Source: Terracidiphilus sp. | Lineage (GTDB): Bacteria > Acidobacteriota > Terriglobia > Terriglobales > Acidobacteriaceae | Length of the DNA: 64,000 nt | Assembly (NCBI GenBank): GCA_049517515.1 | Contig: JBEKSA010000017.1 | Span: 13,090-77,089 of the forward strand | Reading direction: 5' to 3' | Part shown: positions 1 through 64,000 of the stretch, in pieces | Layout: each line of letters opens with the position of its first letter | How positions within the stretch are numbered: position 1 is the stretch's first letter | The notes under the pieces: generated by a model | Told to the model about the DNA's origin: nothing | The model's database searches: none | What the model saw: the letters and a program-made list of their open reading frames with translations, nothing else | Program-made: the position numbers and the translations under genes

Positions 1-426
1 GGAGCACTGCGCGGCGGGATGCCGATCTACAAATATGTGGCCAACCGGCTGCTGACTGCCTTTCAAAATCTATTTTTGGGCGTGAAGCTGTCGGAATATC
101 ACACCGGCTTCCGGGCCTTTTCGCGGGAGTTGCTGGAAACCCTGCCGCTGCTCGAAAACTCCGACGATTTTGTGTTTGATAACCAGATGATCGCGCAGGC
201 GGTGATGTTCGGTTTTCGCATCGGCGAAATCTCCTGCCCGACGAAGTACTTTGAGGAAGCTTCCTCTATCAATTTCGAACGCAGCGTGAAGTATGGGCTG
301 GGGGTGCTGGGCACCACCGCCGGCTTCATCTTCCACAAGCTCGGTATTTGCCGCGCACCACGCTACGGCGCGGCGGGAAGAAAGCTGGGCCCACAGTATT
401 ATTCCGAATCCAAGCATGAGGCATGA
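1..426 (+). CDS. Glycosyltransferase family 2, C-terminal part (gene starts before the window)
   Basis: Open frame from base 1; GT2/DPM-like C-terminal motifs [16 protein letters not shown] and EISCPTKYF. Confidence 0.85.
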
Positions 427-1480
427 GAGCCCAGACCGGACCGTGAAACGCATTCCGACCCTCGATGGATGGCGCGGCATCGCGATCGCGATGGTTCTCT
501 TTGACCATATTCAATATGCTGCGATGGGACGATATGCACGCCCCTGGACGCAGACCGGACGCCACGGAGTTACGATTTTCTTCGTGCTTTCAGGGTTCCT
601 TATTACCTCGAACCTGATTGCAGGACCGATCGACCTCAAGAGATTCTACATTCGTCGTGTTTTTCGGTTAATGCCCGCCGCCTGGGTTTTCCTGGGCGCG
701 GCGCTCTTGACCACACACTTGACTCGACTCCATTTCACGTCGTGGGCCGAAGTTAAAGCATGCCTCCTCTTCTACCGCAATTATTGCGGAAATATGGACG
801 GCAACTTCGCTGGCCACTTCTGGTCCTTATCCATTGAAGAGCAGTTCTATCTGGTTTGGCCTTGTCTGCTTCTGTTTATTGGCGCACAGTGTTGCCGCTG
901 GATCGCGATTACAGCTGCCATAGGAATTGCATTCTTTCGGTGGAGCATGTGGCAGCACTACCTAGGTGGTCTACTTCCAGACAGGACAGAGGTTCGTGCC
1001 GATGCACTCCTTGTCGGCTGTCTCTTGGCCCTGTTCTTTTCGAGTGAAACCGTCAGAGAACGCGCGCGGCACTGGTCAAAATTATGCGCACTCCCAGCAG
1101 CATCGGGTCTTCTGCTGGCGATTTTGTATTTTCACCTTTTGCAGCCGCTCTGGGAATCGGTCTGCATCGCGGTGCTGCTTGCAGCCACAATGCTTAATCC
1201 GGCCAACACGGTTTCACGCGTACTCTCCTGGAAACCGCTCGCTTGGCTCGGAATGGTTTCGTACAGCCTATACGTTTGGCAGGCGCCGTTCATGGGTTTC
1301 AATTTAAATCCCCGGATGCTTGCCATCTCAGTAGGCTTTACCCTTCCGCTATTTGCGCTCGGCAGCTATTACTTCATCGAGCGTCCGGCTACGCGCTTTG
1401 GCCATCGGCTTACAAATGCTCGCGCCTCGAAGCCTGCAGATCTTGACATTAGCCTTATTCCGATACCGGAAACAGATTGA
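416..1480 (+). CDS. Acyltransferase family 3 (OafA/YrhL-like O-acetyltransferase)
   Basis: [34 protein letters not shown] and [16 protein letters not shown] motifs; ATG at 416 overlaps the GT2 stop. Confidence 0.92.
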
Positions 1481-1533
1481 AGCGGCCGCCGGCAAAAGCC
1501 GCGCGATTGTCAATCTGCATCCAACCCGGTGGC

Positions 1534-4116
1534 ATGCCAGCGAGCGTTCCGGAGACCTGCGCCGGCGCTATACTGGCGGCGATGCGGTGCGTTCTGAGTT
1601 GGTTCCGGCGCGATTTCAACCTGCGGTTTGATTACGCAAGGCGGGTTGCGGCGGGGTTGCTTTTTCTTTTCATTGCCGGAGTCGCGGGTGGCCAGCAGAA
1701 TCCTGTTGGCGCGCAAGTGACCGTGACGGTGGTGGATGAAAACGGCCACGCGGTGGAAGGCGCGCAGGTTACGATCGCCGAACCGGGAACTGCGTCGGTG
1801 CAGCTCTGGACGGATTACGCGGGGAACTGCAGGTACACAGTGCGGCAACGGGAGCCGTACCAGATCGCCGTGGAGAAGGCCGGATTCTACAGAGCCGAAG
1901 CGAACGGCACCGGCCCAAATCAAAACAGCGTGGACCAAAGCAGCGTGAAGGTGGTGCTGGAGCACGAGCAGACTGTGCGCGAGCAGGTGAATGTGACGGC
2001 GTCGGAGCCCGGGATCGATACGCAGCAGGTTGCAGACCAGAGCACGATGAATACGCCGGAGATCGTGAACATTCCCTATCCTACGTCGCACGATATTCGG
2101 AATCTGCTGCCATTTAATCCTGGAGTGGTGCCGGATGTGACCGGGCAGGTGCACGTGGCCGGATCGGAGACGTGGGAGACGCTGGACACGATGGATGGAT
2201 TCGATATCCGCTCGACGGTGGGCGGGACGCTGAGCCTGCGGGTGAGCGCGGATGCGGTGCGGTCGATTGACGCGGAGACGACGCGGTACCCGGTGGAGTT
2301 CGGGCGGGCGACGGGCGGCGTGATCGCGTTTTACACGGGGATGGGCGACAATAAATTTCGGTTCAATGCGACGAACTTCATTCCGTCGTTTCGCGACCTG
2401 AATGGAATCCGGTTCGACCAGTTTGTACCGCGATTCACGTTCAGCGGGCCGCTGAAGCGCGATCGCGCGTGGTGGTACGACGGCGTTGAAATGGAGGTGG
2501 ACAACATCTACATCTCCGAGCTGCCGGCGAACGCCAATACCGACGAACTGGTGCGCGGAAGCAACCTGACGAAGGTGCAGACGAACGTGACTGCGGCGAA
2601 CATCGTGACCGCGGGGCTGCTCTACAACAACTATCACTCGCCATACGACGGCATTTCGTCGCTCACGCCGCAACCGAGCACCGTGAAGCGCAACACGATT
2701 GCGTGGATGCCGTATGCGCGGGACCAGCAGAGTTTTGGGAATGGCGCGCTGCTGGATTTGGGAGTGGGGTTTGTGAGCATTCGCGACGGATACGAGCCGC
2801 ACGGGAGCGCGCCGTACGAGTACACGCCGGAGCAGACGGAGGGCAGCTATTTTGAGAATCTGAGCGGGCGATCGCAGCGGCTGGAAGGAACAGCGGCGCT
2901 GTATCTGCCGCCGCGGGAGTGGCTGGGGCGGCACGATGTGAAGGCGGGGCTGGACGTGGACCACATTGCCTATGACCAGAGGCAGACGTTGGCGCCGGTG
3001 AGCTATCTGGGCGAGGACGGGATGAAGGTGCGGCAGAGCACGTTTGCGCCGGAGCCGGCGTTCACGATGCACAATGGCGAGATCGGGGCGTTCGTGCAAG
3101 ACCGGTGGCAGCCGGCGAAGGGGTGGGCCCGCGGATTACTTGTCGAGCCGGGGTTGCGATTCGACTGGGACGAGATAGTGCGGAGGCCGCTAGTGGCGCC
3201 GCGACTGGCTGCGGTGTATGCGCCGGGGGATAAGGACGCGACGAAGATTTCGGCCGGAATCGGCCTCTACTACGAACACACGCAACTGGAGTACCTGGCG
3301 CAAACGTATGCAGGCATTCGCTACGACACTTGTTACAACTCCGCCGAGTGCGTACCGACGCCGACGGGGCCGGAAGAGACGGAATTCACGGCGAACGATG
3401 GCTCGCTGCACGCGCCGCGCGCATTGAATTGGAGCGTGGGCGTTGAGCGGAAACTGCCGTGGGCGATTTATGCGGGCGCGAACTTTCTGGAGAAGCGGAC
3501 TTCGGACGTTTTTACGTTTGCGAATCAGAGCGGGGCGGCGGCGCTTGCGGGAGATTATCTGCTGACGAACGGACGGGAAGATCGCTACAGCTCAGAGGAG
3601 TTCGACGCGCGAAAGCTGTTTGCGAATGGGTACACGGTGTATGTGTCGTATACGCACTCGTCGGCGCGGACCAACGCGGCGCTCGAAACCCTGCCGACAC
3701 CGTCGCCGCTGGGGGCGCAGCAGAGCGGGCCGCTGCCGTGGGACGTGCCGAACCGCATTATTTCGTGGGGATGGCTCCCGGTGCCGTTCGCAAGACTGAG
3801 GAAGCGCTGGGACTTTGTGTATGCGCTGGATGAGCATACGGGGTTTCCGTACACGGCGGTGAATGCGGCCCAACAGGTGGTTGGCGCGGCAGGAGGGCAG
3901 AGGTTTCCGGAGTTTGTGAACTTCAGCCCGGGGCTCGAGTGGAAGTTTCATTTTCGCGGACAGTATTGGGGACTCCGCGGCGTGATGGAGAATGCGACGG
4001 ACAGCGGAAATCCAGCGGTGGTGAACAACGTGGTGGACTCGCCGGAGTTTGGAACCTTCAGCGAAACACAGGGACGGGCATTCACGGCGAGGATCCGGCT
4101 GATCGGGACGAAATGA
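1534..4116 (+). CDS. TonB-dependent receptor-like outer-membrane protein with carboxypeptidase-regulatory-like N-domain (start uncertain, 1477-1582)
   Basis: Signal-like segment, VTVVDENG..GAQVTI Ig-like domain, plug motif YPVEFGRATGGV, beta-barrel-type C-terminus. Confidence 0.8.
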   Translation: MPASVPETCAGAILAAMRCVLSWFRRDFNLRFDYARRVAAGLLFLFIAGVAGGQQNPVGAQVTVTVVDENGHAVEGAQVTIAEPGTASVQLWTDYAGNCRYTVRQREPYQIAVEKAGFYRAEANGTGPNQNSVDQSSVKVVLEHEQTVREQVNVTASEPGIDTQQVADQSTMNTPEIVNIPYPTSHDIRNLLPFNPGVVPDVTGQVHVAGSETWETLDTMDGFDIRSTVGGTLSLRVSADAVRSIDAETTRYPVEFGRATGGVIAFYTGMGDNKFRFNATNFIPSFRDLNGIRFDQFVPRFTFSGPLKRDRAWWYDGVEMEVDNIYISELPANANTDELVRGSNLTKVQTNVTAANIVTAGLLYNNYHSPYDGISSLTPQPSTVKRNTIAWMPYARDQQSFGNGALLDLGVGFVSIRDGYEPHGSAPYEYTPEQTEGSYFENLSGRSQRLEGTAALYLPPREWLGRHDVKAGLDVDHIAYDQRQTLAPVSYLGEDGMKVRQSTFAPEPAFTMHNGEIGAFVQDRWQPAKGWARGLLVEPGLRFDWDEIVRRPLVAPRLAAVYAPGDKDATKISAGIGLYYEHTQLEYLAQTYAGIRYDTCYNSAECVPTPTGPEETEFTANDGSLHAPRALNWSVGVERKLPWAIYAGANFLEKRTSDVFTFANQSGAAALAGDYLLTNGREDRYSSEEFDARKLFANGYTVYVSYTHSSARTNAALETLPTPSPLGAQQSGPLPWDVPNRIISWGWLPVPFARLRKRWDFVYALDEHTGFPYTAVNAAQQVVGAAGGQRFPEFVNFSPGLEWKFHFRGQYWGLRGVMENATDSGNPAVVNNVVDSPEFGTFSETQGRAFTARIRLIGTK

Positions 4117-4124
4117 AGAAGACA

Positions 4125-4200
4125 GGGAACAGAGAACAGGGAACAGGGATCAGAAAGGCAGGGAGCGAGGGAGCAAGGGAGCGAGAAGGCGGGGACCAGG
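4125..4200. repeat. Degenerate heptamer tandem repeats (CAGGGAA-like)
   Basis: acagggaacagagaacagggaacagggatcag seen directly. Confidence 0.75.
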
Positions 4201-4228
4201 GAACGTACCTATTGAATGGGTGGAGCGG

Positions 4229-4453
4229 ATGCAGGATCTGGGGAAGATGCTGTTGGGACTCGGGCTGCTGCTGGCGTTGATTGGAGCGGTGATTTTGGCG
4301 GCCGCGCGGTTCGGGCTTCCGCTGGGGCGATTACCCGGCGACATTTCCTACAAGGGCAAGAACGTTTCGTTCTACTTCCCGCTGGGGACGTCGATCGTGA
4401 TCAGCGTTGTGCTGTCGGCGATTTTGTATTTGATTTCGAGATTGAGACGTTAG
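4229..4453 (+). CDS. DUF2905-like small membrane protein
   Basis: LGRLPGDI and FYFPLGTSIVISVVLS motifs, two TM helices. Confidence 0.85.
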   Translation: MQDLGKMLLGLGLLLALIGAVILAAARFGLPLGRLPGDISYKGKNVSFYFPLGTSIVISVVLSAILYLISRLRR

Positions 4454-4491
4454 CGTCAGGTCGCACGGTCTCGGATTTACTCGCGAAAGGT

Positions 4492-4538
4492 GCGGGCGAG
4501 GACGCCCGCACGACAGCCGGTCTAGAGACCGGCGCTAC
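4492..4538 (-). repeat. Tandem pair of GTAG/GTCG-type REP-like palindromes
   Basis: Minus strand reads GTAGCGCCGGTCTCTAGACCGGC, then GTCGTGCGGGCGTCCTCGCCCGC; located between convergent genes. Confidence 0.65.
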
Positions 4539-4626
4539 GGCCCGATCTTTCCCTGGGACAAGTGGAGCGCAAACGCAAACATGCCGCCCGAGGGCGGCAT
4601 GTTGAGGAAGATTGATGGCCTAAGCG

Positions 4627-4866
4627 TTAGATGCCAACGCCAAATTCGCTGGCCTGCTGCGAGCCGGCGTTCGAGTAGAAGTCGTAGGGCGTGCGCTTCT
4701 TGAATCTGTAGCGGTTGCGCAGCTCTGCGCCGACATAAATCCCGACTGCGGCAACAGCAACTCCCACAGAAAACCAAGTGATGACACGGAGAGCAGTCGA
4801 TCCGGTCGTTTCTTCGGGTTCGGTAGATTCTGGAACGAGCAATTCGGATTGAGGATCGGCGGACAT
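4627..4866 (-). CDS. Small single-TM hypothetical protein
   Basis: 79 aa ORF with GAGG RBS and one hydrophobic helix followed by a basic tail. Confidence 0.7.
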   Translation of the reverse strand: MSADPQSELLVPESTEPEETTGSTALRVITWFSVGVAVAAVGIYVGAELRNRYRFKKRTPYDFYSNAGSQQASEFGVGI

Positions 4867-4950
4867 CGAGCACAGCCTCCTACGCTCTCATGATAGCGCA
4901 GATGGGGTGGGGCACTGGAAGGGGCGAAGTGCGGAAAACACAGAAGTAAT

Positions 4951-5967
4951 CTACGCGAAAGTGTTAATTTGGGCCAGCCATGAGGCTTTTTCTGTTTCGG
5001 GAAGGAAACTGGCACGGATGGAGTTCGCGGCCAACTGGCGGAGCTCGTCACGGGTAAATCCCTGCTGGGTATGGGCGAGGAGGAACTCATTCGAGAGATC
5101 GGAGCCGAAGAAAGCGGGGTCGTCGGAGTTGATCGTGACGAGGAGGCCGTGATCGAAGTAGCGGCGCAGAGGATGGACGGCAAAAGAGGGGCAGACGCCA
5201 GTGCGGACGTTGGAGGTGGGGTTGAGCTCGACGGCGATGCCGCGATTTTTGAGCTCCGCGAGCAGAGATTCGTCCTGAACGGCGGAGACGGCGTGGCCGA
5301 TGCGCTCGGAGCCGATGGCGAGAGCTTCCCAGATGGCCTCGGGGCCGGTGGTTTCGCCGGCGTGGCTGGTGAGGCGCAGGCCGGCGGCCTGGGCGCGGGC
5401 GTAGAGATGGCGGAAAGGCTCGGAACCGGAGCGGCGTTCGTCGCCGCCGAGGCCGACAGCGACGATGGAGGGGTAGAATTCGCGCAACTCGGCGGCCTTA
5501 CGGAAGACGCGGTCGGCTTCCTCGACAGTGAAGTGGCGGACGGCGTCGAAGATCCAGTAGAGGGACAGTCCGAGCTCGCGGGCGGCGCGCTCACGGGCGC
5601 GCTCAAGGCCGGCGAAGATGGGCTCGAAGCAGCGGGGATCGAAGTTGCGCCACATATAGATGACGCCGACGGAGATGAAGACCTCGGCGTGAACCACGCC
5701 CTGGGAGGTGAGTTGCTCCATCATGCGCCAGGCGGCCAGCTCGTAGTCTTCGGGGTCGCGCAGGCGTCGGGTGACGGCCTTGAAGGACTCGATAAACTCG
5801 GTGAAGTCAGTGAAGCGGTAGAGGGCCTCGGCTTCGTGTGGGGTCAAGGGGTGAGCGTCGTGGCGGGCGCTGAGCTCGACCAGGGTGGCGGGCGCGATGG
5901 TGCCTTCAAGGTGCAGATGCAGCTCGGCCTTGGGCAGGCTGCGGATGAATTCCTGGATTTCCGTCAC
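4951..5967 (-). CDS. add: Adenosine deaminase
   Basis: LPKAELHLHLEG, SHAGE, RIGH and TINSDDP motifs. Confidence 0.93.
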   Translation of the reverse strand: MTEIQEFIRSLPKAELHLHLEGTIAPATLVELSARHDAHPLTPHEAEALYRFTDFTEFIESFKAVTRRLRDPEDYELAAWRMMEQLTSQGVVHAEVFISVGVIYMWRNFDPRCFEPIFAGLERARERAARELGLSLYWIFDAVRHFTVEEADRVFRKAAELREFYPSIVAVGLGGDERRSGSEPFRHLYARAQAAGLRLTSHAGETTGPEAIWEALAIGSERIGHAVSAVQDESLLAELKNRGIAVELNPTSNVRTGVCPSFAVHPLRRYFDHGLLVTINSDDPAFFGSDLSNEFLLAHTQQGFTRDELRQLAANSIRASFLPETEKASWLAQINTFA

Positions 5968-6032
5968 ACCTTCAGTTTAGCGGGTCAGCGAGTCAGTAAG
6001 TCAGCGAGTCAGCCTCAGCATTCGCGTTGCGA

Positions 6033-6755
6033 CTAATTCGTTTTAATCGTAGTTACGCGATTACCGACGAAGGTGATGGTCCACTTTTTGCCGGCTTGAT
6101 CGTAGGTAATGGTGCGATTGCCTTCGCTCGTGCTGTTGACCTGCTGATTGTGGCCGATGGACATTTGGGTTTGAAGCTCGCTCATGCCGGCAGTGACCTG
6201 GTGTGCGTCAATGGTGGCCCAGACGTTCGGCGGCCAGTTGTCGTAGATCTTGTGCGGATCGTCGTAATAGAAAAGGACGTCGCAGAAATACTGTTCCTGG
6301 CTGCCATCGAAGGCGCCGATGACCGTGGCATAAAGGTCCGAACTGTGCGGCAGAGAGAAGATGGCGAAAACCTGCCGCGTGCCGTGGGAGATGCCGTCGT
6401 CGATCTGAGCCGGCGGCACGGCTTTGATGACTTTCTCGATGTCGAGCTGCTGGGCCGAAGGAATGACGCCGATGCGCTTGTTGAAAACGATGCGGCCGGC
6501 TTCGTAGGGGAAGTTGGGCATGGTATAGCCGTTCTTCATCCAGACGCTTGTGCCCTCGAGCTTGAGCGCGTCGTCGAAGGAGGTCATGAACTTCATGCGT
6601 ACGATGGCGACGTCGTCGGGCGTGAGGTTCTGGTCGGGAGTGGTTTGCGGGAGGACGCCGGGGTTGCGGCGGTGCTCGAAGACAGAGAAGAGATAGATGC
6701 CGCCAATGGTGAGAGAGATAAGTGTCATGAGGAGAGCTTTTTGCCAGTTCTTCAC
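6033..6755 (-). CDS. Membrane-anchored hypothetical protein with SmpA/OmlA-like C-terminal module
   Basis: GTG at 6755 (VKNWQKALLM), N-terminal TM helix, C-terminal GMSELQTQMSIG...WTITFVGNRVTTI; the 5' part of the track ORF overlaps the permease and is spurious. Confidence 0.7.
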   Translation of the reverse strand: MKNWQKALLMTLISLTIGGIYLFSVFEHRRNPGVLPQTTPDQNLTPDDVAIVRMKFMTSFDDALKLEGTSVWMKNGYTMPNFPYEAGRIVFNKRIGVIPSAQQLDIEKVIKAVPPAQIDDGISHGTRQVFAIFSLPHSSDLYATVIGAFDGSQEQYFCDVLFYYDDPHKIYDNWPPNVWATIDAHQVTAGMSELQTQMSIGHNQQVNSTSEGNRTITYDQAGKKWTITFVGNRVTTIKTN

Positions 6756-6765
6756 AGGACCTTCG

Positions 6766-8325
6766 CTACTCGGTCGACCGGGTCCGAGCAAATTCGGAGC
6801 GGTGACGGCTATAGAGGAAATAAATGAACAGGCCGATGACCAGCCAGATGAGAAAGCGGTACCAGGTGATGATGGGCAATCCGGCCATGAGCAAGAAGCA
6901 GAAGATGACGCTGAGAGCGGGGATGACGGGCCCACCCGGGACCACGAAACCACGGCGGCGGTGGGGATCGCGGAAGCGGAGGACGATGACTCCGATGGAG
7001 ACGAGGACGAAGGCAAAGAGCGTGCCGATGTTGGAGAGGTCGGCGAGAGTGCCGATGTCGAAAAGGCCTGAGGGAATGGCGACGACAACGCCGGCGACCC
7101 AGGTGGAAAAGGCCGGAGTACGGAAGAGGGGATGGACGTTGGAGAAGACTTTGGGCAAAAGGCCGTCGCGGGACATGGAGAACCAGACACGCGACTGGCC
7201 GATCTGGTAGACGAGGATGGAGGAGATCATGCCCATGAGCGCGCCGAGCAGGACGACGAGGCGGATCCAGTAGAGCGGGTGGCCGCCGGGCAGGAGCGAG
7301 AGCTTCTTGAGCGCGTTGACGACGGGAGCGGCGTCGCCGACCATCGATTGCCAGGGAACGAGGCCGGTGAGGCAAACGGCGACGGCGACGTAGAGCACGG
7401 TGCAGACAACCAGCGTGGCGATGATGCCGATGGGAAGATCGCGCTGGGGATTGCGGCACTCTTCGGCGGCGGTGGAGACGGAATCGAAGCCAATGTAGGT
7501 GAAGAAGATGATGGAGCCGCCGGTGAGCACGCCGGACCAGCCGTTGGGCATAAAGGGATGCCAGTTGGCGGGACGAATGAAGCCAATGACGGCAAAGACG
7601 AAGATGAGGATCGCAATCAGCTTGAACGCGACCATCATGTTGTTGGTGGAGGCGGACTCGCGGATGCCGCGGACCAGGATCACCGTGAGGAACATGACGA
7701 TGAGGAAGGCGGGAATGTTGAAACCGAAGTGCCAGCCGGGACTGTAGAGGTTGTTGCCGGCGAGATCCTGGAGGCCGGAGGGAAGATAGGCGGGCGAGAT
7801 CCATCGGGCGCTTGGATGCAGACCGAACCAGTCGAGCAGGTCGACGACGTGGGCGGCGAAGCCGACGCTGACGCTCATGTTGGAGCCGGCGTACTCGAGG
7901 ATCAGATCCCAGCCGATGATCCAGGCGATGAGCTCGCCGAGTGTGGCATAGGTATAGGTGTATGCGGAACCGGCAATGGGAATCATGGAGGCCAGCTCGG
8001 CGTAACAGAGGCCGGTGAGAGCACAGACGAAGGCCACCAGCACCATGGAGAGCGCAATGGCCGGACCGGCGCCGGGACGGCCGGCGAGCGCGGTGTGCGT
8101 AACGACGTAGTGAATAAGGGGCGTGTCGGTGATGGTGGCGTTGGGTAGCTGCTCGCCGGAGATGGCGGTGCCGATGACGGTGAAGATGCCCGAGCCGATG
8201 ACTGCGCCGATGCCGAGCGCGGTGAGCGACCACGGCCCGAGGCTCTTCTTCAGCGCGTGCTCGGGTTCTTCCGAGTCGCTGATGAGCTTGTCGATCGACT
8301 TGCGGGCGAAGAACTGGCTGGGCAG
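6766..8325 (-). CDS. APC-family amino acid permease (probable CTG start)
   Basis: LGIGAVIGSGIF, GLCYAELASMIPIAGSAYTY and FFTYIGFDSVST motifs; frame is open upstream of the track start to CTG at 8325 behind AAGGAG. Confidence 0.88.
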   Translation of the reverse strand: MPSQFFARKSIDKLISDSEEPEHALKKSLGPWSLTALGIGAVIGSGIFTVIGTAISGEQLPNATITDTPLIHYVVTHTALAGRPGAGPAIALSMVLVAFVCALTGLCYAELASMIPIAGSAYTYTYATLGELIAWIIGWDLILEYAGSNMSVSVGFAAHVVDLLDWFGLHPSARWISPAYLPSGLQDLAGNNLYSPGWHFGFNIPAFLIVMFLTVILVRGIRESASTNNMMVAFKLIAILIFVFAVIGFIRPANWHPFMPNGWSGVLTGGSIIFFTYIGFDSVSTAAEECRNPQRDLPIGIIATLVVCTVLYVAVAVCLTGLVPWQSMVGDAAPVVNALKKLSLLPGGHPLYWIRLVVLLGALMGMISSILVYQIGQSRVWFSMSRDGLLPKVFSNVHPLFRTPAFSTWVAGVVVAIPSGLFDIGTLADLSNIGTLFAFVLVSIGVIVLRFRDPHRRRGFVVPGGPVIPALSVIFCFLLMAGLPIITWYRFLIWLVIGLFIYFLYSRHRSEFARTRSTE

Positions 8326-8340
8326 TGCAGGTCTCCTTGC

Positions 8341-8464
8341 AGTGGTCAGTGAACAGTGATCAGTGGTCAGCGGGCGACAGAGGTCAAACAGTCCAAAGTC
8401 ACGCCGAGGTGAGGCAGTGGGCCGGCTGCGACACGAACGAACTGATCACTGATCACTGACCACT
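8341..8464. repeat. Inverted pair of heptamer repeat blocks (CAGTGAT/CAGTGGT)
   Basis: agtggtcagtgaacagtgatcagtggtcag paired with ctgatcactgatcactgaccact. Confidence 0.75.
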
Positions 8465-8472
8465 CGCCTTTG

Positions 8473-8628
8473 TTACCGCTTCGACTGGCCGCGGACCATT
8501 TTCTTCACTTTTTTCTTGAGCGAGCCGCGGGGGGTGGTGCGCTTGGCCTTGGGGGCAGCTTTTTTGCGCGCCGCGCGCTTGAGCTTCTTGCGTTCCGTCT
8601 TGTCTTTGATCTTTGTGGTGTCGGCCAC
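8473..8628 (-). CDS. 51-aa highly basic Lys/Arg-rich protein (absent from the ORF track)
   Basis: AAAGAGG RBS, GTG start; MADTTKIKDKTERKKLKRAARKKAAPKAKRTTPRGSLKKKVKKMVRGQSKR*. Confidence 0.75.
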   Translation of the reverse strand: MADTTKIKDKTERKKLKRAARKKAAPKAKRTTPRGSLKKKVKKMVRGQSKR

Positions 8629-8891
8629 GTTAACCTCTTTCCATGGAATGTTTTCAGGGAGCCCGCAGCGCGGGCTTTGCGAGATTCATGTTAACAGGCA
8701 GGTGGGGGCAGGAGAAAGCGCGGCGCGCGCACTGCGGCGCAATGTGGCGCGCATCCACACGGGCGGCGTTTGCAGCGTACAATGAAAGCAGACCCGACAC
8801 AGTGCCTGGCCTGCTCGGCTCCGGCTGACCGATCGCTCCTGACGAGCTCCGCACCTCCACGCAACAATCACCTTGTTCGCCGGAGTTCGTC

Positions 8892-9107
8892 ATGCGTTCT
8901 GATCAGGTTCACCGCGCACTGGCGCGAGGAATGAACCGCTTTGAAGTCTGCCGACTGGTTTCGAAGGGCGTAAAAGCCACGCACAAAACGGGCTCGCGCT
9001 TCGAGGATTCCATCAACAGCGTACTGCAGTACCTGGGCACACACGATATGCCGGAGGGGGGGCTGCATCCGGGCGCAGCGGCGGAGAAACTGGAACACGC
9101 GGCGTGA
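8892..9107 (+). CDS. Small protein, possibly RNA polymerase omega-like
   Basis: GGAG RBS; NRFEVCRLVSKGVKA resembles the omega N-terminal NRY-L-+AAKRARQ helix (weak similarity, by eye). Confidence 0.55.
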   Translation: MRSDQVHRALARGMNRFEVCRLVSKGVKATHKTGSRFEDSINSVLQYLGTHDMPEGGLHPGAAAEKLEHAA

Positions 9108-9200
9108 AAAAATGGTTCACAGTTCGTCGTTCTCAGTTTCCGGTCAGACGCGGGACAGCTGTGGAACTGACCGGAATGCAATAGAGTTTGAGCTAAACGC

Positions 9201-9238
9201 AAAAGAGGGACGGCAGGTTTGCCGTCCCTCTCGTTTTT
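9201..9238. terminator. Bidirectional intrinsic terminator
   Basis: GAGGGACGGCA/TGCCGTCCCTC stem flanked by A- and T-runs between convergent genes. Confidence 0.85.
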
Positions 9239-9283
9239 GGTTCCGAACCTGTTCTCAGTTCCGAACGGTTTCAGGCTTGCCGC

Positions 9284-9484
9284 TTAAATAACCTGAACGT
9301 TCTCGGCCTGCCAGCCCTTGGGGCCCTTGGTCACGTCGAACTGGACCTTCTGGCCTTCCTGCAGCGACCGGAAACCGGTCGACTTGATGGCGGTGTGATG
9401 GACGAAGACGTCCTCGCCGTTTTCACGGCTCAAAAATCCAAATCCCTTTGCGTCATTGAACCACTTGACTGTGCCTTGTTCCAT
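9284..9484 (-). CDS. cspA: Cold-shock protein
   Basis: [14 protein letters not shown] (RNP1), VFVH (RNP2), [10 protein letters not shown]. Confidence 0.97.
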
Positions 9485-9758
9485 TGTGTTTGCTCCTCAA
9501 ATTACTGAATTACCGCTGAATGCAATGTGGAGTGTTGCGTGTAGGCGGTAACCGGAACAGGCAAGAACTTCAGATCGAATTCTACGATTACTATAGAGTG
9601 TAGCACAGATTCCGCCGAACGGTCGCGAAAATCCTTTGGGCTCAACGAGAAAGGCGTTTGGCGTGAACGGTTTCCGGGGGCGAGGAGGCGAAGCAGCGCG
9701 GGGCGAGGAAGGCAGGGTACACTCGATGTCGTTGGAAGGATCGCCAGAGAGGTGAAGC

Positions 9759-10886
9759 TTGAGCGGCGAGCACGAAAGGGTCCTTGTCCTGAACCCCGGA
9801 ACGACGTCGACGAAGTTCGGCGTTTATACGCGCGCGGGCGAAGAGATGGCGCGCAACATTCACCACGGAGACGAGGAAATCGAGAGGTTTCGCGGGAGGC
9901 CGATGCTGGACCGGCTGGAGTACCGCGCGGGGCGGATCGAGGCGGCGCTCAAAGAGGCAGGATACGGCGAGAGCGGGAGGGGCGCGGAGCCCTGGGCTGC
10001 GGTGGCCGGCCGGGGCGGACTGCTGCCGCCGATGGAGTGCGGGACGTATCTCGTGGACGACACGATGGTGGAGGAATTGCGGCGGGCGCGACGCGGAGAA
10101 CATGCGTCGAACCTGGGCGCGGTTCTGGCGTTGCGGTTTGCAGCGGCGGCCGGCGTGGAGGCGTACATTGTGGATCCGGTGACGGCGGATGAGTGGCAGG
10201 AGTGCGCAAGGCGCTCGGGCTCGCCGCTGGTGAAGCGGTCGTTCGTGGGGCACGCGCTGAACACCAAGGCTGTGGCTCGGCGCCATGCTCGCGGGCTGGG
10301 GCGCCGCTACGAGGAGATGCGGCTGATCGTGGTGCACATGGGCAGCGGAATTACGGTGACGGCACACCGCGGCGGGCGCATGATCGACAGCAATTCCATC
10401 GAGGAGGGCCCGTTCGGCCCGGACCGCACGGGATCGCTGCCGGTGCGCGAGCTGATCAAGCTGTGCTTTAGCGGATCGATGACGGAAAAGGAGCTCGACC
10501 GGCACGTCTTCGGCGACGGTGGACTGTTCGCGTATCTCGGAACGCGCGACCTCATGGAGGTGGAGCGGAGAATCGACGCGGGCGACGCGCAGGCGGCGGC
10601 GGTCTTCGAGGCCATGGTCTACCAGATCGGCAAGGAGACGGGCGCGATGGCCGCGGTGCTCGAAGGCAAAGTGGATGCGGTGTTGGTTACCGGCGGCATG
10701 GTGCACTCAGAGCGGCTAGTGGCGCGGCTGCGCGGGTCTGTGGAATGGATCGCGCCGGTGGCTGTGTATCCCGGGGAGGACGAGCTGCGGGCGCTGGCCG
10801 AGGGCGTGTTCCGCGTGCTGGACGGAGAGGGAGAAGCCAAGCGGATGAAAAGGCAGGGAGTAAGGAGTAGGACCAGGGATCAGTGA
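9759..10886 (+). CDS. buk: Butyrate kinase
   Basis: LNPGTTSTK, GRGGLL, GEHASNLG, HALNTKAVAR, VVHMGSGIT and YPGEDEL motifs. Confidence 0.93.
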   Translation: MSGEHERVLVLNPGTTSTKFGVYTRAGEEMARNIHHGDEEIERFRGRPMLDRLEYRAGRIEAALKEAGYGESGRGAEPWAAVAGRGGLLPPMECGTYLVDDTMVEELRRARRGEHASNLGAVLALRFAAAAGVEAYIVDPVTADEWQECARRSGSPLVKRSFVGHALNTKAVARRHARGLGRRYEEMRLIVVHMGSGITVTAHRGGRMIDSNSIEEGPFGPDRTGSLPVRELIKLCFSGSMTEKELDRHVFGDGGLFAYLGTRDLMEVERRIDAGDAQAAAVFEAMVYQIGKETGAMAAVLEGKVDAVLVTGGMVHSERLVARLRGSVEWIAPVAVYPGEDELRALAEGVFRVLDGEGEAKRMKRQGVRSRTRDQ

Positions 10887-11051
10887 AGAGTGAATCGTGA
10901 AATACGGGCAGTGGAAAAGTGAAGAAGTGAGCGGCTACCGGCTACAAGCTGGAATCTAAAGCTAAAAAAGATGACACCCGACACCTGACGCCTGGCAACT
11001 GAACCCTGCATTAGAATTCGATAGAGAATCGGGAGACGGCGAGGGACAGAG

Positions 11052-11918
11052 TTGGCGGTTCTGGCGGTGCAGCAGATCCGGCGCATGCGGGGCGGAGCGC
11101 AGGGCCAGTTGATGCTGGGCGCAGACGGGCACGTCTACGTGGTGAAGTTCCAGAACAACCCGCAGCATACGCGGGTTCTGGCCAACGAGTTGATGGCCTC
11201 GCGGCTGGCGGCGGCGGCGGGGCTGACGGTGCCCGAGACTGATCTGGTGGAAGTTTCGAGCTGGCTGATTGAGAATACGCCGGAGCTGGAGATCGACATA
11301 GGGCGGACGCGGGCGCGCTGCCAGGCGGGACTGCAGTTCGGGTCGCGCTTCGCCGGAGGCATGATGCCGGGCCAGGTGGTTGACTACCTGACCGAAGAGC
11401 AACTGGCCGAGTTGAAGAACCCGGGCGAGTTCGCCGGCGTCCTGGCTCTGGATAAGTGGACCGGCAATGCCAACGGGCGGCAGGCGGTGTTCACGCGGCG
11501 GCAGCGGGAGAAGCGCTATAGGGCTGTTTTCATCGACTTCGGGTACTGCTTTCACGCCGGGGAGTGGCGCTTTGAAGATGCTCCGCTGCGCGGCGTGTAT
11601 TACCGCAACGATGTGTACCGGGAGATCACGGGATGGGAGTCGTTTGAGCCCTGGCTGACGAGACTTGAAACCATGGCGGCGGAGACGGTGTGGGAGGCGG
11701 CCAACGAGGTTCCCCCCGAATGGTATGGCGGCGATCAGAGTGAAATGGAAGCACTGGTCGAAAAGCTGCTCAAGCGGCGGAGCCGGATCCGGGAGCTGAT
11801 TGAGGCGTTTGGGAACTCGGATAGGAGGCCGTTTCCGAAATGGGGAGCGGGGGGGATGGAAAGTGAGAAGAGGTCTTGGAGAGCGGCCCGATGGGGAGAT
11901 ACGATGAGGGTGAATTGA
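11052..11918 (+). CDS. HipA-like (HipA_2/PI3-4-kinase-like fold) kinase
   Basis: RRMRGGAQ Gly loop, YVVKF, ANELMASRLA, LDKWTGNANGRQ and FIDFGYCF motifs. Confidence 0.85.
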   Translation: MAVLAVQQIRRMRGGAQGQLMLGADGHVYVVKFQNNPQHTRVLANELMASRLAAAAGLTVPETDLVEVSSWLIENTPELEIDIGRTRARCQAGLQFGSRFAGGMMPGQVVDYLTEEQLAELKNPGEFAGVLALDKWTGNANGRQAVFTRRQREKRYRAVFIDFGYCFHAGEWRFEDAPLRGVYYRNDVYREITGWESFEPWLTRLETMAAETVWEAANEVPPEWYGGDQSEMEALVEKLLKRRSRIRELIEAFGNSDRRPFPKWGAGGMESEKRSWRAARWGDTMRVN

Positions 11919-11927
11919 GGACAGAAC

Positions 11928-12112
11928 TTAGTTTTTAGCTGTTAACCTTTAGCTCTTTCCGTTCGCGCGAAGACGGCAGAGGCTTTAATGGTGGAGGACA
12001 ACGGCACGGAGTTTCGGACTGCATAGCCGGGGCTAAGAGCTAAAAGCTAAGGGCTAAGAGCCCGAGGCTGCCAGCTACGGGCTGCGGGCTATGAACTACG
12101 AACTGCGAACTT
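11928..12112. repeat. Inverted AGCT-core heptamer repeat blocks plus further heptamers
   Basis: ttagtttttagctgttaacctttagctcttt paired with gctaagagctaaaagctaagggctaagagc; then gctacgg/gctgcgg/gctatga/actacga/actgcga. Confidence 0.75.
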
Positions 12113-12121
12113 GAAGAAGCG

Positions 12122-12997
12122 ATGACGAGCCAAAGCCAGCGGCGTGGGTGCGAGTTTCAACTGCTTCGGTATGTGCCGGACGCAGTGCGGAACGAGTATG
12201 TGCACATCGGCGTGATCTTGCGCGAGTCCGCCACGGCGGACAACCCTGGAAGGGTTGAGGTGCGCTTCACGCGCGACTGGCGGCGGGTGAGGTGCCTCGA
12301 TCCCCACGCCGATACGGCGCTGCTCGAAGGGATGGAAGGCGAGCTGCGGCGGCAGCTCCAGGAGCGAACGGACCTGGAGGAAACAGACCTTGAGGCGGCG
12401 GGAGGGCGCCTGATGCGGATCCTCGAGGAATCGCTCTCGCTGAACGTGCAGATGACTGAGCCCAAGGCCTACCTGGCCGAAAGCGTTCCCGCGGGAATGG
12501 AAGAGCTGATGCGGATCTACGTCGAGCCCCCGCCGCGGGAGCGGAGCCCGAGGCTCAGCGGACGGGCGGCGATCCAGTCGCGCATGCGCTCGGAGTTCGA
12601 ACATGCCGGTGTGTGGGATCTTTTGAGAAAGAGAATCGCCGCCTCGGAGTACACGCGGCCGGGCGATCCGCTGCGGATCGACGTGGGCTACCGGCCCAAC
12701 GGGGTGGTGCGGATGTTCCAGGCGGTGAGCCTCGATCCGGGGCTGGAGACGGCCAAGGTGCTGGCCTTTTCGGCAGCCGCGCTCCGCGTCGGCGTAGAGC
12801 GAGTGGAGAAAGCCGAGCTTGAGTTGACGGCCGTGATCGAGCCAGCGGCGCGGGTGGGAGCGACCGAAGAGGAGCCGGAACGGCTGGAGCTCTACCGCTT
12901 CGGAGTGGAGACGATGGAAGAGCACCGGATTCGGGTGCTGACCACCTCCGACATGGGCCGCGTAGCCGAGACGGCGCGGCGCGAGCTGCACGTGTAA
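12122..12997 (+). CDS. DUF3037 domain protein (usual partner of HipA_2 kinases)
   Basis: CEFQLLRYVPDAVRNEYVHIGVIL N-terminal signature; C-terminal IDVGYRPNG restriction-endonuclease-like region. Confidence 0.85.
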   Translation: MTSQSQRRGCEFQLLRYVPDAVRNEYVHIGVILRESATADNPGRVEVRFTRDWRRVRCLDPHADTALLEGMEGELRRQLQERTDLEETDLEAAGGRLMRILEESLSLNVQMTEPKAYLAESVPAGMEELMRIYVEPPPRERSPRLSGRAAIQSRMRSEFEHAGVWDLLRKRIAASEYTRPGDPLRIDVGYRPNGVVRMFQAVSLDPGLETAKVLAFSAAALRVGVERVEKAELELTAVIEPAARVGATEEEPERLELYRFGVETMEEHRIRVLTTSDMGRVAETARRELHV

Positions 12998-13198
12998 AGA
13001 GCTGGAGCCCGAAAACTGGGGTGCGGCTCGCGATCCAGTCGAGACTCTAAGTCTATTTTTAAGAACGCGTAAGGGGATGGTCACTGGGCCCGAAAATATT
13101 TTTTCTGAAGTTTGCCGATAATTTCCGGGCTTCGCGGTAGGATCAATCCGGTTGATGGATTTCAGGGGTATCGCGGCCGTTGCCGGGAGCGATTGAGT

Positions 13199-13231
13199 CA
13201 GGATTGGCTCAGGATTTGCTCCGGACTTGCT
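13199..13231 (+). promoter_or_regulatory. Three tandem 11-bp direct repeats upstream of the portal gene
   Basis: CAGGATTGGCT CAGGATTTGCT CCGGACTTGCT seen directly; regulatory role inferred. Confidence 0.5.
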
Positions 13232-13265
13232 CCAGGCGGACGGCTGACGAAACCCTGATCCCTCG

Positions 13266-13302
13266 AAAAAGGCATGGCCATGGGCCGTGCCTTTTTGTTT
13301 TT
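13266..13302 (+). terminator. Intrinsic terminator immediately upstream of the portal RBS
   Basis: Stem GGCATGGCC/GGCCGTGCC (one G-U pair), 3-nt loop, then TTTTTGTTTTT. Confidence 0.85.
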
Positions 13303-13310
13303 GAAGGAAG

Positions 13311-14612
13311 GTGCGCGTGAAGGTAGGCGAGCAATTACGGGAGATGTGGCGGCAGGCCCGCCGCGGCAGGCAGGCCGGGAATGGTGAGCGGTCCCGGCAG
13401 GTGGACCTCGATGCGGAGGTGGGGGCGGAGGCGGAGCGGAAGACGCTTGCGCTTCCCGCGATCCTGAGCCCGGTGCAATTTCCGGGCAAGCATCTGCCCA
13501 AGCCGACGCCGATGAACCTGCGCCGGTTTGCGGAGACACCGGTGGTGCGGCGGGCGATCAACGTGATCAAGGACCGCATCGCGGCGATGGACTGGCAGAT
13601 TCGGGTGCGACGCGGCGTGCAGCCCAACGACGTGGCGTTTGCGGCGCGCAAGCTGCGGGCGCTACGGTGCGCGCTGGAGGAGCCGAATCCGTCCGACAGC
13701 TTCCGCACCTTGGTGGAGCAGGTGATCGAAGATGCGCTGACCGGCGGCTTTGGAGCCATCGAGATGGAGCCGACGGGCGACCCGGAGCGGCCGGCGATGC
13801 TGTGGCCGGTGGATGGGGCCTCGATCCGCATCAACGCCAGGTGGGACGGCGGCGAGGATACGCCGCGCTACGCGCAGGCCATGCCGGGACAACTGGAGTC
13901 GGGCGCCGTGGAGCTGCTCGACCGGCAGTTGATGTACATCCGGATGAACCCGCGCAGCTTTACTCCCTTCGGGCTGGGGCCGCTGGAAGTGGCCTTTGAG
14001 ACGGTGAACCAGTTCCTGAGCGCGCACCGCTTTGCCGGCAAGCTGGCGGCGAACTCGGTGGCGCAGTATGCACTCTGGCTGAACGAAGCCACGCCCGCGC
14101 AGCACGACCGGCTAATCCGCTGGTGGCAGGGCGAGATCGAAGGCACGGGGCGCGTGCCGCTGATCTCGACCGAGCAGAAGCCGGAGGTGCTGCGCTTCGC
14201 GCAGGGAACGGACGCGGACCTGAGGCTGGCATGGCAGGAGTTCCTGATCCGGATGGTGGCCAACGCCTTCGGGCTGCCGCCGCTGATGCTGGGTCTGGAG
14301 GCGGACGTGAACCAGTCGACGGCCTCGGAGATGGCCGACGAGGCCTTCCGCGGCGCGATCTCGCCGCTGGCCATGCTGGTGGCCGGGCACATCACGCGCG
14401 ATCTGTTCGCCAAGTGCATCGGCTGGCGGGAGTTTGAGTTTGTCTTCAACGAGCTGAGCGCGCGGGACGAGGAGACAGAGCTGCAGGTGCAAGTGCAACT
14501 GCTGCAGGCCGGCGTGCTCACGATCGACGAGGTACGGGCGATGCGGGGACTGGCTCCGCTGGGGCAGACTCCGGAGGCGTTGCTGTCGGGCGAAGCGGAA
14601 AACAGAGACTAA
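13311..14612 (+). CDS. Phage portal protein (HK97-like); start may be GTG at 13317
   Basis: TPVVRRAINVIKDRIAAMDW, DALTGGFG, LWPVDG, FGLGPLE, IRMVANAFGLPPLML and GVLTIDEVRAMRGL motifs. Confidence 0.92.
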   Translation: MRVKVGEQLREMWRQARRGRQAGNGERSRQVDLDAEVGAEAERKTLALPAILSPVQFPGKHLPKPTPMNLRRFAETPVVRRAINVIKDRIAAMDWQIRVRRGVQPNDVAFAARKLRALRCALEEPNPSDSFRTLVEQVIEDALTGGFGAIEMEPTGDPERPAMLWPVDGASIRINARWDGGEDTPRYAQAMPGQLESGAVELLDRQLMYIRMNPRSFTPFGLGPLEVAFETVNQFLSAHRFAGKLAANSVAQYALWLNEATPAQHDRLIRWWQGEIEGTGRVPLISTEQKPEVLRFAQGTDADLRLAWQEFLIRMVANAFGLPPLMLGLEADVNQSTASEMADEAFRGAISPLAMLVAGHITRDLFAKCIGWREFEFVFNELSARDEETELQVQVQLLQAGVLTIDEVRAMRGLAPLGQTPEALLSGEAENRD

Positions 14613-14682
14613 GGGACTTAGGGACATAGGGGCTAAGAAACGCAGGGAGCGGGGACCGAGTCCCTGGCGGAGCGGAGCGAGC

Positions 14683-15183
14683 ATGCGATTGGAAGCGATG
14701 GCGGTAAAGATTCCTCATGTGGACAAGCATCCCAACCGGGTGCCATTTGAGGGCGTGTTGACGGTAGTGAACGCGGCCAGCGATCGAGCGCCGGCCGGAG
14801 CGCGCGGGCACCGCGTGATGCTGACGCGCGAGGCGGCGGAGAAGGCGCTGCCTTCGCTGCTGGGCATGGCTGTGGATTACAGACCCGGATGGGACGGCCA
14901 CGATGCGCGTCGCAAGATCGGCCTGCTGACCGAGGCCGATGTGATCGGGCCGCGGCTGGTGGTGCGAGGGTACCTCTACGCGCGCGATTTTCCCGATGTG
15001 GCGCAGGCGATCACGGCGCACGCTCTCGAAACGCTGGGCATGAGCTACGAACTGGCCGATGCGCGCGTGGAGGATATGCGGGCGGAGATCTGGAAGCTGA
15101 CGCGGGTGACCTTTACCGGAGCGGCGATTCTGCTGCGGGACAAGGCAGCTTACCGGGCGACAAGCTTCAGGATGGCGAGTTAG
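14683..15183 (+). CDS. Prohead (maturation) protease-like protein
   Basis: Position after the portal; His (WDGHD) and Ser (LGMSYE) in HK97/assemblin-type spacing; C-terminal FTGAAIL...AY. Confidence 0.65.
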   Translation: MRLEAMAVKIPHVDKHPNRVPFEGVLTVVNAASDRAPAGARGHRVMLTREAAEKALPSLLGMAVDYRPGWDGHDARRKIGLLTEADVIGPRLVVRGYLYARDFPDVAQAITAHALETLGMSYELADARVEDMRAEIWKLTRVTFTGAAILLRDKAAYRATSFRMAS

Positions 15184-15190
15184 CGAAAGA

Positions 15191-15290
15191 CAGCGGAGTT
15201 AGCGGAGCCAGCGGAGTTGGCGGAGTTAGCCAAGGGGAAAAGCCAGACGGCCAACAAGTAAGTTAGCGAGTTAGTCAATCAGTGAGTAAG
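15191..15290. repeat. 9-mer x4 (YAGCGGAGT-like) and 8-mer tandem repeats
   Basis: CAGCGGAGT TAGCGGAGC CAGCGGAGT TGGCGGAGT, then aagtaagt tagcgagt tagtcaat cagtgagt. Confidence 0.75.
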
Positions 15291-15300
15291 AGAGCGAACA

Positions 15301-15331
15301 AAGAGGCTCCGGGAACGGAGCCTTTTTGTTT
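15301..15331 (+). terminator. Intrinsic terminator between the protease and scaffold genes
   Basis: GGCTCCG/CGGAGCC stem, GGAA tetraloop, then TTTTTGTTT. Confidence 0.85.
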
Positions 15332-15381
15332 CTCAGTGAACCGCCGCAGTGAGCAATTCGCAAAAACAGGAAAGGAAAAAC

Positions 15382-15780
15382 ATGGAACAAGGAGAAGAGA
15401 ACATCGTGGAGCGGCTGGAAGCCGCAACCACCGCGCTGGAAAAGACGCTCAGTTGGCTGGAACAACGGCAGGGTGAGCTTTCCGGCGAGGTGGAGAGGAT
15501 CTCGGCGACTGTGGAACAAAGCCGCCGCGAAACCGAACTGGCGGAGAAGCTTGCCGCCGTGGAGCGCGAGTTGGCCGAGGTGAAAGCGGCGTCGACGCAG
15601 AACGCACTGAACCCGCTGCGCCGCACCATGCCCGCAGCAACGGCCGAGATGCTGGCCAAGCATGGCATCGGCGATGGGCCGGTGGATGTGCGCTCGCTGG
15701 ATGCGGCGTTGTCCGGACTGAGCCTGGAGCAGCGCATTGCAGTCAAAACGCAACTGCTGCGGGCCGGCGCAATCTCGTAA
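15382..15780 (+). CDS. Capsid scaffold-like coiled-coil protein
   Basis: GGAAAGGA RBS; Glu-rich heptad helix; position between protease and capsid. Confidence 0.6.
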   Translation: MEQGEENIVERLEAATTALEKTLSWLEQRQGELSGEVERISATVEQSRRETELAEKLAAVERELAEVKAASTQNALNPLRRTMPAATAEMLAKHGIGDGPVDVRSLDAALSGLSLEQRIAVKTQLLRAGAIS

Positions 15781-15784
15781 AGGC

Positions 15785-15965
15785 AGCTTCTAGCTTTTAG
15801 CTATTAGCTCTTAGCTACGAGCTTGTTGAGCGCACAGGGTAGCCGACAGACGAAACGCGATGGAAGTGAAAGATCGCGGACCGCGCGCCGGCGAATGATC
15901 AATCATCAACGCCAGATCAGGCACGAACAAGCTGGCAGCTAGGAGCTAGAAGCTAGCAGCTAAGC
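15785..15965. repeat. Inverted AGCTNNN heptamer blocks enclosing about 100 nt
   Basis: Six AGCT units at 15785-15827 are in register with the reverse complement of five AGCT units at 15926-15965. Confidence 0.85.
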
Positions 15966-15995
15966 ACGGCCCCATGGAGGGGGTGGAGAGAATCT

Positions 15996-16964
15996 ATGAA
16001 CGCAACCTTTGCAGATATTCATGCGGCAGCGGACTACATCGGGCCGGGCGCTATCGAAGTTCCGCTGTACCAGACGGAGATCTTCGACATTTGCCGGCGG
16101 TCAAGTTCATTTGGACAGCGCATCAGGCAGGTTCCGGCGACCGGGCATCCGTCGCGTTTCTTTGAGGAGACGGCGATTCCCAATCCGGGGACAGCGGGCT
16201 TCGTGAATCCGCGCAGCATCAATCCCACGGTGGTGAGCCCGACGCGCATTGAGCTGAGCGTGCCGCTGAAAGCGGTTGTGGCACAGATCAACTACAACCT
16301 CTTCGACATCGAGCTGGGCGACCAGCAGAAGCAGTTCGCCTATCTGCAGGCCAAGGATCTTGTGGATACGGTGAGCGGCGTGATGGTGGCGCACGACGTG
16401 GCGCTGTGGAACGGCAACGACACCAGCCTGAGCGCGCCTACGACCACGCAGTACATGGGCTGCGCGGCGCAGATCGCGGCCGGAGGCAACTCGGTGACCG
16501 TGACCACCTCGATGAAGATTGTGGACACGATCAAGACCACGGTGGCGCAGATGGTGGCCAACAACGGCTACCATGTGCGTCCCACGGCGGTCTATGCCAA
16601 CCCGGTGCTGCTGGACCTGATCGACCAGGAGATGAAATCCGAGTACAACGTGGTGCTGAACACCGACCAGATCACCGGCGGCTTCCGCGTGAAGATGCTT
16701 TCGACGCAGGCCGGCGACCTGCCGTTGATTCCGGATTGGAGCCTGAGTTACACGGGCACGCCGGGAAGCGGCAATGCCGTGCTTCCGGCCTACATCGTGA
16801 CTGAGGATCTGATCGAGTATCACTGGCTGGGCGATCCCACTCCGCGCGTCTTCCAGCTCGGCTTGCCGAACTCGCTGACCCACCAGTATGTGGCAGTCAA
16901 GTTCGGCGCTCCGGTGGTGAAGGGCGCAAACTTCGCCCACTATCAGGTGCTGGTCGACCGGTAG
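15996..16964 (+). CDS. Major capsid protein (HK97-fold-like)
   Basis: 322 aa after the scaffold; ends in a typical MCP-like pattern (V.FG..VV.G..F.H..V); followed by neck genes. Confidence 0.72.
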   Translation: MNATFADIHAAADYIGPGAIEVPLYQTEIFDICRRSSSFGQRIRQVPATGHPSRFFEETAIPNPGTAGFVNPRSINPTVVSPTRIELSVPLKAVVAQINYNLFDIELGDQQKQFAYLQAKDLVDTVSGVMVAHDVALWNGNDTSLSAPTTTQYMGCAAQIAAGGNSVTVTTSMKIVDTIKTTVAQMVANNGYHVRPTAVYANPVLLDLIDQEMKSEYNVVLNTDQITGGFRVKMLSTQAGDLPLIPDWSLSYTGTPGSGNAVLPAYIVTEDLIEYHWLGDPTPRVFQLGLPNSLTHQYVAVKFGAPVVKGANFAHYQVLVDR

Positions 16965-16967
16965 GGA

Positions 16968-17100
16968 AAACAGTTCATGGTTAGCAGTTCATGGTTTGCA
17001 GCTCACGGCCGCCGGAAAGAACACCGGCAGCCGTGAGGCGCGGGCTGAGGACTGCGAACCAGGAACTCTGACTCAAGAATTCTGAACCAGGAACTGGAAA
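16968..17100. repeat. Degenerate inverted tandem repeats (CAGTTCATGGTT / GAACCAGGAACT)
   Basis: Seen directly in the capsid-adaptor spacer. Confidence 0.6.
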
Positions 17101-17114
17101 CGGAAGGATGCGCG

Positions 17115-17738
17115 ATGGCATATCTCGAGCCAGCGGATTACACGAACTATGGATTGCCGGCCGGGACCACGGCAGACTGGATCACGGCCGCGACGGCCCT
17201 GATCAACAGTTACTGCAGGCGGCCCGATCTGAATGTGATTCAGTATACGGAGCGCCTGCGCGTAACGGCTGGGGCGCAGACGGTGCGGCTGAGCTATCTG
17301 CCGCTGGCGCCGCTGGCGCCGGCGACGACGCCGATGGTGAGCCTCGAAGGACGGTACGCGAGGCCAAGACGCGGGGAGATTCCGCAGGAGCCGCTCATCG
17401 AGATCGCATGGGCGTTTGCGTTGCCCGGGCAATGGACGTCGATCGATGCCACGCTTGTGGACTTCGATCCCAACACCGGGGAGCTGACGCTGCCGTGGAA
17501 TGTTCTGGGGCTGCCGTTCAACGAAGTGCAAGCGACTTACACGGCGGGCCTAGCGACCATCGGCGACGACGTGAAGTCAGCGTGTGCGCAGATTGTGCGC
17601 AATGCGCAGGCAACGCCAGCGCTGAACGCGAGCATGAGCAGGATCGACACGATGCAAATCAAGTATTTCTCAAGTTCGCTGATCGACGAGACGGTGCAGG
17701 CGTGGCTGAATCCGTACGTTGCGAACAGGCTGGGGTGA
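17115..17738 (+). CDS. Head-tail adaptor (gp6/gp15-like)
   Basis: AATALINSYCRR N-helix, beta insertion, then VQATYTAGLATIGDDVKSACAQIV. Confidence 0.75.
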   Translation: MAYLEPADYTNYGLPAGTTADWITAATALINSYCRRPDLNVIQYTERLRVTAGAQTVRLSYLPLAPLAPATTPMVSLEGRYARPRRGEIPQEPLIEIAWAFALPGQWTSIDATLVDFDPNTGELTLPWNVLGLPFNEVQATYTAGLATIGDDVKSACAQIVRNAQATPALNASMSRIDTMQIKYFSSSLIDETVQAWLNPYVANRLG

Positions 17739-17741
17739 GCG

Positions 17742-18176
17742 ATGAGCGATACGGCGCCGCGTAACCCGCGGGGCGCGCCGCAGATGCTGGCCGACGCGCT
17801 GCTGCGCAGCGCATCGGGTACGACGGCCCTTCTGCGCGTGACAGGCACGAATACGGATACGAGCATGTCGGAGGTCGGCCTGGTAGCGACCACCTTCGCC
17901 GATGTTCCGGTAAGCCCGGTGCTGATGCGCAAGCTGCGGCCGCAATGGCAGGAAGGTGGCGAATCGAAGTGGGAGCTGCTGGTGTCGGCCACGAGTGTGG
18001 AGCAGCAGATCAACACGCTCGATTTGCCGTCGGCACAGTCTCTGTTCGCCATGACTTTGGCGGTTACCGTGGCCGGGCAAGACTATCTGATTGAGTCGAT
18101 CGCTTCCAATGAGGCGTTTGGCCAGGTGTATCTCTACCGGCTGCTTTTGCGCGAGGCGCGGCAGCAGGCGGTGTAA
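17742..18176 (+). CDS. Head closure/stopper-like protein
   Basis: Size (144 aa), beta-rich pattern and position after the adaptor; no diagnostic motif. Confidence 0.5.
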   Translation: MSDTAPRNPRGAPQMLADALLRSASGTTALLRVTGTNTDTSMSEVGLVATTFADVPVSPVLMRKLRPQWQEGGESKWELLVSATSVEQQINTLDLPSAQSLFAMTLAVTVAGQDYLIESIASNEAFGQVYLYRLLLREARQQAV

Positions 18177-18193
18177 CCGCGCGAGGGGCATCC

Positions 18194-18679
18194 ATGCAGA
18201 ATGCGAAAGATTCTTTTTATATGGCGTTGCGCACGCGGCTTACCGAGATCAATCCGCAGCGGACGATCCTGGTGCGGGGTACCGTAAGGCCGGGAATCCT
18301 GGTGGAGGAAGCAGAGGCTCCGTTCAGCCAGTTCCCTAGCGACGTGTTTGTGTTGCGCTGGCTGGGCCTGGCTGTTGACATGGACCTGGCATCAACGATG
18401 ACAGGGGAGCAATGCGAAATCGTCTACCAGACGTGCGGCACACAGAGCTTCGGCGGGCTGGATCGCGGCCGAGCTTTGAGCACGATGGACGAGGAATTAA
18501 TGGCGATGATTCAGCCTTTCTACACACCGAAGCTGAATTACGCCGCCACGCCGCCAGCCGCCATGCTGACGCAGGTTTTCTGGGATGAGCCGGTGTTCTC
18601 GCCCATCGTTACCCAGCGCGACCGGCTGAGCCGCAGCGCGACAGTGTTGGTTTACAGCTACCAGGAGCAGGGGGAGTAA
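18194..18679 (+). CDS. Tail terminator/completion-like protein
   Basis: N-terminal helix (KDSFYMALRTRL), 161 aa, immediately before the tube gene; called on synteny. Confidence 0.5.
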   Translation: MQNAKDSFYMALRTRLTEINPQRTILVRGTVRPGILVEEAEAPFSQFPSDVFVLRWLGLAVDMDLASTMTGEQCEIVYQTCGTQSFGGLDRGRALSTMDEELMAMIQPFYTPKLNYAATPPAAMLTQVFWDEPVFSPIVTQRDRLSRSATVLVYSYQEQGE

Positions 18680-19654
18680 ATGGCCGCAACTTGGTTTTCC
18701 GCTCCGGCGCCGGTGTCGCGACGGGTGCGGGCTTTCTTTGCGCCGGTGAATCGCGCGGCGCAGACGCCCGTTCTTTTCGATCCGTCGGAACAGGGCTGGT
18801 TTAGTCTTGATGCCCCACCGGCACCGTGGATCAGCCTAGGATGGGTGCAGGATTTTGTGCGCAAGACGGCGAGTAAGTCAGCGGCGCTGATGACCGGAAT
18901 TCCCGCAGCGCCCCTCGAACAGGTGCGCGAGACCCTCGAAGCGCAAGTAAGTCTTCAATTTCTAAGTTGGACGAAGCTGACGATGGGTCTGGCTACCGGC
19001 TCGCAACATATGAACATCCTTGCGCCGGCGATTGGCGCGGCTCCTGCAGCTGATGGAGCACAAGCATCGCCCGCAGTGACACCGCAGAGCGGTTCGACGA
19101 GCACGTCGATTCTGCTGGCGCTTACGGACGCGGCCAAATTCACACCCGGCGCGATCGTCGCTGTCGACGCGGATTACAACGGGCAGACCGGCTATGTGGG
19201 CACTCCGGTAGCCGGCGCGTACGTGCGCCAGGTGCTCACGGATGTGGACTACGTGCGGCGCGTAACGTTCAATGTCGCGCTTGTATCGCAAGTGACCGCG
19301 ACCGGGCTGAATCTGGCCGAGCCGTTGCCGGGCGGCGCCCCTGCAACGGGCGCCAAGGTGCAGGCAGTGACCGGATTTGTCGATCGAGAAGGCGGAAGCT
19401 TTTACCAGGAGTGGTCAGGGCTCTTTGTGATGGAAGGCAGCCAGGGAGAGAGAATCTTTTTCCACTATCCAAGACTGCAAGCTATGACCGGAGCGGAGGA
19501 GGCTGTTTCGCCGCTCAATCAAAAGAATCAAGGTGGACATTCGCGTGTACTACTCAAGGGGCAGTTTCTGGCATTGCCGGTGATGGACCCATTGGATGGA
19601 GAACGCGTGGTATGTTACCGGAGCTTTCTACCGGCGGCCAACGCGCTGGTATAA
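18680..19654 (+). CDS. Major tail tube-like protein with inserted domain
   Basis: WISLGWV...EAQVSLQFL..LTMGLATG and RIFFHYPRL...F.ALP.DP patterns of non-contractile tube proteins; called on synteny. Confidence 0.55.
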   Translation: MAATWFSAPAPVSRRVRAFFAPVNRAAQTPVLFDPSEQGWFSLDAPPAPWISLGWVQDFVRKTASKSAALMTGIPAAPLEQVRETLEAQVSLQFLSWTKLTMGLATGSQHMNILAPAIGAAPAADGAQASPAVTPQSGSTSTSILLALTDAAKFTPGAIVAVDADYNGQTGYVGTPVAGAYVRQVLTDVDYVRRVTFNVALVSQVTATGLNLAEPLPGGAPATGAKVQAVTGFVDREGGSFYQEWSGLFVMEGSQGERIFFHYPRLQAMTGAEEAVSPLNQKNQGGHSRVLLKGQFLALPVMDPLDGERVVCYRSFLPAANALV

Positions 19655-19694
19655 CACGCACTAGAGAATCCGAGTTACCAGACAGAGAGTTGCG

Positions 19695-22011
19695 ATGAAG
19701 ATACAAATCCAGAGGCAGGATTACACGGCTGCGTTCGACTCCGGTCGTCCATTAACCATCGAGCGCAAGCTGAATGCACCGTCGGTCTGCGAGTTATGGT
19801 TGAGCCTACCGGCCAATGGCAGTCTTGCGGCGCCGGCGCGCTTTCAATCTGTTTCGGTGACCGGGGATGACGGGACAACTTACTTCACGGGCTATATCAC
19901 TGCAAGTCCCTTGCCAGAGTATGCGGGAATTGGCCTTGAAGGGCCGCGCTACCGGCTAGCAATTCAGGCTGTGAGCGATGAGATTCTGCTGGACCAGGTG
20001 CTGATGCCGCCCAGCGCCGGATTGGCCGAAGAGGATGCGGGGACGTTGCTTGCTGCCCTTGTGGCTCACACTGGATCGACATCCCTTTCGGCGCGGACGT
20101 CTTCACTGAACACTCTTGTGGGGAACTTTACTCCGGAGCCGGGAGCAAATTGGAGCAAAAGCGCCGGAGAGGCCGCTGGCATGGCCCGGGCGGCATATCG
20201 CGCACAGAGCGGCGCAATCACGCTGTCCGCGGTACAGACAACCGTTCATCCCCTGAATGAGACCGATGGGAGCCTGAACCTGGGTAACCTGGCTCTGACA
20301 GCAAGCGTTAAGCGCGCGCTGGCCAACGATGTGACCGTTTGCGGCGAGAATGAGCCGGCAGCCTATGTTACGGAGTACTTCCTCGGCGACGGAGCAACAA
20401 CGCAGTTCAATCTGGCAGCCGACCCATACTTTCCCGCGACTTCAAAATCCACAATTATCAGCGAGCTCTTTAACGAGCCACAAATCAACGAGACGGTGTG
20501 GGAATTTTCCGAGGGAACGGGCTACCTTACGATCGGCCCCGGCGGCCTGGCGATGAACGGCGGCAACGGGATCGACGGGCAGACGTTGCTGACATGGATC
20601 GATCCCATCGAAATGGGTGGAACTCTGCTGTTTGAGGCGGTGGGAGTGAAACTGTCTCCGGGCAGCACGGGCATCGTGGCGGGATTCTTTACCAGTCTGC
20701 TGACAGCGGCGAATTGCACCGCAGGTTTTCAGGCCACGGCGCAACAAGGCACCGGAGCCGTGACGCTGCAGCCAGTCGTGGAGGGCACTCCCGCGGGAAT
20801 CACGTTTGCGTTGAATCCAGCCAACCAATACACTGTCCGTGTCCGCATACACTGTCCGGAGTGTAATCGCGCGCAAGCAATGTATTATTCCTTTGGAGAT
20901 CAGGGGCTCATCGGCGCCGGCGGTGAATGGGCCATCGCTTCTGGAAAGATCCAGATGGAGATACAAGAATTTGTCAACGGCGTCGGCGCAACTCCTGTCA
21001 CACTGTATGACGCGGCTGTTGCCTATCTTCCTGGCTCCTGCCTGGTGGTGCCGGCCAGCAGCATCAATTTAATCGGAACGATTCGCGCCGTAAGCCTGAC
21101 GAACTTAGGGTCAGGTTGGGTAGTAAGTACCCCGCCGGCTGGCGGAGCGTACACGCGAAGGGTAGGCACAACCGCCGAAGCCGCGGAGTGTCATCTGGAG
21201 CGCACCGGCAAGGTCACGTTCTACACCGGATGCACGCCGGTTGCAGGTGAACAGATTGCAGTGAGTTACCGCACGGTTGGGCGGGCCGTAGGCCGCGCGG
21301 TAAACTCCACCAGCCAGCAGGCGCTGGCACAAGCCGGCTCACCGACTGTGGCCGCCTGGATCGGCTCGGTCACTCGTCCCCCCGGCACGCTGCTCCGCGG
21401 ATTGCCGCAATGCCGCGCTGGTGATGGAGCAGGCTGCAGCCAGCGTGAGCGCGCTTTGGAGTGGAACGTACAAAGGGAACCGGACGAGCTTTTCAGCGGA
21501 TGTTTGGCCAGGCGACGCGCTGCTGCTTGACGCGCCTTCGACAAATCTAAATGCGGAAGTCGTAGTGCGCACAGTTAAAGTAACTTACAGCGCCAGTTAC
21601 CCGGACTTAGTGGCTTATGAGATCGCCTTTGCCAATGACTGGGCAGATGACTTAGCCATCAAGACAAGCGCCGCGGTGCCAGCGGACACTTGGTTGCCGG
21701 CTCCCATTGCCCCTACAGTACTGGCCAATCTTGCCTGTCTCACGGTGGCCGCGATGAACGGGAGCACGGTGACGGTGAATACGGGAGTGACACCGCCAAG
21801 CGGCGGCGGGTTCGAGATTCGGTTGCGCGATTTTGCTTTCATGCCCGGCGAGGATCCGACGCTGGTGATCCGCGGCTCGCAGCCGAATCTTACGTTTTCG
21901 CGCATTTCGGCGAGCGATCGGTTCTACATTCGGATGTTCGATGGTTCGACGCCACCAAATTACTCGGAATTTTCGACGGCGCTGTTCATCAATCTGCCGT
22001 TGAGTTCTTGA
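19695..22011 (+). CDS. Tail hub/tip-like protein, split by a +1 frameshift at the C6 run 21378-21383 (about 771 aa if restored)
   Basis: Hub-like N-terminus (TIERKLNAPS, YFTGYI, RLAIQAVS); frame 19695 runs into GC-biased nonsense after VTRP, while the +1 frame continues PARCSADCRNAALVMEQ into DVWPGDALLLD. Confidence 0.65.
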
Positions 22012-22061
22012 ACGGAAGAGCGAGCAAAAATGAGGTACTCAACGGAGTCCGGTGGATGCGA

Positions 22062-22283
22062 ATGATGAATGATTTCGAGGCCCAGGTACTGAGCGATCTA
22101 AGCGTGCTGAAATCGCAGATGACCGGATTGATGGGCGACGGCAACGGCGGGCGGCTGGCGGAACTGGAGCGGCGCATGGAGCGCCACGAGCAGAACTGGC
22201 AGCGCGCCAGGGGATTTCTTGCGGCCTTGAGCGTACTGTTCGCAGTGATCGAAGTGGCTGTTGAGGCGTGGCACCGACACTAG
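22062..22283 (+). CDS. Holin/XhlA-like small membrane protein
   Basis: Coiled coil (GRLAELERRMERHE) plus one C-terminal TM helix; last gene of the cassette. Confidence 0.55.
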   Translation: MMNDFEAQVLSDLSVLKSQMTGLMGDGNGGRLAELERRMERHEQNWQRARGFLAALSVLFAVIEVAVEAWHRH

Positions 22284-22320
22284 AACGGTTCTCACGGATG
22301 AACCTTCGTATAATGACCCC

Positions 22321-22824
22321 ATGAGCGAACAACCGCTTGTAGGCGTTGTGATGGGCAGCAAGAGCGACTACGAAGTACTCTCGGCGGCCGTAGAAATTTT
22401 GCGCGCGCTCAAGATTCCGCATGAAGCGCGCATCGTAAGCGCGCACCGCACGCCGGACTGGCTTTTCAAGTACGCAGAAACGGCTCGCGAGCGCGGCCTG
22501 CGCGCGATCATCGCCGGGGCCGGCGGCGCGGCGCATCTGCCCGGCATGCTGGCCGCGAAAACGCTCGTCCCCGTGCTCGGGGTTCCGGTTCCCGCCACCC
22601 ACCTCAACGGCCTCGATGCGCTGCTCTCTATCGTGCAGATGCCCAAGGGTGTGCCCGTTGGAACACTGGCCATTGGCAAGGCCGGTGCGGCCAACGCTGC
22701 GCTGCTCGCCGCGGAGATTCTGGCCGCGACCGATACAGCTCTCTACGATCGCCTCGCCGCGTGGCGCGCTGCGCGCACCCAGGAAGTGCTCGACCAGAAG
22801 ATAGGCGAGGAGCAGGCCGGGTGA
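22321..22824 (+). CDS. purE: N5-CAIR mutase
   Basis: VGVVMGSKSD, SAHRTP, GAGGAAHLPGM and SIVQMPKGVPV motifs; TATAAT at 22308-22313. Confidence 0.97.
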   Translation: MSEQPLVGVVMGSKSDYEVLSAAVEILRALKIPHEARIVSAHRTPDWLFKYAETARERGLRAIIAGAGGAAHLPGMLAAKTLVPVLGVPVPATHLNGLDALLSIVQMPKGVPVGTLAIGKAGAANAALLAAEILAATDTALYDRLAAWRAARTQEVLDQKIGEEQAG

Positions 22825-23987
22825 GTTCCACCTCAGCTCCAATAAAAGAGCAGATCCTTCCCGGTAGCTTGCTGGCCGTTCTCGGCGGCGGCCAGTTGGG
22901 CCGCATGACCGCAATGGCTGCGCGCACAATGGGCTTTCGCGTGCGCGTGATGGACCCCGAGGCAAAGTGCCCTGCGAGTTTCGTGGCGGATGAGACTATC
23001 GTGGGCCGCTGGGACGACGTGGATGCGGCGCGAAGGCTGGCCGCGGGCGCGGAAGCAGTGACGCTAGAGATCGAGCAGATCGGCGTGGATGCGTTGCGCG
23101 AAGTTGCGAGCATTGCGCTGTTGCGGCCTGGCGTGGAACCGATCCGCATCATTCAAGACAAGACACTGCAAAAAACGTGGCTCGCTGAGAACGGCTTTCC
23201 CATGGGACCGTTTCGCGTCGCACGCAGCGAAGCGGAACTGCATGAGGCGGTGGCTGAACTGGGCGCGCAGGTGTTTCTGAAGACCGGCCACGGGGGCTAC
23301 GATGGCCGCGGCCAAGCGCGGATCGGATTGGATTCACCGGCGACGAGAGAGACGATTGCAGCGGCGTGGAGCGCGATTGGCGCGCGGCCCGCTGTCGCCG
23401 AAGAGGCCCTCGAGCTTGAGTGCGAGATCAGCGTGATGGCTGCGCGGAGTCCGGCGGGCGAGGTTCGCGTGTATCCCGCCGCACGCAACCACCACGAGAA
23501 TCAGATTCTGGCGTGGAGCGTTTCGCCTGCGGGTGTGCCGGCCGCGCTTGAATCGCGTGCCGAGACTCTTGCCGCGGAGCTCGTCACGAAACTTGGAATC
23601 GAGGGGCTGCTTTGCGCGGAGATCTTCGTGACGCGCGCGGGCGAGCTCTTCATCAACGAGCTTGCGCCACGGCCGCACAACAGCTATCACCAAAGCGAGC
23701 GCGGCTGCGTAACCAGCCAGTTCGAGCAGCTTGTGCGAGCGGTTTGCAATCTGCCGCTGGGATCGACGGAGCTGATCAGTCCGGCGGCGATCGTCAACTT
23801 ACTCGGCGATGTGTGGCTGAAGGGCGAGCCGAATTTGGCTGCGGCGCTCGCGGTTCCCGGCGTTCGATTGCACCTCTACGAGAAGCACACGCCGCGATCA
23901 GGGCGCAAAATGGGGCATTTGTCGGCGGTGGGAGCTACTGCGGAAGAGGCGCTGGAACGAGTGCTGGAAGCGAAGAGGAGACTCTAG
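22821..23987 (+). CDS. purK: N5-CAIR synthetase
   Basis: LGGGQLGRM, GGYDGRGQ, NELAPRPHNS and RKMGH motifs. Confidence 0.96.
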   Translation: MSSTSAPIKEQILPGSLLAVLGGGQLGRMTAMAARTMGFRVRVMDPEAKCPASFVADETIVGRWDDVDAARRLAAGAEAVTLEIEQIGVDALREVASIALLRPGVEPIRIIQDKTLQKTWLAENGFPMGPFRVARSEAELHEAVAELGAQVFLKTGHGGYDGRGQARIGLDSPATRETIAAAWSAIGARPAVAEEALELECEISVMAARSPAGEVRVYPAARNHHENQILAWSVSPAGVPAALESRAETLAAELVTKLGIEGLLCAEIFVTRAGELFINELAPRPHNSYHQSERGCVTSQFEQLVRAVCNLPLGSTELISPAAIVNLLGDVWLKGEPNLAAALAVPGVRLHLYEKHTPRSGRKMGHLSAVGATAEEALERVLEAKRRL

Positions 23988-24520
23988 CGGTTGAGCCGAT
24001 AGAGAACGTGGCGCCGCAGCGGATGGCCTTCCGGCAAGGATGGGTGGTCGAACTCGTCATTGGAATCGTGCGTCATGCCGATCTTCTCCATCACGCGGCG
24101 AGAGCGCAGGTTTTCAGGAACCGTGAATGAAACGAGACTGTCGAGGCTGAGTTCGCCGAACGCGTAATGGACGGCGGCGCGTGCGCCTTCAGTCGCTAAT
24201 CCCCGACCCCAGCAATCAAATGCGAGCCGCCAACCGACCTCAACCGCGGGCATGAAGGGCGCGTCGAAATTTGGAATGGACAGACCGATGAAACCGATGA
24301 AGGCTTGATTCTCAAGCAGCTCGGCAGCGGACGGTCCATAGCCGTGGCGGTCGAAGTGAGCCTGAGCGCGGTCGACGAGCGCGTCGGACTCCGCGGCTGA
24401 CAGGAGCGAGGGCAGGAATTCCATCACGCGCGGATCGGCGTTCATGGCTTGGAAGGGTGGGCGGTCGGAGTCGCGCCAGGGGCGGAGGAGAAGGCGGTCA
24501 GTTTGCAGGAATTTTCGCAT
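23984..24520 (-). CDS. GNAT N-acetyltransferase (RimJ/RimL-like)
   Basis: TDRLLLRPW, VEVGWRL, WGRGLATEGA and NLRSRRVMEKIGM motifs. Confidence 0.9.
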   Translation of the reverse strand: MRKFLQTDRLLLRPWRDSDRPPFQAMNADPRVMEFLPSLLSAAESDALVDRAQAHFDRHGYGPSAAELLENQAFIGFIGLSIPNFDAPFMPAVEVGWRLAFDCWGRGLATEGARAAVHYAFGELSLDSLVSFTVPENLRSRRVMEKIGMTHDSNDEFDHPSLPEGHPLRRHVLYRLNR

Positions 24521-24676
24521 TGAAGCGCAGCCAAATTCAAAAAAAGGAAAGCGCAACTTCAGGGGTTAAAACCCCATGTTTTTGCTGCCTTTTCGCCCGG
24601 CCAAGGCCGCGCCCTTGTTGCAACGCTGATTTTTGAAACGGCTTCAGGCAAGATCCGTGGCGAGCCTAAGGCCGAA

Positions 24677-26506
<1,830 letters not shown>

Positions 26507-26807
26507 AGGTACAGTTTTTCCTTCTCTCGGATTCGGCCGCGCGGGCCCTCGGGACGGTGAGGGGAGTGAAAGTTAGAGAATGCGCCGCACAGCGCGGCAG
26601 ATTTCATTTTATCAGCCGGGGCTCAGGGACGATTGACGCGGTTGGCAGAGGGCGCGCGAATTCGATGCCAAAGACTCATTGCCCATCATTCAACGGGCAT
26701 TCACAATCGCCGCCGTATCGGCCAGCTAGGATAAGGAAATCCGATCCGCCCGGGCGGATCGATGCGTCGCGGGGCGATCGCCGGCTGCGGCTCCGCGAAC
26801 CATGAGA

Positions 26808-27080
26808 TTATTTCAGATACGCATGCACCAGGTCGATAAGATCCTCGGCGAGTTCGGGCGCAATTTGCTCCTTGGCGCCGTCCACCAGGTGGAAACGGAT
26901 GTGTGTTTCGAGCACATCGGCCATGAGGCTGTTGACACCGCCGCGGACCGCGGCGAGCTGCATCAGTTGACCGCCGCAATCCTCATCGGCTACCAACGAA
27001 CGCTCCACCGCGTCGAGTTGGCCGCGGAGTTTCTTCACCCGCTGCATGAGTTTGAGTTTCTCCCGATCGTGATGCGACAT
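26808..27080 (-). CDS. rcnR: CsoR/RcnR-family metal-sensing repressor with Ni/Co-type H-C-H-H fingerprint
   Basis: N-terminal MSHH, EDCGGQLMQLAAVRGG and LETHIRFH motifs. Confidence 0.78.
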   Translation of the reverse strand: MSHHDREKLKLMQRVKKLRGQLDAVERSLVADEDCGGQLMQLAAVRGGVNSLMADVLETHIRFHLVDGAKEQIAPELAEDLIDLVHAYLK

Positions 27081-27102
27081 TTTCCAGCTCCTCCGCTTGA
27101 AA

Positions 27103-27142
27103 ATACCCAGCCGGGGTATAGTATATGCCAAGGGGGGGTATA
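27103..27142. promoter_or_regulatory. CsoR/RcnR-type operator sites
   Basis: ATACCC-N5-GGGTAT palindrome and a G7 tract followed by TATAG, in the divergent spacer. Confidence 0.7.
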
Positions 27143-27161
27143 GACACCCTACATCCATATT

Positions 27162-28790
27162 ATGCCTCTCCGGAGCCCCAACCCGCTTTCGTATGCGCTA
27201 CCCGCCTTGGTGGGTGCCTTACTCCTCACGGCCAACCTCGCGTCCGCGCAATCGCCGGCCGGGGTTCCTGCGGACAGCTCTTTGTCCGCGGGTTGGGGGA
27301 CTTCACGCAACCTGCCGTCCGCGCCCGAGCCGCAGCTTTTGCCTGCGGTCCAAGTAGCCCAGCAAACCGCAGCCCCGCTACCACCCACGCAGAGCGGGAA
27401 TACGGGACAGTCTGGCCCCCAGGCGACAGCTGCACCTGAACCCGACTACGGAGCGAGCCAGCCGGCGGGCGCCGAATCCAATTCCGAAGGTTCCGGCTCA
27501 GTCGATCCCGAAACCCTATTTCCGCACACAGATTCCGGCCGGTACTGGATATCAGGCCAGGCAAACGTGATTTTGCAGTGGCATCCGTCTTTCTACGCGC
27601 AGTACTCCGGGCCCAACAGCATGACCAACTGGGCGCAGAGCGCCACGACGCACGTTCTAACGCTTTTCACAGGCTACGAGCTCACACGTACCACTGAAGT
27701 CTTCGCCGACCTGGAGGACGCTACGGGCTCGGGCATCGGAAACGCGAACGGCCTGGCCGGCTACTCCAACATGGATTCTGTGCGGCTAGCAAACGGCGTG
27801 GCGCTTTCCCGGTCGCCTTATCTGGCGCGGTTTATGCTGCGACAGATTATTCCGCTGACTCAGGAGCGCCAGGAAGCGGATCGCGACGAGCTGCATCTGG
27901 CCACATCGCTACCTGTCCGGCGGATCGAATTTCGCCTGGGCAAGTTCGATCTGACCGATTTCCTCGACTTGAATACCTACGGCTCCGACAGCCACCTGCA
28001 GTTTCTCAACTGGACAGTGGACGCTAACGGCGCCTACGACTACGCCGCCGACACGCGCGGCTACACCGATGGCGCAATGGTGGAATACGACGATCACTGG
28101 TGGTCGGCGCGTTTTGCCGAAGCGCTGATGCCGAAAACAGCGAACGGACAGTTTCTGGATGCCGATATCGCGCGTGCGCGCTCCGAGAACCTCGAACTCG
28201 AAGCTCGCGGAAACCGCGTTGCGCACTGCCCGGGGGTGGTGCGGCTGCTGAGCTATCTCAACCACGCCGACATGGGAAACTACGAAGAAGCGATTCGCGA
28301 GTTTCTCGATGGCGAGACCCCTACTCCTGAAATAGTTGCCACCCGGCAGCAGGGGCGCCACAAATACGGATTCGGTCTGAACTTCGAGCAGGAGATCGCG
28401 CCGCAACTGAGCGTCTTCGGCCGGTTGGGCTGGAGCGATGGCCGGAACGAGTCGTTCGCCTACACCGAGGACGATCGCACGCTCGAACTCGGCGCCCTTG
28501 CGCAGGGGGGTTTGTGGCATCGGCGGAGCGACCGCGCGGGAGTCGCTGTGGTTGGCAACGGGATCGTGGCCGCGCATCAGCAGTATCTTGCGTTGGGTGG
28601 GCTTGGGTTCATTCTTGGTGACGGCGGGCTCACCTATGGTCACGAGAAGATCGTCGAGACGTTCTACACAGCGCATCTGTGGCGAGGCTTTTTCGCCTCT
28701 TACGACTTCCAGTACATCGATAATCCAGGCTATAACCAGGCTCGCGGCCCAGTCGCCATTTCGGCGGTGCGGTTCCACACGGACTTTTGA
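27162..28790 (+). CDS. OprB/MnoP-like outer-membrane porin
   Basis: Signal peptide; GKFDLTDFLD, FLNWTV..NGAYDYAADTRGYT, PGYNQARGP and C-terminal RFHTDF motifs. Confidence 0.8.
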   Translation: MPLRSPNPLSYALPALVGALLLTANLASAQSPAGVPADSSLSAGWGTSRNLPSAPEPQLLPAVQVAQQTAAPLPPTQSGNTGQSGPQATAAPEPDYGASQPAGAESNSEGSGSVDPETLFPHTDSGRYWISGQANVILQWHPSFYAQYSGPNSMTNWAQSATTHVLTLFTGYELTRTTEVFADLEDATGSGIGNANGLAGYSNMDSVRLANGVALSRSPYLARFMLRQIIPLTQERQEADRDELHLATSLPVRRIEFRLGKFDLTDFLDLNTYGSDSHLQFLNWTVDANGAYDYAADTRGYTDGAMVEYDDHWWSARFAEALMPKTANGQFLDADIARARSENLELEARGNRVAHCPGVVRLLSYLNHADMGNYEEAIREFLDGETPTPEIVATRQQGRHKYGFGLNFEQEIAPQLSVFGRLGWSDGRNESFAYTEDDRTLELGALAQGGLWHRRSDRAGVAVVGNGIVAAHQQYLALGGLGFILGDGGLTYGHEKIVETFYTAHLWRGFFASYDFQYIDNPGYNQARGPVAISAVRFHTDF

Positions 28791-28809
28791 GGGAAACAGG
28801 GAACAGGGA

Positions 28810-29310
28810 TCAGGAGTGTACAGCCTCATTCGCTTGAAGGGCAGGCACGATTCTCTCACTCAGAACCTTGAGTCTGGCCTCCAACATCACTGCAGATTCG
28901 GGCGTCGGCTGTGCATTCACTGCAATCACGTCCTTTGACGTGCGCCCTTCCTTTGCCAGCTTTACCCACTCTGACATCTCGTCGACGTATCCCTCAAGCG
29001 CCTGCGAGGGAGTCTTGCAGGCGTCAATTACGAGATATGCTGAGGGCAGGTCGCCCACCACCACCCACAACCACTCATCGACGTCGGGCCGGGATGGCTC
29101 GATGTGGAAGAAGAAGACCGCGACGACCTTTCCGTAGCCATCTCCAAAATAGGCCTCGCGTATGGATCTGCACCACGAGAATGTTGAAATGTAGCTCTGA
29201 GCCTTGGAAGCCATCTTCAGCAGATGCCGCGTGTACTCCGTGTCGTCGTCAAAAAACTGATCGATTGGAATGACGCCGCGAACCGGTAGCTCAATGCTTC
29301 TTTGTGCCAT
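28810..29310 (-). CDS. DUF4826-like hypothetical protein
   Basis: WLWVVVGDLPSAYL...TPSQALEGYVDEMSEW pattern. Confidence 0.55.
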   Translation of the reverse strand: MAQRSIELPVRGVIPIDQFFDDDTEYTRHLLKMASKAQSYISTFSWCRSIREAYFGDGYGKVVAVFFFHIEPSRPDVDEWLWVVVGDLPSAYLVIDACKTPSQALEGYVDEMSEWVKLAKEGRTSKDVIAVNAQPTPESAVMLEARLKVLSERIVPALQANEAVHS

Positions 29311-29394
29311 GACTTGCCTCGATCTCAAAGTGTTGGCAGAGCCCCAATGGCGAGAACGGGAACAGCTTGGAGCCAGGAAACGGAATCGGGAGGC

Positions 29395-29790
29395 TCACTT
29401 GCCCGTCGTCTGCTGCGACTGCGACTGGTCGGGCAGGGTCACGATGACTTCGCCGGGCTTGGCGTAGTGCAGTTTTTCGCGCGCCTCGCGCTCAATCGCA
29501 TCGGGATCGGAATTCAGGTGCTCGATCTGCTCGCGCATCTGCGCATTTTCCTGCTGCAGGGTCTTGATCTCCTGCTGCAGGGCGCGGTCCTCGGCGCGTT
29601 TCTGCTGCCAAACCGACACGCCATGCTTGCCGTAGATCACGTGCCATGTGACCAGCAGCGCCAGAATAACGGCGATTCCGGTGCCCGCCGGCCGCCAAAG
29701 GCGCTGCGTCCATCCGAGCGCCCAAGTGCGCAGCGAAGCAGGCTTGGTGCCTGCCGCCGCCGTCTTCACGTGCACATTCTCTTCCCGCAT
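29395..29790 (-). CDS. Septum formation initiator (FtsB/DivIC family)
   Basis: TM helix, YGKHG, coiled coil and DAIEREAREKLHYAKPGE motif. Confidence 0.88.
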   Translation of the reverse strand: MREENVHVKTAAAGTKPASLRTWALGWTQRLWRPAGTGIAVILALLVTWHVIYGKHGVSVWQQKRAEDRALQQEIKTLQQENAQMREQIEHLNSDPDAIEREAREKLHYAKPGEVIVTLPDQSQSQQTTGK

Positions 29791-29828
29791 CGATTCCCAA
29801 CCCCGTGCTTGCGGTCTGCGATCGGACC

Positions 29829-31241
29829 TTAGCTCAGCACGAACTTCTCTGCCGCCGACCGCAACGCCTGCATATCGCGCTCGCTCCGCGCTTCGGTATA
29901 GGCTCGCACCACCGGTTCGGTCCCGGAAAGGCGGTAGCAAACCCACGACCCATCGTCCAGAGTCAGTTTGAGGCCGTCGGTCCTGACGACCTGGACAACT
30001 TTGCGCCCGCTCAACTCCTTCGGATCAGCCTTCAACTTCTCAGTGAACGCGGCTTTCTGCTCCGCGGTCAAGTGGAAGTTCTCGCGAACCGGGAAATAGG
30101 AACCAACCTTGGCAAAAAGCGCCTTCAATTGGGCGCCGAGGCTGGCGCCGCGCGTGGCCACCATCTCAGCAACGAGTAGGCCTGCGATGATGCCGTCTTT
30201 CTCGGGAACGTGGCCGCGGATGGTGAGGCCCGCAGACTCCTCGCCGCCGATGGCGATCTTGTCCTGATCGATCAGCGCGCCGATGTACTTGAAGCCCACG
30301 GGTGTTTCGTAGAGCGGAACTTTGTAATATTCGGCGAGCGCGTTGATCAGGTTGGTAGTCGCGACACTCTTGGCCACGCCGTTCTTCCAGCCGCGTGTCT
30401 CCACCAGATAATCGAAGAGCAACGCGATGACGTAATTCGGCTGTATGAATGTGGCATCGCCGTCCACGATGCCGAAGCGGTCCGCATCGCCATCGGTGGC
30501 GATCGCGAGGGCCGCGCCGATCTCCGTCATTTTCTTCTTCGCAGCACCCAGCAGCTCGTCGGAGGGCTCCGGCGCGTGGCCACCGAAGAGCACGTCGCGG
30601 TAATCGTGGACAGTTTCGACGGTGACGCCGGCCTGGCGGAGCAGGTGGCAGGGATAGCCGCGGCCCGCGCCCCAGAACGGATCGTAAACCACCTTGATGC
30701 CCGACCTGGCGATCGCTTTCAGGTCCACGAGCTCAGCGAGGCGCTTGAGGAACGCAGGCTTCACGTCCGCGGTCTCGAATTGGTCCGCCGTTGAGAGGGG
30801 GCTGGGAATGCCACCTCCTCCGCCTGCAGCAATTTTGTCGATCGCGGCTTCAATCTGTTTAGTCGCTTCGGGCAGCGCTGGCGCGCCATCGAGCGTGGAG
30901 TATTTGATGCCGTTGTACTCCGGTGGATTGTGCGAGGCGGTGAAGTTGATGGAGCCCGAAGTCTTGAGGGTGCGCACAGCGAAGGCGATGGCCGGAGTGG
31001 GAGCAGCCTCGGGAATCACGATGGGCGTGGCGCCCGCACCTGCCAGCACGCGCGCGGCCTCGGCCACAAAGCTCTCGCCCAGGAAGCGTGGGTCGCGGCC
31101 CACGAGCACGCGATGCGGAGCCGGAAGCGTCTTCACATAAGAAGCGATTCCCGCGACCGCCAGCCGAATATTGGCCACGGTAAATTCGTCGGCCACAATC
31201 GCGCGCCATCCCGAAGTGCCAAATTTGATCGCTGTGGTCAT
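29829..31241 (-). CDS. Phosphoglucomutase/phosphomannomutase
   Basis: IKFGTSGWR, TASHNPPEYNG, DGDADRF and GEESAG motifs. Confidence 0.93.
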   Translation of the reverse strand: MTTAIKFGTSGWRAIVADEFTVANIRLAVAGIASYVKTLPAPHRVLVGRDPRFLGESFVAEAARVLAGAGATPIVIPEAAPTPAIAFAVRTLKTSGSINFTASHNPPEYNGIKYSTLDGAPALPEATKQIEAAIDKIAAGGGGGIPSPLSTADQFETADVKPAFLKRLAELVDLKAIARSGIKVVYDPFWGAGRGYPCHLLRQAGVTVETVHDYRDVLFGGHAPEPSDELLGAAKKKMTEIGAALAIATDGDADRFGIVDGDATFIQPNYVIALLFDYLVETRGWKNGVAKSVATTNLINALAEYYKVPLYETPVGFKYIGALIDQDKIAIGGEESAGLTIRGHVPEKDGIIAGLLVAEMVATRGASLGAQLKALFAKVGSYFPVRENFHLTAEQKAAFTEKLKADPKELSGRKVVQVVRTDGLKLTLDDGSWVCYRLSGTEPVVRAYTEARSERDMQALRSAAEKFVLS

Positions 31242-31411
31242 CCTTTTCCCCATGTGGCGGCCTCGCTGGCCGCAAAGTTCATACTGCAACACCGGGCCCG
31301 GATCGGCAAGCCGCTCTGCTTTCACCAGATTGAAACGAACCGATGAGAGGCTTGGCGAGGCCATTTGGGCGTAGAGTGGTGGCAGAATCGTTTTCATTGT
31401 GGAGGGGCCAA

Positions 31412-31762
31412 ATGCTCGAATCTACTTCGTCCGCCCGGATCGTGATGACCACCGTGGTGAGCCCCGAGGAGGGCACGCGCCTGGGGCGCACGCTCGTGGA
31501 GGAGCGCTTGGCTGCATGCGCCACACTCCTTCCTCCCGTTCACTCGATCTACCGCTGGCAGGGCAAGATCGAGTCGTCAGCTGAGACCCTGCTTCTGCTC
31601 AAGACCGCGAGCGAACAATTGCCCGCTCTGGAATCGAGACTGCAGGAGCTCCACAGTTACCAAACCCCTGAATTCCTGGTGCTTGGGATCGAGGCCGGGA
31701 GTCACTCTTACCTGAAATGGCTGCGCGCCAGCCTGGATGCGCCGCAAGGTACCAAAGTGTAA
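31412..31762 (+). CDS. cutA: Divalent-cation tolerance protein
   Basis: LVEERLAAC, SIYRWQG, LLLKT and HSYQTPE motifs. Confidence 0.92.
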   Translation: MLESTSSARIVMTTVVSPEEGTRLGRTLVEERLAACATLLPPVHSIYRWQGKIESSAETLLLLKTASEQLPALESRLQELHSYQTPEFLVLGIEAGSHSYLKWLRASLDAPQGTKV

Positions 31763-31817
31763 ACGAAGGTCATAGATCGCAAAAGGCCCTCTGGTATCCT
31801 TGTTGGAGTCTGTCTTC

Positions 31818-31979
31818 ATGCGTTGGCTCCTCATCGTTCTTCTTGTGTCGCTCGGGGCGCTGCTGGTTGCGGCTGCGGGAGCTGCCCGTCACATTTGGCT
31901 GCAGCGTACTAAGCCCGGCGGTGAACACTCCGCGGCCCTGGAGCCGGCTGAGGAGCCCGACCTGAAAGTTAAGCCCTGA
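31818..31979 (+). CDS. 53-aa single-TM small protein (absent from the ORF track)
   Basis: GGAG RBS; MRWLLIVLLVSLGALLVAAAGAARHIWLQRTKPGG...KVKP*. Confidence 0.6.
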   Translation: MRWLLIVLLVSLGALLVAAAGAARHIWLQRTKPGGEHSAALEPAEEPDLKVKP

Positions 31980-32102
31980 GAATTGTTGCGATGAGCGGTC
32001 CGGCTTTCCGCCGGAAGCAGACGGTTATCGTGTGGTCATACACTGAAAGCTGTTGCAAGATTGAAGAATGAACAGGTTTGTTGCCGAAAGGATCTCCCCG
32101 AC

Positions 32103-32975
32103 GTGAGCACCAAGACCCCCGATCTCACAGGTTCCAAGGGACTGATGGAGATTTCCATCGCCCATAGCCCGGATTCCGACGATGCCTTCATGTTTTACGG
32201 CTTGGCAACCAGCAAGGTACGAGTGCCAGGCTACCGCTTCAGTCACACACTCTGTGACATTGAGACGCTCAACCGCCGTGCCCGCGAAGAGGCCTTCTAC
32301 GATGTAACGGCCATCAGCTTTCATGCCTATCCGTATTTGCAAGAGAACTACATGCTGATGGGCTGCGGCGGCAGCGTGGGCGAAGGTTATGGTCCGATGG
32401 TCGTGGCCAGCCGCATGCTCGACGTGAATGACCTCGGCCGCATCCGGGTTGCGGTTCCAGGCACGCTGACCACGGCCTATCTCGCGCTCAAAATCCTCAA
32501 CCCGGAAATTAAGACCGTTACCGTTCCGTTCGACCGCATCATTCCCGAGATTCTGGCCGGCACCTACGATGCTGGCCTCATCATTCATGAGGGGCAGCTC
32601 ACCTATTCCACCAGCGGTCTTTTTAGAGTGATTGACCTTGGCGCCTGGTGGCGCGAAACCACCGGCTTCGTGCTGCCACTGGGCGGCAACGCGATTCGCC
32701 GCTCGCTCGGCGCCAAAGCGCACAAAGTCATCTCCAAGGCGCTTCGCGACTCGATCCGGTATGCCCTGGACCATCGCGAGCAGGCCCTCGAATACGCCAT
32801 GCAGTTTGCGCGCGACCTGGACACCACAATGGCCAGCCAATTTGTGAGCATGTATGTGAATGAGCGCACTCTCGACTACGGCGCCGATGGCCGCGAAGCG
32901 ATCCGCAAACTGCTGGCTATTGGCCACGAGCGCGGCATCATCCCCATTGCCCCGCAAATCGACTTTGTGGATTAG
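32103..32975 (+). CDS. mqnD: MqnD-like enzyme of the futalosine menaquinone pathway
   Basis: AHSPDSDDAFMF, DIETLN, GLIIHEGQLTY and LPLGGN motifs. Confidence 0.85.
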   Translation: MSTKTPDLTGSKGLMEISIAHSPDSDDAFMFYGLATSKVRVPGYRFSHTLCDIETLNRRAREEAFYDVTAISFHAYPYLQENYMLMGCGGSVGEGYGPMVVASRMLDVNDLGRIRVAVPGTLTTAYLALKILNPEIKTVTVPFDRIIPEILAGTYDAGLIIHEGQLTYSTSGLFRVIDLGAWWRETTGFVLPLGGNAIRRSLGAKAHKVISKALRDSIRYALDHREQALEYAMQFARDLDTTMASQFVSMYVNERTLDYGADGREAIRKLLAIGHERGIIPIAPQIDFVD

Positions 32976-33164
32976 CGCATCCTCGGGATGAGCTGCGTTG
33001 CTGCCTCTGCACGCGATTGTGCCGCATTTTTGCCCCGGAGCAGACACAGTACCCTTTAAGGCCTTGGATCCGCTCTAAGGTCATTGTGCCGGCCCAACAA
33101 TCTTCGCGGGTTTTCTAAATTTTTTCTAATCTTTGCCGATGCATCCAACAAGGAGCTTTGCCGG

Positions 33165-34154
33165 ATGCCTTCGCACATGTCTCCCGCTTTCCTCTTTGCG
33201 TCGCCCGACCCGGCTCTTCTTAGCGCCGTCGAACCGATGCTGTTGGCCGCAGGCGCGCGGGTCGATGTGGTTCTGTCCGCTGAGGCCGCGCGCGCTTCCA
33301 TCGCCAGCGGGAATCCGCCAGGCCTGCTTCTGCTCGATGCAAGCCTGCCCGGCATGCCGATCGGCCAATTGCTCGCCGCGGCGCGGTCCCAGGTCGACGT
33401 GCCACGTTTCCCGATTGTTCTGGTTGCAGACACGGTGACCCAGGAATGGATCGATCGCCTGGCCGACGGCGCGGTTGACGATCTCATCTTGCGCTCCGCT
33501 GAACTTCCCTACTGGCAGCTGCGGATTGATCTTGTGATGCGCGATCAGCGGATGGCGCTAGAGCTCGAAACTCTTCGCGATGCGGCCATCCGCAACGCTC
33601 AGTTCGACCGCCTTACCGGCGTCTACAACCGCGAAACCATGCTCGCCATGCTCTTCCGCGAGACCGACCGCGTGCAACGCATGGGTAGCTCGCTCTGCCT
33701 GGTGCTCTTCGATATCGACGACTTCGGCCACTGGAACTCGCGGCTTGGCGTGGATGCCTGCGACGAGCTGCTTTGCCAGGTGGCGAGCCGCACCGGCGCG
33801 CTTTTGCGCAGCTACGATCTGCTCGGGCGGCCCGGCATGGACGTGTTCCTGATCGCCTTGCCTGCCTGCAGCCCCGCCAGCGCCATGATCCTGGCCGAGC
33901 GTATTCGCGTGGATGTTTTCTCCGTGCCCTTCCGCGTGGCGGGCGAGGCCGTCCGCCTCTCCGCGTGCTTTGGTATCGCCAACAGCCGCGGACGGTCGCC
34001 GGTGGTGGTTCTGCGCGAGGCCGAGAAGGCCCTCGAATGGGCCAAGGCCGCCGGACCAGAGTCTATCCAGTGTTTCGGATGTCCGCCGGAACCCGCTTCG
34101 TCGCCGGTGACTTTTCTCTCCTCGAGCTCCGGCGACGAGCTGCTGGCGTGGTAG
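33165..34154 (+). CDS. Receiver-like plus degenerate GGDEF protein
   Basis: DRLTGVYNR and LFDIDDF retained; the signature reads GRPGMDVF. Confidence 0.85.
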   Translation: MPSHMSPAFLFASPDPALLSAVEPMLLAAGARVDVVLSAEAARASIASGNPPGLLLLDASLPGMPIGQLLAAARSQVDVPRFPIVLVADTVTQEWIDRLADGAVDDLILRSAELPYWQLRIDLVMRDQRMALELETLRDAAIRNAQFDRLTGVYNRETMLAMLFRETDRVQRMGSSLCLVLFDIDDFGHWNSRLGVDACDELLCQVASRTGALLRSYDLLGRPGMDVFLIALPACSPASAMILAERIRVDVFSVPFRVAGEAVRLSACFGIANSRGRSPVVVLREAEKALEWAKAAGPESIQCFGCPPEPASSPVTFLSSSSGDELLAW

Positions 34155-34253
34155 CGCAGCTCTGTCCGAGCCCATCCAATTTGGCCGTTGCGGAGCGCGT
34201 TCGTCCGTTCCGGGGGCGGCGGACGAAAAAGGATGGAAGACGCCGGCCTCGGC

Positions 34254-35504
34254 CTATCTGTCGCACGCCGTCGTCGCGGCTGCCGGTTCCAGAAATTCCT
34301 GAAAAACCTCGTTTGAAAGGAGCCGTCCGCGCGCGGTCAAGCGGACGCGCGCGCCGTCAGCAACCAACAGGCCATCGTCGACTAGCCGCCCCACGGTTTC
34401 CATTGCGGGCGCGACCAACTCGGGGCCGAATTCCTGCCTGAGCGCATCGACGCTTACACCTTCATTCATGCGCAACCCGAGAAACCACGCTTCCTCGAGC
34501 TGGCGCGCCGGCGGGAGCCATGTGGTCTCAGGCGCTGTTGGACCTGCGAGATATGCTTTCAGATCGTCGGCCGTCGTGGACCGCAGCACGTCGGGCGGTT
34601 CTGCTTGGCCTCTGGCGCCGTTCCAAAAGGCTGTTGCATGCAATGCCATGGATGACGCATCCAAGCCGACGCCCAGATACGGCCGTCGCTGCCAATAGCG
34701 CAGATTGTGCCTCGACTCGAATCCGGGACAAGCGAAATTCGCAATTTCATACTGGCACAGCCCGCTCTGCGCCAGTCGCTCGATCGCCGACTCGTACATC
34801 CGGGCGATGGTATCGTCACAGGGCACCAGATCGGCGCGATAGCGCGCGCCGCGTTTGAGCACTTCGCGGCCGAGGCGCGAATCCTCGTCCACCTCAAGCA
34901 TGTACACGCTGGCGTGAGGAATGCCGGCATCCACGAGCGCGTTCAACGACTCTTCCCACGACGCGAACGTCTGGCCGGCCAGCCCCGCAATCAAATCCAC
35001 GTTCAGGTTTTCGATTCCGGCTGAACGCAGCCGCCGCAAATCACCTTCGGCCGCAGCACGATCGTGCAGCCGGCCGCTGGCCCGCGCCTCGCTGTCGACA
35101 AACGACTGCACGCCGAGGCTCACACGGTTGACACCAGCAGCGACAATCGCATCCAGCGTCGCCTCGGCCAACTGCCCTGGCGCGGACTCCAAGGTGATCT
35201 CTGCGTCGGCGTCGAGATCGAATTCCGCTCGCATCGCGGCAAAAAGCCGCGCCAGCAGATTCGGCTCAAGGAGCGACGGCGTTCCACCACCCAGATAGAC
35301 CGAATCCACGCGCCGGGGGAGCTCCGCTCCCATTGCTGCCGCCCACGCCCGCGCGCCCACGAGGTCCTCGATCAGCCGGTCCACATATCGTGGGTGATCA
35401 GCCGCCGGATAGACTCCCGACGCAAAGTTGCAATAGGTGCACTTCGACCGGCAAAAGGGGAAGGAAATATAAATTCCGAGCGCATTGGCGCCGTTGCCGG
35501 TCAT
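34254..35504 (-). CDS. hemW: Radical SAM heme chaperone
   Basis: YISFPFCRSKCTYCNF, LGGGTPS, RVSLGVQS and YEIANF motifs. Confidence 0.85.
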   Translation of the reverse strand: MTGNGANALGIYISFPFCRSKCTYCNFASGVYPAADHPRYVDRLIEDLVGARAWAAAMGAELPRRVDSVYLGGGTPSLLEPNLLARLFAAMRAEFDLDADAEITLESAPGQLAEATLDAIVAAGVNRVSLGVQSFVDSEARASGRLHDRAAAEGDLRRLRSAGIENLNVDLIAGLAGQTFASWEESLNALVDAGIPHASVYMLEVDEDSRLGREVLKRGARYRADLVPCDDTIARMYESAIERLAQSGLCQYEIANFACPGFESRHNLRYWQRRPYLGVGLDASSMALHATAFWNGARGQAEPPDVLRSTTADDLKAYLAGPTAPETTWLPPARQLEEAWFLGLRMNEGVSVDALRQEFGPELVAPAMETVGRLVDDGLLVADGARVRLTARGRLLSNEVFQEFLEPAAATTACDR

Positions 35505-35595
35505 AGAAGGATTGTTTCACGCGCGTCTGCAGGTCGCTGGCCCTCGATAATCTCCGTCGCCGGTCATGCAATGATGGATTCAAGGAGATCCGGTT

Positions 35596-36732
35596 TTGAA
35601 AGCCTGGCCAGTTCTTGCCATCCTAGTCATCCAGATCCTCGTCTTTCTTGCTCATTGGTTTGTCTACTCCACCTGCATCGCCTTTTGGCCCGGACTCGCT
35701 CCCGCGGCGGCCGCCGATCTGCGCGTCGCGATGCTGGTTCTGGCATTCAGCTTCGTCACCGCTTCGTTGCTCTCCTTCCGCTTTTCTAATGCGGCTGTCC
35801 GGTTGTTCTACTGGGCTGCGGCTGTGTGGCTCGGCTTTCTCAACTTCTTTTTCTGGGGGTCGATTGTCATTCGGCTGATGTGGTTTGCGCTGCGAATTTC
35901 TCACCTGGCGGCGAACTCCGCCGCAATCCGCGCGCCACTGGCAGCCACGATCTACACAATCTCAGCACTGACCGGAATCTATGGTCTCATCAACGCCCGC
36001 ATCATTCGCGTTCACCGCGTCGCGGTGCATATCCCCGGCCTGCCCCAGGCGTGGCATGGACGCAAGGGCGTCTTGCTGAGCGATTTGCACCTTGGACCCA
36101 TTAACGGCGTCCGTTTTTGCCGCCGTCTGGTTGCGCTGGTCTCGAGTTTTCATCCCGACGTGGTCTATCTTCCCGGCGACCTCTTTGACGGCACAAAGGA
36201 CGATCTCGAGCGACTGCTGTCGCCGTTCAACGAGCTTTCGCCACCACTGGGCACCTACTTCTCAACCGGCAACCACGAGGAGTTTACTTCGCCTGTGCAC
36301 TACATCGAGGCCATCAAGCGGGTGGGCATCCGCGTTCTGGCCAATGAACAGGTTGTCGTCGATGGCCTCAGAATCGCCGGCGTGTTCTATCACGACTCGT
36401 CTTCGCCGCTGCACATGAAGGCTGCGCTCAGCAGTATGCGCCCCAACGGTCCGGAATCTGACCGCGCCCAGCCCGGAATCCTGCTCAACCATGCGCCCAC
36501 GCGCCTGCCCATCGTGGAGCGGGCCGGCTTCAGCCTGCAACTCTCCGGCCACACCCATGGCGGGCAGTTCCTGCCATTCACCTGGATTACGCGCCGCGTT
36601 TATGGCCGCTTCACGCGCGGCCTTCATCGTTTTGGCTCGCTCCAGGTCTACACTTCAACGGGTGCGGGAACCTGGGGCCCCCCGATGCGCGTCGGTAGCC
36701 GGCCGGAGATTGTTTTGCTCGATTTCGTTTAG
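35596..36732 (+). CDS. Membrane-anchored metallophosphoesterase (YkuE-like)
   Basis: SDLHLG, GDLFD, GNHE, HAP and SGHTHGGQ motifs. Confidence 0.92.
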   Translation: MKAWPVLAILVIQILVFLAHWFVYSTCIAFWPGLAPAAAADLRVAMLVLAFSFVTASLLSFRFSNAAVRLFYWAAAVWLGFLNFFFWGSIVIRLMWFALRISHLAANSAAIRAPLAATIYTISALTGIYGLINARIIRVHRVAVHIPGLPQAWHGRKGVLLSDLHLGPINGVRFCRRLVALVSSFHPDVVYLPGDLFDGTKDDLERLLSPFNELSPPLGTYFSTGNHEEFTSPVHYIEAIKRVGIRVLANEQVVVDGLRIAGVFYHDSSSPLHMKAALSSMRPNGPESDRAQPGILLNHAPTRLPIVERAGFSLQLSGHTHGGQFLPFTWITRRVYGRFTRGLHRFGSLQVYTSTGAGTWGPPMRVGSRPEIVLLDFV

Positions 36733-36767
36733 CGGCTTTAATCCTATTAGTGCGCCAATCTGCAAGC

Positions 36768-38501
36768 ATGGAGAACAATGCTTTGAAACCAGAATATTAT
36801 GCGCCAAGCCAGCCCGTCATTCGCACCAGCCTTTCCGGGCTCGATCTGCTGATGAATCCGTGCCTCAACAAGGGCACCGCGTTTACTGAGGCGGAACGAG
36901 ATGCTTTCGATCTGCATGGCCTGTTACCTCCGCACATCGGAACTCTCGAAAGCCAAAGCGAGCGCCGCAAGCGCGTGCTCGACTGCCACCCCACTGCATT
37001 CGACAAATACGCTTCAATGCGCGACCTGCAGGACAACAATGAGACGCTGTTCTACTCGCTCATGGCCTCCAATATCGAGGAGCTGCTCCCGATTGTCTAC
37101 ACGCCGGCCGTCGGTGAGGGCTGCCAGCGATTCTCCGAAATCTGGCGCAAGCCACGCGGTCTCTTCCTCAGCTATCCGAATAAGAACCGCATCGACCAGA
37201 TCTTCGCCAGCTCCCATTACGATCCCGTGCGTTGCATTGTGGTCAGCGACGGAGAGCGCATCCTCGGCCTCGGCGATCAAGGCGCCGGAGGAATGGGCAT
37301 TCCCATCGGCAAAATGGCGCTCTATACCGCGCTGGGCGGCATCCCGCCCGAGCATTGCCTGCCCGTGCTGCTCGACGTGGGCACCGACAACCAAAAGCTG
37401 CTTGGCGATCCGATTTACATCGGCTGGGAACACAAGCGCGTTCGCGGGCAGGAGTACGACGACTTTGTCGAAGCTTTCGTGACTGCCGTTGAGCGCCGCT
37501 GGCCTCACGTTCTTTTGCAGTGGGAGGATTTCGCCGGCGCTAACGCGGCCCGCTTGTTAGAGCGCTATCGCGACCGGCTCTGCACTTTCAACGACGACAT
37601 TCAGGGAACCGCGGCCGTGACGACCGCGACATTGCTGGCAGCCGTGTACGCCACCGGCATTCCGCTCAGGGAGCAGACCATCGCGATGTTCGGCACGGGA
37701 TCGGCCGGCGCAGGCATTCTCGACCTTCTCATCGCTGCGATGAAAGAGGAGGGCTTGAGCGCAGAACAGGCGCGCAAACGCATTTACGCCTTCAACCACC
37801 TTGGCCTGCTCATCGAGGGCTGCGAGGGTGTGAAGCCCGCGCAGGAGGCGTTCCTGCGCAAGCGCGAAGACGTTGCCGGATGGAAGCTGTCGGTGCCGGA
37901 TTCCGGCGCAATCTCGCTGCTCGACGTGGTGCGCAATGCAGGCATCACGGTGCTGGCCGGGGTGAGCGCGCAGCCGGGAGCGTTTACCGAGGAGATTGTG
38001 CGCGAGATGGCTCGCCACACTCCGCATCCGGTGATTTTTCCGCTGTCGAATCCCACATCGCAAGCCGAGGCAACGCCCGCCGATCTGCTCCGTTGGACCG
38101 ACGGCCGCGCGTTGGTGGGAACGGGTAGCCCCTCTGCTCCGGTCGAAGTGAACGGCAAGCTCATCCGCATCGCGCAAGTCAACAACTCCTACATCTTTCC
38201 CGGCCTGGCCCTGGGCATTCTCGTCTCGCGCGCCATGCGCGTCACTGACGGCATGATTATGGCTGCCACAAAAAGCCTGGCATTGCTTTCGCCGGCGCGC
38301 GCTGACAAAAATGCCCCGCTGCTGCCGCCTATCGCCGATGCCCGCAAAACGAGCCTTGCGGTCGCCGAGGCAGTCTACCGGCAAACGGTTGCCGATGGAG
38401 TGGCCGAACCCGCCAACGAGGCAACTATCGCGGCAAATTTGCGCGCGTATATGTGGGAGCCGGTTTACCAGCCCTACGAACGCATCAAAGGCGCTAGCTA
38501 G
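36768..38501 (+). CDS. maeA: NAD-dependent malic enzyme
   Basis: NKGTAFT, VYTPAVG, DGERILGLGD, QWEDF, FNDDIQGT and LSNPTS motifs. Confidence 0.93.
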   Translation: MENNALKPEYYAPSQPVIRTSLSGLDLLMNPCLNKGTAFTEAERDAFDLHGLLPPHIGTLESQSERRKRVLDCHPTAFDKYASMRDLQDNNETLFYSLMASNIEELLPIVYTPAVGEGCQRFSEIWRKPRGLFLSYPNKNRIDQIFASSHYDPVRCIVVSDGERILGLGDQGAGGMGIPIGKMALYTALGGIPPEHCLPVLLDVGTDNQKLLGDPIYIGWEHKRVRGQEYDDFVEAFVTAVERRWPHVLLQWEDFAGANAARLLERYRDRLCTFNDDIQGTAAVTTATLLAAVYATGIPLREQTIAMFGTGSAGAGILDLLIAAMKEEGLSAEQARKRIYAFNHLGLLIEGCEGVKPAQEAFLRKREDVAGWKLSVPDSGAISLLDVVRNAGITVLAGVSAQPGAFTEEIVREMARHTPHPVIFPLSNPTSQAEATPADLLRWTDGRALVGTGSPSAPVEVNGKLIRIAQVNNSYIFPGLALGILVSRAMRVTDGMIMAATKSLALLSPARADKNAPLLPPIADARKTSLAVAEAVYRQTVADGVAEPANEATIAANLRAYMWEPVYQPYERIKGAS

Positions 38502-38508
38502 GGAATTG

Positions 38509-41010
38509 CTAATCTTCGGCCGGCAATTCCTCCAGCAATCGCTTCCACATCTTCTGGTTTTTGCGGAAGCTTTTCTTCAGATCCTCGAGAATTCGCTCGA
38601 AGTCCGCGTTGGTGCGCAGGTTGGTCCATGCGGGATTCTTCCGGAACCAGGGATAGTTCTCGTTGCCGAGATAAATGGCGCGGCGCAGCCAATGCAGGGC
38701 TTCGCTGGAGTCGCCGTCGACGGCGAAGTAGGTGGCCAGGCGGTAAGCCATTTCACTATCGGCCTCGGCGGCAGCCAACGTGTCGTCCTTGAGCAGCGTA
38801 GCGCCGCGGTCCCGCGCGCCCGCCTGCACATAGCAGATGGCCAGCGTGGGCACGGCAATGCGCAGAGAGGGATCGTCGGCGATCACGCCCTCGAGAATTT
38901 CGATGGCCTGGTCGAGATTGCCCAGCCGCATCTGCTGATAGCCCGACGAAGTGCGGAGCAGCGGATGGCGCGGCTCCAGCGCCAGGCCTTTTTCGAGCTC
39001 ATCGCCGGCCAGCTCGATCTGGTTCTGGTAGTGGTAGACGCGGGCGCGATGGTTGTAGAGAATTGCCGCGTTGGCCGGATTCAGTTTGAGCGCGCGGCTG
39101 AATTCGCCCAGCGCCTCGTCGTACATGCCGTCGCCGCGGAGAGCCAGGCCGGCAACCATGTGCACGTTCCAGTCGTTGGCGGCACCGGCGAGCAGGTTGG
39201 CAATGCCGTGCCGCGCGGACTCCTTTTCGCCGCGCGAAAGCAACATGTAAATCCGGTAGAGATTGGTTTCGGTCGAAGAGGGATCGAGCTTCAGCGCCTC
39301 GTCAAAGGCGCGCCGCGCGCGCATCACATGGATCTGCCCACCGAAACCATGCCGTGCGTAGTGCAGTTCGGCGATGCCCAACCCGCTCCACCCCGCAGCG
39401 AATCCCGGGTCGGCCTCGGTGACGCGGGTGAACAACGCGTGCGCGCGATCCAGATCGGCGCGCGAACCGGTGCGCACCATGAACGAACTCAACAGCGCCC
39501 GCGCCTGCAAGTATTTTTCGCTCACCGGCCCGGGCAGGGATCCATCCCGAGCAGAAGCGCGCGCCGCATCGGTGCTCGGCCTGGCACGTTGTCCTTCAAT
39601 TCCTTCCGCTGCCCCCATTCCCTGCAGCGTTGCGAACACTTCGTTTGAAATCTCCGACTGCACCGCGATCAGATCCAGCGACGCGACGCGAATCGATCCA
39701 CCGGTGCGCACGCTCTGCGAAGCAACGTCGAGCAATTGCCAGTTCAAGTCGAATCCGTCTTCCGAGCGCACAAAGTTCCCGGCGAGCACAAACTTCACCA
39801 GCAGCTTCTGCCCCACCGCCAGCGGGTCCATCTGCGCCCAGGGCCGCGCGCCGGCAAGCGGCATCAGCGTGCTCGAGGGCCGTACCACCAGCGCTGGAAT
39901 CCGCGCCAGCCGGGCCGCAATCGCATCGGCAAGAGCGTAGCCGTAAAGCGGCGCTGCCTCCGTCGCGCCCAGGTTGGCGAAGGGCAACACGACCAGCGAA
40001 TTCTGCGTCTTTTGCTCGCCAGCCGACTCGCGGAACCGCTCTGCCAGCATGGAAAGCAAACCTGTCGTACGCTTCTCCGCCTCAGCGCCCGTCGCCGGCA
40101 GGTTGGCCGCCGCGTCGCCGGGTATGATTCCCGTTTCGATGCGCAGCGCCTTCATGATGGTCTTCAGTCCCTCGCGCACCTCGGCTGCCGATGAAGTGCG
40201 CGCGCCCGGATTCTTTTCGAGACAAGCGGCAATCACGCTCTTGAGCTCCGGAGAAATTTCCGAGACGATCGCGCTCAGATCTTCCGGTTCGAGAAACTGA
40301 ATGGCGCGAATGGCCTGAGAGTCCTCGGCGTCAGGACGAGCGAAAGGGTGGCGTCCGCTCGCCAACTCGTACAGAATCACGCCCAGCGCCCACACGTCTG
40401 ACTGCACACTCGAGTGTCCGGTGACGAACTGCTCGGGCGCCATGTAACGGATGGTCCCGCCGCGCGCCGTGAACGTTGACGCGACGGACTTGTCGTTGGC
40501 CAGTGCCGGTGTCGCCGGGTCGAAGGGCGCGTCTTCGGGAGTGAGCCGCCGCGCCAAGCCGAAATCCAGAATCTTCACCAGGCCGCCGTCGGTCAGCATC
40601 ACGTTCTGCGGCTTCAGGTCGCGATGGAAAATTCCCAGCGCATGTGCCGCCTGCAATCCGTCGGCAATCTGGATTCCCACCGAGAGGACAAGCTGCAAAT
40701 TGGCCCGCCCGCCCGCGATCAATTCGTCCAGCGGCTGGCCCGGCACAAACTGCATGGCAATGTAAGCCTCGTCGCCGCTCTCACCCACTTCGTAAATCGC
40801 GCACACATTGGGATGTTCAATGGCCGAAGCCAGGCGCGCCTCGCGGAGCACCGTCGACCGCATTTGCTCGGCAGTCAGCAGCCCTGTGTGCAGCATCTTA
40901 AGCACGACGGGGCGCTGCAGCAGCGTGTCGTTGGCCGCGTACACCACGCCACTGCCGCCGGCGCCAAGACGCCGGAGAATCTCGTAATGGGCAATTGTCT
41001 TTCGCTTCAT
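38509..41010 (-). CDS. Hanks-type Ser/Thr kinase with TolB-like and TPR domains
   Basis: LGAGGSGVVY, HRDLKPQN, DFGLA, YMAPE, VLPFANL and TPR helices. Confidence 0.93.
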   Translation of the reverse strand: MKRKTIAHYEILRRLGAGGSGVVYAANDTLLQRPVVLKMLHTGLLTAEQMRSTVLREARLASAIEHPNVCAIYEVGESGDEAYIAMQFVPGQPLDELIAGGRANLQLVLSVGIQIADGLQAAHALGIFHRDLKPQNVMLTDGGLVKILDFGLARRLTPEDAPFDPATPALANDKSVASTFTARGGTIRYMAPEQFVTGHSSVQSDVWALGVILYELASGRHPFARPDAEDSQAIRAIQFLEPEDLSAIVSEISPELKSVIAACLEKNPGARTSSAAEVREGLKTIMKALRIETGIIPGDAAANLPATGAEAEKRTTGLLSMLAERFRESAGEQKTQNSLVVLPFANLGATEAAPLYGYALADAIAARLARIPALVVRPSSTLMPLAGARPWAQMDPLAVGQKLLVKFVLAGNFVRSEDGFDLNWQLLDVASQSVRTGGSIRVASLDLIAVQSEISNEVFATLQGMGAAEGIEGQRARPSTDAARASARDGSLPGPVSEKYLQARALLSSFMVRTGSRADLDRAHALFTRVTEADPGFAAGWSGLGIAELHYARHGFGGQIHVMRARRAFDEALKLDPSSTETNLYRIYMLLSRGEKESARHGIANLLAGAANDWNVHMVAGLALRGDGMYDEALGEFSRALKLNPANAAILYNHRARVYHYQNQIELAGDELEKGLALEPRHPLLRTSSGYQQMRLGNLDQAIEILEGVIADDPSLRIAVPTLAICYVQAGARDRGATLLKDDTLAAAEADSEMAYRLATYFAVDGDSSEALHWLRRAIYLGNENYPWFRKNPAWTNLRTNADFERILEDLKKSFRKNQKMWKRLLEELPAED

Positions 41011-41111
41011 CGCTCAACTCAAGTCTAGCGGCCATTGCGTAAGGACCGTCTCAAGAAGGGGCTTTCGCCGCATTGCCGTCTACTGTTAACGTCGATGTGA
41101 AGATAAACGGC

Positions 41112-42602
41112 ATGAGTGAATTTGCGGCAGAAAGCAACCCGCGCCCGGCGCATCAGTCGTCTGTGGCACGGTTGCTCCTCGCCTTGGCGTTCGCCATGCC
41201 GCTGTGCCCTCTGGCGGCGCAACAAAGCGCGGAGCCGCCGGCGCAGCAAACAACTCAGCAGCCCGGCGCGGAATCGCAACTCCACACCGGGACCAGCAGT
41301 GGACTTGATACCGACGCACGCTTGCAGAACTTGCTCGCCGATCACCAATACCTTCGCATCCAGAAACAACTCGACCAGTTGCCGCCGGATCAGGCGCAGT
41401 TCTATCGCGGCATTCTGGCCAACCGCTCCAATCAACTGGATCAATCAGTCCGGCTTCTCGAGCCGCTCGTGGATCAGGTGACTGCGAGCGGAGATGCCGC
41501 TCGCGAGAAGCTGCTCCGCATGACACTGGCCGAAGACTATCTACGCCTCGGCGATTGGGCCAAGGCCGGCCTGGCTTACCAGGCGCTCGACGCGCGACTT
41601 GGCGCCAAGCTCACCTCCAACGAGCAGGATGAAATTGAGATGCCGCTCAAAATGCTGCCGCTGGCCAAGGACAATCCGACCATCACGGTCGACCCCTGCG
41701 AGCCGTTCAGGCTTCAGGTGAGCAACGATCCTCTCGGCCTTATCGATGTTCCCGTCTTTATCGACGCGCGTTCTCATAGCTGGATGCTCGATCCCACCGC
41801 ACCCTTCAATCTCATCTCCCGATCCATCGCACAGGATGTTGGGCTCACCATCTCAAAGGAATCCGCTACCATTCACACCCTTACCGGGCGCCCCATTCAG
41901 GTTCACGTCACGGTGATTCCCCGCTTTACTATCGGCGGCCGGCTCACGTTGCACGATGTTACCGCTTTCGTTTTCGACGACGCGGATTATTCCTTCCCAC
42001 ACTCCGGCTATCGGGTCGAGGGCGTACTTGGGTATCCGGCGCTCGCCGCCATGGGCCGGCTCACCGTATCCGATAACACGATCCAGGTGGATCCCGCGAA
42101 AGAAATCGATCCCCAGGAAGACCAGGATCGCCTCACCGCCGGCGCTCACTTCTATCTCGACGGAGATCAGGTCATCGTCGCGCTAGGCCGGGTGCTCGAA
42201 CCGACGACCGGTTCCTCTTCGCAAGGAGTCGCAGCGGGCAGCAGCGGCGACGCTGGTGAAAACGATGATCGGATGTTCGCCATCGATGCCGGTGGCCAAC
42301 AAACGTACCTGACCTCGCGCTGGTTCGACGAGCATTCCGCCGCGTTCAACGGCCAGAAGATGGAACCCTTCTCGATCCCCGGCATGGATTCGGGTCCGGA
42401 GTCGGTCTATGTCGCTGAGAACGTTCCCCTGGCCGTGGGCAATACCTCGATCGACCTTCACTACATTCCCGTCCTGACGCAGCCATTTGGCTCAGCCGCT
42501 CGCGACGATGTTTATGGCGTGCTCGGCATCGACGCCCTCGACCAGCTCAAGAGCTACACCTTCGACTACCGCACCATGCGCTTCAGTGCGACAGAAGAAT
42601 GA
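41112..42602 (+). CDS. Secreted two-lobe retropepsin-like (aspartyl protease fold) protein
   Basis: Signal peptide, TPR-like N-region, WMLDPTA..NLIS, GVLG, IDAGG..TYL and GVLGIDAL..YTFDY motifs. Confidence 0.75.
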   Translation: MSEFAAESNPRPAHQSSVARLLLALAFAMPLCPLAAQQSAEPPAQQTTQQPGAESQLHTGTSSGLDTDARLQNLLADHQYLRIQKQLDQLPPDQAQFYRGILANRSNQLDQSVRLLEPLVDQVTASGDAAREKLLRMTLAEDYLRLGDWAKAGLAYQALDARLGAKLTSNEQDEIEMPLKMLPLAKDNPTITVDPCEPFRLQVSNDPLGLIDVPVFIDARSHSWMLDPTAPFNLISRSIAQDVGLTISKESATIHTLTGRPIQVHVTVIPRFTIGGRLTLHDVTAFVFDDADYSFPHSGYRVEGVLGYPALAAMGRLTVSDNTIQVDPAKEIDPQEDQDRLTAGAHFYLDGDQVIVALGRVLEPTTGSSSQGVAAGSSGDAGENDDRMFAIDAGGQQTYLTSRWFDEHSAAFNGQKMEPFSIPGMDSGPESVYVAENVPLAVGNTSIDLHYIPVLTQPFGSAARDDVYGVLGIDALDQLKSYTFDYRTMRFSATEE

Positions 42603-42637
42603 AGGCAGCTGGGAATACTCGGACGGAACGCTGATTG

Positions 42638-42856
42638 CTACTTCTTCTTCTCCAGCTTGATCTGGCCGCGCCGGCCAAGTACGAGGGCTGCAATTCCAAA
42701 CACGAGCAGAACGAGTCCCCACCACAGATTGGCATCGATCCCCATGCTCTTGGCATACACGTCGGCGTTGGAGCGCGTGGCCAGGCCGAAGGCTGTCAGG
42801 ATGGTTCCGATCAATGTGAGCAGCATGCCCATCGAAATGCGTGGATCGTAGAACAT
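42638..42856 (-). CDS. Small two-TM protein commonly found after SSS transporters
   Basis: DPRISMGMLLTLIG and NLWWGLVLLVFG motifs. Confidence 0.8.
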   Translation of the reverse strand: MFYDPRISMGMLLTLIGTILTAFGLATRSNADVYAKSMGIDANLWWGLVLLVFGIAALVLGRRGQIKLEKKK

Positions 42857-42872
42857 TGCTCTCCTTCTCTGC

Positions 42873-44711
42873 TCAGATGAAGATCAGGCTCACCGCAATC
42901 GCGGCCGACAGGATTACCGCAGCCATCGCCTCGGGCCGCTTCCACCATGGCCCAATCGCAGGCGGCCGCGCTGTGGGGGAAAACACAAGGCCTTTGAGAT
43001 CCTCCGCCAGCGCTGGCTTTGCGAGCAGGCTCGCCACCACCGTCACCAGCAGACTCACAAGGAAGGCTAACATCGCCGTTCCCAGCCCGAGTACCAGTTC
43101 GCTCGCGGGATGGTGCAGGATTGCAATCCAGCCACCGTGGATGCCTGGTTGCTCGCCACGCGGCAGCGCGATCCCGTGATGCAGAAGCGCTGCAGCGGCT
43201 CCCGCAATCAATCCTGCGAACGCGCCGTGCCCGGTCGCACGCTTCCAGAAGGCTCCAAGCATCAGCACCGCAAAGAGAGGTGCATTCACGACCGCAAAAA
43301 CCAGCAGCATCGCATCGAGCATGCTGCTGAAGCGCATTGCGGCCCACGCTGCTGCGAACGCAAGCAGCATTCCACCCACTGCCGCCCATCGAGCCACAGC
43401 GAGCAGGCGCTTGTCGGCAGTGTTCCTGGCAAGGAACGCCTGAAAAATATCGCAGGTAAAGACAGTGCTGAACGAAGTCACGCCGGCGGCCACGCCGCCC
43501 ATAAGGCACGCCAGCAGAGCCGTCATCCCCAGCCCCAGAAGGCCAGCGGGAAGAAACTGGAGAAGCATGTTTGGCGTGGCCATTGCGTAGTCGAGTACAG
43601 CGTGTCCATCGGCGTCCATGACCGGCTTTCCATCCGCATCGGCTTTTGCGGGAACTAGTCCGCTCCCCTCTTCGACTGCTGGTGGGACGACAGTGATTTC
43701 GTGATAAATCACACCGCTGTCGTTGTGGATGACGATTGAAGTGTGGGGAGTGGGCAGGTCCACGGCAATCAGGCCCGGAAGAATCAAGACAATGATGACA
43801 AAAACGCGCAGAGCCGCGGCGATCATTGGCGCCCTTCGCGCGGCCTCCACATTCTTCGCCGCCATCGCGGCCTGCAACAGCCTGAAGTCTGCGCACCATG
43901 TTCCGCCGCCCAGCACCAGGCCTGCGCCAACTGCGAGAACGACAGCGCCGGCGCTCAAGGAGTGTGTGCCCGCGTGCAATGTGTTCGGCAGAACCGCGGC
44001 CTTCAATCCGCTCCAGCCGCCGATCCGCTTGAGTCCCAGCAGCACCACTGGCAGCATTCCGGCAACGATGAGACAAAACTGCAGCGCCTGGTTGTACATT
44101 GCTGCGCCAAGCCCGCCGAGCAGAACATAGGCCAGCACCAGAGCCGCGGGCAGTGCCATCGCAAGCAGCAGCGTTCGGCTGGGCGACAGGTTCAGAGTGT
44201 TGGCAGCCTGATCGAGAACGTGCAGCGCCACAAAGACGCGCCCCATGGCGTAGAGAGCGATTCCGGCGCTGAAGGCGGACATCGCGGCAAACATGCAGGC
44301 ATTCAGCGCCCGTGTCTTCCGATCAAAGCGCAGCCCAAGATACTCCGGAATCGACCGCGCGGCAAATTTATCCTGTTTTTGCGGGGACGCGGCCGCCCCT
44401 GAATTCGAACCATAGAAGACGGGCATCAGATAAAGGCCCGCGAAGAGCATGGCCGGAATTGAGCCGAGGGCGAAGAATCCAACGCTGGCCAGGCCGTACC
44501 GGGCTCCCGCAGCGCCCATGCCGAGCAGCTCCTGCGAGCCCAGGCTGGCGCCCAACATTGCCATGCCGCACAGCCAGCCCGGCATCACGCGGCCGGCCTG
44601 CATGAACTGCTGGCCGCTCGTCATCGCCGGCTTCAACGAGAATCCGGCAGTGAGCATGAAAAAGCCGTAGATCAGTAGGATCAGCGAGTCCGTGGCAGCA
44701 AGGTTTGACAC
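42873..44711 (-). CDS. Sodium:solute symporter family protein (GTG start at about 44711)
   Basis: FMQAGR, SIPEYLGLRFD, GMTALLACLMGG and LGAFWKRATGHGAF motifs; multi-TM. Confidence 0.88.
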   Translation of the reverse strand: MSNLAATDSLILLIYGFFMLTAGFSLKPAMTSGQQFMQAGRVMPGWLCGMAMLGASLGSQELLGMGAAGARYGLASVGFFALGSIPAMLFAGLYLMPVFYGSNSGAAASPQKQDKFAARSIPEYLGLRFDRKTRALNACMFAAMSAFSAGIALYAMGRVFVALHVLDQAANTLNLSPSRTLLLAMALPAALVLAYVLLGGLGAAMYNQALQFCLIVAGMLPVVLLGLKRIGGWSGLKAAVLPNTLHAGTHSLSAGAVVLAVGAGLVLGGGTWCADFRLLQAAMAAKNVEAARRAPMIAAALRVFVIIVLILPGLIAVDLPTPHTSIVIHNDSGVIYHEITVVPPAVEEGSGLVPAKADADGKPVMDADGHAVLDYAMATPNMLLQFLPAGLLGLGMTALLACLMGGVAAGVTSFSTVFTCDIFQAFLARNTADKRLLAVARWAAVGGMLLAFAAAWAAMRFSSMLDAMLLVFAVVNAPLFAVLMLGAFWKRATGHGAFAGLIAGAAAALLHHGIALPRGEQPGIHGGWIAILHHPASELVLGLGTAMLAFLVSLLVTVVASLLAKPALAEDLKGLVFSPTARPPAIGPWWKRPEAMAAVILSAAIAVSLIFI

Positions 44712-44973
44712 AAACCGCTCCTTCCATCCTGATGGTACAGAATCCACTTGGCCCGCTGTCGCACGCCAAACGCAATCCTGATGTTGCGCCGGCCAGAGGC
44801 TCCTTCGCCGGCGCAAAAAAACGGCGGCAAGGGAATGCCCCCTGCCGCCACCAGATTCCTTTGTCAACGGGATTTAACCTTTGCGTTGAGCACTCGTGTT
44901 TCTGCCGCGCCCAGGTCGTACGGTCGATGGCTCTCGATCAGCGGCCGGACCGCATCCGCTGCCCACCGCGCCG

Positions 44974-45660
44974 TTATTGGTTCACGCCCGCTCCCTGGGC
45001 CGTTCCCGGCGCCGGTGCTGGAGCCGGTGCTGCCTGCGGAGCCGCGTCCGGTGGCTGAGGCGGTTGCGGATGACGGAACTGCCCACCCGGCCCGCGGAAC
45101 TGGCTGCCCGGTCCGCCCATCCCTGGCCTCTGTCCATCGTGTCCCCACGGACCCCGGTCACGTTCGCGCATCCCGTCGTGCTGCATCCGGTTCTGGTGCA
45201 TAGTCTGCAGTTGCTTCCACTGGTCCGGCTTCAGCTGCATCCGAATGTCCAGAAGGAAACGCGCATTCGCTTTTTCCAGATCAGCGCGCGCGCCCACGAC
45301 TTTGTCGATCTGCGCTTCAATCGCGGCACGGTCCGGAGTATCGGCCTTCATCAGCGGCCCCATCTCCAACTCAGCTTTGCGCAAAGTGGCTTGCATGTCG
45401 ATCAGCTTCATGCGATGGTCCTGCAGAATTCCATCCATCGCCTTGCGCTGATCGTCACTCAGGGTCAACTGCTTCACGATGTCCGGATTGTTCCAGAACT
45501 GCCCATTCGCAAATCCGAACGCGCGTTCCATCGGAGGCCGATGCTGCCCGAATCCAGGACCCATGCCTGGCCCGCCGGGTCCTTGCGCGCACGCCCAACC
45601 TCCTGCGATCAATATTCCCGCTCCCGCCAAAATCAGTCGAACAATTTTCAACGTCTTCAT
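44974..45660 (-). CDS. Spy/CpxP/ZraP-like periplasmic protein
   Basis: Signal peptide, LTLSDDQ and QLKPDQW repeats, Gly/Pro-rich ends. Confidence 0.8.
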   Translation of the reverse strand: MKTLKIVRLILAGAGILIAGGWACAQGPGGPGMGPGFGQHRPPMERAFGFANGQFWNNPDIVKQLTLSDDQRKAMDGILQDHRMKLIDMQATLRKAELEMGPLMKADTPDRAAIEAQIDKVVGARADLEKANARFLLDIRMQLKPDQWKQLQTMHQNRMQHDGMRERDRGPWGHDGQRPGMGGPGSQFRGPGGQFRHPQPPQPPDAAPQAAPAPAPAPGTAQGAGVNQ

Positions 45661-45741
45661 CGATTTTTCCCTCCCCCTGTGTCCCAAGGGACCCTTTCCT
45701 GCCTTCTGATGAGTTTCCTCTTGCCTTGTTTTGTGAGTAAT

Positions 45742-46209
45742 TCAATTTGTACCGTTGCTGTCCATCATTTGCGCCAGCGGCTCCATGGCCGCCGGAACCT
45801 GCCGCGATACATCGCTGTCTACCGTTGCCAGCAGATCCTCATTTTCACTGGCTGCCCTCTTTACCGCGGTTGGTTGCCGCTTGGAAACGATTGTGGCCTT
45901 GACAGGCTTTTCGGGCGCTGCATGCACCAGCGCGGCTTTTTGCTCCGCCGCTTTCAACGCCGCGATGCGAGCCTGCTCCTGCCGGTGATGGCGTTCGTAC
46001 AATCCGCCCGCCAGGCTTCCGGCCGCCAGCATGCATCCCAGCGCCCAGCTCGCTGCCAGGCGCCAGTTGTGTCGCGCCGTGGTCACCACTGTCCGCGGCC
46101 GGTTGTACGCCGCCTCGCTCCAGGCATCCACGCTCGCCTTGAAGTTCTCCAGCGCCCCCGCCACCATCGGATCGTCGATCTCTCCCGCCAATTTGTCTCT
46201 CCAACTCAT
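45742..46209 (-). CDS. Putative anti-sigma factor (single TM)
   Basis: ATGA overlap with the ECF sigma stop; central TM; C-terminal DEDLLATVD..VSR.VP.AMEPL. Confidence 0.7.
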   Translation of the reverse strand: MSWRDKLAGEIDDPMVAGALENFKASVDAWSEAAYNRPRTVVTTARHNWRLAASWALGCMLAAGSLAGGLYERHHRQEQARIAALKAAEQKAALVHAAPEKPVKATIVSKRQPTAVKRAASENEDLLATVDSDVSRQVPAAMEPLAQMMDSNGTN

Positions 46210-46802
46210 CGTGTTCCTCTCAGCTCCGCGCGCACTCTCGCGAGCGCCCGCGATAAGTGGGCCTTCACCGTGCCCTCGCTCAATCCCGTTGCCTTTGCAA
46301 TCTCGCTCAACTCCCGGTCCTCGACGTAGCGCAGCAGGAATACCGTTCGCTGCCGCGCGCTCAGTCCTTCCACAGCCTTCCAAACCTGCGCAACCTGTTC
46401 CCGCGCCAAGATCTGCTGTTCCGCAGAGCGTTCACCGTTCGGAAGCCAGTCGCTGGCCTCGTCCACTCCAATTGCGTTCGCTTGCGTATGCCGCCAGAAC
46501 TGCAGGCGCCGGTTGCGCCAGTGGTCCTTCTGCAAATTGATGGCGATCCGCATCAGCCAGGTCATCGCGCTGGAATCGCCGCGGAAGTGTTTCCAGTTCC
46601 GGTGCGCTTTCAGGAAACATTCCTGGGTCAGCGTCTCGGCCAAATCCACGTCCCTGAGCGATGCCAACAGGAAGCGGAAGATTTGCGGGCGGTGGCTTTC
46701 GACAATGCTGGCGAAATCCTGCGCAGCAATCTCCTCCGCCGCTTGCGCGGTCATCGGCTTCACGGCTGTTCCGGCTGCCATCACTTTGGTAGACGTCCGC
46801 AT
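46206..46802 (-). CDS. ECF sigma factor (start uncertain)
   Basis: AETLTQECFLKAH, WLMRIAINL and GTVKAHLSRA motifs. Confidence 0.92.
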   Translation of the reverse strand: MRTSTKVMAAGTAVKPMTAQAAEEIAAQDFASIVESHRPQIFRFLLASLRDVDLAETLTQECFLKAHRNWKHFRGDSSAMTWLMRIAINLQKDHWRNRRLQFWRHTQANAIGVDEASDWLPNGERSAEQQILAREQVAQVWKAVEGLSARQRTVFLLRYVEDRELSEIAKATGLSEGTVKAHLSRALARVRAELRGTR

Positions 46803-47050
46803 CGGGGCCAAGTTTACAACCCTTCGCTCGATTCTCGCGCCAAAGCGCAGCAAAGCACAGCCGCGGAAGGAACGCTAGCTGGCCGCAAATCCATTATTCT
46901 CATCGGGGATTTCCCCACTCCGGTATCCGGCCGCGCCCCTTTCCGGGCAACGATATAATTCGTTGCGGCGGAAGGAGCCCTTTGCCGCGAACGATAATGG
47001 TTGAGGCCGGGAGCTGAACGCCGAGAAGTGTGATGGGATTGGAGAAGCAG

Positions 47051-48370
47051 ATGATTTCCCGCCGACAATTTGTCAACGGACTGGCTGCCGGTGCGGCGGC
47101 CTCAGCCTTTGCGTCCACGGCAAAGAGCTATGCGCAGATTCTCGGCGCCAACGATCGCCTGAACTTCGCCATCAACGGTCTCAATGGCCGAGGCCACGCG
47201 CATTTGGCCTCGCTGCGGGCTAATAGCAACACCGCCCGCGTTGCGTATATCTGCGACGTCGACTCAGGAATTCTTGCGAAATTCGCTGCTGAAGCGGAAC
47301 AAAAGCTCGGCTATGCACCCAAGGCCGAGACCGATTTCCGCCATGCGCTGGAGTCGAAGGACGTCGACGCCATTACGGTTGCCACTCCCGATCACTGGCA
47401 CACGCCGATGGCGGTACTCGGTCTGAAGGCCGGCAAGCACGTTTACGTCGAGAAGCCCTCCAGCCAGAATCCGCGCGAAGGCGAGCTGCTTGTGGCGGCG
47501 CAGAAGAAATATGGAAAGCTCGTCCAGGTCGGCGATCAGCAGCGATCCTCCGACTACACCATCCGCATGATCCAGCAAATTCACGATGGCCTGATCGGCG
47601 AGGCGTACATGGCCAAATCGTGGTACGTGAACACTCGCGGCACCATGGGCATCGGCAAGCCCGCACCCATTCCCGCGTCGCTCAACTGGGATCTGTGGCA
47701 GGGCCCCGCGCCGCGCAGCGAGTACAAAGACAATATTCATCCTTACAACTGGCACTGGCTGCGGCGGTATGGAACCGGCGAGACTCTCAACAATGGAACT
47801 CACGAGGTTGACGTCTGCCGTTGGGCTCTGCAGGCAGAAATTCCCCATGCCGTGACAGCGAGCGGCGGCCGCTACCAGTTCAAAGACGATTGGCAGTTCT
47901 CCGACACGACCATCACCAATTTTGAATACCCGGGCAAGCTCATCTCGTGGGAGGGCCGCTCCTGCCAGGGAATTCGCCTCTACGATCGCGACCGGGGTTC
48001 GATCATTATGGGAACCAAGGGCTCGGTCGTCATCGATCGCGACGGATACGATGTCTTTGATTGGAAAGGGAAGCAGATCGACAAGTATCGCGTCGGCCAC
48101 GTCACTTCCACCGGCGACTTGATCGGAGCCGACTCGATGACCGACGCCCACTTCGCCAACTTCATCAGCGCTATCCGCGGCCACGAGACGCTCCACTCGC
48201 CTGTTTCGGTGGCAAATGTCACCGTCACTATGCTTTTGCTCTCAAACATCGCCTGGTTCGTCGGCAGGTTATTGCGTGTCGACAATGAAACCGCGCACAT
48301 CATTGGCGATGCCGAGGCCATGAAGTACTGGGCCCGTACCTACGAACCGGGTTGGGAAGTGACGGTCTAA
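47051..48370 (+). CDS. Tat-exported Gfo/Idh/MocA oxidoreductase
   Basis: SRRQF Tat motif, ATPDHWH and HVYVEKP motifs. Confidence 0.92.
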   Translation: MISRRQFVNGLAAGAAASAFASTAKSYAQILGANDRLNFAINGLNGRGHAHLASLRANSNTARVAYICDVDSGILAKFAAEAEQKLGYAPKAETDFRHALESKDVDAITVATPDHWHTPMAVLGLKAGKHVYVEKPSSQNPREGELLVAAQKKYGKLVQVGDQQRSSDYTIRMIQQIHDGLIGEAYMAKSWYVNTRGTMGIGKPAPIPASLNWDLWQGPAPRSEYKDNIHPYNWHWLRRYGTGETLNNGTHEVDVCRWALQAEIPHAVTASGGRYQFKDDWQFSDTTITNFEYPGKLISWEGRSCQGIRLYDRDRGSIIMGTKGSVVIDRDGYDVFDWKGKQIDKYRVGHVTSTGDLIGADSMTDAHFANFISAIRGHETLHSPVSVANVTVTMLLLSNIAWFVGRLLRVDNETAHIIGDAEAMKYWARTYEPGWEVTV

Positions 48371-48382
48371 GGAGGCACTGAA

Positions 48383-49273
48383 ATGACGGCCGGATCCGAG
48401 ATTTTGCCTGCCGCGCAAGCGGGAACGATCACCCTTGGCGGAGATTTGACTGTGGACCGCATGGGCTATGGCGCCATGCGCATCACGGGCCAGGGCATCT
48501 GGGGTCCGCCAGACAATGTCGATGCCGCACTCGCCACTTTGCGCCGCGCAGTCAAACTCGGCGTCAATTTCATTGACACTGCCGACTCCTACGGTCCCGA
48601 TGTTTCTGAGGAGCTCATCGCGCAAGCTCTCTATCCCTATCCTGCCGGCGTCGTCATCGCGACTAAGGCCGGATGGACTCGCCACGGTCCTGGCGTTTGG
48701 CAGCACGACGCCAGTCCCGCGCACATTCAGCGAGCCATCGAGGGCAGCCTCAAGCGGTTGCGTTTGGAGCGCATCGACGTTTACCAACTCCACGTTCCCG
48801 ATCCGGCTGTTTCTTTCGACGCCTCCGTGGAAACGCTGGCGCGCCTCAAAGAACAGGGGAAGATCCGGCACGTTGGGCTCTCCAATGTCACTCTCGAACA
48901 CATCAAGCGTGCGCAAAAGATTGTCTCCATTGTCAGCGTGCAGAATCGCTACAGCTTCAGCGATCGCGAGTGGGATTTCGTGGTTGATTATTGTGAGGCC
49001 AACGGCATCGCGTTTCTGCCCTGGGGTCCGATGGCGCAAGGCCGCAAGGCCAACGAGGTAATGGAGAGGATTGCCGCAGCGCGCAAGGTTTCGACTGCAG
49101 TTTTGTCACTGGCCTGGCTGCTGCGCCGTTCGCCCGTTATGCTGCCCATCCCCGGAACCGGGTCAGTAAAGCACCTTGAAGAGAACGTGAGCGCGGCAGC
49201 CTTCCGACTGACAGACGCAGAATTTGCCGAGCTTGGCGCGATTGTTCCAAAGCCCTACTGGCTGCGCGGCTGA
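48383..49273 (+). CDS. Aldo/keto reductase
   Basis: GYGAMRI, IDTADSYG, SLKRLRLERIDVYQLH and PIPGT motifs. Confidence 0.93.
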   Translation: MTAGSEILPAAQAGTITLGGDLTVDRMGYGAMRITGQGIWGPPDNVDAALATLRRAVKLGVNFIDTADSYGPDVSEELIAQALYPYPAGVVIATKAGWTRHGPGVWQHDASPAHIQRAIEGSLKRLRLERIDVYQLHVPDPAVSFDASVETLARLKEQGKIRHVGLSNVTLEHIKRAQKIVSIVSVQNRYSFSDREWDFVVDYCEANGIAFLPWGPMAQGRKANEVMERIAAARKVSTAVLSLAWLLRRSPVMLPIPGTGSVKHLEENVSAAAFRLTDAEFAELGAIVPKPYWLRG

Positions 49274-50886
49274 GATGCTGGCGCGCCTCGTGCTGCCTCT
49301 GGCCTGTTCGCCTCACGGTTCTTGCGATGCCGCCGGTTGTGCTCTGCCCCGCGCATCAGCAGCACTACGGGAATGTTGAGCAAGATCAAGATCCCCATCA
49401 GGAGAAATGCGTCGCCATAGCTGAGCAATGCCGCCTGTTGCTGGAGCTGCCGATAGATGAGCCCGCCGGCTTTGTGCGCCGCCGTCACCGGGTCTACACC
49501 CTGATGAGCGAGAAAAGGCGCCAGCTGCGCAAAGGCCTGCTGGCTCATCGGACTCGAAGCCGTGAGGTGGTCGCCGAGGATTTGCTGGTGAAATTGCTCA
49601 CGCCGCGCCATCAGCGTGGTGACAAACGAAATGCCCATGCTGGACCCGATATTGCGCACGGTGTTAAACAGGCTGGTTGCGTATCCGGTCTCCGCCTTCG
49701 GAACCGTGCTCATGGTCAGAGTCGTCATGGGCACAAACAGGAAGCCGAGAGCAAAGCCTTGCACGATCTGAATCCAGAAAATGTCCCAGGTTCCGGACTC
49801 GAGCGTCATGCGCGCGTAGGAGAAGAAGCAGAGCCCCGTGACGGCGAAGCCGACGATCAACAAGCGGCGCGCGTCCCATCCTTTGCCCAGAAGATAGGCT
49901 ACAAGCGGCATGCAGAGCGCGGTTCCGATGCCGCGCGGACTGTTCCAGATGCCCGCTGTGGTTGCCGTCCACCCCAGCAGCGTCTGCATGAAGAGCGGCA
50001 GCAGCACCAGGCTGCCGTAGAGCACGAACCCCATGATGGTGGCCAGCACCAAACCCGAAGCGAAGGTGCGCGAGCGCATCAGCTTGAAATGCACAATGGG
50101 ATCCTTGGCTCGAAGCTCGCGCAGCACAAAGGCCGTGAGTCCGACGAACGCAATCACGCACAGGACACGAATCAGGGTCGATCCGAACCAGTCCTTCTCC
50201 TGCCCCTTGTCGAGCATGATCTGCAGCGCGCCCATGCCTACGGCCAACATGCCGATGCCCCACGCATCCACGCCCAGCGAGCGGCGCCGCAAGTAGTGCG
50301 GATCGTAAATGTACTGCGAGATCAGAAGCAGGCTCAGCACGCCCACCGGCAGGTTGATAAAGAAGACCCAGCGCCAGGTCCAGGTGTCGGTGATCCAGCC
50401 GCCCAGCGTGGGGCCAAGGATAGGCGCCGCGATAATCCCAAGGCTCCAAAAGGCCATCGCCTTGCCCTGCTCCCGGCCCGGAAACTCCTCGAGAAGCACG
50501 GCCTGCGAAAGTGGCTGCAGCCCGCCGCCGGTCAATCCCTGGATGACGCGAAAGACGATCAACATGGGCAGATTCAGAGCCAGGCCGCACGCCAGGCTCG
50601 ACAGCGTAAAGCCGGCAACGGCCATCATCAGTACGCGCTTGCGGCCCAGCACGCCCGCAATCCATCCGGTTATGGGAAGGATGATGGCGTTCGCCACGAG
50701 GTAGGAGGTCAGTACCCAGGTTGCCTCCTCGACGGTCGAGGAAAGCGATCCGGCGATATGCGGCAGGCTGACATTGACCACCGATGTATCCAGCACCTGC
50801 ATCACGGCGCTCGACATCACGGCGATGGCGACCATCCAACGATGAGGCGGAATGGCCTCACCGTCGGGCGATGAAGTGGCCAGCAT
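49255..50886 (-). CDS. DHA2 (EmrB/QacA) MFS efflux permease
   Basis: DTSVVNVSLPHI, WVLTSYL, GPTLGGWITD and WVFFINLPVG motifs. Confidence 0.92.
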   Translation of the reverse strand: MLATSSPDGEAIPPHRWMVAIAVMSSAVMQVLDTSVVNVSLPHIAGSLSSTVEEATWVLTSYLVANAIILPITGWIAGVLGRKRVLMMAVAGFTLSSLACGLALNLPMLIVFRVIQGLTGGGLQPLSQAVLLEEFPGREQGKAMAFWSLGIIAAPILGPTLGGWITDTWTWRWVFFINLPVGVLSLLLISQYIYDPHYLRRRSLGVDAWGIGMLAVGMGALQIMLDKGQEKDWFGSTLIRVLCVIAFVGLTAFVLRELRAKDPIVHFKLMRSRTFASGLVLATIMGFVLYGSLVLLPLFMQTLLGWTATTAGIWNSPRGIGTALCMPLVAYLLGKGWDARRLLIVGFAVTGLCFFSYARMTLESGTWDIFWIQIVQGFALGFLFVPMTTLTMSTVPKAETGYATSLFNTVRNIGSSMGISFVTTLMARREQFHQQILGDHLTASSPMSQQAFAQLAPFLAHQGVDPVTAAHKAGGLIYRQLQQQAALLSYGDAFLLMGILILLNIPVVLLMRGAEHNRRHRKNREANRPEAARGAPASQPRSQ

Positions 50887-51287
50887 AGCCTTTGCTCTTG
50901 ACGAAAGCGAATTCGCGCCTTGCGCGGACCCTGCCAAGCGGGGAATGGAAACATCAGCCACGGCTGCCCACCACTTGCCGGGCGCAGAACAGCAGGCCGC
51001 GAGCTGTGGCGCAAAAGGCAAACCCGGCATCAGAAACAACGGCGGCACCGCTCTGCGCGCACACAGCCAAACCTCTGCGCTCTCGCGTCGTCTGTCCAGC
51101 GAGAGGGGCCTTCACTCAACCGATAACAAACTAGTCGAAGATTGACCCCAGTTTACTGCAGCACCGATTAACGCGCTACCCAGCCACCCCATCGCGAAGG
51201 CACCGACCGCACGCCACAGCCCCGCCACGATCGTTGATTCTTCATCCGTTACCCTCTTGAAGGATTTACTCTTATTCCAGACACGTC

Positions 51288-51992
51288 ATGCTGCTTGAAT
51301 CTCTCCGCGAACAAGTCCTCCGCGCCAATCAGGAGATCGCCCGTCGCGGCCTCGCGCCCCACACATTTGGGAATGCTAGCGGTGTCGACCGCAACAGCGC
51401 CAAACCGCTCGTGGTCATCAAGCCCAGCGGTGTCGATTACGCCGCATTAACCCCCGCTGACCTCGTCGTTACCGATCTCGATGGCAACATCGTCGAGGGC
51501 GCACTGCGTCCATCGAGCGATCTTGAAACGCACACGCTGCTCTACCGCGAATTTCCTCAGATCGGCGGCATCGTCCACACGCACTCCGAGTTCGCGACGG
51601 CTTGGGCTCAGGCCTGCCGCGCCATTCCATGCTTCGGCACCACCCACGCTGATTACTTTCGCGGTCCGGTCCCCGTCACTGAGCCGCTCACCGCCGAAGA
51701 GGTTACTTCAGGCTACGTTCGCAATACGGGCTCAGTCATCGTTCGCTGCTTCCGCTCGGGAAAACTCGATCCGGTGGCCGTCCCCGGCGTGTTGGTGGCG
51801 GGCCACGCCCCGTTTGCATGGGGCAAGAACCCCGCTGAGGCTGTCGAGCACGCCGACGTCCTTGAGTACATCGCCCGGCTCGCCTTCCGCAGCGTGCTTC
51901 TGGGCGCGCCGGAGGCCGGCATCCCCAGCCATGTCTCGGAATACCACTACCTTCGCAAACATGGCTCGAAGGCAACATACGGACAGCGCTGA
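51288..51992 (+). CDS. araD: L-ribulose-5-phosphate 4-epimerase (class II aldolase family)
   Basis: FGNASG, KPSGVDY, PSSD, HTHS, GTTHADYF and HYLRKHG motifs. Confidence 0.9.
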   Translation: MLLESLREQVLRANQEIARRGLAPHTFGNASGVDRNSAKPLVVIKPSGVDYAALTPADLVVTDLDGNIVEGALRPSSDLETHTLLYREFPQIGGIVHTHSEFATAWAQACRAIPCFGTTHADYFRGPVPVTEPLTAEEVTSGYVRNTGSVIVRCFRSGKLDPVAVPGVLVAGHAPFAWGKNPAEAVEHADVLEYIARLAFRSVLLGAPEAGIPSHVSEYHYLRKHGSKATYGQR

Positions 51993-52356
51993 CTCTGCAC
52001 CAGAGCCCATACATATTTGGCCGGCTCGTGGTCGTCCGCGCGAGATTTCACGCGCTCAAATCCGCGAAAGACTGCTAACCGGAACTCCTTTATTTTCGGC
52101 CGGTTGAAAGATAACTCGCCACGGGCCATCGATCTACCATTTTTCATAGATGGATTCTCTTCCGTGGAGGGCTGTTCTTGTTTTTTGCACTTCCGATGTG
52201 ATCTACTTCACTTCAGGTTGACATTTATTGACGACCCAAAGTCCATATCACGTCTGTTCTCAGGCGATTGGCCTGAGACCTCTAGCTAAGAGCCGCATCC
52301 TCCCTGCATGGCAACCGACGTGCTGGTAAGGCGATTAAAGTAGGAAATTCCCGCTC

Positions 52357-55242
52357 ATGGAGACAAGCCTTCTCAACCGCGTACAGGCTACGCTGCTGGC
52401 CTTGGCCACAGCCGCGCTGTTCGTGTTGGCGGTGCTGAATCTCCTCGAACAGCGCCAGTTTCCGCAGCCCGACGATGGCGTGTGGTGGGGCGAGGCTTCC
52501 GGCGGCCTGCACGCGGAAAAAGTTCTGCCTGATAAGCCCGGGCAGCGCGCCGGAATCCAGGTGGGAGACCTGCTGACGGGCGTCAGCGAATCCCCCACCG
52601 AAACCGTTACGCCCGTTACGGTGGTCGCTGATCTGGAGCGCGCACTTTACGCCACAGGTCCTTACGGCCAGGTCTACTACACCATCACGCGCGACGGCAT
52701 TCCCCTGGAAGCGCCTATCAAGGTCATTCCCGAGCCGTTGGATCGCAGTCTCGAGTTCGGCCTGCGCATCATCGGCCTCATCTATCTCATCATCGGCTTC
52801 TACGTCCTTTTCCGCCGCTGGGGCGCCCCCCGTGCGACGCACTTTTACCTCTTCTGCCTGGTTTCTTTTGCGCTCTACGCGCTGAAGTACACCACCAAGC
52901 TCGACACTCTGGACTGGATCGTCTTCTGGACGAATGTCGTGGCCGAGGCGCTGCAGCCTGCGCTCTTCCTGCACTTCGCGCTCAGCTTCCCTGAGGAGCG
53001 ATTCAAGAATCACCGCCGCCGCTGGCTGTTGCCCCTGGTCTACGCGCCCGGTGCGGGAATGCTTGCCCTGTGGCTCTGGTCCATCGGCACGCGCGAGGCC
53101 ACCAAGCTCCTGCTCGACCGGCTCTACCAGATCGACACGGCTTACGACGCCGTTTTCTACGTATGCGCCGCGCTTCTGTTCCTGCGCAGCTATAGCCGCG
53201 CCACCACGCCGCTGCTACGCCAGCAGTTGAAGTGGGTTACGCGTGGCACACTGCTTGCGGTTCTTCCCTTTACGTTCTTTTACGCCGTCCCCTATCTGCT
53301 TCACCTGAATCCGCCGCAACTGCTCACCAATCTGGCTGGCCTTTCGCTGGTGTTTTTGCCGCTCACGTTCGCCTGGGCCATCGTTCGCTACCGCTTGATG
53401 GACACCGACCTGATCTTCAAGCGCGGCGTCGCCTACACGCTGTCGGTAGCGCTCATTGGCGGCGGCTATTTCGGCATCATCGCGCTGATCGCCCTCGTGG
53501 TTCATCAGCGCTTGCCTGAAGCCATGCGCGAGTGGGCGCTGGTCATCGCCATTCTGGTCACGGCTGCCGTCTTCGATCCCCTCAAACGGCGCATTCAGGG
53601 CTGGGTCGAACGCGCCTTCGACCGGCATCGCTACGACTACCGGAGGGCCCTGGTCGAGTTCGGCAGCGGCCTCAGCTCCGAAACCGACCTGCAGGCGTTG
53701 CTCAACTCCATCGTCGAGCAGTTGCCGCGCACGCTCCTGGTGGCGCGCGTTGCCATTTTCCTGGCGCAGGACTCGGGCGGGTTGCGTCTTGCGGCATCGC
53801 ACGGACTACCTGATGAAGTCAGCGCAGGGCAAAGCAACCTGGCCCTCGGCTTTCTCAACTTCGACCGCGCCAAGGACCACTCTCACATCTTTCTCGAAAA
53901 CGCTCAAGCTGTTCTGCATCTGCCGCCAGACCAGCAGCGCACCGCCGCTCTGCTCGACCTCAACTACTATCTGCCCTGCCGGGTGGCTCCGGTGCGGTTG
54001 GAGAATGGTGAGGCCGCCAGCCGCACCATTGCCGTCATCGGCCTCGGCCGCACGCTGGGCGGCGACTTCCTGTCGAGCGAAGACGTCGAGCTTCTGGAAT
54101 CCCTGGCCAGCTACATCGGCATCGCCCTCCAGAACGCCAGCCTCTACGCGCGGCTTGAGGAAAAGATCGTTGAGTTCGAGCGCCTCAAGGAGTTCAACGA
54201 GAACATCGTCGAATCCATCAACGTGGGCATCTTCGCCATCGACCTCAACGACCGCATCGAAAGCTGGAACGCGCAGATGGAGGCGATGTACGCACTCAGC
54301 CGCGCTGAAGCCATCGGCCAGGAACTTCGTTCCGTCTTCCCTCTGGAATTCATCGAAGCCCTGGAGGGCTTCCGCAGCGATCCGGGAGTGCATCACCTCT
54401 ACAAGTTCCGCCTCACCACGCGCGCCGGCGAGCAGCGCACCGCCAACATCGCCATTGCGCCGCTGCTCTCTCGCAACTTCGTTCCCGTGGGCCGCATCGT
54501 CCTGGTCGACGACATTACCGAGCGCGTCACGCTGGAAACGCAGCTTGCCCAGGCTGACAAGCTCACCTCCATCGGCCTACTCGCTGCCGGCGTCGCCCAC
54601 GAGATCAACACTCCACTCGCTGTCATCTCCTCCTACGCGCAGATGCTGGCCAAGCAATTGCGCGGCGACGCGCGCCTCAGCCCCGTGCTCGACAAGATCA
54701 CGCAGCAGAGCTTCCGCGCCGCCGAAATCGCCAACGGCCTGCTCAACTTCTCGCGCACTTCCACCACCGAGTTCCGCTCCACCGACCTGAACCAGGTGGT
54801 TCGCGACACGCTTTCGCTGCTCGAGCACCAGTTCAAGACAGCGCAGATTCTTGTCGATCTCGAACTCGCCGACGAGCTTCCGCCGATCCACGGCAACCCC
54901 GGCAAGCTGCAGCAGGTCTTCCTCAATCTCTTGCTGAACGCCAAGGACGCCATGCCTGGCGGCGGGCGCCTGCGCATCGCCACGCTGGTCAACGGACACG
55001 TAGAAGCCGTGATCTCCGACTCCGGCTCCGGCATCGCGCCTGAGCACCTCAAGCGCATCTACGATCCCTTCTTCACCACCAAAAACCTGCCCGGCGACCG
55101 GCGCGGCACCGGCCTCGGCCTCTCCGTTTCGTACGGCATCATTCAGGAACACGCCGGCAAAATTCACGTCGACAGCGCAATCGGCGCCGGCACGACCTTT
55201 CACCTTGAGTTTCCCCTATTAAGGAATTCCGTCCATGCCTGA
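52357..55242 (+). CDS. Sensor histidine kinase (PDZ, multi-TM, GAF, PAS, HisKA, HATPase)
   Basis: AGIQVGDLL PDZ motif, AGVAHEINTPL, QVFLNLLLNA, DSGSGI and GTGLGLS motifs. Confidence 0.92.
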   Translation: METSLLNRVQATLLALATAALFVLAVLNLLEQRQFPQPDDGVWWGEASGGLHAEKVLPDKPGQRAGIQVGDLLTGVSESPTETVTPVTVVADLERALYATGPYGQVYYTITRDGIPLEAPIKVIPEPLDRSLEFGLRIIGLIYLIIGFYVLFRRWGAPRATHFYLFCLVSFALYALKYTTKLDTLDWIVFWTNVVAEALQPALFLHFALSFPEERFKNHRRRWLLPLVYAPGAGMLALWLWSIGTREATKLLLDRLYQIDTAYDAVFYVCAALLFLRSYSRATTPLLRQQLKWVTRGTLLAVLPFTFFYAVPYLLHLNPPQLLTNLAGLSLVFLPLTFAWAIVRYRLMDTDLIFKRGVAYTLSVALIGGGYFGIIALIALVVHQRLPEAMREWALVIAILVTAAVFDPLKRRIQGWVERAFDRHRYDYRRALVEFGSGLSSETDLQALLNSIVEQLPRTLLVARVAIFLAQDSGGLRLAASHGLPDEVSAGQSNLALGFLNFDRAKDHSHIFLENAQAVLHLPPDQQRTAALLDLNYYLPCRVAPVRLENGEAASRTIAVIGLGRTLGGDFLSSEDVELLESLASYIGIALQNASLYARLEEKIVEFERLKEFNENIVESINVGIFAIDLNDRIESWNAQMEAMYALSRAEAIGQELRSVFPLEFIEALEGFRSDPGVHHLYKFRLTTRAGEQRTANIAIAPLLSRNFVPVGRIVLVDDITERVTLETQLAQADKLTSIGLLAAGVAHEINTPLAVISSYAQMLAKQLRGDARLSPVLDKITQQSFRAAEIANGLLNFSRTSTTEFRSTDLNQVVRDTLSLLEHQFKTAQILVDLELADELPPIHGNPGKLQQVFLNLLLNAKDAMPGGGRLRIATLVNGHVEAVISDSGSGIAPEHLKRIYDPFFTTKNLPGDRRGTGLGLSVSYGIIQEHAGKIHVDSAIGAGTTFHLEFPLLRNSVHA

Positions 55243-56692
55243 GCCCACTGCTGAGGACGCACTGCCCGTGAACGCGCCTGTCTCCGCGCCCGCGATCGAC
55301 GTCAGTTCGCCCGCCGCGTCGATCCTGGTTGTCGACGATGAGATCGGCATCCAGGAATCGCTCGAGGTCCTGCTCTCCCTCGAGAACTACGCCGTTAAAA
55401 CCGCGGCCAACGGCGAGGAGGGCCTGCGCATGCTCGATCAGTCGAGCTTCGACCTCGTTTTGCTCGACCTCGCGTTGCCCGGCCAGAGCGGCCTTGAGCT
55501 TCTACCGCAATTCAAGGAGCGCCAGCCCGATCTGCCTATCATCATGATCACCGCCTATGGCACCGTCGACAACGTTGTCGAGGCCATTCGCGCCGGCGCG
55601 GAAAATTTCATCCAGAAGCCCTGGGACAACGAGAAACTACTCGCAGACATCCGCTCCGCAGTCGCCCGCCGCCGCGCCGAGGAAGAGAATCTTCAGCTCA
55701 AGCGCACCCTCAAGCAGCGCTACAACTTTGCCAACATTGTGGGCAAAAGCGAGTCCATGCTCCGCGTCTTCGATCTTGTCGCGCAGGTCGCTCCCAGCCG
55801 CTCCACAGTTCTCATTCAGGGCGAGAGCGGCACCGGCAAGGAGATCATCGCCAAGGCCATCCACGCCAACTCGCCGCGCCGCGACAAGCCATTCGTCCCT
55901 ATCAACACCGGCGCCATGCCCTCTGAGCTGCTTGAGTCCACGCTCTTCGGGCACGTCAAGGGCGCGTTCACTTCAGCTGTTGCCTCAAAGAAAGGTCTCT
56001 TCGAAGTCGCCAACGGCGGCACGCTCTTCCTCGACGAGATCGCCACCATGGGCCTCGACACGCAATCAAAGATTCTGCGTGTGCTGCAGGACAAGCGCTT
56101 CATGCATCTCGGCGGCATTCAGGAGCTTCAGGTGGACGTGCGCATCCTCGCCGCCACTAACGTCGATCTCCGCCAGGCGGTGCGCGATGGCCGCTTCCGC
56201 GAGGATCTCTTCTACCGCCTCAACGTCATCACCGTTGATTTGCCGCCGCTGCGCGCCCGCCGCGAGGACATTCCGCTCCTCGCCCAGCACTTCCTCGATT
56301 TTTACGCCACTGAGAACAACTTCGCTCCGCGCAAACTCTCCACCGACGCCATGCGCGCCCTCATCGACTACGACTGGCCGGGCAATGTCCGCGAGCTTGA
56401 AAACGCCATCGAGCGCGGCGTCGTACTCTCCTCCGGTCCGCTCATCGGCGCCGAGCTTCTCCCCGGACAGATCACAGGCCGCAGCTTCCAGGACGCGCTC
56501 CTCGAGCACAACCCGAACTCTTCGCTTTTCGACATCCTCGAAGTCATCGAGCGCCGCATCATCATCGAAAAACTCGAGCGATGTAACTGGAACCAGACTG
56601 AAGCCGCCGAGCAGTTCCGCATCCCGCTCTCCACGCTGAACCAGAAGATCAAGCGCCTCAACATTGAGATCCGGAAGCGGGGCAGGGAATAG
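55235..56692 (+). CDS. Sigma-54-dependent response regulator (NtrC family)
   Basis: Receiver LLDL, GESGTGKE, GAFTSA, LFLDEI, WPGNVREL and Fis-type HTH. Confidence 0.95.
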   Translation: MPEPTAEDALPVNAPVSAPAIDVSSPAASILVVDDEIGIQESLEVLLSLENYAVKTAANGEEGLRMLDQSSFDLVLLDLALPGQSGLELLPQFKERQPDLPIIMITAYGTVDNVVEAIRAGAENFIQKPWDNEKLLADIRSAVARRRAEEENLQLKRTLKQRYNFANIVGKSESMLRVFDLVAQVAPSRSTVLIQGESGTGKEIIAKAIHANSPRRDKPFVPINTGAMPSELLESTLFGHVKGAFTSAVASKKGLFEVANGGTLFLDEIATMGLDTQSKILRVLQDKRFMHLGGIQELQVDVRILAATNVDLRQAVRDGRFREDLFYRLNVITVDLPPLRARREDIPLLAQHFLDFYATENNFAPRKLSTDAMRALIDYDWPGNVRELENAIERGVVLSSGPLIGAELLPGQITGRSFQDALLEHNPNSSLFDILEVIERRIIIEKLERCNWNQTEAAEQFRIPLSTLNQKIKRLNIEIRKRGRE

Positions 56693-56808
56693 AAAGACAG
56701 GGAATAGCCAATAGGGAATAGGGAACAGGAAGCGTTGCTTCGCTCCCATTCGCCGGTTTGCCGAGCGCAGAAAACTGACAACTACGAACTAAGAACTGTG
56801 AACTGTTT

Positions 56809-57189
56809 ATGCCCTACTTCCTCCTTTAATCCGAGCCCGGCGTCTACTCTTTCGACGACCTCTTGCGCGACGGCGAGACCGCGTGGGACGGCGTGACGAA
56901 TCCCGCCGCCGTCAAGAATCTACGCGAGATGAAGCCGGGGATGAAGTGGATCTTCTACTACACTGGCGACGAACGCACCGCCGTGGGCACAGGAACGATC
57001 CTCAGCGTCGACTCGGCTGACCCGAAAGTCCCCATCGTGTGCGTCAAGGCAGGCAAGCGCCTCAAAAACCCGAAAACCCTCGCCCAAATCAAGGCTGAAA
57101 AGCTCTTTGCGCGCTCACCGCTCCTGCTCATCGGCCGGCTTTCGGTCGTTCCATTGACAAAAGAGCAGTGGGATTGGTTTCTCGGGTAA
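56809..57189 (+). pseudogene. EVE-domain gene with in-frame TAA at codon 7
   Basis: ATG CCC TAC TTC CTC CTT TAA TCC GAG CCC = MPYFLL*SEP where EVE proteins have LLKSEP; frame continues YSFDDLLRDGETAWDGV. Confidence 0.8.
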
Positions 57190-57210
57190 AGGTTCAGGGG
57201 CAGGGAACGA

Positions 57211-58206
57211 CTACTCCTCGTTTTTTCCCAGCCAGGCCCTAGTGTTCAGCAATTGGCGCTGATCCAGCGCCCACACTTTGCCCGTCAACTCGTCCGGCGC
57301 ACGGCCCTCGCGCGCCGACTTCTCAAACTCGCTGGCCATCGCCTGCATCTTTGCGTCCAGGTCGTCGAGGAAGTTGAGCACCAGCGCTTCGGGAATCATG
57401 GGCAGCTTGGGCGAGCCGAACTCCAACTTGCCGTGGTGCGACAGAATCATGTGCAGCACCAGCGTGCGCAGCCGGTCAGGGAATCCGGGCAGCCCGGCGA
57501 TCGTCTTCTCCACTAGATCGACGCCCATCTGGATGTGCCCGAGCAGAACACCCTCCACCGTGTAGTCGAATCCGGTGTCCCAGCTCAGCTCGCGGGTCTT
57601 TCCGATGTCGTGCAGAATCACGCCCGTGACAAGCAGATCGCGGTCGAGCATCGGGTAGTGCGCGGCTACGCGATCGGCGAGCCCCAGCAAACTCACCACG
57701 TGTTCGAGCAGTCCGCCCAGCCACGCATGGTGCAGTTGCCGCGCCGCCGGCGCCTCGCGAAAAGCCTGCGCGATTGGTGCATCGGTGAGTAACGCCCTGA
57801 GCAGCCGATTCAGATCGGGATTGGTCACGCTCGCGATGCTTGCCTCGAGCATCCGCCACAGCTCGCCCACATCGCGGCTCGTCGCGGGCAGCATATCCAT
57901 CTTGTCCGCTTCGCTGCCCAGCGCCTTGCGCAACTGATCCACTTTTAACTGTGCACGATCGTCGAAACGCGACACACTCCCGCGCACCTTTACGATGTCG
58001 CCACGCTCGAAGTCCCTGGCGATCCGCGGATCGCCAAGCTCCCACACGCGGGCTTCGATCGGTCCAGTTTTGTCGCCGAGCGTCAGGCTCAGATACGGTT
58101 TGTTCTGCTTGGTGGTCCGCTGCTGCTTGGCCAGCACGAGAAAGAAGCTGTCGAAGAGCTTGCCTTCGTCGAAGCCCATCAAATCCGCGATATAGATGTC
58201 TTTCAT
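57211..58206 (-). CDS. yhaM: 3'-5' exoribonuclease YhaM/CBF family (OB + HD)
   Basis: KPYLSLTLGDKTG, HHAWLGGLLEH, LHDIGK and ILSHHG motifs. Confidence 0.85.
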   Translation of the reverse strand: MKDIYIADLMGFDEGKLFDSFFLVLAKQQRTTKQNKPYLSLTLGDKTGPIEARVWELGDPRIARDFERGDIVKVRGSVSRFDDRAQLKVDQLRKALGSEADKMDMLPATSRDVGELWRMLEASIASVTNPDLNRLLRALLTDAPIAQAFREAPAARQLHHAWLGGLLEHVVSLLGLADRVAAHYPMLDRDLLVTGVILHDIGKTRELSWDTGFDYTVEGVLLGHIQMGVDLVEKTIAGLPGFPDRLRTLVLHMILSHHGKLEFGSPKLPMIPEALVLNFLDDLDAKMQAMASEFEKSAREGRAPDELTGKVWALDQRQLLNTRAWLGKNEE

Positions 58207-58347
58207 TCTGCCGAGAAGATTAACGCAATTCTCCCGCTATGCCAAAGGTGCCGCTCAAATCGAACGAAACCCGTGCTGCCACCAGAACACTGCGGGCCTG
58301 GGATTCCATTCCCAGGCCCGCTCTGTCGGACAGATTGAATCTCGAGG

Positions 58348-60141
58348 TTATTGCGGCGTCGTTTGCTGCGGTTGAGGCTGGTCCGGATGGTCGGAGGGCG
58401 CCGGCGCTCCCGGCACGGGAGGAATGGGTGTCGGCTTCTGTACCGGCTTCGGCTGCGTTTCTTCCTCGCTCTTCTTCTTGTCGGCGATGCGAGTCTTTCC
58501 CTCGGTTGCAGTCGATGCCTTTTTCTTCTTCTTCGATGTATCTCCAGGCAGACCCAAAGGAGCCAACTGCGTCTGCTGGTCGGCTACCTCAGACGCATTC
58601 GGCGGCAAGGGCCCGGTCGCACCCGCCTGTCCGGCATTGCCTTTTGTCTTCGCCGTCTTGGGCTGTCGTGCGCGAGCGCTGAAACGCGTCTTCTGCGTTG
58701 GCGCGGCCGGCTCCAGCGGATTCGCCGGCTGGTCGGTATTCGAAGCCGTCTCGGGCAGCGCGCCCGCATTCTCCGTGGCTGAGTTTGTCGTCGCGGAAGG
58801 CAGCGTCTCGCGCGGCGCTTGGCCGAAGCGGATCTTTTCTTTCTTGCCAGGCTTCTCGGTGGCTGCCTCTTCCTTCTTGCTCCCCTTCTTCTTTTTGTTG
58901 GTTGCCCGGGTTGGCGTGGCTGCCGGAGGCGCCGGCGCTGCGCCGGTCGGCGCTTCGGTGGCGCTCTGAGCGGGCGGGCCAGATGGACCCGATCTCTCAC
59001 GGAAGCTATGCGTGCTTTCGCGGAACCTCGTCCTTTCCACCTTGGCCTTCTTCTTCGGCGCCGGCGGCACATACGCGCTGAAACTGATGCTTGAATGCAG
59101 CTCGGCGGGTGTCGCGCCGGCGTCTACATATCCCTGCTTGATCTGGATGAAGGCTTCATCTCGCATCCGGCTCAGATAATCGCGAATCGCCGGATCCATC
59201 AGGCTCATGTAATACGCCTGTTCCACGTCCTCCTGCACATCCTTGTACGGCCGTGGTCCGCCCGGCGTATGCTGCACGACTTTCAGGATGATGTAGCCCT
59301 GCCGCGTGAGAATCGGATCGGTGTACTGGCCCGACGCCAGATCGAATGTCTTGTCCTCAAGTACCTTGGGAAGCTGGCCCCGCTTATACTGGCCCAGATC
59401 GCCGCCAGACGCCGCCGTGGAGCCGTCGCTGAAGCTCCGCGCCAACTGCGCAAAGTCTCCGCCCGCGTGCAGCCGCGCCTCAAGGTCGTCCGCCTTTGCT
59501 TTGGCCGCCGCAACCTTCGCTGGATCGTCGGTTCCTTCCTTCCCCGTGGAAATTAGAATCTCGCCCAACCGCACGCTCTCCGGCTGCACGTAATCCTGTT
59601 TGTGCTCCTCGTAGTACCGCTCGACCTCGCCGGGAGTCATCTGGATATGCTCGCCAACCTCCTGCCGCATCACCTCCTGGGTGATGATCTGGTTGCGGAT
59701 GTTGGCCTTGAAGTCCTCGAAGGACACGCCCTGCTCTCTGGCCGCCTTCTCCAGATCGTCAATCGAATCCAGGTTGTATTGCTTGCGGATCTCGTCCAGG
59801 CGCTTTACCAGTTCCGTTTCGCCGGTGATGTCCAGTTCCTTGCCCTTAGAGAGCCACAACTGCTGGTCGATCAGATTGCGCAGCAGGTCCTTCCGCTGAC
59901 CTGCCATCTCCTGCATCGATGCACCGTTCTGCTTTCCTACCTGATCCAGCTCGGTTTCCGCTCGGTCGTAGTCTGACTTGGTGATGATCTGGTCGTTGAC
60001 GCGAGCAATAATGTCCTCGACGGTCGTCCCGCCATAGGGGCTCTCCGGTTCGTTCGCCTGGCCGATTGAGAGGCTGGGGCACACCAGAAGCGCCGCGCCA
60101 AACGCGAATGCCGCAAATCCGCGAAAATGTCTCAAATTCAT
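58348..60141 (-). CDS. SurA/PpiC-type peptidyl-prolyl isomerase with long low-complexity tail
   Basis: IIARVNDQII, DFAQLARSFSDG..GGDLG and PILTRQGY motifs. Confidence 0.9.
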   Translation of the reverse strand: MNLRHFRGFAAFAFGAALLVCPSLSIGQANEPESPYGGTTVEDIIARVNDQIITKSDYDRAETELDQVGKQNGASMQEMAGQRKDLLRNLIDQQLWLSKGKELDITGETELVKRLDEIRKQYNLDSIDDLEKAAREQGVSFEDFKANIRNQIITQEVMRQEVGEHIQMTPGEVERYYEEHKQDYVQPESVRLGEILISTGKEGTDDPAKVAAAKAKADDLEARLHAGGDFAQLARSFSDGSTAASGGDLGQYKRGQLPKVLEDKTFDLASGQYTDPILTRQGYIILKVVQHTPGGPRPYKDVQEDVEQAYYMSLMDPAIRDYLSRMRDEAFIQIKQGYVDAGATPAELHSSISFSAYVPPAPKKKAKVERTRFRESTHSFRERSGPSGPPAQSATEAPTGAAPAPPAATPTRATNKKKKGSKKEEAATEKPGKKEKIRFGQAPRETLPSATTNSATENAGALPETASNTDQPANPLEPAAPTQKTRFSARARQPKTAKTKGNAGQAGATGPLPPNASEVADQQTQLAPLGLPGDTSKKKKKASTATEGKTRIADKKKSEEETQPKPVQKPTPIPPVPGAPAPSDHPDQPQPQQTTPQ

Positions 60142-60535
60142 AGAACCGACGTCCGGCCGTTTGCCTGGCGCATGCTTTCCTGGTGCCTGGTGCATAGACG
60201 CAATTGTAAATGCCGGGAGAGCCGAAACGGAAAGCGGATGCCGGCCCAAGCCTGCGGGCAACCCTCCGCAATGTGCCTTCGCGCCCCCCAAACCACGGTA
60301 ACCCGGCTACCCGCCCGCCTGGGCGCGCGTCAAATACAGCGGTGTTATACTTTAGCCGAAGACGGCCTCGCAGCCTCAGTGCGAGCGGTTCTTCCATCTC
60401 CCTGGCCTTGCCAATACCGGGCAAGGTCAATTTTTATCGAGCGGAAATCCAGCATTGGCCGGATTCGCTCCCAGGCGATGGAAGGTCCGCCGTCCGGCGT
60501 CTGGCGCACGCGCCGTCTGGAGGTTCGGTTTGCCC

Positions 60536-62185
60536 ATGAGTTTCCGTGCCCGCCGCGCACTATTCGCCGTGGTCGTCTTTTTCGCTGTCTGTGCCGTGGC
60601 CGGCACCGTTCTCGAGCGCCGCGTCGGCGCCCAATCGTCGCAGGACGAGAGCCAGCTCCGCGACAGCCTCAAGGCATTCACCGACGTCTACGCGATCGTG
60701 GAGCAGAACTACGCCGAGCCCCTCACACCCGACAAGGCGGACGATGTCATCTACGACGGCGCCATCCCCGGTATGTTGCAGGTTCTTGACCCGCACTCGC
60801 ATTTCTACGATCCCAAGGCCTATGCCCGCCTGCGCGAAGATCAGCGCGGCCGCTACTACGGCGTGGGCATGGTCATCCAGCAGCAAAATGACAACAATGG
60901 AAAGAGCAACGTTTACGTTGTCACTCCATACGAGGACACGCCCTCATTCCGCGCGGGTATTCATCCGGGCGATGAAGTTGTTGCGGTCGATGGGAAGTCC
61001 ACCGACGGCTGGTCGTCAGACCAGGTAGCGAAAGCGTTGAAGGGACCCAAGGGCACGCATGTCCAGGTCACGATGGTTCGTTACGGCCAGGCCAAGCCGC
61101 TGGTATTCGACCTCATTCGCGACGAGATTCCGCACCCCTCCATCGATCTCAAGTTCGAGATTCGTCCCGGCATCGGCTACATTCATCTGTCCCAGTTCCA
61201 GGAGACCACTGGTCAGGAAATGGACGACGCCATCGACGGCTTCGGCGACCTCAAGGGCCTGGTGCTCGATCTGCGCGAGAATCCCGGCGGCCTCCTAAGC
61301 CAGGCCGTGGATGTCTGCGACCATCTGCTTGCCAAGGGCCAGACCATCGTTTCCCAGCGCGGCCGCGCCTACTCCGATCAGAACTACGTCGCGACGCACG
61401 GCAACGACGGCAAGACCTTCCCCATCGTCGTGCTGGTTAACCGCGACACCGCCTCGGCGGCCGAGATCGTTTCCGGCGCGCTGCAGGATCACGATCGCGC
61501 CCTCATCGTGGGCGAAACCACCTTCGGTAAGGGTCTGGTGCAGACCGTCTACAACCTCAGTGAAGACTCCGGCCTCGCCTTGACTACGTATCACTACTAC
61601 ACGCCGTCCGGCCGCCTCATCCAGCGCAATTACGCCGGCGTCTCGCTCTACGACTATTACAACCACGCCGGCGGCGGGCCTGCGCCCTCCGACTCCTCCA
61701 GCCGCGAGGTCAAGCTGACTGACTCTGGCCGCACCGTCTACGGCGGCGGCGGCATCACGCCCGACGAAAAAATCGAGCCGCCTACCACCAACCGCTTCCA
61801 GGACGAGCTGGTCTACAAAGACGTCTTCTTCCACTTCGCGCCGGTCTACGTGGCCACGCATACAATCGACAAGAACTTCCAGGTCGACGACACTGTCCTC
61901 AATGACTTCAAGAAATTCCTTACTAACCAGGACGTTGACTGGACCGACGGCGACATTGGCGACTCCTCCGGCTGGATTAAGGCGCAAATCAAGAAAGACA
62001 TTTTTACAATTCAGTTCGGGCAGCTGACCGGCTTGCGCGTCATCGCCGATTGGGATCCGATGGTCCAGAAGGCGCTCACCTACATGCCCGAAGCCCAGGC
62101 ACTTGAAAATAGCGCGCACAAGGTATTGGCCGAAAAGGCTCAAGCCCGCACCGAGCCGAGCACGGGCGCCGCGTCCCAGCCCTGA
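60536..62185 (+). CDS. ctpA: S41 C-terminal processing peptidase
   Basis: LDPHS, GVGM PDZ, LDLRENPGG, TASAAEIVSGALQD and TFGKGLVQ motifs. Confidence 0.92.
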   Translation: MSFRARRALFAVVVFFAVCAVAGTVLERRVGAQSSQDESQLRDSLKAFTDVYAIVEQNYAEPLTPDKADDVIYDGAIPGMLQVLDPHSHFYDPKAYARLREDQRGRYYGVGMVIQQQNDNNGKSNVYVVTPYEDTPSFRAGIHPGDEVVAVDGKSTDGWSSDQVAKALKGPKGTHVQVTMVRYGQAKPLVFDLIRDEIPHPSIDLKFEIRPGIGYIHLSQFQETTGQEMDDAIDGFGDLKGLVLDLRENPGGLLSQAVDVCDHLLAKGQTIVSQRGRAYSDQNYVATHGNDGKTFPIVVLVNRDTASAAEIVSGALQDHDRALIVGETTFGKGLVQTVYNLSEDSGLALTTYHYYTPSGRLIQRNYAGVSLYDYYNHAGGGPAPSDSSSREVKLTDSGRTVYGGGGITPDEKIEPPTTNRFQDELVYKDVFFHFAPVYVATHTIDKNFQVDDTVLNDFKKFLTNQDVDWTDGDIGDSSGWIKAQIKKDIFTIQFGQLTGLRVIADWDPMVQKALTYMPEAQALENSAHKVLAEKAQARTEPSTGAASQP

Positions 62186-62212
62186 GTTCCGTTCATCGCT
62201 TCAAGCAAAGCA

Positions 62213-62239
62213 AAAGGCCATCTTTGTGGGATGGCCTTT
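62213..62239. terminator. Intrinsic terminator hairpin
   Basis: AAAGGCCATC/GATGGCCTTT inverted repeat after the ctpA stop. Confidence 0.7.
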
Positions 62240-62343
62240 GTCGTTGTTGACCTGCCTGAGCACCGGTTTGACGCGGCGCATACCGACACTCTTCCTGAGT
62301 CGGCCGTCTAGCCGCTGCGCGACTCAGGCGCCGCCGACGCTCG

Positions 62344-62457
62344 CTACTTCGGTGGAGGTGGTGGCGTGAAGATCTCGCGCTTGCGTCCCGGTTCTGGTTT
62401 TGGCTTCGGCTTCGGAGCCTTCTTCGCTTCTCTCTTGCCCTTGTCTTTGTTTCCCAT
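62344..62457 (-). CDS. 37-aa Lys/Pro-rich peptide (absent from the ORF track)
   Basis: MGNKDKGKREAKKAPKPKPKPEPGRKREIFTPPPPPK*; no clear RBS. Confidence 0.5.
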   Translation of the reverse strand: MGNKDKGKREAKKAPKPKPKPEPGRKREIFTPPPPPK

Positions 62458-62565
62458 GCAAGCAAGCATGACACAGAAGGTCCGCGCCTGAAAAGGGCCA
62501 AAGCGCTTGCCCGCGCCCGCGCCATCGTTCAGTCGCGCGATGATTGCCGTGCTTCAAGCGGCGTC

Positions 62566-62961
62566 CTATTGGACATTGGTGGGTGCGGGCGCTCCCGCAA
62601 GTGTCACGAATCGTTCCGGCCGGCAGCAAACCCGGTCCAGTTGTGCCCGATCGGCCATCATTTCCCGGTCGGCGCCAAACGACTCAAGCGTTGCGTCCAG
62701 AATCGCCGCCACTGCGGAGTCAGCTGGCCGCTCGATGCGATAGTGCATCCACTTGCCTTCGCGCCGCGCGCGCACGACTCCCGCCCTGCGCAGATACGCC
62801 AGGTGCCGCGACACCTTGGGCTGGCTCTGCCTCAGGACCTCCACGAAGTAGCACACACACACTTCGCGGCCGTTCATCAGGTTCAGCAGGCGCAGCCGTG
62901 TTCGGTCGGCAAGTGCGGCAAACAGGAGTGCCACGTCAACCGGTTTCGCGCTTCGTCCCAT
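62566..62961 (-). CDS. arsR: ArsR family repressor
   Basis: LADRTRLRLL, EVCVC, QPKVSRHLAYLR, REGKWMHY and C-terminal CC motifs. Confidence 0.92.
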   Translation of the reverse strand: MGRSAKPVDVALLFAALADRTRLRLLNLMNGREVCVCYFVEVLRQSQPKVSRHLAYLRRAGVVRARREGKWMHYRIERPADSAVAAILDATLESFGADREMMADRAQLDRVCCRPERFVTLAGAPAPTNVQ

Positions 62962-62974
62962 CTCTTCAAATATA

Positions 62975-63022
62975 CGCCTTGACAAATATGAATACCGGAA
63001 ATATATTTGCTTAAGCATATAC
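62975..63022. promoter_or_regulatory. Divergent ars promoter/operator
   Basis: TTGACA; CAAATAT..ATATTTG and TGCTTAAGCA inverted repeats. Confidence 0.55.
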
Positions 63023-63036
63023 GAAGGAGGGTTCGA

Positions 63037-63897
63037 ATGGCAGCCCCGGCGGAAGTGAAGGAGCAAGTGAAGCAAAAGTATGGCAGCGCGGCGCGCGCCG
63101 TGGCGGAGGCAGGCAGTCTGCAGCCCTGTTGCGATCCCGGTCTCCTTTGCTGCGACCCGATCACCGCCAATCTTTACAGCGACGGCGAAAAAGGCCTCAT
63201 CCCGGAGAAGGCTGTGCAGGCCTCGCGGGGCTGTGGCAATCCAACGGCGCTCATTGATCTCAAGCCCGGCGACGTGGTCCTCGACCTCGGCTCTGGCGGC
63301 GGAATTGACGTGCTGCTCTCCGCGCGCCGCGTGGCTCCCGGCGGCAAAGCCTACGGCCTCGATATGACTGACGAGATGCTTGCTCTGGCTCGCGAAAACC
63401 AGCGCAAGGCTGGCGTTGAAAACGTCGAGTTTCTCAAAGGCGAAATCGAAAACATTCCACTCGCCGCGAACTCGGTCGACGTCATCATCTCGAATTGCGT
63501 CATCAACCTCTCTGCCGACAAGGACCGCGTGTTGCGCGAGGCCTTTCGTGCGCTTAAGCCGGGCGGCCGCTTCGCCGTCTCTGATGTCGTCGTGCGCGGC
63601 CAAGTTCCCGACGCTGTGCGCCAGAGCATGTTGCTCTGGGTCGGCTGCATGGCGGGCGCTCTCGAAGAGCAGGACTATCGCGGCCGGCTGATCGCCGCCG
63701 GGTTTGCCGATGTCTCCTTCGAGCCCACGCGCATCTACAGCGTCGAGGATGCTCGCCAGTTTCTCACTGAGGCGGGAGTCGACGTCGATGCCATCGCTCC
63801 GGAGGTTGAAGGCAAATTCCTCAGCGCCTTCATCCGCGCCGTCAAGCCTCAATCATCCTGCTGCGCGCCCGGCTGCTGCAGCGGCGCCGCAGCGTAG
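63037..63897 (+). CDS. arsM: Arsenite S-adenosylmethionine methyltransferase
   Basis: [24 protein letters not shown] and WVGCMAGAL motifs. Confidence 0.93.
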
Positions 63898-63907
63898 GAT
63901 CCACATC

Positions 63908-64000
63908 ATGCCCAGCCACTACAACGTCCTCTTTCTGTGCACCGGCAACTCGGCCCGTTCGCTGATGGCCGAAGCGATTCTTAATCACAAGGGCAAGGGA
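63908..64000 (+). CDS. arsC: LMW-PTP-type arsenate reductase, N-terminus (truncated by the window end)
   Basis: VLFLCTGNSARS.MAEAI motif. Confidence 0.88.
   Translation, partial: MPSHYNVLFLCTGNSARSLMAEAILNHKGKG

What the first reader, a model, noticed from the sequence alone, without database searches (positions are those of the whole stretch)
12998..14612. No terminase where one is expected
Seen: only 313 nt of non-coding DNA separates DUF3037 from the portal, and no ORF in the window shows a terminase-like ATPase/nuclease pattern. Known: terS/terL almost always precede the portal in tailed phages and in RcGTA. Portal, adaptor and stopper are nevertheless retained. Inference: either the motor is encoded elsewhere (split-locus GTA), or the particle is not filled by a classical motor.
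Basis: partly seen in the sequence, partly recalled or inferred. Interest (0 to 1): 0.65.

Follow-up and report, generated by a model that had tools for sequence, protein, structure and literature searches.

The report
Packaging motor gene moved elsewhere
The phage-like particle gene set in this soil Acidobacteriaceae genome really has no DNA-packaging motor gene beside it, but the cause is an old chromosome rearrangement that moved a still-intact, hard-to-recognise terminase gene to a distant site, not a particle that works without a motor.

Summary
The 313-nt DUF3037-portal spacer is real. No terminase is found anywhere in the 64-kb window by Pfam, by tblastn, or by a terminase family profile run on all six frames. 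It is not an assembly break: full-depth unitigs from four independent peat metagenomes span the junctions.

- In about 30 related Terracidiphilus/Acidobacteriaceae genomes, a conserved ~515-aa gene lies two genes upstream of the portal. The order is small basic ORF, giant ORF, terL, hipA2, DUF3037, portal.
- That gene is a genuine T4-gp17-type large terminase. PHROG phrog_2 gives 7e-28, the family profile against PDB gp17 gives 2e-46, and the AF2 model (pLDDT 94) matches gp17 and HK97 TerL. Pfam and NCBIfam miss it.
- The window belongs to a large clade where this left arm has been separated from the cassette. In one genome of that clade, terL and the portal cassette lie about 590 kb apart on the same contig.
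- All six terL genes of that subclade that I examined sit next to rpmE-dus, with no portal nearby.
- Both arms are under purifying selection (dN/dS about 0.07-0.10).
- In eight metagenomes, a terL variant matches the window organism's depth (r=0.99).

Verdict: a split-locus domesticated phage-like element.

The parts
12998..13310 (.). 313-nt non-coding spacer between DUF3037 and the portal. It is a normal, conserved feature of the element (220-760 nt in relatives, including those with terL) and holds no terminase remnant.
   Evidence: Spanned by full-depth unitigs.
13311..14612 (+). HK97-type portal gene (431-433 aa). It is the first gene of the conserved right arm of the element.
   Evidence: PF04860 E=4e-53. 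phrog_2662 E=7e-40. More than 5000 homologues, the top 120 at 83-100% identity. At least 519 species genomes carry a relative. dN/dS 0.097 in the window's clade.
14683..22283 (+). The remaining nine or ten co-oriented right-arm ORFs (166, 132, 322, 207, 144, 161, 324, 771 and 75 aa; the 771-aa ORF is split 611+196 here). They are followed by purE/purK. They are presumed head, neck and tail genes, but their functions were not verified.
   Evidence: Same order in all relatives. dN/dS 0.07-0.10. No family hits. The AF2 model of the 322-aa protein failed (pLDDT 29).
11052..12997 (+). HipA_2 kinase (11052-11918) plus DUF3037 protein (12122-12997). In the ancestral layout this pair lies between terL and the portal. 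It resembles the HipA-like/DUF3037 anti-phage pair DS-6/HipAD. It is absent from the portal locus in clade C.
   Evidence: PMC13092281. dN/dS 0.12-0.13.
10887..11011 (.). Interval that holds the rearrangement breakpoint. Upstream is a host butyrate/acetate-kinase-like gene (9759-10886). Homology to the terL-hipA2 spacer of terL-linked relatives begins only 40-60 nt before the hipA2 start.
   Evidence: blastn of the window against type-B loci. The junction is spanned by full-depth, error-free unitigs in four runs.

Best explanation
The window carries the right arm (hipA2, DUF3037, portal and about ten structural ORFs, ending at purE) of a phage-derived particle gene cluster. Terracidiphilus and other Acidobacteriaceae inherit this cluster vertically at a fixed chromosomal site. 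In the ancestral layout, a left arm lies directly upstream of hipA2. It consists of a small basic ORF, a 2000-2500-aa giant ORF and a T4-gp17-like large terminase. At the base of the clade that includes the window, one chromosomal rearrangement cut between terL and hipA2. Its geometry fits a single inversion of about 590 kb. The left arm now lies next to rpmE-dus, far from the portal. Both arms stay intact under purifying selection. The particle is therefore most likely still filled by a classical TerL ATPase/nuclease motor supplied in trans from the second locus, as in multi-locus gene transfer agents. Shown here: the absence of terL from the window; the terL-linked layout in relatives; the identity of TerL; the split on one contig of a clade member; and selection on both arms. 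Inferred: that the window's own genome keeps the terL arm (from co-abundance); that the rearrangement was an inversion; and that particles are made and package DNA.
For: TerL is absent from the window but present in relatives.
- Thirty-eight fetched loci contain TerL. These are the type-B portal loci and the orphan loci. No clade-A or clade-C portal locus has it within 10 kb either side, and the window has none.

The gene is a genuine TerL.
- phrog_2 'terminase large subunit' E=7e-28.
- The family profile hits T4 gp17 at 2e-46, the RB49 nuclease domain at 4e-26 and P74-26/G20c TerL.
- The AF2 model has pLDDT 94. Foldseek's top hits are T4 gp17 at 8e-26, then T7, HK97, Sf6 and D6E TerL.
- The motifs KARQMGxTT, HCSE, ESTP, VDPAGGG..GDYSA, VERNNHG and HDDRVMA are at least 98% conserved in 207 sequences. 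K88, E189, E410 and D494 are invariant down to 30% identity.

The phylogeny supports one displacement event.
- The concatenated cassette tree puts the window in a 27-row clade (support 99) made up of the no-terL layouts A, A2 and D plus three loci whose upstream side is too short to classify.
- Type B lies on both sides of the midpoint root.

The split is seen directly.
- TerL P0255 lies at 644,659-666,224 of contig_27731 (977,299 bp).
- The portal cassette of the same contig (L024, in the window's clade) lies at 57,300-78,595 on the opposite strand.
- Six of six examined TerLs of the P0255 subclade (99*) are orphans. Their layout is giant, terL, optionally imuA-imuB-dnaE2, then rpmE and dus.

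Both arms are under selection.
- NG86 dN/dS for cassette genes is 0.07-0.10 in clade A against 0.06-0.09 in clade B. PurE is 0.09. Orphan terL is 0.095.

The window's own organism appears to have a terL.
- In eight peat or wetland runs, the dominant terL-like unitigs have 0.85-1.05 times the depth of the window's cassette unitigs (Pearson r=0.99).
- Their loose ends match clade-A orphan loci best.
Against: TerL was therefore never read from the window's own assembly. The link rests on co-abundance in metagenomes that hold several Terracidiphilus populations. Logan unitigs cover only about 75% of the terL at 80% likeness or more, so its intactness in this organism is not shown. No small terminase was identified. 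The capsid protein could not be confirmed (pLDDT 29; no hits). The window's copy of the 771-aa gene carries a frameshift. Whether clade C keeps a terL was not tested. No particle, packaging or transfer data exist.
Confidence: 0.8

Rival explanations
1. The window's lineage has lost the terminase altogether. The cassette is then either a slowly decaying relic or makes particles that are not filled by an ATP-driven motor, for example empty or protein-carrying heads.
For: No terL in 64 kb. The window's own genome could not be scanned. The 771-aa gene is frameshifted in the window. No TerS was found.
Against: Clade-A genomes keep an intact terL elsewhere, with dN/dS 0.095. Cassette genes in clade A are as constrained as purE. 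A terL variant tracks the window organism's depth across eight runs. An intact 771-aa allele exists in a contig with an identical portal (L001).
Confidence: 0.1
2. The distant terL, together with the giant ORF, belongs to a different element or has another function. The portal cassette is serviced by a helper phage's terminase, as in satellite elements.
For: TerL and the portal are unlinked in the window's clade. The hipA2-DUF3037 pair resembles a defence module of the kind mobile elements often carry.
Against: In about 30 relatives the same small-ORF, giant, terL trio is contiguous and co-oriented with hipA2, DUF3037 and the portal. The TerL tree mirrors the cassette tree, with the orphans forming one clade next to L076. 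No integrase or att-like mobility was seen, and the chromosomal site beside purE is fixed in all relatives.
Confidence: 0.06
3. The apparent absence is an assembly or binning artefact: a chimeric junction upstream of hipA2.
For: The window comes from a metagenome assembly. One related contig (L002) looks mosaic.
Against: The buk-hipA2 junction is spanned by full-depth, error-free unitigs in four independent runs, with no alternative joints or loose ends. The same junction is seen in about 29 other species-level genomes, including long-read contigs over 1 Mb.
Confidence: 0.02

Closest known systems
RcGTA-type gene transfer agents (Rhodobacter capsulatus, Caulobacter crescentus): host-owned, phage-derived head-tail clusters with accessory loci elsewhere in the chromosome
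   Same: A structural-gene-only cluster beginning with packaging and portal genes. It is vertically inherited at a fixed site across many species and under purifying selection. No integrase or replication genes were seen nearby. Its genes are distributed over more than one locus in the window's clade.
   Different: In RcGTA (from my own knowledge) terS and terL sit in the main cluster directly before the portal, whereas here terL is the gene that became unlinked. This element carries a 2000-2500-aa ORF and a HipA-like kinase/DUF3037 pair between terL and the portal. No sequence relationship to RcGTA genes beyond shared Pfam families was tested. DNA packaging and transfer are unproven.
Bacteriophage T4 gp17 and other solved large terminases (HK97, Sf6, D6E, P74-26/G20c)
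   Same: Two-domain architecture (ASCE ATPase plus RNase-H-like nuclease). Deviant Walker A of the gp17 'SRQLGKT' type (from my own knowledge). The family profile gives E=2e-46 to gp17, and Foldseek gives E=8e-26.
   Different: Only 10-20% identity to any solved TerL. Not recognised by the Pfam terminase models or NCBIfam. Encoded by a bacterial chromosome under host-like selection and, in one clade, hundreds of kb from the portal.
HipA-like kinase + DUF3037 two-gene anti-phage system (DS-6 / HipAD; PMC13092281)
   Same: A HipA_2-family kinase followed by a DUF3037 protein, as at 11052-12997.
   Different: DS-6B combines DUF3037 with DUF1829, and only DUF3037 was detected here. Here the pair is embedded in a conserved particle gene cluster rather than a defence island. 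Defence activity was not tested.
Defective prophages and phage satellites (PICI, cf-PICI) that lack some packaging genes
   Same: A portal and structural genes without an adjacent terminase.
   Different: Those elements are mobile, patchily distributed and carry integrases. This cluster is fixed beside purE in hundreds of species, has housekeeping-like dN/dS, and survived being split by about 590 kb.

Membership tests
Large terminase subunit (TerL) | N-terminal ASCE ATPase with Walker A lysine, Walker B and catalytic glutamate | tested here: met
   KARQMGxTT and HCSE are at least 98% conserved in 207 sequences. K88 and E189 are invariant in an alignment reaching 30% identity.
Large terminase subunit (TerL) | C-terminal RNase-H-like nuclease with conserved acidic residues | tested here: met
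   VDPAGGG..GDYSA, VERNNHG and HDDRVMA are conserved. D355, E410 and D493/D494 are invariant or nearly so. TM 0.74-0.79 to the G20c and RB49 nuclease domains.
Large terminase subunit (TerL) | Significant sequence or fold similarity to experimentally characterised TerLs | tested here: met
   phrog_2 E=7e-28. Family profile against T4 gp17 E=2e-46. Foldseek against T4 gp17 8e-26 and HK97 TerL 8e-12, with model pLDDT 94.
Large terminase subunit (TerL) | Match to the curated Pfam or NCBIfam terminase models | tested here: not met
   Pfam gives only a sub-threshold DUF3323 hit. There are no precomputed Pfam domains on any of about 240 homologues. The NCBIfam T7-type model scores 14.9 bits against a cut-off of 150. 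This is a gap in model sensitivity, not evidence against the fold.
Large terminase subunit (TerL) | ATP-driven DNA translocation and DNA cleavage activity | not testable with these tools
   Needs biochemistry or genetics.
Gene transfer agent / domesticated phage-like particle (viriform) | Phage structural cluster inherited vertically at a conserved chromosomal site across many species | tested here: met
   At least 519 species genomes carry a relative. Gene order is identical and purE lies downstream in all sufficiently long loci. The trees are congruent.
Gene transfer agent / domesticated phage-like particle (viriform) | Purifying selection comparable to host genes | tested here: met
   dN/dS 0.02-0.10 for cassette genes against 0.09 for purE and 0.14 for adenosine deaminase.
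Gene transfer agent / domesticated phage-like particle (viriform) | No integration, replication or lysogeny module; the element cannot move as a unit | tested here: inconclusive
   No integrase or replication genes within 10 kb either side of either arm. The two arms are about 590 kb apart in one genome. Whole genomes were not scanned.
Gene transfer agent / domesticated phage-like particle (viriform) | Packaging motor gene present in the same genome | tested here: inconclusive
   Met for clade member L024/L088, on the same contig.
Gene transfer agent / domesticated phage-like particle (viriform) | Particles package random host DNA and transfer it to recipients | not testable with these tools
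   No experimental data. Only patchy, low-level transcripts were seen in metatranscriptomes.
Functional or defective prophage, or phage satellite | Integrase and att sites, with strain-variable presence | tested here: not met
   None were seen. The element is present at the same site in all relatives.

The most novel reading that the evidence does not exclude
Acidobacteriaceae, a dominant soil and peat family, own a family-wide, vertically inherited phage-derived particle system of the GTA or viriform kind. Its DNA-packaging motor is a Pfam-invisible gp17-like TerL. In a large clade the motor gene, together with a 2000-2500-aa partner protein, has been unlinked from the head-tail genes by hundreds of kb and yet co-maintained. 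That implies host-level trans-regulation of the two loci, and perhaps control by the embedded HipA-like kinase/DUF3037 pair.
Probability: 0.45. Interest if true: 0.8.

Novelty: new member of a known kind. Interest (0 to 1): 0.5.

Why it matters
The puzzle of a portal without a terminase has an ordinary structural answer: the cluster is split. That answer is informative in three ways.

1. A phage gene set that stays intact and under housekeeping-level constraint after its packaging gene is moved about 590 kb away cannot be a mobile prophage. This is some of the strongest sequence-only evidence that the Acidobacteriaceae element is host-owned and still used.
2. The terminase family is invisible to Pfam and NCBIfam. 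Published marker counts such as 'portal 1, terminase LSU not detected' in Terracidiphilus gabretensis and other subdivision-1 isolates (PMC5900883, Table 1) cannot be read as absence of a terminase if those portals belong to this element (not checked here). Terminase-based screens for GTAs or prophages would likewise under-call this element.
3. The work gives concrete genetic targets (terL, portal) for testing whether a major soil phylum has a gene-transfer-agent-like system.

Tried and rejected
I therefore could not show that the high-depth terL unitigs run on into rpmE-dus.

**Leads that did not hold up**
- Pfam on all long window ORFs found no terminase. This alone proved weak evidence, because Pfam also misses the real TerL.
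- I first took Eichorst 2018's 'terminase LSU not detected' counts as support for genome-wide absence. I dropped this once the TerL proved Pfam-invisible.
- A single-sequence phmmer of TerL against PDB found nothing. The family profile was needed.
- The 477-aa ORF at 44896-46329 was considered as a hidden TerL and rejected as junk.
- The butyrate/acetate-kinase-like gene upstream of hipA2 was considered as a possible non-canonical ATPase partner and rejected. It is a host gene, absent from types B and C.

**Searches that did not reach the window's own terL**
- I tried to find it among ENA contigs of sister samples. This found further orphan loci, but none matched the dominant unitigs exactly.

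**Failed or inconclusive analyses**
- The structure of the 322-aa putative capsid protein failed with the shallow alignment (pLDDT 29). The profile against PDB was empty.
- The small basic ORF and the giant ORF have no informative family hits. The only leads are phrog_460 at 5e-8 and a weak pectate-lyase hit.
- Literature searches found no description of this element.

Full report
**1. The observation**

The window (about 61% G+C) carries these co-oriented genes:
- a butyrate/acetate-kinase-like gene (9759-10886);
- a HipA_2 kinase (11052-11918);
- a DUF3037 protein (12122-12997);
- a 313-nt spacer;
- an HK97-type portal (13311/13317-14612; PF04860 E=4e-53; phrog_2662 E=7e-40).

Nine or ten further ORFs without any Pfam, PHROG or NCBIfam hit follow, and then purE/purK.

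No terminase is present in the window.
- Every other long ORF is an ordinary host gene: BipA, OprB porin, phosphoglucomutase, GGDEF, HemN, malic enzyme, Ser/Thr kinase, SSF and MFS transporters, histidine kinase, sigma-54 activator, SurA, S41 peptidase and others. The rest are antisense shadows of such genes.
- The only TerL-sized unassigned ORF (44896-46329) is an Arg/Ser/Pro-rich junk frame.
- tblastn with the relatives' TerL finds nothing at E<=10.
- A TerL family HMM run against all six-frame ORFs of 60 aa or more finds nothing at E<=10.

The assembly is sound. In four independent peat metagenomes, error-free unitigs at the organism's full depth span the buk-hipA2 junction and the DUF3037-portal spacer. 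There are no alternative joints.

**2. What the relatives show**

The portal has more than 5000 database homologues, and the best 120 are 83-100% identical. A scan of one genome per species found relatives in at least 519 genomes. The best 80 are all Terracidiphilus or Acidobacteriaceae MAGs.

tblastn of the window's proteins against these loci shows that the order from the portal to the 75-aa ORF, followed by purE, is kept everywhere. The upstream side comes in three layouts:
- Type A is the window's layout, seen in 29 fetched loci plus about 10 close variants (counts include the window and a few duplicate contigs). Host genes (adenosine deaminase, permease, csd, with or without buk) run up to hipA2.
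- Type B is seen in 28 of those loci, plus L086 and L087 fetched later. A conserved gene of about 515 aa lies directly upstream of hipA2, preceded by a 2000-2500-aa ORF and a small basic ORF.
- Type C is seen in 8 loci. A divergent S9 peptidase abuts the portal, and hipA2 and DUF3037 are missing.

Two earlier first-reader notes on other genomes mentioned a 'terL|kinase' junction. That prompted me to look upstream of hipA2 in relatives.

**3. The upstream gene is a large terminase**

Pfam reports only a sub-threshold DUF3323 hit. None of about 240 homologues has a precomputed Pfam domain. NCBIfam fails as well. Other evidence is clear:
- PHROGs gives phrog_2 'terminase large subunit' at E=7e-28, plus five further TerL families.
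- A search of representatives at 50% identity found 9772 relatives.
- A profile built from 68 of them hits T4 gp17 at 2e-46, the RB49 gp17 nuclease domain at 4e-26, the gp17 ATPase domain at 3e-17, and the P74-26/G20c TerL domains.
- The AlphaFold model has mean pLDDT 94. Its best Foldseek matches are T4 gp17 (8e-26), then T7, HK97, Sf6 and D6E TerL.
- The motifs KARQMGxTT (a gp17-like deviant Walker A), HCSE (Walker B and catalytic Glu), ESTP, VDPAGGG..GDYSA, VERNNHG and HDDRVMA are at least 98% conserved in 207 sequences.

This is a classical packaging ATPase/nuclease.

**4. The split**

A tree of seven concatenated cassette proteins places the window inside a well-supported clade (27 rows, support 99). 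That clade is made up of the layouts without an adjacent terL (A, A2, D), plus three loci whose upstream side is too short to classify. Type C forms a second clade (support 100). Type B occupies both sides of the midpoint root. The terL-linked layout is therefore most simply ancestral, and the window's layout is derived once.

I searched with the TerL of L076, the type-B genome nearest to clades A and C. This returned P0255, which NCBI names 'terminase [Terracidiphilus sp.]'.
- P0255 is encoded at 644,659-666,224 of contig_27731 (977,299 bp).
- That is the same contig that carries the type-A portal cassette L024, at 57,300-78,595 on the opposite strand.
- L024 lies in the window's clade.
- So in this genome the two arms are about 590 kb apart and divergently oriented. 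One inversion with an end between terL and hipA2 would produce exactly that; this is an inference from the coordinates.

In the TerL tree, P0255 belongs to a 10-member clade (99*) next to L076. I examined six of its members. All are orphans, with the layout small basic ORF, giant ORF, terL, optionally imuA-imuB-dnaE2, then rpmE and dus. None has a portal, hipA2 or DUF3037 within 10 kb.

In the window, homology to the type-B terL-hipA2 spacer starts only 40-60 nt before hipA2. This places the breakpoint between 10887 and about 11011.

**5. Are both arms still in use?**

Pairwise Nei-Gojobori dN/dS values:
- cassette genes: 0.07-0.10 in clade A, 0.06-0.09 in clade B, 0.02-0.08 in clade C;
- purE: 0.09;
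- adenosine deaminase: 0.14;
- terL: 0.147 when linked and 0.095 when orphan (three pairs).

Median dS is 0.5-1.6, so the split is old and both arms have been kept by selection since.

Metatranscriptome contigs cover the cassette patchily at low depth. The signal is strongest on the 322-aa ORF.

**6. The window's own organism**

The window's organism is abundant in many peat and wetland metagenomes.

In eight runs, the unitigs identical to the window's cassette have mean depths of 94, 64, 35, 46, 42, 10, 42 and 45. In the same runs, the dominant unitigs aligning at 82-86% to L076's terL and to the giant-ORF 3' end have depths of 90, 61, 32, 48, 44, 10, 35 and 39. The ratios are 0.85-1.05, with Pearson r=0.99. 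Other terL variants in these runs are 3-40 times rarer. The loose ends of the dominant unitigs match clade-A orphan loci best.

This makes it likely, though not proven, that the window's genome has its own giant-ORF/terL arm elsewhere.

**7. Interpretation**

The missing terminase is a positional effect of an ancient rearrangement, not a missing function. The alternative of no classical motor is not.

The 313-nt spacer is a normal feature that is also present where terL is linked.

The hipA2-DUF3037 pair sits between terL and the portal in the ancestral layout. It resembles the validated anti-phage pair DS-6/HipAD. It is absent from the portal locus in clade C, so adjacency to the portal is not essential.

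Still unknown:
- a small terminase subunit (the basic ORF upstream of the giant gene is only a candidate);
- the roles of the giant ORF (weak pectate-lyase and 'head closure' hits);
- the identity of the capsid protein (the model failed);
- whether particles are made and what they carry.

**8. Comparison and novelty**

The element behaves like a gene-transfer-agent-type domesticated phage cluster. It contains structural genes only, is inherited vertically, is under host-like constraint, and in one clade is spread over two loci.

It is not shown to be a GTA. It also differs from RcGTA in which gene is unlinked and in carrying the giant ORF and the kinase pair.

I found no paper describing it. 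Published marker counts of 'portal but no terminase' for subdivision-1 acidobacteria (PMC5900883) cannot be read as true absence if those portals belong to this element, because Pfam does not see this TerL; I did not check which portals they are.

For this particular finding, the result is a new member of a known kind, with an ordinary mechanism behind the apparent anomaly.

Noticed in passing
window 21372-21430 (C-run), ORFs 19695-21530 and 21421-22011: The 771-aa gene is split (611+196 aa) in the window and in L003. It is intact in L001, which has an identical portal. A metatranscriptome contig (X26) lacks one base at 21378, which would restore the frame. This could be polymorphism, phase variation or a homopolymer error.
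   Followed up: partly
L002 versus window, junction near window 15780-15996: Contig L002 is 100% identical to the window from adenosine deaminase to the 132-aa ORF, but only 78-92% identical from the 322-aa ORF to purK. It is either a recombinant strain or a chimeric metagenome contig. The switch falls in the repeat-rich spacer before the 322-aa gene.
   Followed up: no
window ~24000-26000: GC skew changes sign and cumulative skew peaks here, just downstream of the cassette and purEK. This suggests a replication-related strand switch close to the element.
   Followed up: no
L088 2216-9736, L087 3486-9968, L091 3211-9966, L092 2192-9865, L095 1847-9061: A 2000-2500-aa ORF with no Pfam domain always precedes terL, whether terL is linked or orphan, and a small Lys/Arg-rich ORF with a conserved 'LASEPEW' motif lies upstream of it. 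The only leads are weak: phrog_460 'head closure Hc2' at 5e-8 and a weak pectate-lyase-like hit. It could be a fibre, spike or cargo protein.
   Followed up: partly
L088 11788-17814, L093 11780-17560, L096 4134-10088: An imuA-like/imuB/dnaE2 mutagenesis cassette lies between the orphan terL and rpmE in some genomes of the clade (L088, L093/L094, L096) but not in others (L091, L092, L095).
   Followed up: no
window 11052-12997: The HipA_2 kinase plus DUF3037 pair matches the recently validated anti-phage system DS-6/HipAD in domain content. Here it is embedded between terL and the portal of a conserved particle cluster, with dN/dS 0.12-0.13.
   Followed up: partly
TerL family (P0124, P0255 and about 240 homologues): Pfam-A and NCBIfam do not detect this terminase family at all, whereas PHROGs and a family profile against PDB detect it strongly. 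Terminase-based screens of Acidobacteriota genomes will miss it.
   Followed up: yes
window 15996-16964: The 322-aa ORF, a capsid candidate by position only, is the most conserved cassette protein (85-99% identity; dN/dS 0.07) and has the strongest metatranscriptome signal. It has no detectable family and could not be modelled (pLDDT 29).
   Followed up: partly

What the first reader, a model, noticed from the sequence alone, without database searches (positions are those of the whole stretch)
13266..13317. Strong intrinsic terminator 8-14 nt before the portal start: cassette appears locked off without antitermination
Seen: a 9-bp GC stem plus TTTTTGTTTTT ending at 13302, then the RBS (AAGGAAGG) and GTG at 13311/13317. 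No promoter fits between terminator and gene, so portal mRNA must read through the hairpin. Known: the Caulobacter GTA cluster depends on the activator/antiterminator GafYZ to bypass internal terminators, and lambdoid late operons use Q. Inference: an unlinked antiterminator or attenuation switch limits particle production to rare cells.
Basis: partly seen in the sequence, partly recalled or inferred. Interest (0 to 1): 0.75.

Follow-up and report, generated by a model that had tools for sequence, protein, structure and literature searches.

The report
Conserved terminator gating a phage-head cluster
A strong transcription stop signal sits directly in front of the portal gene of an ancient, chromosomally fixed phage-head gene cluster in peat-soil Acidobacteria. 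It is kept, with compensating mutations, in every relative examined, so RNA polymerase must read through it to make these genes.

Summary
Window 13266-13302 (+) is a canonical intrinsic terminator, T1: a 9-bp G+C core extended by A-U pairs, -22.6 kcal/mol, followed by TTTTTGTTTTT. It abuts the Shine-Dalgarno sequence of a portal gene whose true start is GTG 13317, not 13311.

The organism is a Terracidiphilus-type Acidobacteriaceae from peat, not an alphaproteobacterium. T1 is present upstream of the orthologous portal in 80/80 species genomes, 5/5 IMG/VR contigs and 74/75 further metagenome contigs. Of 14 stem pairs, 8 show compensatory changes, and the many G-U pairs work only in + strand RNA.

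A conserved promoter-like block (13111-13143) lies upstream of T1, and nothing promoter-like lies downstream. T1 persists where the upstream gene is divergent, so it belongs to the portal's own transcription unit. A second conserved terminator, T2 (15303-15334), follows the next gene. No alternative antiterminator pairing, riboswitch, leader peptide or ops element is supported, and no antiterminator gene was found.

Metatranscriptome contigs show the cluster is transcribed in nature. "Locked off" and "unlinked antiterminator" therefore remain inference.

The cluster is not RcGTA-like: portal plus an HK97-fold capsid protein, always linked to a HipA-like kinase/DUF3037 defence pair.

Verdict: a real, selected leader terminator. 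Its gating mechanism is unproven.

The parts
13266..13302 (+). T1: intrinsic terminator. Stem 13266-13279 / 13283-13296, loop ATG, U-tract to 13302.
   Evidence: Conserved in 80/80 genome loci, 5/5 IMG/VR loci and 74/75 metagenome loci. 95.3% of cells are paired, 8/14 pairs show compensatory change, 0/500 shuffles reach this, and slid controls give 34-57%. RNAalifold predicts the same helix.
13303..13319 (+). Shine-Dalgarno GAAGGAAGGTG and the true start codon GTG 13317-13319
   Evidence: AAGGAAGGTGCGCGTGAAG is nearly invariant. Indels in six loci exclude GTG 13311 as the start.
13317..14612 (+). Portal protein gene (431 aa)
   Evidence: Pfam Phage_portal 4e-53 and PHROG portal families. About 519 relatives in species-representative genomes, the best 80 at 83-95% aa identity. 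No close phage relative.
13111..13143 (+). Conserved promoter-like block: TTTGCCGATAAT-N11-GCGGTAGGAT, with a -10-like TAGGAT at 13138-13143
   Evidence: Invariant columns in alignment A1. A fixed 23-nt register in about 70/80 loci. Unique in the window. Unique to this locus in JGI metagenomes: 76/80 matches are followed by the portal, 3 are on truncated contigs and 1 is a chance hit. Promoter function is inferred, not shown.
13150..13265 (+). Inferred 5' leader, variable between species. In the window it holds 11-nt repeats at 13198-13233 and folds into a long hairpin abutting T1.
   Evidence: There is no conserved antiterminator pairing with the 5' arm of T1 and no Rfam family match.
15303..15334 (+). 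T2: second intrinsic terminator (GAGGCTCCGGGAACGGAGCCTT + TTTGTTTCT), between the 166-aa gene and the 132-aa gene
   Evidence: A + strand terminator is present at this junction in 61/79 loci, against 0-3 at every other junction except T1.
11052..12997 (+). HipA-like kinase (11052-11918) and DUF3037 protein (12122-12997), immediately upstream. This is a PDC-M66 / DS-6 'HipAD' type pair.
   Evidence: Pfam HipA_2 and DUF3037. PADLOC PDC-M66A/B. Syntenic with the portal in 62-68 of 80 loci and in distant relatives. The published defence/toxin-antitoxin function of the family is in PMC12548924 and PMC13092281.
14683..22011 (+). Rest of the conserved cluster: 166-aa gene 14683-15183; 132-aa coiled-coil gene 15382-15780; HK97-fold capsid gene 15996-16964; genes at 17115-17738, 17742-18176, 18194-18679 and 18680-19654; and a last gene at 19695-22011 that is frameshifted in the window.
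   Evidence: Synteny and 82-92% aa identity across species. The AlphaFold model of the 322-aa protein (pLDDT 80) matches HK97-type capsids and encapsulins at E 3e-11. The frameshift is shown.

Best explanation
T1 is a functional Rho-independent terminator that lies inside the portal's own transcription unit.

Transcription starts at the conserved promoter-like block (-10-like TAGGAT at 13138-13143, inferred start near 13150). In more distant relatives it starts instead at the upstream HipA-like/DUF3037 operon. It then runs through a non-conserved leader of about 115 nt and meets T1 directly before the portal ribosome-binding site. By default most polymerases stop there, so the portal and the 166-aa gene behind it are made only from polymerases that read through. 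T2 closes or gates the next step.

A promoter followed at once by a strong terminator is maintained in every lineage, and the leader offers no alternative RNA fold. I therefore think read-through is conditional and driven by a trans-acting factor that modifies RNA polymerase or blocks the hairpin (processive antitermination of the lambda Q / AlpA / GafZ kind).

Shown: the hairpin, its conservation and covariation, its strand, its position relative to the conserved block and the start codon, and the absence of a competing fold.

Inferred: that the block is the promoter, that T1 terminates efficiently in vivo, and that a factor relieves it.

My estimates:
- T1 is a selected terminator within the portal transcription unit: about 0.85.
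- Read-through is factor-regulated: about 0.45.
- Read-through is a constant passive leak: about 0.3.
For: - Canonical terminator anatomy and stability.
- Such sites are rare in this window and absent from shuffles.
- T1 is present in 80/80, 5/5 and 74/75 independent loci.
- 8/14 pairs carry compensatory changes, 95.3% of cells are paired against 34-57% in slid controls, and 0/500 shuffles reach this. RNAalifold recovers the helix.
- G-U pairs are frequent at three stem positions, so only the + strand RNA pairs.
- A conserved block lies upstream in a fixed register. Its invariant T, A, A, T fit a -10 hexamer.
- In L031, L036, L038, L048, L062 and L070 the upstream gene is divergent, yet block, leader and T1 persist with compensatory stem changes. 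T1 is therefore not merely the terminator of an upstream gene.
- In distant relatives (portal 67-73% identical) the 114-157 nt DUF3037-portal spacer holds T1 and no block. The portal there can only be reached through T1.
- + strand terminators are confined to two junctions of the cluster: 73/73 and 61/79, against 0-3 elsewhere.
- The leader pairs with the 5' arm of T1 less than shuffled leaders do (-2.8 vs -4.7 kcal/mol), so an RNA switch is unlikely.
Against: - No termination or read-through measurement exists. Only assembled metatranscriptome contigs were available.
- Contig ends at 13296/13300 are probably assembly breaks at the palindrome.
- Contigs spanning T1 into the portal exist, and portal RNA reaches depth 25-40 in one sample. 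Read-through, or DNA carry-over, therefore occurs in nature.
- No antiterminator-like gene was found in the cluster or the window.
- The -35 region of the block is non-canonical and the sigma-70 scan did not call it.
- The block occurs at no other locus, so no regulon supports a dedicated factor.
- Distant relatives keep T1 without the block, so a promoter-loaded factor cannot be universal.
- RNA of the 132-aa gene and the capsid gene is far more abundant than portal RNA in two samples. Simple serial attenuation does not explain this.
Confidence: 0.5

Rival explanations
1. T1 is a constitutive, leaky attenuator. It always stops a fixed majority of polymerases and merely sets a low, constant portal level relative to the upstream genes. 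No dedicated factor is involved.
For: - No antiterminator gene was found.
- In distant relatives T1 sits as an ordinary intercistronic terminator after DUF3037.
- Portal RNA and T1-spanning contigs are seen in bulk metatranscriptomes.
- There is no alternative fold.
Against: A weak promoter would achieve the same result. Yet a conserved promoter-like block followed by a strong terminator is maintained in all Terracidiphilus-clade loci, including those that have lost the upstream operon. A second terminator is also conserved.
Confidence: 0.3
2. T1 is simply the terminator and insulator of the upstream HipA-like/DUF3037 operon. The portal has an independent promoter.
For: - T1 follows DUF3037 by 40-110 nt in L083-L085.
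- An A-run precedes the stem in the window.
- The DUF3037 and leader regions are covered by RNA contigs.
Against: - T1 persists with compensatory changes where the upstream gene is divergent.
- The conserved block lies upstream, not downstream, of T1.
- Only 20 nt separate the stem from the start codon in the window.
- No promoter-like conserved element lies downstream of T1 in any locus lacking an insertion.
Confidence: 0.08
3. The block, leader and T1 encode a small non-coding RNA of about 150 nt with its own function. Portal expression by read-through is incidental.
For: - The arrangement is promoter-like block, then a structured leader (z = -4.6 with T1), then a terminator.
- RNA fragments cover 13100-13220.
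Against: - Apart from T1, the leader is not conserved in sequence or length (42-226 nt).
- Distant relatives lack the block altogether.
- There is no Rfam match.
- T1 keeps its position next to the portal ribosome-binding site.
Confidence: 0.07
4. The palindrome acts as DNA, as an operator or a packaging/cos-like site, rather than as an RNA hairpin.
For: It is a near-perfect inverted repeat at the head of a phage packaging/head module.
Against: Many relatives keep pairing only through G-U wobble. These are A-C mismatches on the other strand and make the DNA an imperfect palindrome. An invariant T-run follows the stem. A second hairpin of unrelated sequence but the same form (T2) lies downstream. 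L004-type inserts add yet another hairpin plus T-run.
Confidence: 0.03

Closest known systems
Lambdoid late-operon control: PR' promoter, short terminated leader RNA (6S), terminator tR', Q antiterminator (also Q21 and Q82)
   Same: A promoter is followed within about 150 nt by a strong intrinsic terminator, directly ahead of phage morphogenesis genes. More than one terminator lies in the unit. Conserved sequence surrounds the promoter, including two -10-like hexamers (GATAAT 13117-13122 and TAGGAT 13138-13143). This resembles a promoter plus a promoter-proximal pause element.
   Different: No Q-like gene lies next to the promoter or anywhere in the window. Neither a Q-binding element nor pausing was tested. 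The element is chromosomally fixed across hundreds of species, with no lysis or replication modules. Distant relatives lack the promoter block.
Caulobacter crescentus GTA control by GafY/GafZ/IHF (PMC11150451)
   Same: A domesticated phage-like cluster whose full transcription needs bypass of a terminator. There is a long untranslated leader, and a single-target promoter carries a conserved element around -35/-10.
   Different: CcGTA terGTA lies downstream of the first gene and consists of three 150-bp GC-rich repeats, not a canonical hairpin plus U-tract in the leader. No gafYZ-like genes were found here. The host phylum and the structural genes are unrelated.
Pseudomonas aeruginosa AlpA (and related P2-Ogr/AlpA-type) antitermination of lysis/pyocin-type clusters
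   Same: A chromosomal phage-derived cluster is kept silent by leader terminators. A promoter-loaded factor relieves them.
   Different: No AlpA-family gene was detected, and no DNA-damage regulator lies nearby.
RfaH/ops and LoaP-type NusG paralogue antitermination
   Same: A leader-encoded recruitment signal allows read-through of terminators in long accessory operons. The block contains GCGGTAG, which resembles ops GGCGGTAG.
   Different: The GCGG part varies freely among relatives (GTTG, GGAG, GCGA, GCGC), while TAGGAT is invariant. The motif therefore behaves as a -10 hexamer, not as ops. No NusG paralogue lies in the window.
HipA-like kinase + DUF3037 defence pair (PDC-M66 / DS-6 'HipAD'; PMC12548924, PMC13092281)
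   Same: The two genes immediately upstream match this pair by Pfam and PADLOC.
   Different: The published systems are stand-alone defence/toxin-antitoxin pairs. Here the pair is syntenic with a portal/capsid cluster down to 67% portal identity, an association I did not find described.

Membership tests
Rho-independent (intrinsic) terminator | G+C-rich stem of about 5-14 bp with a short loop | tested here: met
   A 9-bp G+C core plus 4-5 A-U pairs with a 3-nt loop; -22.6 kcal/mol, z = -4.65.
Rho-independent (intrinsic) terminator | U-rich tract immediately 3' of the stem | tested here: met
   TTTTTGTTTTT at 13292-13302. The T columns are invariant or nearly so in 66 distinct sequences.
Rho-independent (intrinsic) terminator | Pairing maintained in evolution on the transcribed strand | tested here: met
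   95.3% of cells paired, 8/14 pairs compensatory, 0/500 shuffles, G-U pairs specific to the + strand.
Rho-independent (intrinsic) terminator | RNA 3' ends generated at the U-tract in vivo or in vitro | tested here: inconclusive
   Only assembled metatranscriptome contigs were available. Contig ends at 13296/13300 coincide with the palindrome and may be assembly breaks, and other contigs span T1.
RNA-switch attenuator (riboswitch, T-box, leader-peptide or protein-bound antiterminator helix) | Conserved alternative helix that sequesters the 5' arm of the terminator | tested here: not met
   Adding the 5' arm of T1 to the leader gains -2.8 kcal/mol on average, against -4.7 for shuffled leaders, in 64 loci.
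RNA-switch attenuator (riboswitch, T-box, leader-peptide or protein-bound antiterminator helix) | Conserved aptamer or leader sequence, or a leader ORF | tested here: not met
   No Rfam match at gathering score, or below it above noise. The leader cannot be aligned outside close relatives. The 13-codon ORF at 13155 is confined to the window's nearest relatives (read from the alignment).
Processive antitermination system (Q / AlpA / GafZ / RfaH / LoaP types) | Terminator(s) between the promoter and the controlled genes, with no internal promoter | tested here: met
   T1 lies in the leader and T2 after the second gene. No conserved promoter-like element lies after T1 or between T2 and the 132-aa gene.
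Processive antitermination system (Q / AlpA / GafZ / RfaH / LoaP types) | A dedicated antiterminator protein encoded nearby or identifiable | tested here: not met
   Pfam, NCBIfam, PHROG and PADLOC scans of the cluster and the rest of the window give no Q, AlpA, NusG-paralogue or similar hit. Several cluster proteins remain without any annotation, and an unlinked gene cannot be excluded.
Processive antitermination system (Q / AlpA / GafZ / RfaH / LoaP types) | Recruitment element (QBE plus pause site, ops, nut, leader hairpin) with the family's conservation pattern | tested here: inconclusive
   The ops-like string fails on its pattern of variation. The two -10-like hexamers 21 nt apart and the conserved initial transcribed GATTTTGTTGAG are suggestive only.
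RcGTA-type gene transfer agent | Head-tail cluster homologous to RcGTA, including the large terminase, portal, protease, capsid and tail genes | tested here: not met
   Only the portal matches a sequence family. The capsid protein is recognised by fold alone. No terminase or tail family was detected. The host is Acidobacteriaceae.
RcGTA-type gene transfer agent | Particles that package random host DNA and cannot propagate | not testable with these tools
   This needs cultures, particle purification and sequencing of protected DNA.
Domesticated (vertically inherited) phage-derived element | Conserved synteny and sequence across many species, with no mobility or replication genes | tested here: met
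   About 519 relatives in species-representative genomes. The gene order is kept at 67-95% portal identity. The flanks are housekeeping genes with no integrase. There is no close phage relative.

The most novel reading that the evidence does not exclude
The window holds an undescribed, vertically inherited capsid-forming element of Acidobacteriaceae: a portal, an HK97-fold capsid protein and about seven unknown proteins. It is physically and transcriptionally coupled to a HipA-like kinase/DUF3037 toxin-antitoxin defence pair.

T1 and T2 are the switch. In the resting state the upstream pair is transcribed and T1 stops polymerase. On phage attack or stress, either loss of DUF3037 control boosts transcription or a still-unknown antiterminator is loaded at the conserved block. 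Polymerase then reads through, and portal-containing particles are made in a subset of cells.

This would be a GTA-like or defence-linked particle system in a dominant soil phylum, with a new kind of control.
Probability: 0.15. Interest if true: 0.8.

Novelty: new member of a known kind. Interest (0 to 1): 0.5.

Why it matters
Acidobacteriaceae are among the most abundant bacteria in acidic soils and peat, and nothing like a gene transfer agent or other domesticated capsid system has been characterised in them.

T1, the promoter-like block and T2 are short, sharply defined and universally conserved control elements. They turn the question of whether this phage-head cluster is regulated, and by what, into simple experiments: reporter fusions, Term-seq, and pull-downs with a 200-nt fragment.

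If read-through proves conditional, the element would add a phylum-level example of antitermination-gated domesticated phage genes. It could also reveal a new antiterminator, or a link between a kinase toxin-antitoxin defence pair and capsid production.

If read-through is constant, T1 is an ordinary attenuator. The interest then lies in the cluster, not in the hairpin.

Tried and rejected
- **Rfam:** no family at gathering score in the window and only noise near T1. No tRNA or tmRNA.
- **ops/RfaH:** the GCGGTAG string in the block looked like ops. I rejected it because GCGG varies while TAGGAT is invariant.
- **Alternative sigma readings of the block:** by inspection, a sigma-54 reading fails because there is no conserved GG 12 nt upstream of the GC. 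A sigma-28 reading (GCCGATAA) is not convincing: the C is A in most relatives and the TAAA spacing is off.
- **Antiterminator helix:** none found.
- **Leader peptide:** not conserved.
- **Inverted repeat arrays flanking the promoter block:** strongly complementary only in a subclade (z = -4 to -7 in about 10 loci). In the window z = -1.55, so this is not a general part of the mechanism.
- **Regulon search with the block pattern in JGI metagenomes:** it found only this locus.
- **RNA 3' ends:** contig ends at T1 cannot be trusted because assemblers break at palindromes. No raw-read RNA runs were offered.
- **Structure of the last, 769-aa protein:** pLDDT 36, unusable.
- **Sequence searches for the 166-, 322- and 611-aa proteins:** searches against PDB, Pfam, NCBIfam and PHROGs gave nothing significant.
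- **Promoter between T2 and the 132-aa gene:** no conserved -10-like element.
- **First version of the duplex script:** it timed out.
Full report
**1. The observation**

Window 13266-13296 reads AAAAAGGCATGGCC-ATG-GGCCGTGCCTTTTT. The T-run continues to 13302 (TTTTTGTTTTT). GAAGGAAGG follows at 13303-13311, and GTG codons lie at 13311 and 13317.

- As RNA the hairpin folds at -22.6 kcal/mol, with z = -4.65. None of 200 dinucleotide shuffles folds as well.
- The consensus scan lists it as the longest + strand terminator-like site in 8-20 kb. It finds no promoter-like site near it.
- My stricter scan found only three + strand sites at or below -12 kcal/mol in 64 kb: 9204, 13268 and 15303. Six dinucleotide shuffles of both strands gave 0-1 sites each, none at or below -15.

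The feature is real and not a chance hairpin.

One correction concerns the start codon. In six relatives, 1-2 nt indels separate the two GTGs, so only the second (13317) can be the start.

**2. Where it sits**

The ORF at 13317-14612 is a portal protein (Pfam Phage_portal 4e-53; PHROG portal families).

A search of one genome per species found about 519 relatives. The best 80 are all Terracidiphilus or Acidobacteriaceae MAGs from peat and soil, at 83-95% amino-acid identity. The window is therefore acidobacterial, not alphaproteobacterial.

Upstream lie a HipA-like kinase gene (11052-11918) and a DUF3037 gene (12122-12997). They match the PADLOC candidate pair PDC-M66. Recent papers report this pair as a kinase-toxin/antitoxin-like anti-phage system (PMC12548924, PMC13092281).

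Downstream are eight co-directional genes ending at 22011. None matches Pfam, PHROGs or NCBIfam.

The 322-aa product (15996-16964) was modelled with an alignment of relatives 31-92% identical to it, reaching pLDDT 80. The model matches HK97-type major capsid proteins and encapsulins at Foldseek E 3e-11.

The order kinase - DUF3037 - portal - 166 aa - 132 aa - capsid - 207 - 144 - 161 aa is kept across species at 82-92% identity. It is also kept in IMG/VR contigs whose portals are only 67-73% identical.

No close phage relative of the portal exists in GenBank phages. The rest of the window is housekeeping: purE, purK, bipA, a porin, ftsB, pgm, malic enzyme and others. I found no integrase, no terminase, and no Q-, AlpA- or NusG-like gene.

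This is a chromosomally fixed, phage-derived head-gene cluster. It is not demonstrably a GTA.

**3. Conservation of the hairpin (T1)**

A hairpin plus T-run lies upstream of the portal start in all 80 genome loci.

- In 66 loci it lies within 19-61 nt of the start codon.
- The apparent exceptions carry T1 further upstream, because 100-300 nt have been inserted between T1 and the ribosome-binding site. One recurrent insert is IR-flanked and brings a second terminator.
- T1 is also present in 5/5 IMG/VR loci.
- It is present in 74/75 independent metagenome contigs recovered through the promoter-block pattern, as 54 distinct variants.

On a MAFFT alignment of 66 distinct sequences:

| Measure | Result |
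|---|---|
| Cells forming standard pairs | 95.3% |
| Same measure, partners slid by 1-3 columns | 34-57% |
| Pairs with compensatory double changes | 8 of 14 |
| Shuffles reaching the observed values | 0 of 500 |

RNAalifold recovers the same helix on its own. Three stem positions are often G-U, which is an A-C mismatch on the other strand. The selected object is therefore + strand RNA, not a DNA palindrome. The T-run columns are invariant or nearly so.

**4. Which transcripts meet T1**

The DUF3037-portal spacers share an invariant block, TTTGCnGATAAT-N11-GCGGTAGGAT, at window 13111-13143. Around it the sequence is otherwise unalignable.

The invariant T, A, A, T of TAGGAT fit a -10 hexamer. 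The -35 region is non-canonical, so an activator or an alternative sigma factor may be needed. This is inference. A start near 13150 would give a leader of about 115 nt in the window and 42-226 nt elsewhere.

Three findings show that T1 belongs to the portal's transcription unit:

- In L031, L036, L038, L048, L062 and L070 the upstream gene is divergent and the kinase/DUF3037 pair is absent. Block, leader and T1 are still kept, with compensatory stem changes such as GGTACGGCC/GGCTGTACC.
- In the distant relatives L083-L085 there is no block. T1 lies 40-110 nt after the DUF3037 stop and directly before the portal, which can then only be transcribed through T1 from the upstream operon.
- Nothing promoter-like is conserved downstream of T1.

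The block pattern occurs at no other locus in JGI metagenomes. Of 80 matches, 76 are followed by the portal, 3 are on truncated contigs, and 1 is a chance hit inside an unrelated gene.

**5. A second terminator and the architecture**

GAGGCTCCGGGAACGGAGCCTT followed by TTTGTTTCT at 15303-15334 (T2) lies between the 166-aa gene and the 132-aa gene.

| Junction | Loci with a + strand terminator |
|---|---|
| DUF3037 to portal | 73/73 |
| 166-aa to 132-aa gene | 61/79 |
| Each of the eight other junctions | 0-3 |

Portal and the 166-aa gene are thus bracketed by two conserved terminators. No conserved -10-like element lies between T2 and the 132-aa start.

**6. How read-through might be controlled**

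The leader gives no sign of an RNA switch:

- It is not conserved in sequence.
- It matches no Rfam family.
- It pairs with the 5' arm of T1 less well than shuffled leaders do (-2.8 vs -4.7 kcal/mol, 64 loci).
- The short ORF in the window's leader is not conserved.

The ops-like GCGGTAG fails on its pattern of variation.

A promoter followed by a strong terminator, maintained everywhere, is the layout of factor-dependent (processive) antitermination. Examples are lambda PR'-tR'/Q, AlpA and GafZ (PMC11150451). No candidate factor was found, however, and distant relatives lack the block. A constant leak remains a serious alternative.

**7. Expression data**

Only assembled contigs of peat and permafrost metatranscriptomes were available.

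- They show the cluster is transcribed in nature.
- In two samples the 132-aa and capsid genes are at depth 12-130, against 0-7 for portal and the 166-aa gene. In a third sample the portal is at 25-40.
- Some contigs span T1 into the portal.
- Contig ends at 13296/13300 coincide with the palindrome and are probably assembly breaks.
- Low depth in the T1 bin reflects sequence divergence of the spacer between species.

These data show the cassette is not silent at community level. They can neither measure termination nor address rare-cell expression.

**8. Verdict**

Its structural inference, that the portal must be transcribed through the hairpin, is well supported and extended by deep conservation, covariation and a second terminator.

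The mechanistic reading is plausible but unproven. That reading comprises an unlinked antiterminator, a cassette locked off, rare producer cells, and the analogy to GTA.

T1 is a new member of a known kind: a leader terminator gating phage-derived morphogenesis genes. The more novel object is the cluster itself and its fixed linkage to a HipA-like/DUF3037 pair.

Noticed in passing
window 11052-22011 (and L001-L165): The whole block is conserved in synteny in about 500 species-level Acidobacteriaceae genomes and down to 67% portal identity. It comprises the HipA-like kinase, DUF3037, portal, 166-aa, 132-aa coiled-coil and HK97-fold capsid genes plus five unknown genes. It has no integrase or terminase. 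I found no description of it in the searched literature.
   Followed up: partly
window 15303-15334: A second conserved + strand intrinsic terminator (T2) lies about 60 nt upstream of the 132-aa gene start (ATG 15382). It is present in 61/79 loci. Between T2 and the start there is a small GCG...CGC hairpin but no promoter-like conserved element.
   Followed up: partly
window 8340-8464, 11925-12061, 13198-13233, 14607-14631, 15177-15230, 15785-15962, 16971-17005: Intergenic regions are filled with tandem 7-11-nt repeats, often as two arrays in inverted orientation that would form long imperfect hairpins. The repeat unit differs between species (CAGTGATC, AGCTAGN, CAGGGATC, CGTGAATC) while the inverted symmetry is kept. 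RNA contigs of relatives lack 15787-15961 entirely. They look like REP- or MITE-like variable cassettes and may stabilise mRNA segments.
   Followed up: partly
L004, L005, L015, L017, L018, L021, L023, L027 (between T1 and the portal SD): An insert of about 125 nt flanked by inverted repeats (CGAGCGGTTCCACAATT ... AATTGTGGAACCGCTG). It carries its own hairpin plus T-run (GCCGCC..GGCGGC-TTTTTCTT), giving two terminators in tandem ahead of the portal.
   Followed up: no
window 21378-21416 (gene 19695-22011): The last cluster gene is 769-773 aa in relatives. In the window it is split by a frameshift into 19695-21530 and 21421-22011. RNA contigs of relatives lack one base at 21378. This is either a real pseudogene or an assembly error.
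   Followed up: partly
window 15966-15995: A conserved GGCCCC-ATGGA-GGGGG hairpin lies immediately before the ribosome-binding site of the capsid gene. It is almost invariant across species while the rest of that spacer is replaced wholesale.
   Followed up: no
window 15372-17276: In two permafrost metatranscriptomes, RNA of the 132-aa gene and the capsid gene is 10-100 times more abundant than portal RNA. One contig joins the two genes. This suggests a separate promoter or a stabilised processed segment.
   Followed up: partly
L033, L040, L044, L051, L053, L060, L064, L072, L073, L075: In this subclade the repeats just after the DUF3037 stop are the reverse complement of the repeats in the portal leader (duplex z = -4 to -7). 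A read-through transcript could therefore enclose the promoter block in a long stem. This is not significant in the window itself (z = -1.55).
   Followed up: partly
window 9204-9231 and 9284-9484 (-): A strong bidirectional terminator lies next to a cold-shock-domain protein gene that is 98% conserved in relatives. This is ordinary context.
   Followed up: no

Follow-up and report, generated by a model that had tools for sequence, protein, structure and literature searches.

Tailed-phage particles have been domesticated recurrently in unrelated lineages (PMC11841831). Clusters encoding gene transfer agents (GTAs) can be under anti-termination control, and the GTA of Caulobacter crescentus (CcGTA) needs the anti-termination factor GafYZ (PMC11150451). 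An immune-type system from Caulobacter, LypABC, has been co-opted and is required for GTA release (PMC13236601). Besides, a system formed by a HipA-family kinase and a DUF3037 protein has been experimentally validated as anti-phage defence (PMC13092281). No account of an acidobacterial GTA turned up in a literature search.

The locus analysed here lies in a window of 64,000 nt from Terracidiphilus sp. An earlier note on this DNA had proposed a vertically inherited, domesticated GTA-like cassette, and synteny, dN/dS, co-divergence and pseudogene checks support that proposal. The cassette is probably the structural half of a host-kept, vertically inherited, phage-derived particle system of Terriglobales (Acidobacteriota), for which a GTA appears the most likely identity. 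Because hundreds of species of soil Acidobacteria carry it at one fixed place on the chromosome, with a conservation typical of housekeeping genes, it probably encodes a host-owned particle that packages DNA. Judged from comparative genomics, the particle system is split, non-mobile and maintained by selection, which makes it a strong candidate for a new GTA; if it is a GTA, it is of a kind not yet described in Acidobacteriota.

The cassette (13311-22283, + strand) consists of ten co-oriented genes. To its left there are a buk-like gene and then genes for a HipA_2 kinase and a DUF3037 protein, and to its right purE starts 37 nt past the last cassette stop, just as the earlier note had described. 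Its claim that mobility functions are lacking also agrees with the searches: neither integrase, repressor nor replication gene occurs among the flanking ORFs, no tRNA is present in the window and a search for att-like direct repeats was negative. The note had also read the genes as a siphovirus head-neck-tail series. The ten genes are real, and three identities are firm: the portal by Pfam (4e-53), the adaptor by PHROG (5e-14) and the capsid by its AlphaFold model, to which Foldseek assigns the HK97 fold with probability 1.0. The evidence for protease, scaffold, tube and tip is weaker. However, the cassette contains neither a terminase nor a tape-measure gene, so it is incomplete as a module of this type; tail chaperone and endolysin were not recognised anywhere in the conserved gene set. 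The note drew the boundaries too narrowly: the system further includes the kinase pair, a terminase and a giant gene for the fibre.

The portal gene (13311/13317-14612, +; phrog_2662 7e-40) likely starts at the GTG at 13317, downstream of AAGGAAGG. The following gene, g2 (14683-15183, +), gave no family match; its invariant residues H73, D74 and S121 (the last within a GMS121YEL motif) and its position between portal and scaffold suggest a prohead protease, and its dN/dS is 0.08. The product of g3 (15349-15780, +), with weak coiled-coil-type matches only, may be the scaffold, as its coiled coil and position suggest; together with g8 and g9 it is among the least conserved cassette proteins, with a dN/dS that is still 0.15. 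The major capsid protein (15996-16964, +) was not matched in Pfam or PHROG searches, but its AF2 model (pLDDT 80, pTM 0.77) matches many HK97-fold capsids in Foldseek, and the predicted fold firmly assigns it to an HK97-type family outside the Pfam and PHROG models. Its homologues number 4535, with 86-93% identity in the top 120, and its dN/dS is 0.06-0.085. The system is unlike a tailocin, because the head genes are the most conserved.

The head-tail adaptor (17115-17738, +) belongs to phrog_442, which is also matched by 4/4 divergent orthologues. The genes g6 (17742-18176, +; dN/dS 0.07-0.10) and g7 (18194-18679, +; dN/dS 0.10) had no match in any search run (Pfam, PHROGs and PDB profiles for g6); the names stopper and terminator are therefore positional, and g6 is placed as a neck protein and g7 as a neck or tail protein. 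The g8 product (18680-19654, +), without sequence-profile match, is possibly a tail-tube or distal-tail protein: its low-confidence AF2 model (pLDDT 48) finds the phage Mystique tail tube as its top Foldseek match (E=5.8e-4), and next in rank are the major tail protein of YSD1 and one chain of the tail tip of phage Chi. The g9 gene (19695-22011, +) encodes a putative tail tip/hub protein distantly homologous (tblastn 3e-12) to gp15 of phage Tunturi_4, which is encoded downstream of a siphovirus tape measure. In the window g9 is frameshifted, because the C6 run at 21378-21383 has one C too many, and it appears as two ORFs (19695-21530 and 21421-22011); once this C is deleted, a 771-aa ORF results, as in 62/66 relatives, and lengths of 769-773 aa were found in 19 of 20 relatives sampled. 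Both halves show a dN/dS of 0.08-0.16 against the nearest relatives. The last gene, g10 (22056-22283, +), codes for a 75-aa protein with one C-terminal transmembrane segment by hydropathy, for which the holin-like (lysis) role named in the note is only putative; it was found in 63 relatives and has the lowest dN/dS of the cassette (0.05-0.07).

The capsid is encoded in at least 579 GTDB species genomes, and synteny was examined in the best 80. A collinear cassette is present in all 80, mostly beside purE, and the neighbourhood is constant across genera, with purE/purK or a 2-oxoacid dehydrogenase E2 gene just beyond. The same order is kept in IMG/VR contigs (67-88% capsid identity), in a lineage at 70% capsid identity and in the cultured Paracidobacterium acidisoli, where purE-purK lie downstream; the upstream neighbours vary among clades. 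Pairwise dN/dS of the cassette genes is 0.07-0.15 over all loci and 0.05-0.16 in the terminase-less clade of the window, no different from the flanks (purE 0.10, bipA 0.06, buk 0.16). Over the full set dS is near saturation, but the close-relative comparisons are not saturated, and against the nearest relatives dS is 0.25-0.4 in the cassette and 0.27-0.53 in the flanks. Cassette distances correlate with those of the adjacent bipA (Mantel r=0.61, p=0.0005), a marker that is thus in physical linkage with the cassette, and head gene distances follow those of tail genes (r=0.89); purE gave no signal as a congruence marker. Cassette gene lengths are constant among relatives, and apparent gene breaks, concentrated in MFD-labelled MAG assemblies, are no commoner than in bipA or purK. 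Thus the gene order, the dN/dS well below 1 for every cassette gene and the co-divergence came out as predicted for the vertically inherited element of the earlier note. None of the signs of decay it had named was seen, be it patchy occurrence, a varying insertion site, an abundance of pseudogenes or a dN/dS at neutrality. The kinase/DUF3037 pair is linked to the portal at deep divergence, and several clades have lost it.

These data already contradict the reading of the locus as a functionless, decaying cryptic prophage, widespread through age or by hitch-hiking beside purE, which is highly improbable: the loss of terminase and kinase pair from the locus in some clades, the variable upstream border, an IS beside one terminase, the frameshifted g9 and the missing tape measure and lysin would fit it, but each gene has a dN/dS of 0.05-0.16 in all clades tested, over a dS range of 0.25-1.7, gene lengths are constant, breaks are no commoner than in bipA and purK and even the displaced terminase is constrained. 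It is also very unlikely that the locus is a mobile element (a temperate phage or a capsid-forming, cf-PICI-like satellite) with further genes beyond the region that was examined. Consistent with such an element, 26 contigs with this capsid are classed as viral by IMG/VR, a 66%-identical capsid occurs within an unrelated phage-like gene string in two loci (L104 and L105), and in one rearranged lineage an HTH_26 gene is found upstream, together with a sigma-like gene. However, the single chromosomal position, shared by 80/80 species genomes and an isolate from a different genus, the equal dS of cassette and flanks, the missing integrase, replication gene, tRNA and att repeat, and the distance of about 590 kb between the parts in the window's clade argue against mobility.

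Two conserved elements lie upstream of the portal. The first, a promoter-like or operator block (13092-13158, +) located 5' of the structural operon, contains the motif TTGC(C/A)GATAATT-N-GCGGTAGGAT, which is present in 34/43 leaders, lies 5' of the portal in the loci inspected and has 52 matches in the 3.9 Mb searched, with a maximum of one copy per locus. Since a sigma-70 consensus scan gave no match, a promoter function of this block is only putative. The second is a conserved intrinsic terminator (13266-13305, +) with a 14-bp stem and a U-tract, 10 nt 5' of the portal Shine-Dalgarno. Of 48 leaders, 43 have the hairpin with its T-run, and each of the three upstream configurations is represented among them. 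In an alignment of 42 leaders (one doubtful case removed), 93% of the stem cells are paired and compensatory changes occur at 7/14 pairs; 0/500 shuffles attain the observed values and slid controls are 35-55% paired. Another terminator-like hairpin with a T-run lies between g2 and g3 (15297-15334, +), with a comparable one in 32/64 relatives.

The first gene of the pair 5' of the portal encodes a HipA-like Ser/Thr kinase (11052-11918, +; Pfam HipA_2 1e-11, PADLOC PDC-M66A 1e-9) and the second its DUF3037 partner (12122-12997, +; Pfam DUF3037 4e-18, PDC-M66B 1e-9), similar to HipAD / DS-6. In most relatives the kinase is directly 5' of DUF3037 and portal, which holds down to a portal identity of 53%; where DUF3037 is only 30-45% identical, the pair is still located between terminase and portal. 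Both genes are constrained (dN/dS 0.14-0.16 for the kinase, 0.12 for DUF3037). From this synteny, the pair is considered part of the conserved unit and not host flank. The match to the PDC-M66A/B candidate, the validated defence by kinase plus DUF3037 and the tenacious position of the pair favour a particle or capsid system kept by the host for phage defence or competition rather than for gene transfer, which might block the assembly of related phages, serve as a decoy or be used to kill neighbours; the pair would then be its arm for abortive infection. This possibility is rather unlikely: several clades lack the pair, and there all ten structural genes are equally constrained (dN/dS 0.06-0.11 in one such clade); moreover, selection maintains head, neck, tail-tip, fibre and terminase genes as a complete set, which exceeds what interference needs.

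In the contiguous, ancestral order, the kinase/DUF3037 pair and the portal directly follow a large terminase gene and a giant, mosaic gene for a tail fibre, and the whole system spans about 21 kb. The large terminase (phrog_2 1e-23; 31% identity to the phage CRP-7 terminase) is encoded 5' of hipA2 at about 30 of the 80 species loci and also in the majority of IMG/VR contigs. In one locus (L041), an IS adjoins the terminase. The fibre has a conserved N-terminal region of 200 aa, the rest being mosaic with a pectate-lyase/tailspike domain, and reaches 2,100-2,500 aa in four complete Terracidiphilus-type examples. No small terminase was identified; a basic ORF of 113-157 aa located 5' of the fibre gene is only a candidate. 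The fibre-terminase module has left the cassette locus in the clade of the window. In one genome of this clade it is found on the contig of the cassette (977,299 nt), at a distance of about 590 kb, with the terminase adjoining imuA-imuB-dnaE2-rpmE-dus, and the terminase of the window's own genome is presumed from this relative. A second split genome also carries it at the imuA-imuB-dnaE2/rpmE-dus site, and the dN/dS between the two split loci is 0.14, which indicates purifying selection on the displaced gene. These two fixed sites, and the constancy of the host genes beside the cassette across genera, would suit domesticated packaging from a fixed chromosomal site, resembling lateral transduction, in which particular neighbouring host genes are moved preferentially. 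Nevertheless, such packaging is unlikely, as neither a pac site nor a small terminase was identified, the upstream neighbours vary by clade and the sequence displays no directionality.

If the system is a GTA, procapsids would form on the portal, g3 serving as the scaffold and g2 as the protease for maturation, and the unlinked terminase would pack the heads with DNA by a headful mechanism. Given the lack of element replication and the split genes, the packaged DNA would come mostly from the host; in the contiguous order, however, the system of about 21 kb would fit into a T=7 head and might also package itself. The adaptor, g6, g7, g8 and g9 would close the head and build a short tail, and the giant fibre would attach to surface polysaccharide of the recipient. 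The terminator just 5' of the portal gene may keep expression off until an antitermination or activation signal releases it, and the kinase/DUF3037 pair may tie production to growth arrest or cell death, or be a mere resident defence module.

Compared with the known systems, the locus resembles the RcGTA type (Rhodobacter capsulatus and CcGTA) in being a chromosomal, vertically inherited head-tail cluster under purifying selection, with no integration or replication genes, extra parts at separate loci, terminators within or ahead of the cluster, and an HK97-fold capsid, portal, adaptor and large terminase. Its association of a defence-type system with the particle cycle recalls Caulobacter LypABC. 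On the other hand, there is no detectable sequence relationship to the RcGTA type, the host phylum is different and the acidobacterial terminase is nearest to phages such as CRP-7 and Stx2 phages; tape measure, small terminase and GafA/GafYZ or CtrA-type regulators were not seen here, the HipA-like kinase/DUF3037 pair lies between terminase and portal, and the fibre gene codes for 2,100-2,500 aa in the four complete Terracidiphilus-type examples. HipAD / DS-6 (PADLOC candidate PDC-M66) has the same two-gene architecture and identical domains (PMC13092281), but the acidobacterial pair is fixed in a particle cluster instead of a defence island and its partner matches DUF3037, not DUF1829. Tunturi_4 (PP885687.1), a siphovirus of the acidobacterial host Tunturiibacter, is the sole GenBank phage with a tblastn match to g9 and shares the late-gene order terminase, portal, scaffold, capsid, adaptor, neck and tail; however, Tunturi_4 replicates, has a genome of 88 kb and encodes a tape measure, an endolysin and DNA metabolism functions, and no similarity to the cassette is detectable for its capsid or tail-tube protein. 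BaGTA (Bartonella), VSH-1 (Brachyspira), Dd1 (Desulfovibrio) and VTA (Methanococcus voltae) are likewise independently derived GTAs, which share with the acidobacterial locus only the universal portal, HK97-fold capsid and terminase folds. They were defined experimentally by DNA transfer, whereas the acidobacterial locus is defined by comparative genomics only; if it is a GTA, it would constitute a further independent case beside these four.

The structural cassette comprises ten genes on the + strand (window 13311-22283), which ORF analysis found to be co-oriented and separated by short spacers, in agreement with the earlier note. That note had also given the genes virion roles: the identities of the portal, the HK97-fold capsid and the head-tail adaptor are firm, those of protease, scaffold, tail tube and tail tip are weaker, and g6 and g7, taken as stopper and tail terminator, match nothing. 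The portal corresponds to Pfam Phage_portal (4e-53) and the adaptor to phrog_442 (5e-14). The capsid (322 aa) finds no match among Pfam and PHROG models, and its AlphaFold model (pLDDT 80, pTM 0.77) gives HK97-fold matches in PDB and BFVD with a probability of 1.0. Profile annotation of g2, g6, g7, g8, g9, a small basic ORF and the giant ORF of the terminase module, carried out with Pfam, PHROGs (including 41 divergent orthologues searched singly) and PDB profile searches, added nothing beyond the adaptor, with no family match for g2 and zero matches for g6 and g7. Gene g2 has invariant His73/Asp74 plus a GMS121YEL motif and, by its place in the gene order, is a candidate prohead protease; g3 is a coiled-coil protein at the scaffold position, which is a weaker identification. 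The closest structural neighbour of g8 is a phage tail tube (E=5.8e-4), a weak match because the AlphaFold model behind it is poor (pLDDT 48), the usable alignment rows having formed two tight clusters. Against 50,697 phage records, tblastn with the capsid and g8 gave no match, and g9 has a single distant relative, gp15 of the Tunturiibacter phage Tunturi_4 (3e-12), a large protein of the virion whose gene is located downstream of the tape measure; a putative role as tail tip or hub fits g9. The last gene, g10, encodes 75 aa with one C-terminal hydrophobic segment. Neither a terminase nor a tape-measure gene is present in the cassette.

The g9 frame is interrupted in the window, where a C6 run (21378-21383, + strand) contains one extra C; removal of this C restores a frame of 771 aa, as in 62 of 66 relatives. 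Third-position GC is 0.74-0.88 in the head and neck genes and about 0.64 in the tail genes g8 and g9. Within the window clade (the closest relatives, with the kinase pair at the cassette and the terminase-fibre module moved away), synonymous divergence is about 1.1 in g8/g9 (18680-22011) and 0.44-0.68 in 13311-18679; despite this roughly twofold difference, g8/g9 are as constrained at the protein level as the head genes.

The neighbourhood of the cassette is the one originally described. A buk-like gene, a HipA_2 kinase and a DUF3037 protein lie to its left, and purE begins 37 nt after g10, followed by purK, a GNAT gene and bipA. The window contains no tRNA, no integrase, repressor or replication gene, and no att-like direct repeat bracketing the cassette. 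In the relatives, where mobility genes were sought in 10-kb flanks, the flanks are host genes without integration, excision, replication or lysogeny-control functions, as expected of a gene transfer agent (GTA). Two forms of purE are found beside the cassette (window 22321-23987; same site in the best 80 species-genome loci, L001-L080): one is about 85-95% identical to the window purE and is followed by purK, and the other is about 73-79% identical, usually with no purK after it and with bipA/oprB next. It seems that purE(/purK) has been replaced while the locus stayed fixed, and the existence of two divergent forms makes purE a poor host marker. Short-repeat runs of AGCTA/TAGCT type, pairing into long palindromes, were also observed in spacers (15781-15995 and 12030-12050) and in the leaders of L036, L066 and other loci.

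Searches recovered 4535 capsid homologues, the best 120 of which are full length and 86-93% identical. Among 1.84 billion representative proteins there are only 297 matching clusters at 50% identity, many of them fragments, so the family is narrow but densely populated. When one genome per GTDB species was considered, the capsid was present in at least 579 genomes, and the best 80 of these are without exception MAGs of Terracidiphilus, Acidobacteriaceae or Terriglobales, in many cases with contigs of 0.1-4.8 Mb. The phage-like structural genes therefore lie in the host chromosome (chromosomal contigs of up to 4.8 Mb), as in GTAs. The fixed synteny that had been proposed holds as far as the contigs reach: the order from portal to g10 is kept in 80 of 80 loci, with purE next in 57 of them. 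The cultured isolate Paracidobacterium acidisoli, with a contiguous locus at QVQT02000004.1:338033-359001, has the same order, with purE-purK downstream and an 80% identical capsid, and in a lineage whose capsid is about 70% identical a 2-oxoacid dehydrogenase E2 gene comes after the cassette; since the E2 gene of P. acidisoli lies just past purK, the neighbourhood of this lineage is the same. Related to this, 26 capsid contigs are filed as viral genomes in IMG/VR (L081-L106). Most of them carry the cassette, with the genes that L001-L080 have on chromosomal contigs of several Mb, and a host element may therefore be included in virome counts from soil and peat. Two of the 26, L104 and L105 (74 and 214 kb), encode a 66%-identical capsid at 10001-10969 among unrelated + strand phage-like ORFs, and the capsid family therefore occurs in other (pro)phages too.

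Selection and co-divergence agree with what the earlier note had predicted for a vertically inherited system. Over the 80 loci, each of the ten genes has a pairwise Nei-Gojobori dN/dS (omega) well below 1 (0.07-0.15), and in the flanks it is 0.10 for purE, 0.15 for purK, 0.06 for bipA and about 0.17 for buk. Because dS is near 1 across these loci, the analysis was repeated on closer sequences. In the 17-genome clade around the window omega is 0.05-0.16 (dS 0.44-1.2), and between the window and its four nearest relatives (dS 0.14-0.62, mostly 0.25-0.4) it is at most 0.16, the halves of g9 included, with the sole exception of g3 against L004 (0.27). Co-divergence is seen in cassette dS similar to flank dS against the nearest relatives, and in the correlation between cassette and bipA protein distances (Mantel r=0.61, p=0.0005); between head and tail genes the covariation is tight (r=0.89). 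The capsid is the most conserved cassette protein, and the cassette proteins are as conserved as a translation GTPase. Regarding pseudogenes, which would speak for a decaying prophage, truncation is as frequent in bipA and purK as in the cassette genes, and apparently truncated genes cluster in MFD-labelled MAG assemblies. Vertical inheritance with purifying selection across the host clade, another mark of GTAs, is thus found here.

The packaging enzyme was first found beside the kinase pair in a rearranged IMG/VR lineage, as a large terminase (phrog_2, 1e-23) with 31% identity to the terminase of phage CRP-7. Three configurations exist upstream of the portal: i) terminase-HipA_2-DUF3037-portal, in about 30 of the 80 species genomes and in most of the more divergent contigs, ii) the kinase pair with no terminase at the locus, in the window and its closest relatives, and iii) neither of them, in 9 loci where host genes (tmk/recJ, or S9 peptidase/ribH) reach the portal. 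When the head and neck proteins are concatenated and placed in a tree, the form with the terminase comes out as basal and the other two as derived. The 30 large ORFs scanned beyond the cassette in the 64-kb window include no terminase, and tblastn with the relatives' terminase gave no match in it; the relatives have an intact, constrained terminase, either adjacent or at a second locus. In the genome with locus L012, a member of the window clade, one 977,299-nt contig carries both the cassette and, about 590 kb away, the terminase, which is preceded by proteins of 157 aa (basic) and 2506 aa and followed by imuA-imuB-dnaE2, rpmE and dus. A second genome has the same displaced module adjoining rpmE-dus, and dN/dS between the two displaced terminases is 0.14. 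Judging from these assemblies, the split layout would make self-transfer as one unit impossible in the window clade.

The giant protein of this module measures 2159-2506 aa in these genomes and 1030-1760 aa in the rearranged lineage. Its N-terminal region (about 200 residues) is conserved, and mosaic segments rich in Gly/Ala/Thr/Ser come after it, with a pectate-lyase/tailspike domain in some genomes; tail fibres and spikes are usually built in this way, and the giant protein would probably be one of them. In L041, a DDE transposase (1980-3104) is directly upstream of the terminase, at the usual site of the fibre gene. The rearranged lineage (L087, L090, L095 joined with L107, and L116) has the order g2 to g8, giant fibre, terminase, kinase, DUF3037, portal and g9, and an opposite-strand HTH_26 gene and a sigma-70 region-4-like gene stand before g2. 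A circular or tandemly duplicated L095 was ruled out, as no terminal repeat appeared on joining it with L107, and two further contigs with the same order make this a genuine rearranged lineage.

The kinase pair consists of adjacent genes for a HipA-family kinase (11052-11918, + strand; Pfam HipA_2, 1e-11) and a DUF3037 protein (12122-12997, + strand; 4e-18). It corresponds to the PADLOC candidate PDC-M66 (PDC-M66A and PDC-M66B, 1e-9 each) and has the same architecture as DS-6/HipAD, which protects against phage (PMC13092281). The pair is located between terminase and portal in most lineages examined and in P. acidisoli, with DUF3037 identity falling to 30-45% in the most distant lineages, and such a persistent linkage is no chance neighbourhood. 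It is dispensable for keeping the structural genes, as omega in the clades without the pair is 0.06-0.11. In L117, a small ORF of the 23S_rRNA_IVP family (5118-5300) is inserted between kinase and DUF3037.

A 14-bp hairpin with a U-tract makes up an intrinsic terminator (13266-13305, + strand), and 10 nt separate its end from the portal Shine-Dalgarno. Of 48 leaders, 43 have an equivalent hairpin (42 aligned); it occurs with each of the three upstream configurations and also in P. acidisoli. Of the alignment cells, 93% are paired, with compensatory changes at 7 of 14 pairs; 0 of 500 shuffles reach the observed values and slid controls pair 35-55%. About 120 nt upstream there is a conserved block, TTGC(C/A)GATAATT-N-GCGGTAGGAT, with at most one match per locus and upstream of the portal wherever inspected. 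This motif was not found at the locus of the terminase and fibre, and nothing therefore points to a shared promoter. Rfam contains no known RNA family matching the leader, and scanning the cassette for the sigma-70 consensus gave no promoter. The window and half of the relatives have a second terminator-like hairpin between g2 and g3. The promoter-like block, the leader and the intrinsic terminator ahead of the late operon suggest that this operon may be controlled by anti-termination, and no antiterminator gene was recognised. In five loci (L004, L005, L007, L023 and L033), about 100 nt that contain a further hairpin (GCGGCTTTTTCTTGA.GAAAAAGCCGC) are inserted between the conserved terminator and the portal Shine-Dalgarno, and the insertion looks like a small mobile palindromic element.

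Taken together, the locus probably belongs to a host-maintained, particle-forming system, most plausibly a GTA. This is the best explanation because the pattern fits GTAs, unlike decaying prophages, satellites or active phages: the cassette occupies one chromosomal site across genera with no mobility or replication genes, it shows uniform strong purifying selection and co-divergence with the host, and in relatives the packaging enzyme is kept even after its separation from the structural genes. What remains doubtful is mainly the role of the particles rather than the functionality of the genes. A tape measure, a lysin and a small terminase are missing from the system as recognised; the tail may be very short, or the missing parts may be encoded elsewhere. 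A cf-PICI, which would be a particle-forming satellite, is rejected for the lack of integrase and replication genes in the window and the inspected 10-kb flanks, for the single fixed site and for the system's own tail-tip and fibre genes. A tailocin is excluded by the presence of capsid, portal and terminase, and an encapsulin by that of portal and terminase.

A wider and rather doubtful extension of the GTA reading is that all Terriglobales run an unrecognised, independent GTA with split loci, a terminator-gated late operon and a kinase/DUF3037 pair choosing the producer cells. Under this proposal the structural genes would have their locus at purE and the terminase and fibre another one, and a co-opted toxin-type immune pair would decide which cells make and release particles. 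Terriglobales are among the most abundant soil bacteria and a dominant order in soil and peat; if the proposal were true, GTA exchange would rank among the main routes by which genes move in acidic soils and peat. The candidate itself, apart from this extension, would help to explain the recurring 'viral' contigs of Acidobacteria in soil and peat viromes, where the filing of such contigs as viruses may have inflated virome and prophage counts. Two recent ideas come from Caulobacter, the anti-termination control of GTAs (PMC11150451) and the co-option of immune systems by GTAs (PMC13236601), and for these the kinase pair and the terminator-gated operon would provide another, independent case. 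As the cassette is intact in cultured P. acidisoli, the question is directly testable.

Nearly every subdivision-1 genome has been reported to contain a solitary portal gene, even without a called prophage (PMC5900883), and a 'core' phage-like contig from peat moss matches an Acidobacteriaceae genome (PMC12142844). Both observations may reflect this cassette. The literature search found no described GTA in Acidobacteriota, as the earlier note had supposed, and no expression or proteomic report. To our knowledge, experimental demonstration of GTAs is limited to a few lineages (Alphaproteobacteria, Brachyspira, Desulfovibrio and one archaeon). The present candidate, with a capsid family absent from Pfam and PHROGs and found in at least 579 species-level genomes, would be of independent origin. 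Among sequenced phages Tunturi_4 is its closest relative, and a very distant one. The system would resemble RcGTA and CcGTA in its working but is not a member of their family by homology, since comparison through Pfam/PHROG profiles gave only the generic Phage_portal and phrog_442 matches; it would represent an independent domestication.

What the first reader, a model, noticed from the sequence alone, without database searches (positions are those of the whole stretch)
18680..22011. Tail module without tape measure, assembly chaperones, sheath or separate distal-tail gene
Seen: the tube-like gene ends at 19654 and the hub-like gene starts at 19695, leaving no room for G/GT chaperones or a long helical tape measure protein. 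Known: long tails need a TMP to set their length. Inference: a minimal stub tail (one or a few tube rings on a hub), i.e. an architecture between sipho- and podo-type, or a TMP supplied in trans.
Basis: inference. Interest (0 to 1): 0.65.

Follow-up and report, generated by a model that had tools for sequence, protein, structure and literature searches.

The report
Ruler-less short tail of domesticated phage
The tail genes of an old, host-owned phage-particle gene set in peat-soil Acidobacteria keep a tail-tube protein and a tail-tip hub but have lost the length-ruler gene that their free phage relatives still carry. The particle therefore most likely has a very short tail, which would be an unusual, naturally truncated tail design.

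Summary
The 324-aa gene ends at 19654 and the next gene starts at 19695, with 40 nt between them. In 67 related species that gap is 1-188 nt, and no gene ever lies in it.

- The 324-aa product (pLDDT 90) matches siphophage tail-tube proteins such as Mystique, YSD1 and Chi.
- The downstream gene is a single 769-773-aa gene in 70 of 75 relatives (pLDDT 88). It has a Mu gp44/gp27/VgrG-type hub domain followed by a lectin-like domain.

New result: free phage relatives (50-128 kb contigs, tube about 30% identical) carry the following between tube and hub:
- two chaperone-position genes;
- a 1390-2436-aa tape measure.

The cassette lineage lost these, apparently once. It keeps the rest under strong purifying selection (dN/dS about 0.09).

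Three diverged cassettes fuse a neck protein to the tube protein in one ORF. That implies 1:1 stoichiometry and favours a single tube ring, i.e. a stub tail.

Still open:
- No particle has been seen.
- In this strain the hub gene is split by a 1-nt C-run insertion, and a near-identical strain has it intact.

The parts
17115..17738 (+). Head-tail adaptor (207 aa), the last head/neck gene before the finding
   Evidence: It matches phrog_442 'head-tail adaptor' at E 4.7e-14. Its orthologue is present in the phage relatives at 26-29% identity, profile E 1e-20 to 1e-27.
17742..18176 (+). g144, a neck protein of unknown fold; orthologue of the phage gene directly after the adaptor (head-closure position)
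   Evidence: It is 144 aa in 75 of 76 relatives, with dN/dS 0.085. hhalign to phage family F5 gives probability 89%, E 2e-6 over 129 columns. There is no Pfam, PHROG or PDB hit. In L101 it is fused to the tube protein.
18194..18679 (+). g161, a neck/tail-end protein of unknown fold; orthologue of the phage gene directly upstream of the tube gene (tail-terminator position)
   Evidence: It is 161 aa in 72 of 75 relatives, with dN/dS 0.097. hhalign to phage family F2 gives probability 96.6%, E 4.8e-10 over 149 columns. Its stop abuts the tube ATG. In L099 and L100 it is fused to the tube protein. There is no Pfam, PHROG or PDB hit.
18680..19654 (+). g324, a siphophage-type major tail (tube) protein with an inserted outer domain
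   Evidence: The AlphaFold2 model has pLDDT 90.3 and pTM 0.85. All Foldseek PDB top hits are tail-tube proteins: 9n71_A Mystique E 5e-10, 6xgr YSD1, 8vhx Chi, 8rk3 JBD30, 8zdj Douge. It is 324 aa in 75 of 79 relatives, with dN/dS 0.088. In phages its orthologue sits just upstream of the chaperone-position genes and the tape measure.
19655..19694 (.). 40-nt spacer between the tube and hub genes, at the site where phage relatives carry about 7 kb (two chaperone-position genes plus the tape measure)
   Evidence: The sequence was read directly. The gap is 1-188 nt in 67 relatives.
19695..21382 (+). Hub / tail-tip gene, first part: an N-terminal gp27/Mu gp44/VgrG-like hub domain (about residues 1-230), then a lectin/PL7-like jelly-roll domain (about 250-480). 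The frame is broken at the C6 run 21377-21382.
   Evidence: The model of the intact L001 orthologue has pLDDT 87.8 and pTM 0.86. Foldseek PDB hits include 1wru Mu gp44 (E 1e-7, rmsd 5 A over 226 columns), 3cdd, eCIS/VgrG spikes, 6v8i 80alpha Tal, and lectin/alginate-lyase folds. BFVD hits are tail and minor tail proteins.
21383..22011 (+). Hub / tail-tip gene, C-terminal part (listed as ORF 21421-22011, 196 aa), in the +1 frame relative to the first part
   Evidence: It is contiguous with the first part in 70 of 75 relatives and 94% identical to L001. A near-identical strain has one C fewer and an intact gene.

Best explanation
Window 17742-22011 is the tail end of a chromosomally fixed, phage-derived particle cassette of Acidobacteriaceae. 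The cassette order is HipA-like kinase, DUF3037, portal, protease, scaffold, capsid, adaptor, g144, g161, tube, hub, and it ends at purE.

Shown:
- g324 is a siphophage-type tail-tube protein.
- The 771-aa downstream gene is a gp27/gp44-type hub with a lectin-like, probably carbohydrate-binding, domain.
- The cassette descends from a family of long-tailed siphophages.
- Living members of that family carry two chaperone-position genes and a 1390-2436-aa tape measure between tube and hub. They also carry four more genes between adaptor and tube.
- All cassette copies lack these genes. A single early loss fits the tree.
- The five remaining neck/tail genes are held under strong purifying selection in hundreds of species.

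Inferred:
- The genes build a ruler-less, short tail on the portal. The stack would be adaptor ring, g144 ring, g161 ring, probably a single tube hexamer, and a hub trimer that seats directly on the tube ring, as VgrG seats on Hcp.
- Tube number would be fixed by 1:1 supply with a neck protein and not by a ruler. The evidence is the abutting, probably coupled, genes here and the natural fusions elsewhere.
- The hub's lectin-like domain would bind a surface glycan.

In this strain the hub gene is interrupted by a 1-nt insertion, so its tail tip may be truncated or switched off.
For: Folds:
- Tube.
- Hub.

No gene between tube and hub in 67 of 67 relatives, including deep branches at 47-48% tube identity (L095; L099).

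Phage relatives L084-L093 have the same order portal-protease-capsid-adaptor...tube...hub, with these in between:
- a 217-268-aa gene;
- a gene of about 110 aa;
- a 1390-2436-aa gene.

Evidence that the giant genes are tape measures:
- They are mutually homologous.
- They are A/Q/L/G-rich.
- Two match tape-measure PHROGs: phrog_8462 at E 1e-22 and phrog_1533 at E 4e-4.

The hub gene starts 0-80 nt after the tape measure in most of these phages.

The tube tree splits ruler-bearing phages from all cassettes with 100/100 support, and one change suffices.

dN/dS is 0.085-0.104 with dS about 1 or more for adaptor, g144, g161, tube and hub.

Gene lengths are nearly invariant.

The family is found in 490 species-representative genomes.

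Fusions:
- g161+tube in L099 (485 aa) and L100 (456 aa), which are only 34% identical to each other.
- g144+tube in L101, which has no g161.

The g161 stop abuts the tube ATG in 52 of 73 relatives.

Zero-mismatch RNA contigs lie on adaptor, tube and hub in a wetland metatranscriptome.
Against: - No particle has been imaged. Ring number and assembly order are inference.
- The three fusions are single contigs from single samples, and they come from diverged cassettes, not this one.
- The folds of g144 and g161 were not obtained, so 'terminator' is unproven.
- Tube proteins of some siphophages can self-polymerise without a ruler (own knowledge), so a variable-length tube is possible.
- No terminase lies in this window, though 18 relatives have one beside the cassette. 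It is therefore unclear whether this clade's particle packages DNA at all.
- The hub gene is frameshifted in this strain.
- The RNA evidence is low-depth contigs that may include DNA.
Confidence: 0.55

Rival explanations
1. The tail is a normal long tail. The tape measure and its chaperones are encoded elsewhere in the genome, or are borrowed from an infecting relative of the L084-type phages, and act in trans.
For: - The whole genome could not be searched.
- RcGTA-type agents keep some structural genes at separate loci (own knowledge).
- In this clade another cassette gene, the TerL-like gene, has also left the locus. This shows that parts can be unlinked.
- Related phages with compatible-looking tube and hub genes exist in similar environments.
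Against: - tblastn with the eight phage tape measures and the other lost gene families finds nothing (E <= 0.01) in the 64-kb window or in 80 loci of up to 21 kb.
- The chaperone-position genes are gone as well.
- Neck-tube fusions impose 1:1 stoichiometry, which does not fit a tube of dozens of rings.
- Tube and hub are only 23-31% identical to the phage versions, so borrowing phage parts is doubtful.
- The loss is old and is kept in all lineages seen.
Confidence: 0.15
2. The tube protein polymerises on the hub without a ruler. This gives tails or polytubes of variable length, capped stochastically by g161.
For: - The tube fold is complete, and no large deletion is seen relative to the phage orthologues.
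- Self-assembly of recombinant siphophage tube proteins without a ruler has been reported (own knowledge).
- In this cassette tube and g161 are separate proteins.
Against: - The abutting genes, which are probably translationally coupled, together with the fusions in other lineages, point to equimolar amounts.
- Variable tails are hard to reconcile with dN/dS of about 0.09 on every component across hundreds of species.
- In L101 the tube is fused to the neck protein and no g161 is present.
Confidence: 0.12
3. The genes no longer build a DNA-delivery tail. The neck-tube-hub stack only plugs the portal of a host-used capsid, or the proteins act as decoys that interfere with assembly of infecting related phages, fitting the defence-like kinase/DUF3037 pair at the head of the cassette.
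For: - There is no terminase in this window.
- There are no ejection or channel-forming proteins to replace the ruler's role in crossing the envelope.
- Related phages exist.
Against: - 18 of 51 informative relatives keep a TerL-like gene beside the cassette, which argues for DNA packaging, at least ancestrally.
- The hub keeps a lectin-like domain and C-terminal domains typical of receptor-binding tail tips. A mere plug would not need these.
Confidence: 0.15

Closest known systems
Long non-contractile siphophage tails with YSD1/Chi/Mystique-type tube proteins (PDB 6xgr, 8vhx, 9n71), and the uncultured 50-128 kb phages L084-L093
   Same: - The tube fold is the same.
- The gene order adaptor...tube...hub is the same.
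- Portal, protease, capsid (about 50% identity), adaptor, tube (about 30%) and hub (about 25%) are orthologous to the uncultured phages.
   Different: - The phages carry two chaperone-position genes and a 1390-2436-aa tape measure between tube and hub.
- They also carry four further genes between adaptor and tube.
- The cassette has none of these. It is fixed in the chromosome beside purE.
RcGTA-type gene transfer agents (Rhodobacter capsulatus; structure in PMC7296036)
   Same: - It is host-owned, vertically inherited and under purifying selection.
- It has the head-neck-tail gene order.
- It has a tube and a hub.
- It has no integrase or replication genes in view.
   Different: - RcGTA keeps a tape measure, a distal tail protein and a megatron in its main cluster, with the terminase at its head.
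- Here there is no tape measure and no separate distal tail gene.
- In this clade no terminase lies beside the cassette.
- No sequence relationship to RcGTA genes was tested or seen.
Reduced GTA clusters of Rickettsiales and Holosporaceae endosymbionts (George et al. 2022, PMC9254644)
   Same: Both are domesticated particle clusters that keep head and neck genes under purifying selection while tail components are missing.
   Different: - In those clusters the tube and other tail parts are missing or undetected, and selection on the tail genes is relaxed (dN/dS 0.2-0.9).
- Here tube and hub are kept with dN/dS of about 0.09, and only the ruler module is gone.
- The bacterial phylum and the ancestral phage are different.
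Type VI secretion Hcp tube on VgrG hub (e.g. PDB 8gra)
   Same: - A tube-fold hexamer seated directly on a gp27-like trimeric hub without a tape measure.
- VgrG structures are among the hub's fold matches.
   Different: - T6SS has a sheath, a baseplate and a membrane complex, and its tube is long.
- It has no capsid or portal.
- The resemblance here is architectural only.
Podovirus short tails (P22, T7, phi29)
   Same: - A short tail without a ruler, assembled ring by ring on the portal.
- This is only the inferred product here.
   Different: Podovirus nozzle and knob proteins are not siphophage-type tube proteins as far as I know. Here the parts are plainly siphophage-derived.

Membership tests
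Siphophage major tail (tube) protein | Tube fold (beta-sandwich with flanking helix and inter-ring hairpin) | tested here: met
   The model has pLDDT 90.3. The 19 best Foldseek PDB hits are tail-tube chains, with probability 1.00 for the top 13 and E down to 5e-10.
Siphophage major tail (tube) protein | Gene lies just upstream of the tail assembly chaperones and tape measure | tested here: met
   This holds for the phage orthologues in L084-L093. In the cassette itself those downstream genes are absent.
Siphophage major tail (tube) protein | Forms stacked hexameric rings around a tape measure | not testable with these tools
   This needs a multimer model or EM. Natural fusions to neck proteins argue for one ring.
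gp27 / Mu gp44 / Tal-type tail hub | N-terminal hub fold (two tube-like domains per chain) | tested here: met
   The model has pLDDT 87.8. Hits are 1wru, 3cdd, 9ki1, 6v8i_AE and VgrG/eCIS spikes, at probability 1.00 and rmsd 4-6 A over about 230 columns.
gp27 / Mu gp44 / Tal-type tail hub | Gene follows the tape measure | tested here: met
   In the phage relatives the hub ORF starts 0-80 nt after the giant ORF. L086 is the exception, with a DUF559 ORF inserted between them.
Complete siphovirus tail module | Tape measure protein | tested here: not met
   The spacer is 40 nt. There is no gene in 67 of 67 relatives. tblastn with the phage tape measures finds nothing in the window or in 80 loci. 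The rest of the genome was not searched.
Complete siphovirus tail module | Tail assembly chaperones (G/GT type) | tested here: not met
   Phage families F4 and F6 have no counterpart in the cassette. Their chaperone label rests on position and on one weak PHROG hit, E 0.015.
Complete siphovirus tail module | Separate distal tail protein (Dit) | tested here: inconclusive
   No gene lies between ruler and hub in the phages, or between tube and hub in the cassette. A Dit-like role for another protein was not tested.
Contractile tail / tailocin / eCIS | Sheath protein | tested here: not met
   The cassette holds only five genes after the capsid gene. One is a phrog_442 adaptor match, two are small (144 and 161 aa), and the two that were folded are tube and hub. 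The tube hits are non-contractile types.
Gene transfer agent | Chromosomal, vertically inherited, under purifying selection, head-to-tail structural cluster | tested here: met
   The same site beside purE is used in 80 species loci. The family is in 490 species genomes. dN/dS is about 0.09.
Gene transfer agent | Terminase and packaging of host DNA, with transfer to recipients | tested here: inconclusive
   A TerL-like gene (Terminase_6C, E 5e-4, below the Pfam cut-off) lies beside the cassette in 18 of 51 informative loci but not in the window. Packaging and transfer cannot be tested here.

The most novel reading that the evidence does not exclude
A host-owned particle in a dominant family of soil bacteria carries a new kind of tail. 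It would be a siphophage tail cut down to a single tube ring on a hub, with no ruler, chaperones or distal tail protein. Its ring number would be fixed by 1:1 supply of, or fusion with, a neck protein. It would be a living intermediate showing how a short podovirus-like tail can arise from a tail more than 200 nm long by one module deletion.
Probability: 0.4. Interest if true: 0.8.

Novelty: new variant of a known kind. Interest (0 to 1): 0.68.

Why it matters
- Tail length in long-tailed phages, tailocins and known gene transfer agents is set by a tape measure, which also helps open the way for DNA. A conserved tube-plus-hub tail without a ruler would be a tail design not described before.
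- It comes with its ancestors at hand, since the ruler-bearing phages are available for comparison. How tube ring number is set without a ruler therefore becomes directly testable.
- It also bears on what the widespread Acidobacteriaceae particle does. A stub tail with a lectin-like tip but no channel-forming ruler limits how DNA, or any other cargo, could enter a recipient cell.

Tried and rejected
Searches that gave nothing:
- Pfam, PHROGs and PDB sequence searches on g144, g161, g324 and the hub gave nothing useful.
- Profile searches of g144 and g161 against PDB sequences and Pfam at E <= 1 also gave nothing. Their folds remain unknown, and both structure-prediction jobs went to the tube and the hub.
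- Pfam and PHROGs gave nothing for most phage neck genes and for six of the eight tape measures. Only L089 and L093 gave tape-measure hits.

Readings rejected:
- Sheath or contractile system: no sheath gene, and the tube hits are siphophage types.
- Decaying prophage remnant: dN/dS is about 0.09, gene lengths are invariant, and the site is the same in 80 species.
- Hub split as an assembly error: five independent metagenome assemblies show the same C6 run.

Other points:
- The one IMG/VR hit to the close family (L083/L097) is just the host cassette on a 17-kb contig.
- The L094 1726-aa ORF after the tube is neither ruler nor hub. It is a secreted T/G/S-rich protein.
- Literature searches found no description of this cassette or of a ruler-less tube-and-hub tail.
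Full report
**What is in the sequence**

The window has about 61% G+C. Its close relatives are Terracidiphilus and other Acidobacteriaceae genomes assembled from peat and wetland samples.

From 11052 to 22011 all real genes lie on the + strand, in this order:
- HipA-like kinase;
- DUF3037 protein;
- portal (PF04860, E 4e-53);
- a 166-aa protein;
- a coiled-coil 143-aa protein;
- a 322-aa protein, called the capsid protein here from its position and its ~50% identity to the phage relatives' gene at the same place; it has no Pfam or PHROG hit of its own;
- a 207-aa head-tail adaptor (phrog_442, E 5e-14);
- g144, g161 and g324;
- a hub-like gene.

After the hub gene come the host genes purE and purK.

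- g324 stops at 19654 and the hub gene starts at 19695.
- The g161 stop codon is followed directly by the g324 ATG.
- The two ORFs 19695-21530 and 21421-22011 are one gene broken by an extra C in a C run. In 70 of 75 relatives it is a single 769-773-aa ORF.

**How widespread and how constrained it is**

- g324 has more than 5,500 homologues in the large protein collection. The best 120 are 307-324 aa long and 81-96% identical.
- 490 species-representative genomes encode it.
- In the 80 loci fetched, the order from kinase to purE never changes, and nothing is ever inserted between tube and hub. That gap is 1-188 nt, median 41.
- Gene lengths are almost invariant.
- Pairwise dN/dS is 0.085-0.104, with dS about 1 or above, for adaptor, g144, g161, g324 and hub.
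- This is therefore a functional, vertically inherited set and not a decaying prophage.
- The family is narrow: only 335 representatives among 1.84 billion proteins.

**What the proteins are**

- *g324.* An AlphaFold2 model built on 111 sequences, down to 28% identity, is confident (pLDDT 90.3, pTM 0.85). All its best PDB matches are siphophage tail-tube proteins: Mystique, YSD1, Chi, JBD30 and Douge, with E down to 5e-10.
- *Hub.* The intact hub orthologue from locus L001 (89-94% identical to the window's pieces) also models well (pLDDT 87.8, pTM 0.86).
  - Its first ~230 residues match Mu gp44, MuSo2 43-kDa protein, VgrG and eCIS spikes, and the 80alpha Tal (rmsd 4-6 A).
  - A middle domain matches lectin and PL7 alginate-lyase jelly rolls.
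  - Predicted viral structures that match it are tail and minor tail proteins.
- The labels 'tube' and 'hub' are therefore supported by fold.
- *g144 and g161.* These gave no hit in Pfam, PHROGs or PDB sequences, alone or as profiles.

**The phage relatives carry the ruler**

- The most distant branch of the g324 family (about 30% identity) lies on IMG/VR contigs of 50-128 kb.
- Those contigs hold the same portal, protease, capsid (about 50% identity), adaptor, tube and hub genes in the same order.
- They also hold about 7 kb between tube and hub:
  - a 217-268-aa gene;
  - a gene of about 110 aa;
  - a giant ORF of 1390-2436 aa.
- Evidence that the giant ORFs are tape measures:
  - They are homologous to each other.
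  - They are rich in A, Q, L and G.
  - Two match tape-measure PHROGs: phrog_8462 at E 1e-22 and phrog_1533 at E 4e-4.
- One 244-aa gene gives a weak tail-assembly-chaperone hit, E 0.015.
- The hub gene begins 0-80 nt after the tape measure. The lack of a separate distal tail gene is thus already a feature of the phages.
- By the usual rule of about 0.15 nm per residue (own knowledge), these rulers imply tails of roughly 200-360 nm.

**What the cassette kept and what it lost**

- Profile-profile comparison places g161 as the orthologue of the phage gene just upstream of the tube (probability 96.6%, E 5e-10).
- It places g144 as the orthologue of the gene just after the adaptor (probability 89%, E 2e-6).
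- These are the usual positions of the tail terminator and of a head-closure protein. That assignment is inference from order only.
- Four other conserved phage genes between adaptor and tube have no counterpart in the cassette. Nor do the two chaperone-position genes or the ruler.
- They leave no tblastn trace in the 64-kb window or in the 80 loci.
- A maximum-likelihood tree of tube proteins separates all ruler-bearing phages from all cassettes with 100/100 support, so one loss suffices.
- Deep cassette branches also go straight from tube to hub. These are L095 at 47% identity and L099 at 48% identity and 70% G+C.

**Evidence on tail length**

- Two diverged cassettes (L099, L100) encode g161 and the tube as one polypeptide, of 485 and 456 aa. 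The two fusions are only 34% identical to each other.
- A third (L101) fuses g144 to the tube and has no g161.
- A neck protein forms one ring per particle. A covalent 1:1 link therefore does not fit a tube of many rings and fits a single tube ring.
- In this genome the genes are separate, but they abut with no spacer. The same holds in 52 of 73 relatives. This is compatible with coupled, equimolar translation.
- I therefore favour a stub tail made of neck rings, one tube hexamer and a hub trimer that seats directly on the tube, as VgrG does on Hcp.
- The weaknesses are these:
  - Each fusion is a single contig.
  - No particle has been seen.

**State of the hub gene in this strain**

- The C6 run that splits the gene is present in five independent peat or wetland metagenome assemblies.
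- Three wetland assemblies instead have C5 and an intact gene. They differ from the window by only two other bases in 5.8 kb.
- One metatranscriptome contig also has C5.
- The split is therefore real and very recent, or the tract varies in phase. It is not an assembly error.
- Short zero-mismatch RNA contigs also lie on the adaptor, g324 and hub. This suggests low-level transcription, with the caveat that DNA may contaminate such runs.

**Context: terminase**

- A 553-aa TerL-like gene lies directly upstream of the kinase in 18 of 51 informative loci and in the deeper branches. It has a Walker A-like motif by eye and a Terminase_6C match at E 5e-4, below the Pfam cut-off.
- In the window and its nearest relatives butyrate kinase sits there instead.
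- The ancestral cassette thus probably packaged DNA. Whether this clade still does is open.

**Comparison with known systems**

- The parts are members of known protein families: siphophage tube and gp27-type hub.
- The module fails the defining test of a siphovirus tail (ruler and chaperones) and of a contractile tail (sheath).
- The whole cassette resembles a gene transfer agent. RcGTA, however, keeps its ruler (PMC7296036).
- The nearest published parallel is the reduced GTA clusters of endosymbionts that have lost tail parts (PMC9254644). There the tube itself is missing or undetected and tail genes are under relaxed selection.
- I found no description of this cassette or of a conserved ruler-less tube-and-hub tail.
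- I rate it a new variant of a known kind. Interest is fairly high because the hypothesis is sharp, the ancestors are available for comparison, and the hosts are abundant soil bacteria.

Noticed in passing
window 21377-21382: The C-run length is polymorphic between near-identical natural strains. C6 (hub gene split) is found in the window and in five metagenome assemblies. C5 (hub gene intact) is found in three wetland assemblies and one RNA contig. Only two other differences (19725 A>G, 22936 T>A) separate the two forms over 5.8 kb. This is either a recent frameshift or phase variation of the tail tip.
   Followed up: partly
L094:11658-13319; also L012, L021, L038, L039, L041, L044, L050, L056-L059, L062, L066-L068, L072, L076, L079, L083, L095, L096, L098: A TerL-like gene lies directly upstream of the HipA-like kinase. 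It is 553 aa in L094, has a Terminase_6C match at E 5e-4 (below the Pfam cut-off), and has a Walker A-like motif by eye. It is present in 18 of 51 informative host loci and in the deep branches. It is absent from the window, where butyrate kinase (9759-10886) sits at that position.
   Followed up: partly
L099:2097-3554, L100:2096-3466, L101:3909-5228: These are natural gene fusions. g161+tube occurs in two lineages that are 34% identical to each other. g144+tube occurs in a third lineage that lacks g161. Each is known from one contig only.
   Followed up: partly
L084-L093 (IMG/VR contigs of 50-128 kb): An uncultured siphophage family (46-57% G+C) has tape measures of 1390-2436 aa, among the longest known by my recollection. 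The hub gene directly follows the ruler, with no separate distal tail gene. Most of its neck and tail genes have no PHROG or Pfam family.
   Followed up: partly
L094:6476-11656: In this rearranged cassette the tube gene is followed by a 1726-aa T/G/A/S-rich protein, not by a hub. That protein has a signal peptide and a GDSL-like C-terminus. After it come TerL, kinase, DUF3037 and portal. No portal lies upstream of its protease gene. The layout is not understood.
   Followed up: no
L086:17330-18166: A 278-aa ORF with a DUF559 / restriction-endonuclease-like domain is inserted between tape measure and hub in one phage. It is probably a mobile endonuclease.
   Followed up: no
window 15996-16964: The 322-aa protein in the capsid position has no Pfam or PHROG hit. 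It is nevertheless about 50% identical to the gene at the same position in the phage relatives and is the most conserved cassette gene (84-99% identity across species).
   Followed up: no
window 17550-17699, 19374-19524, 21291-21481, 21697-21847: Short zero-mismatch contigs from a wetland metatranscriptome (X25) lie on the adaptor, tube and hub genes at depth 2-4. This suggests low-level transcription in situ. DNA carry-over is not excluded.
   Followed up: partly
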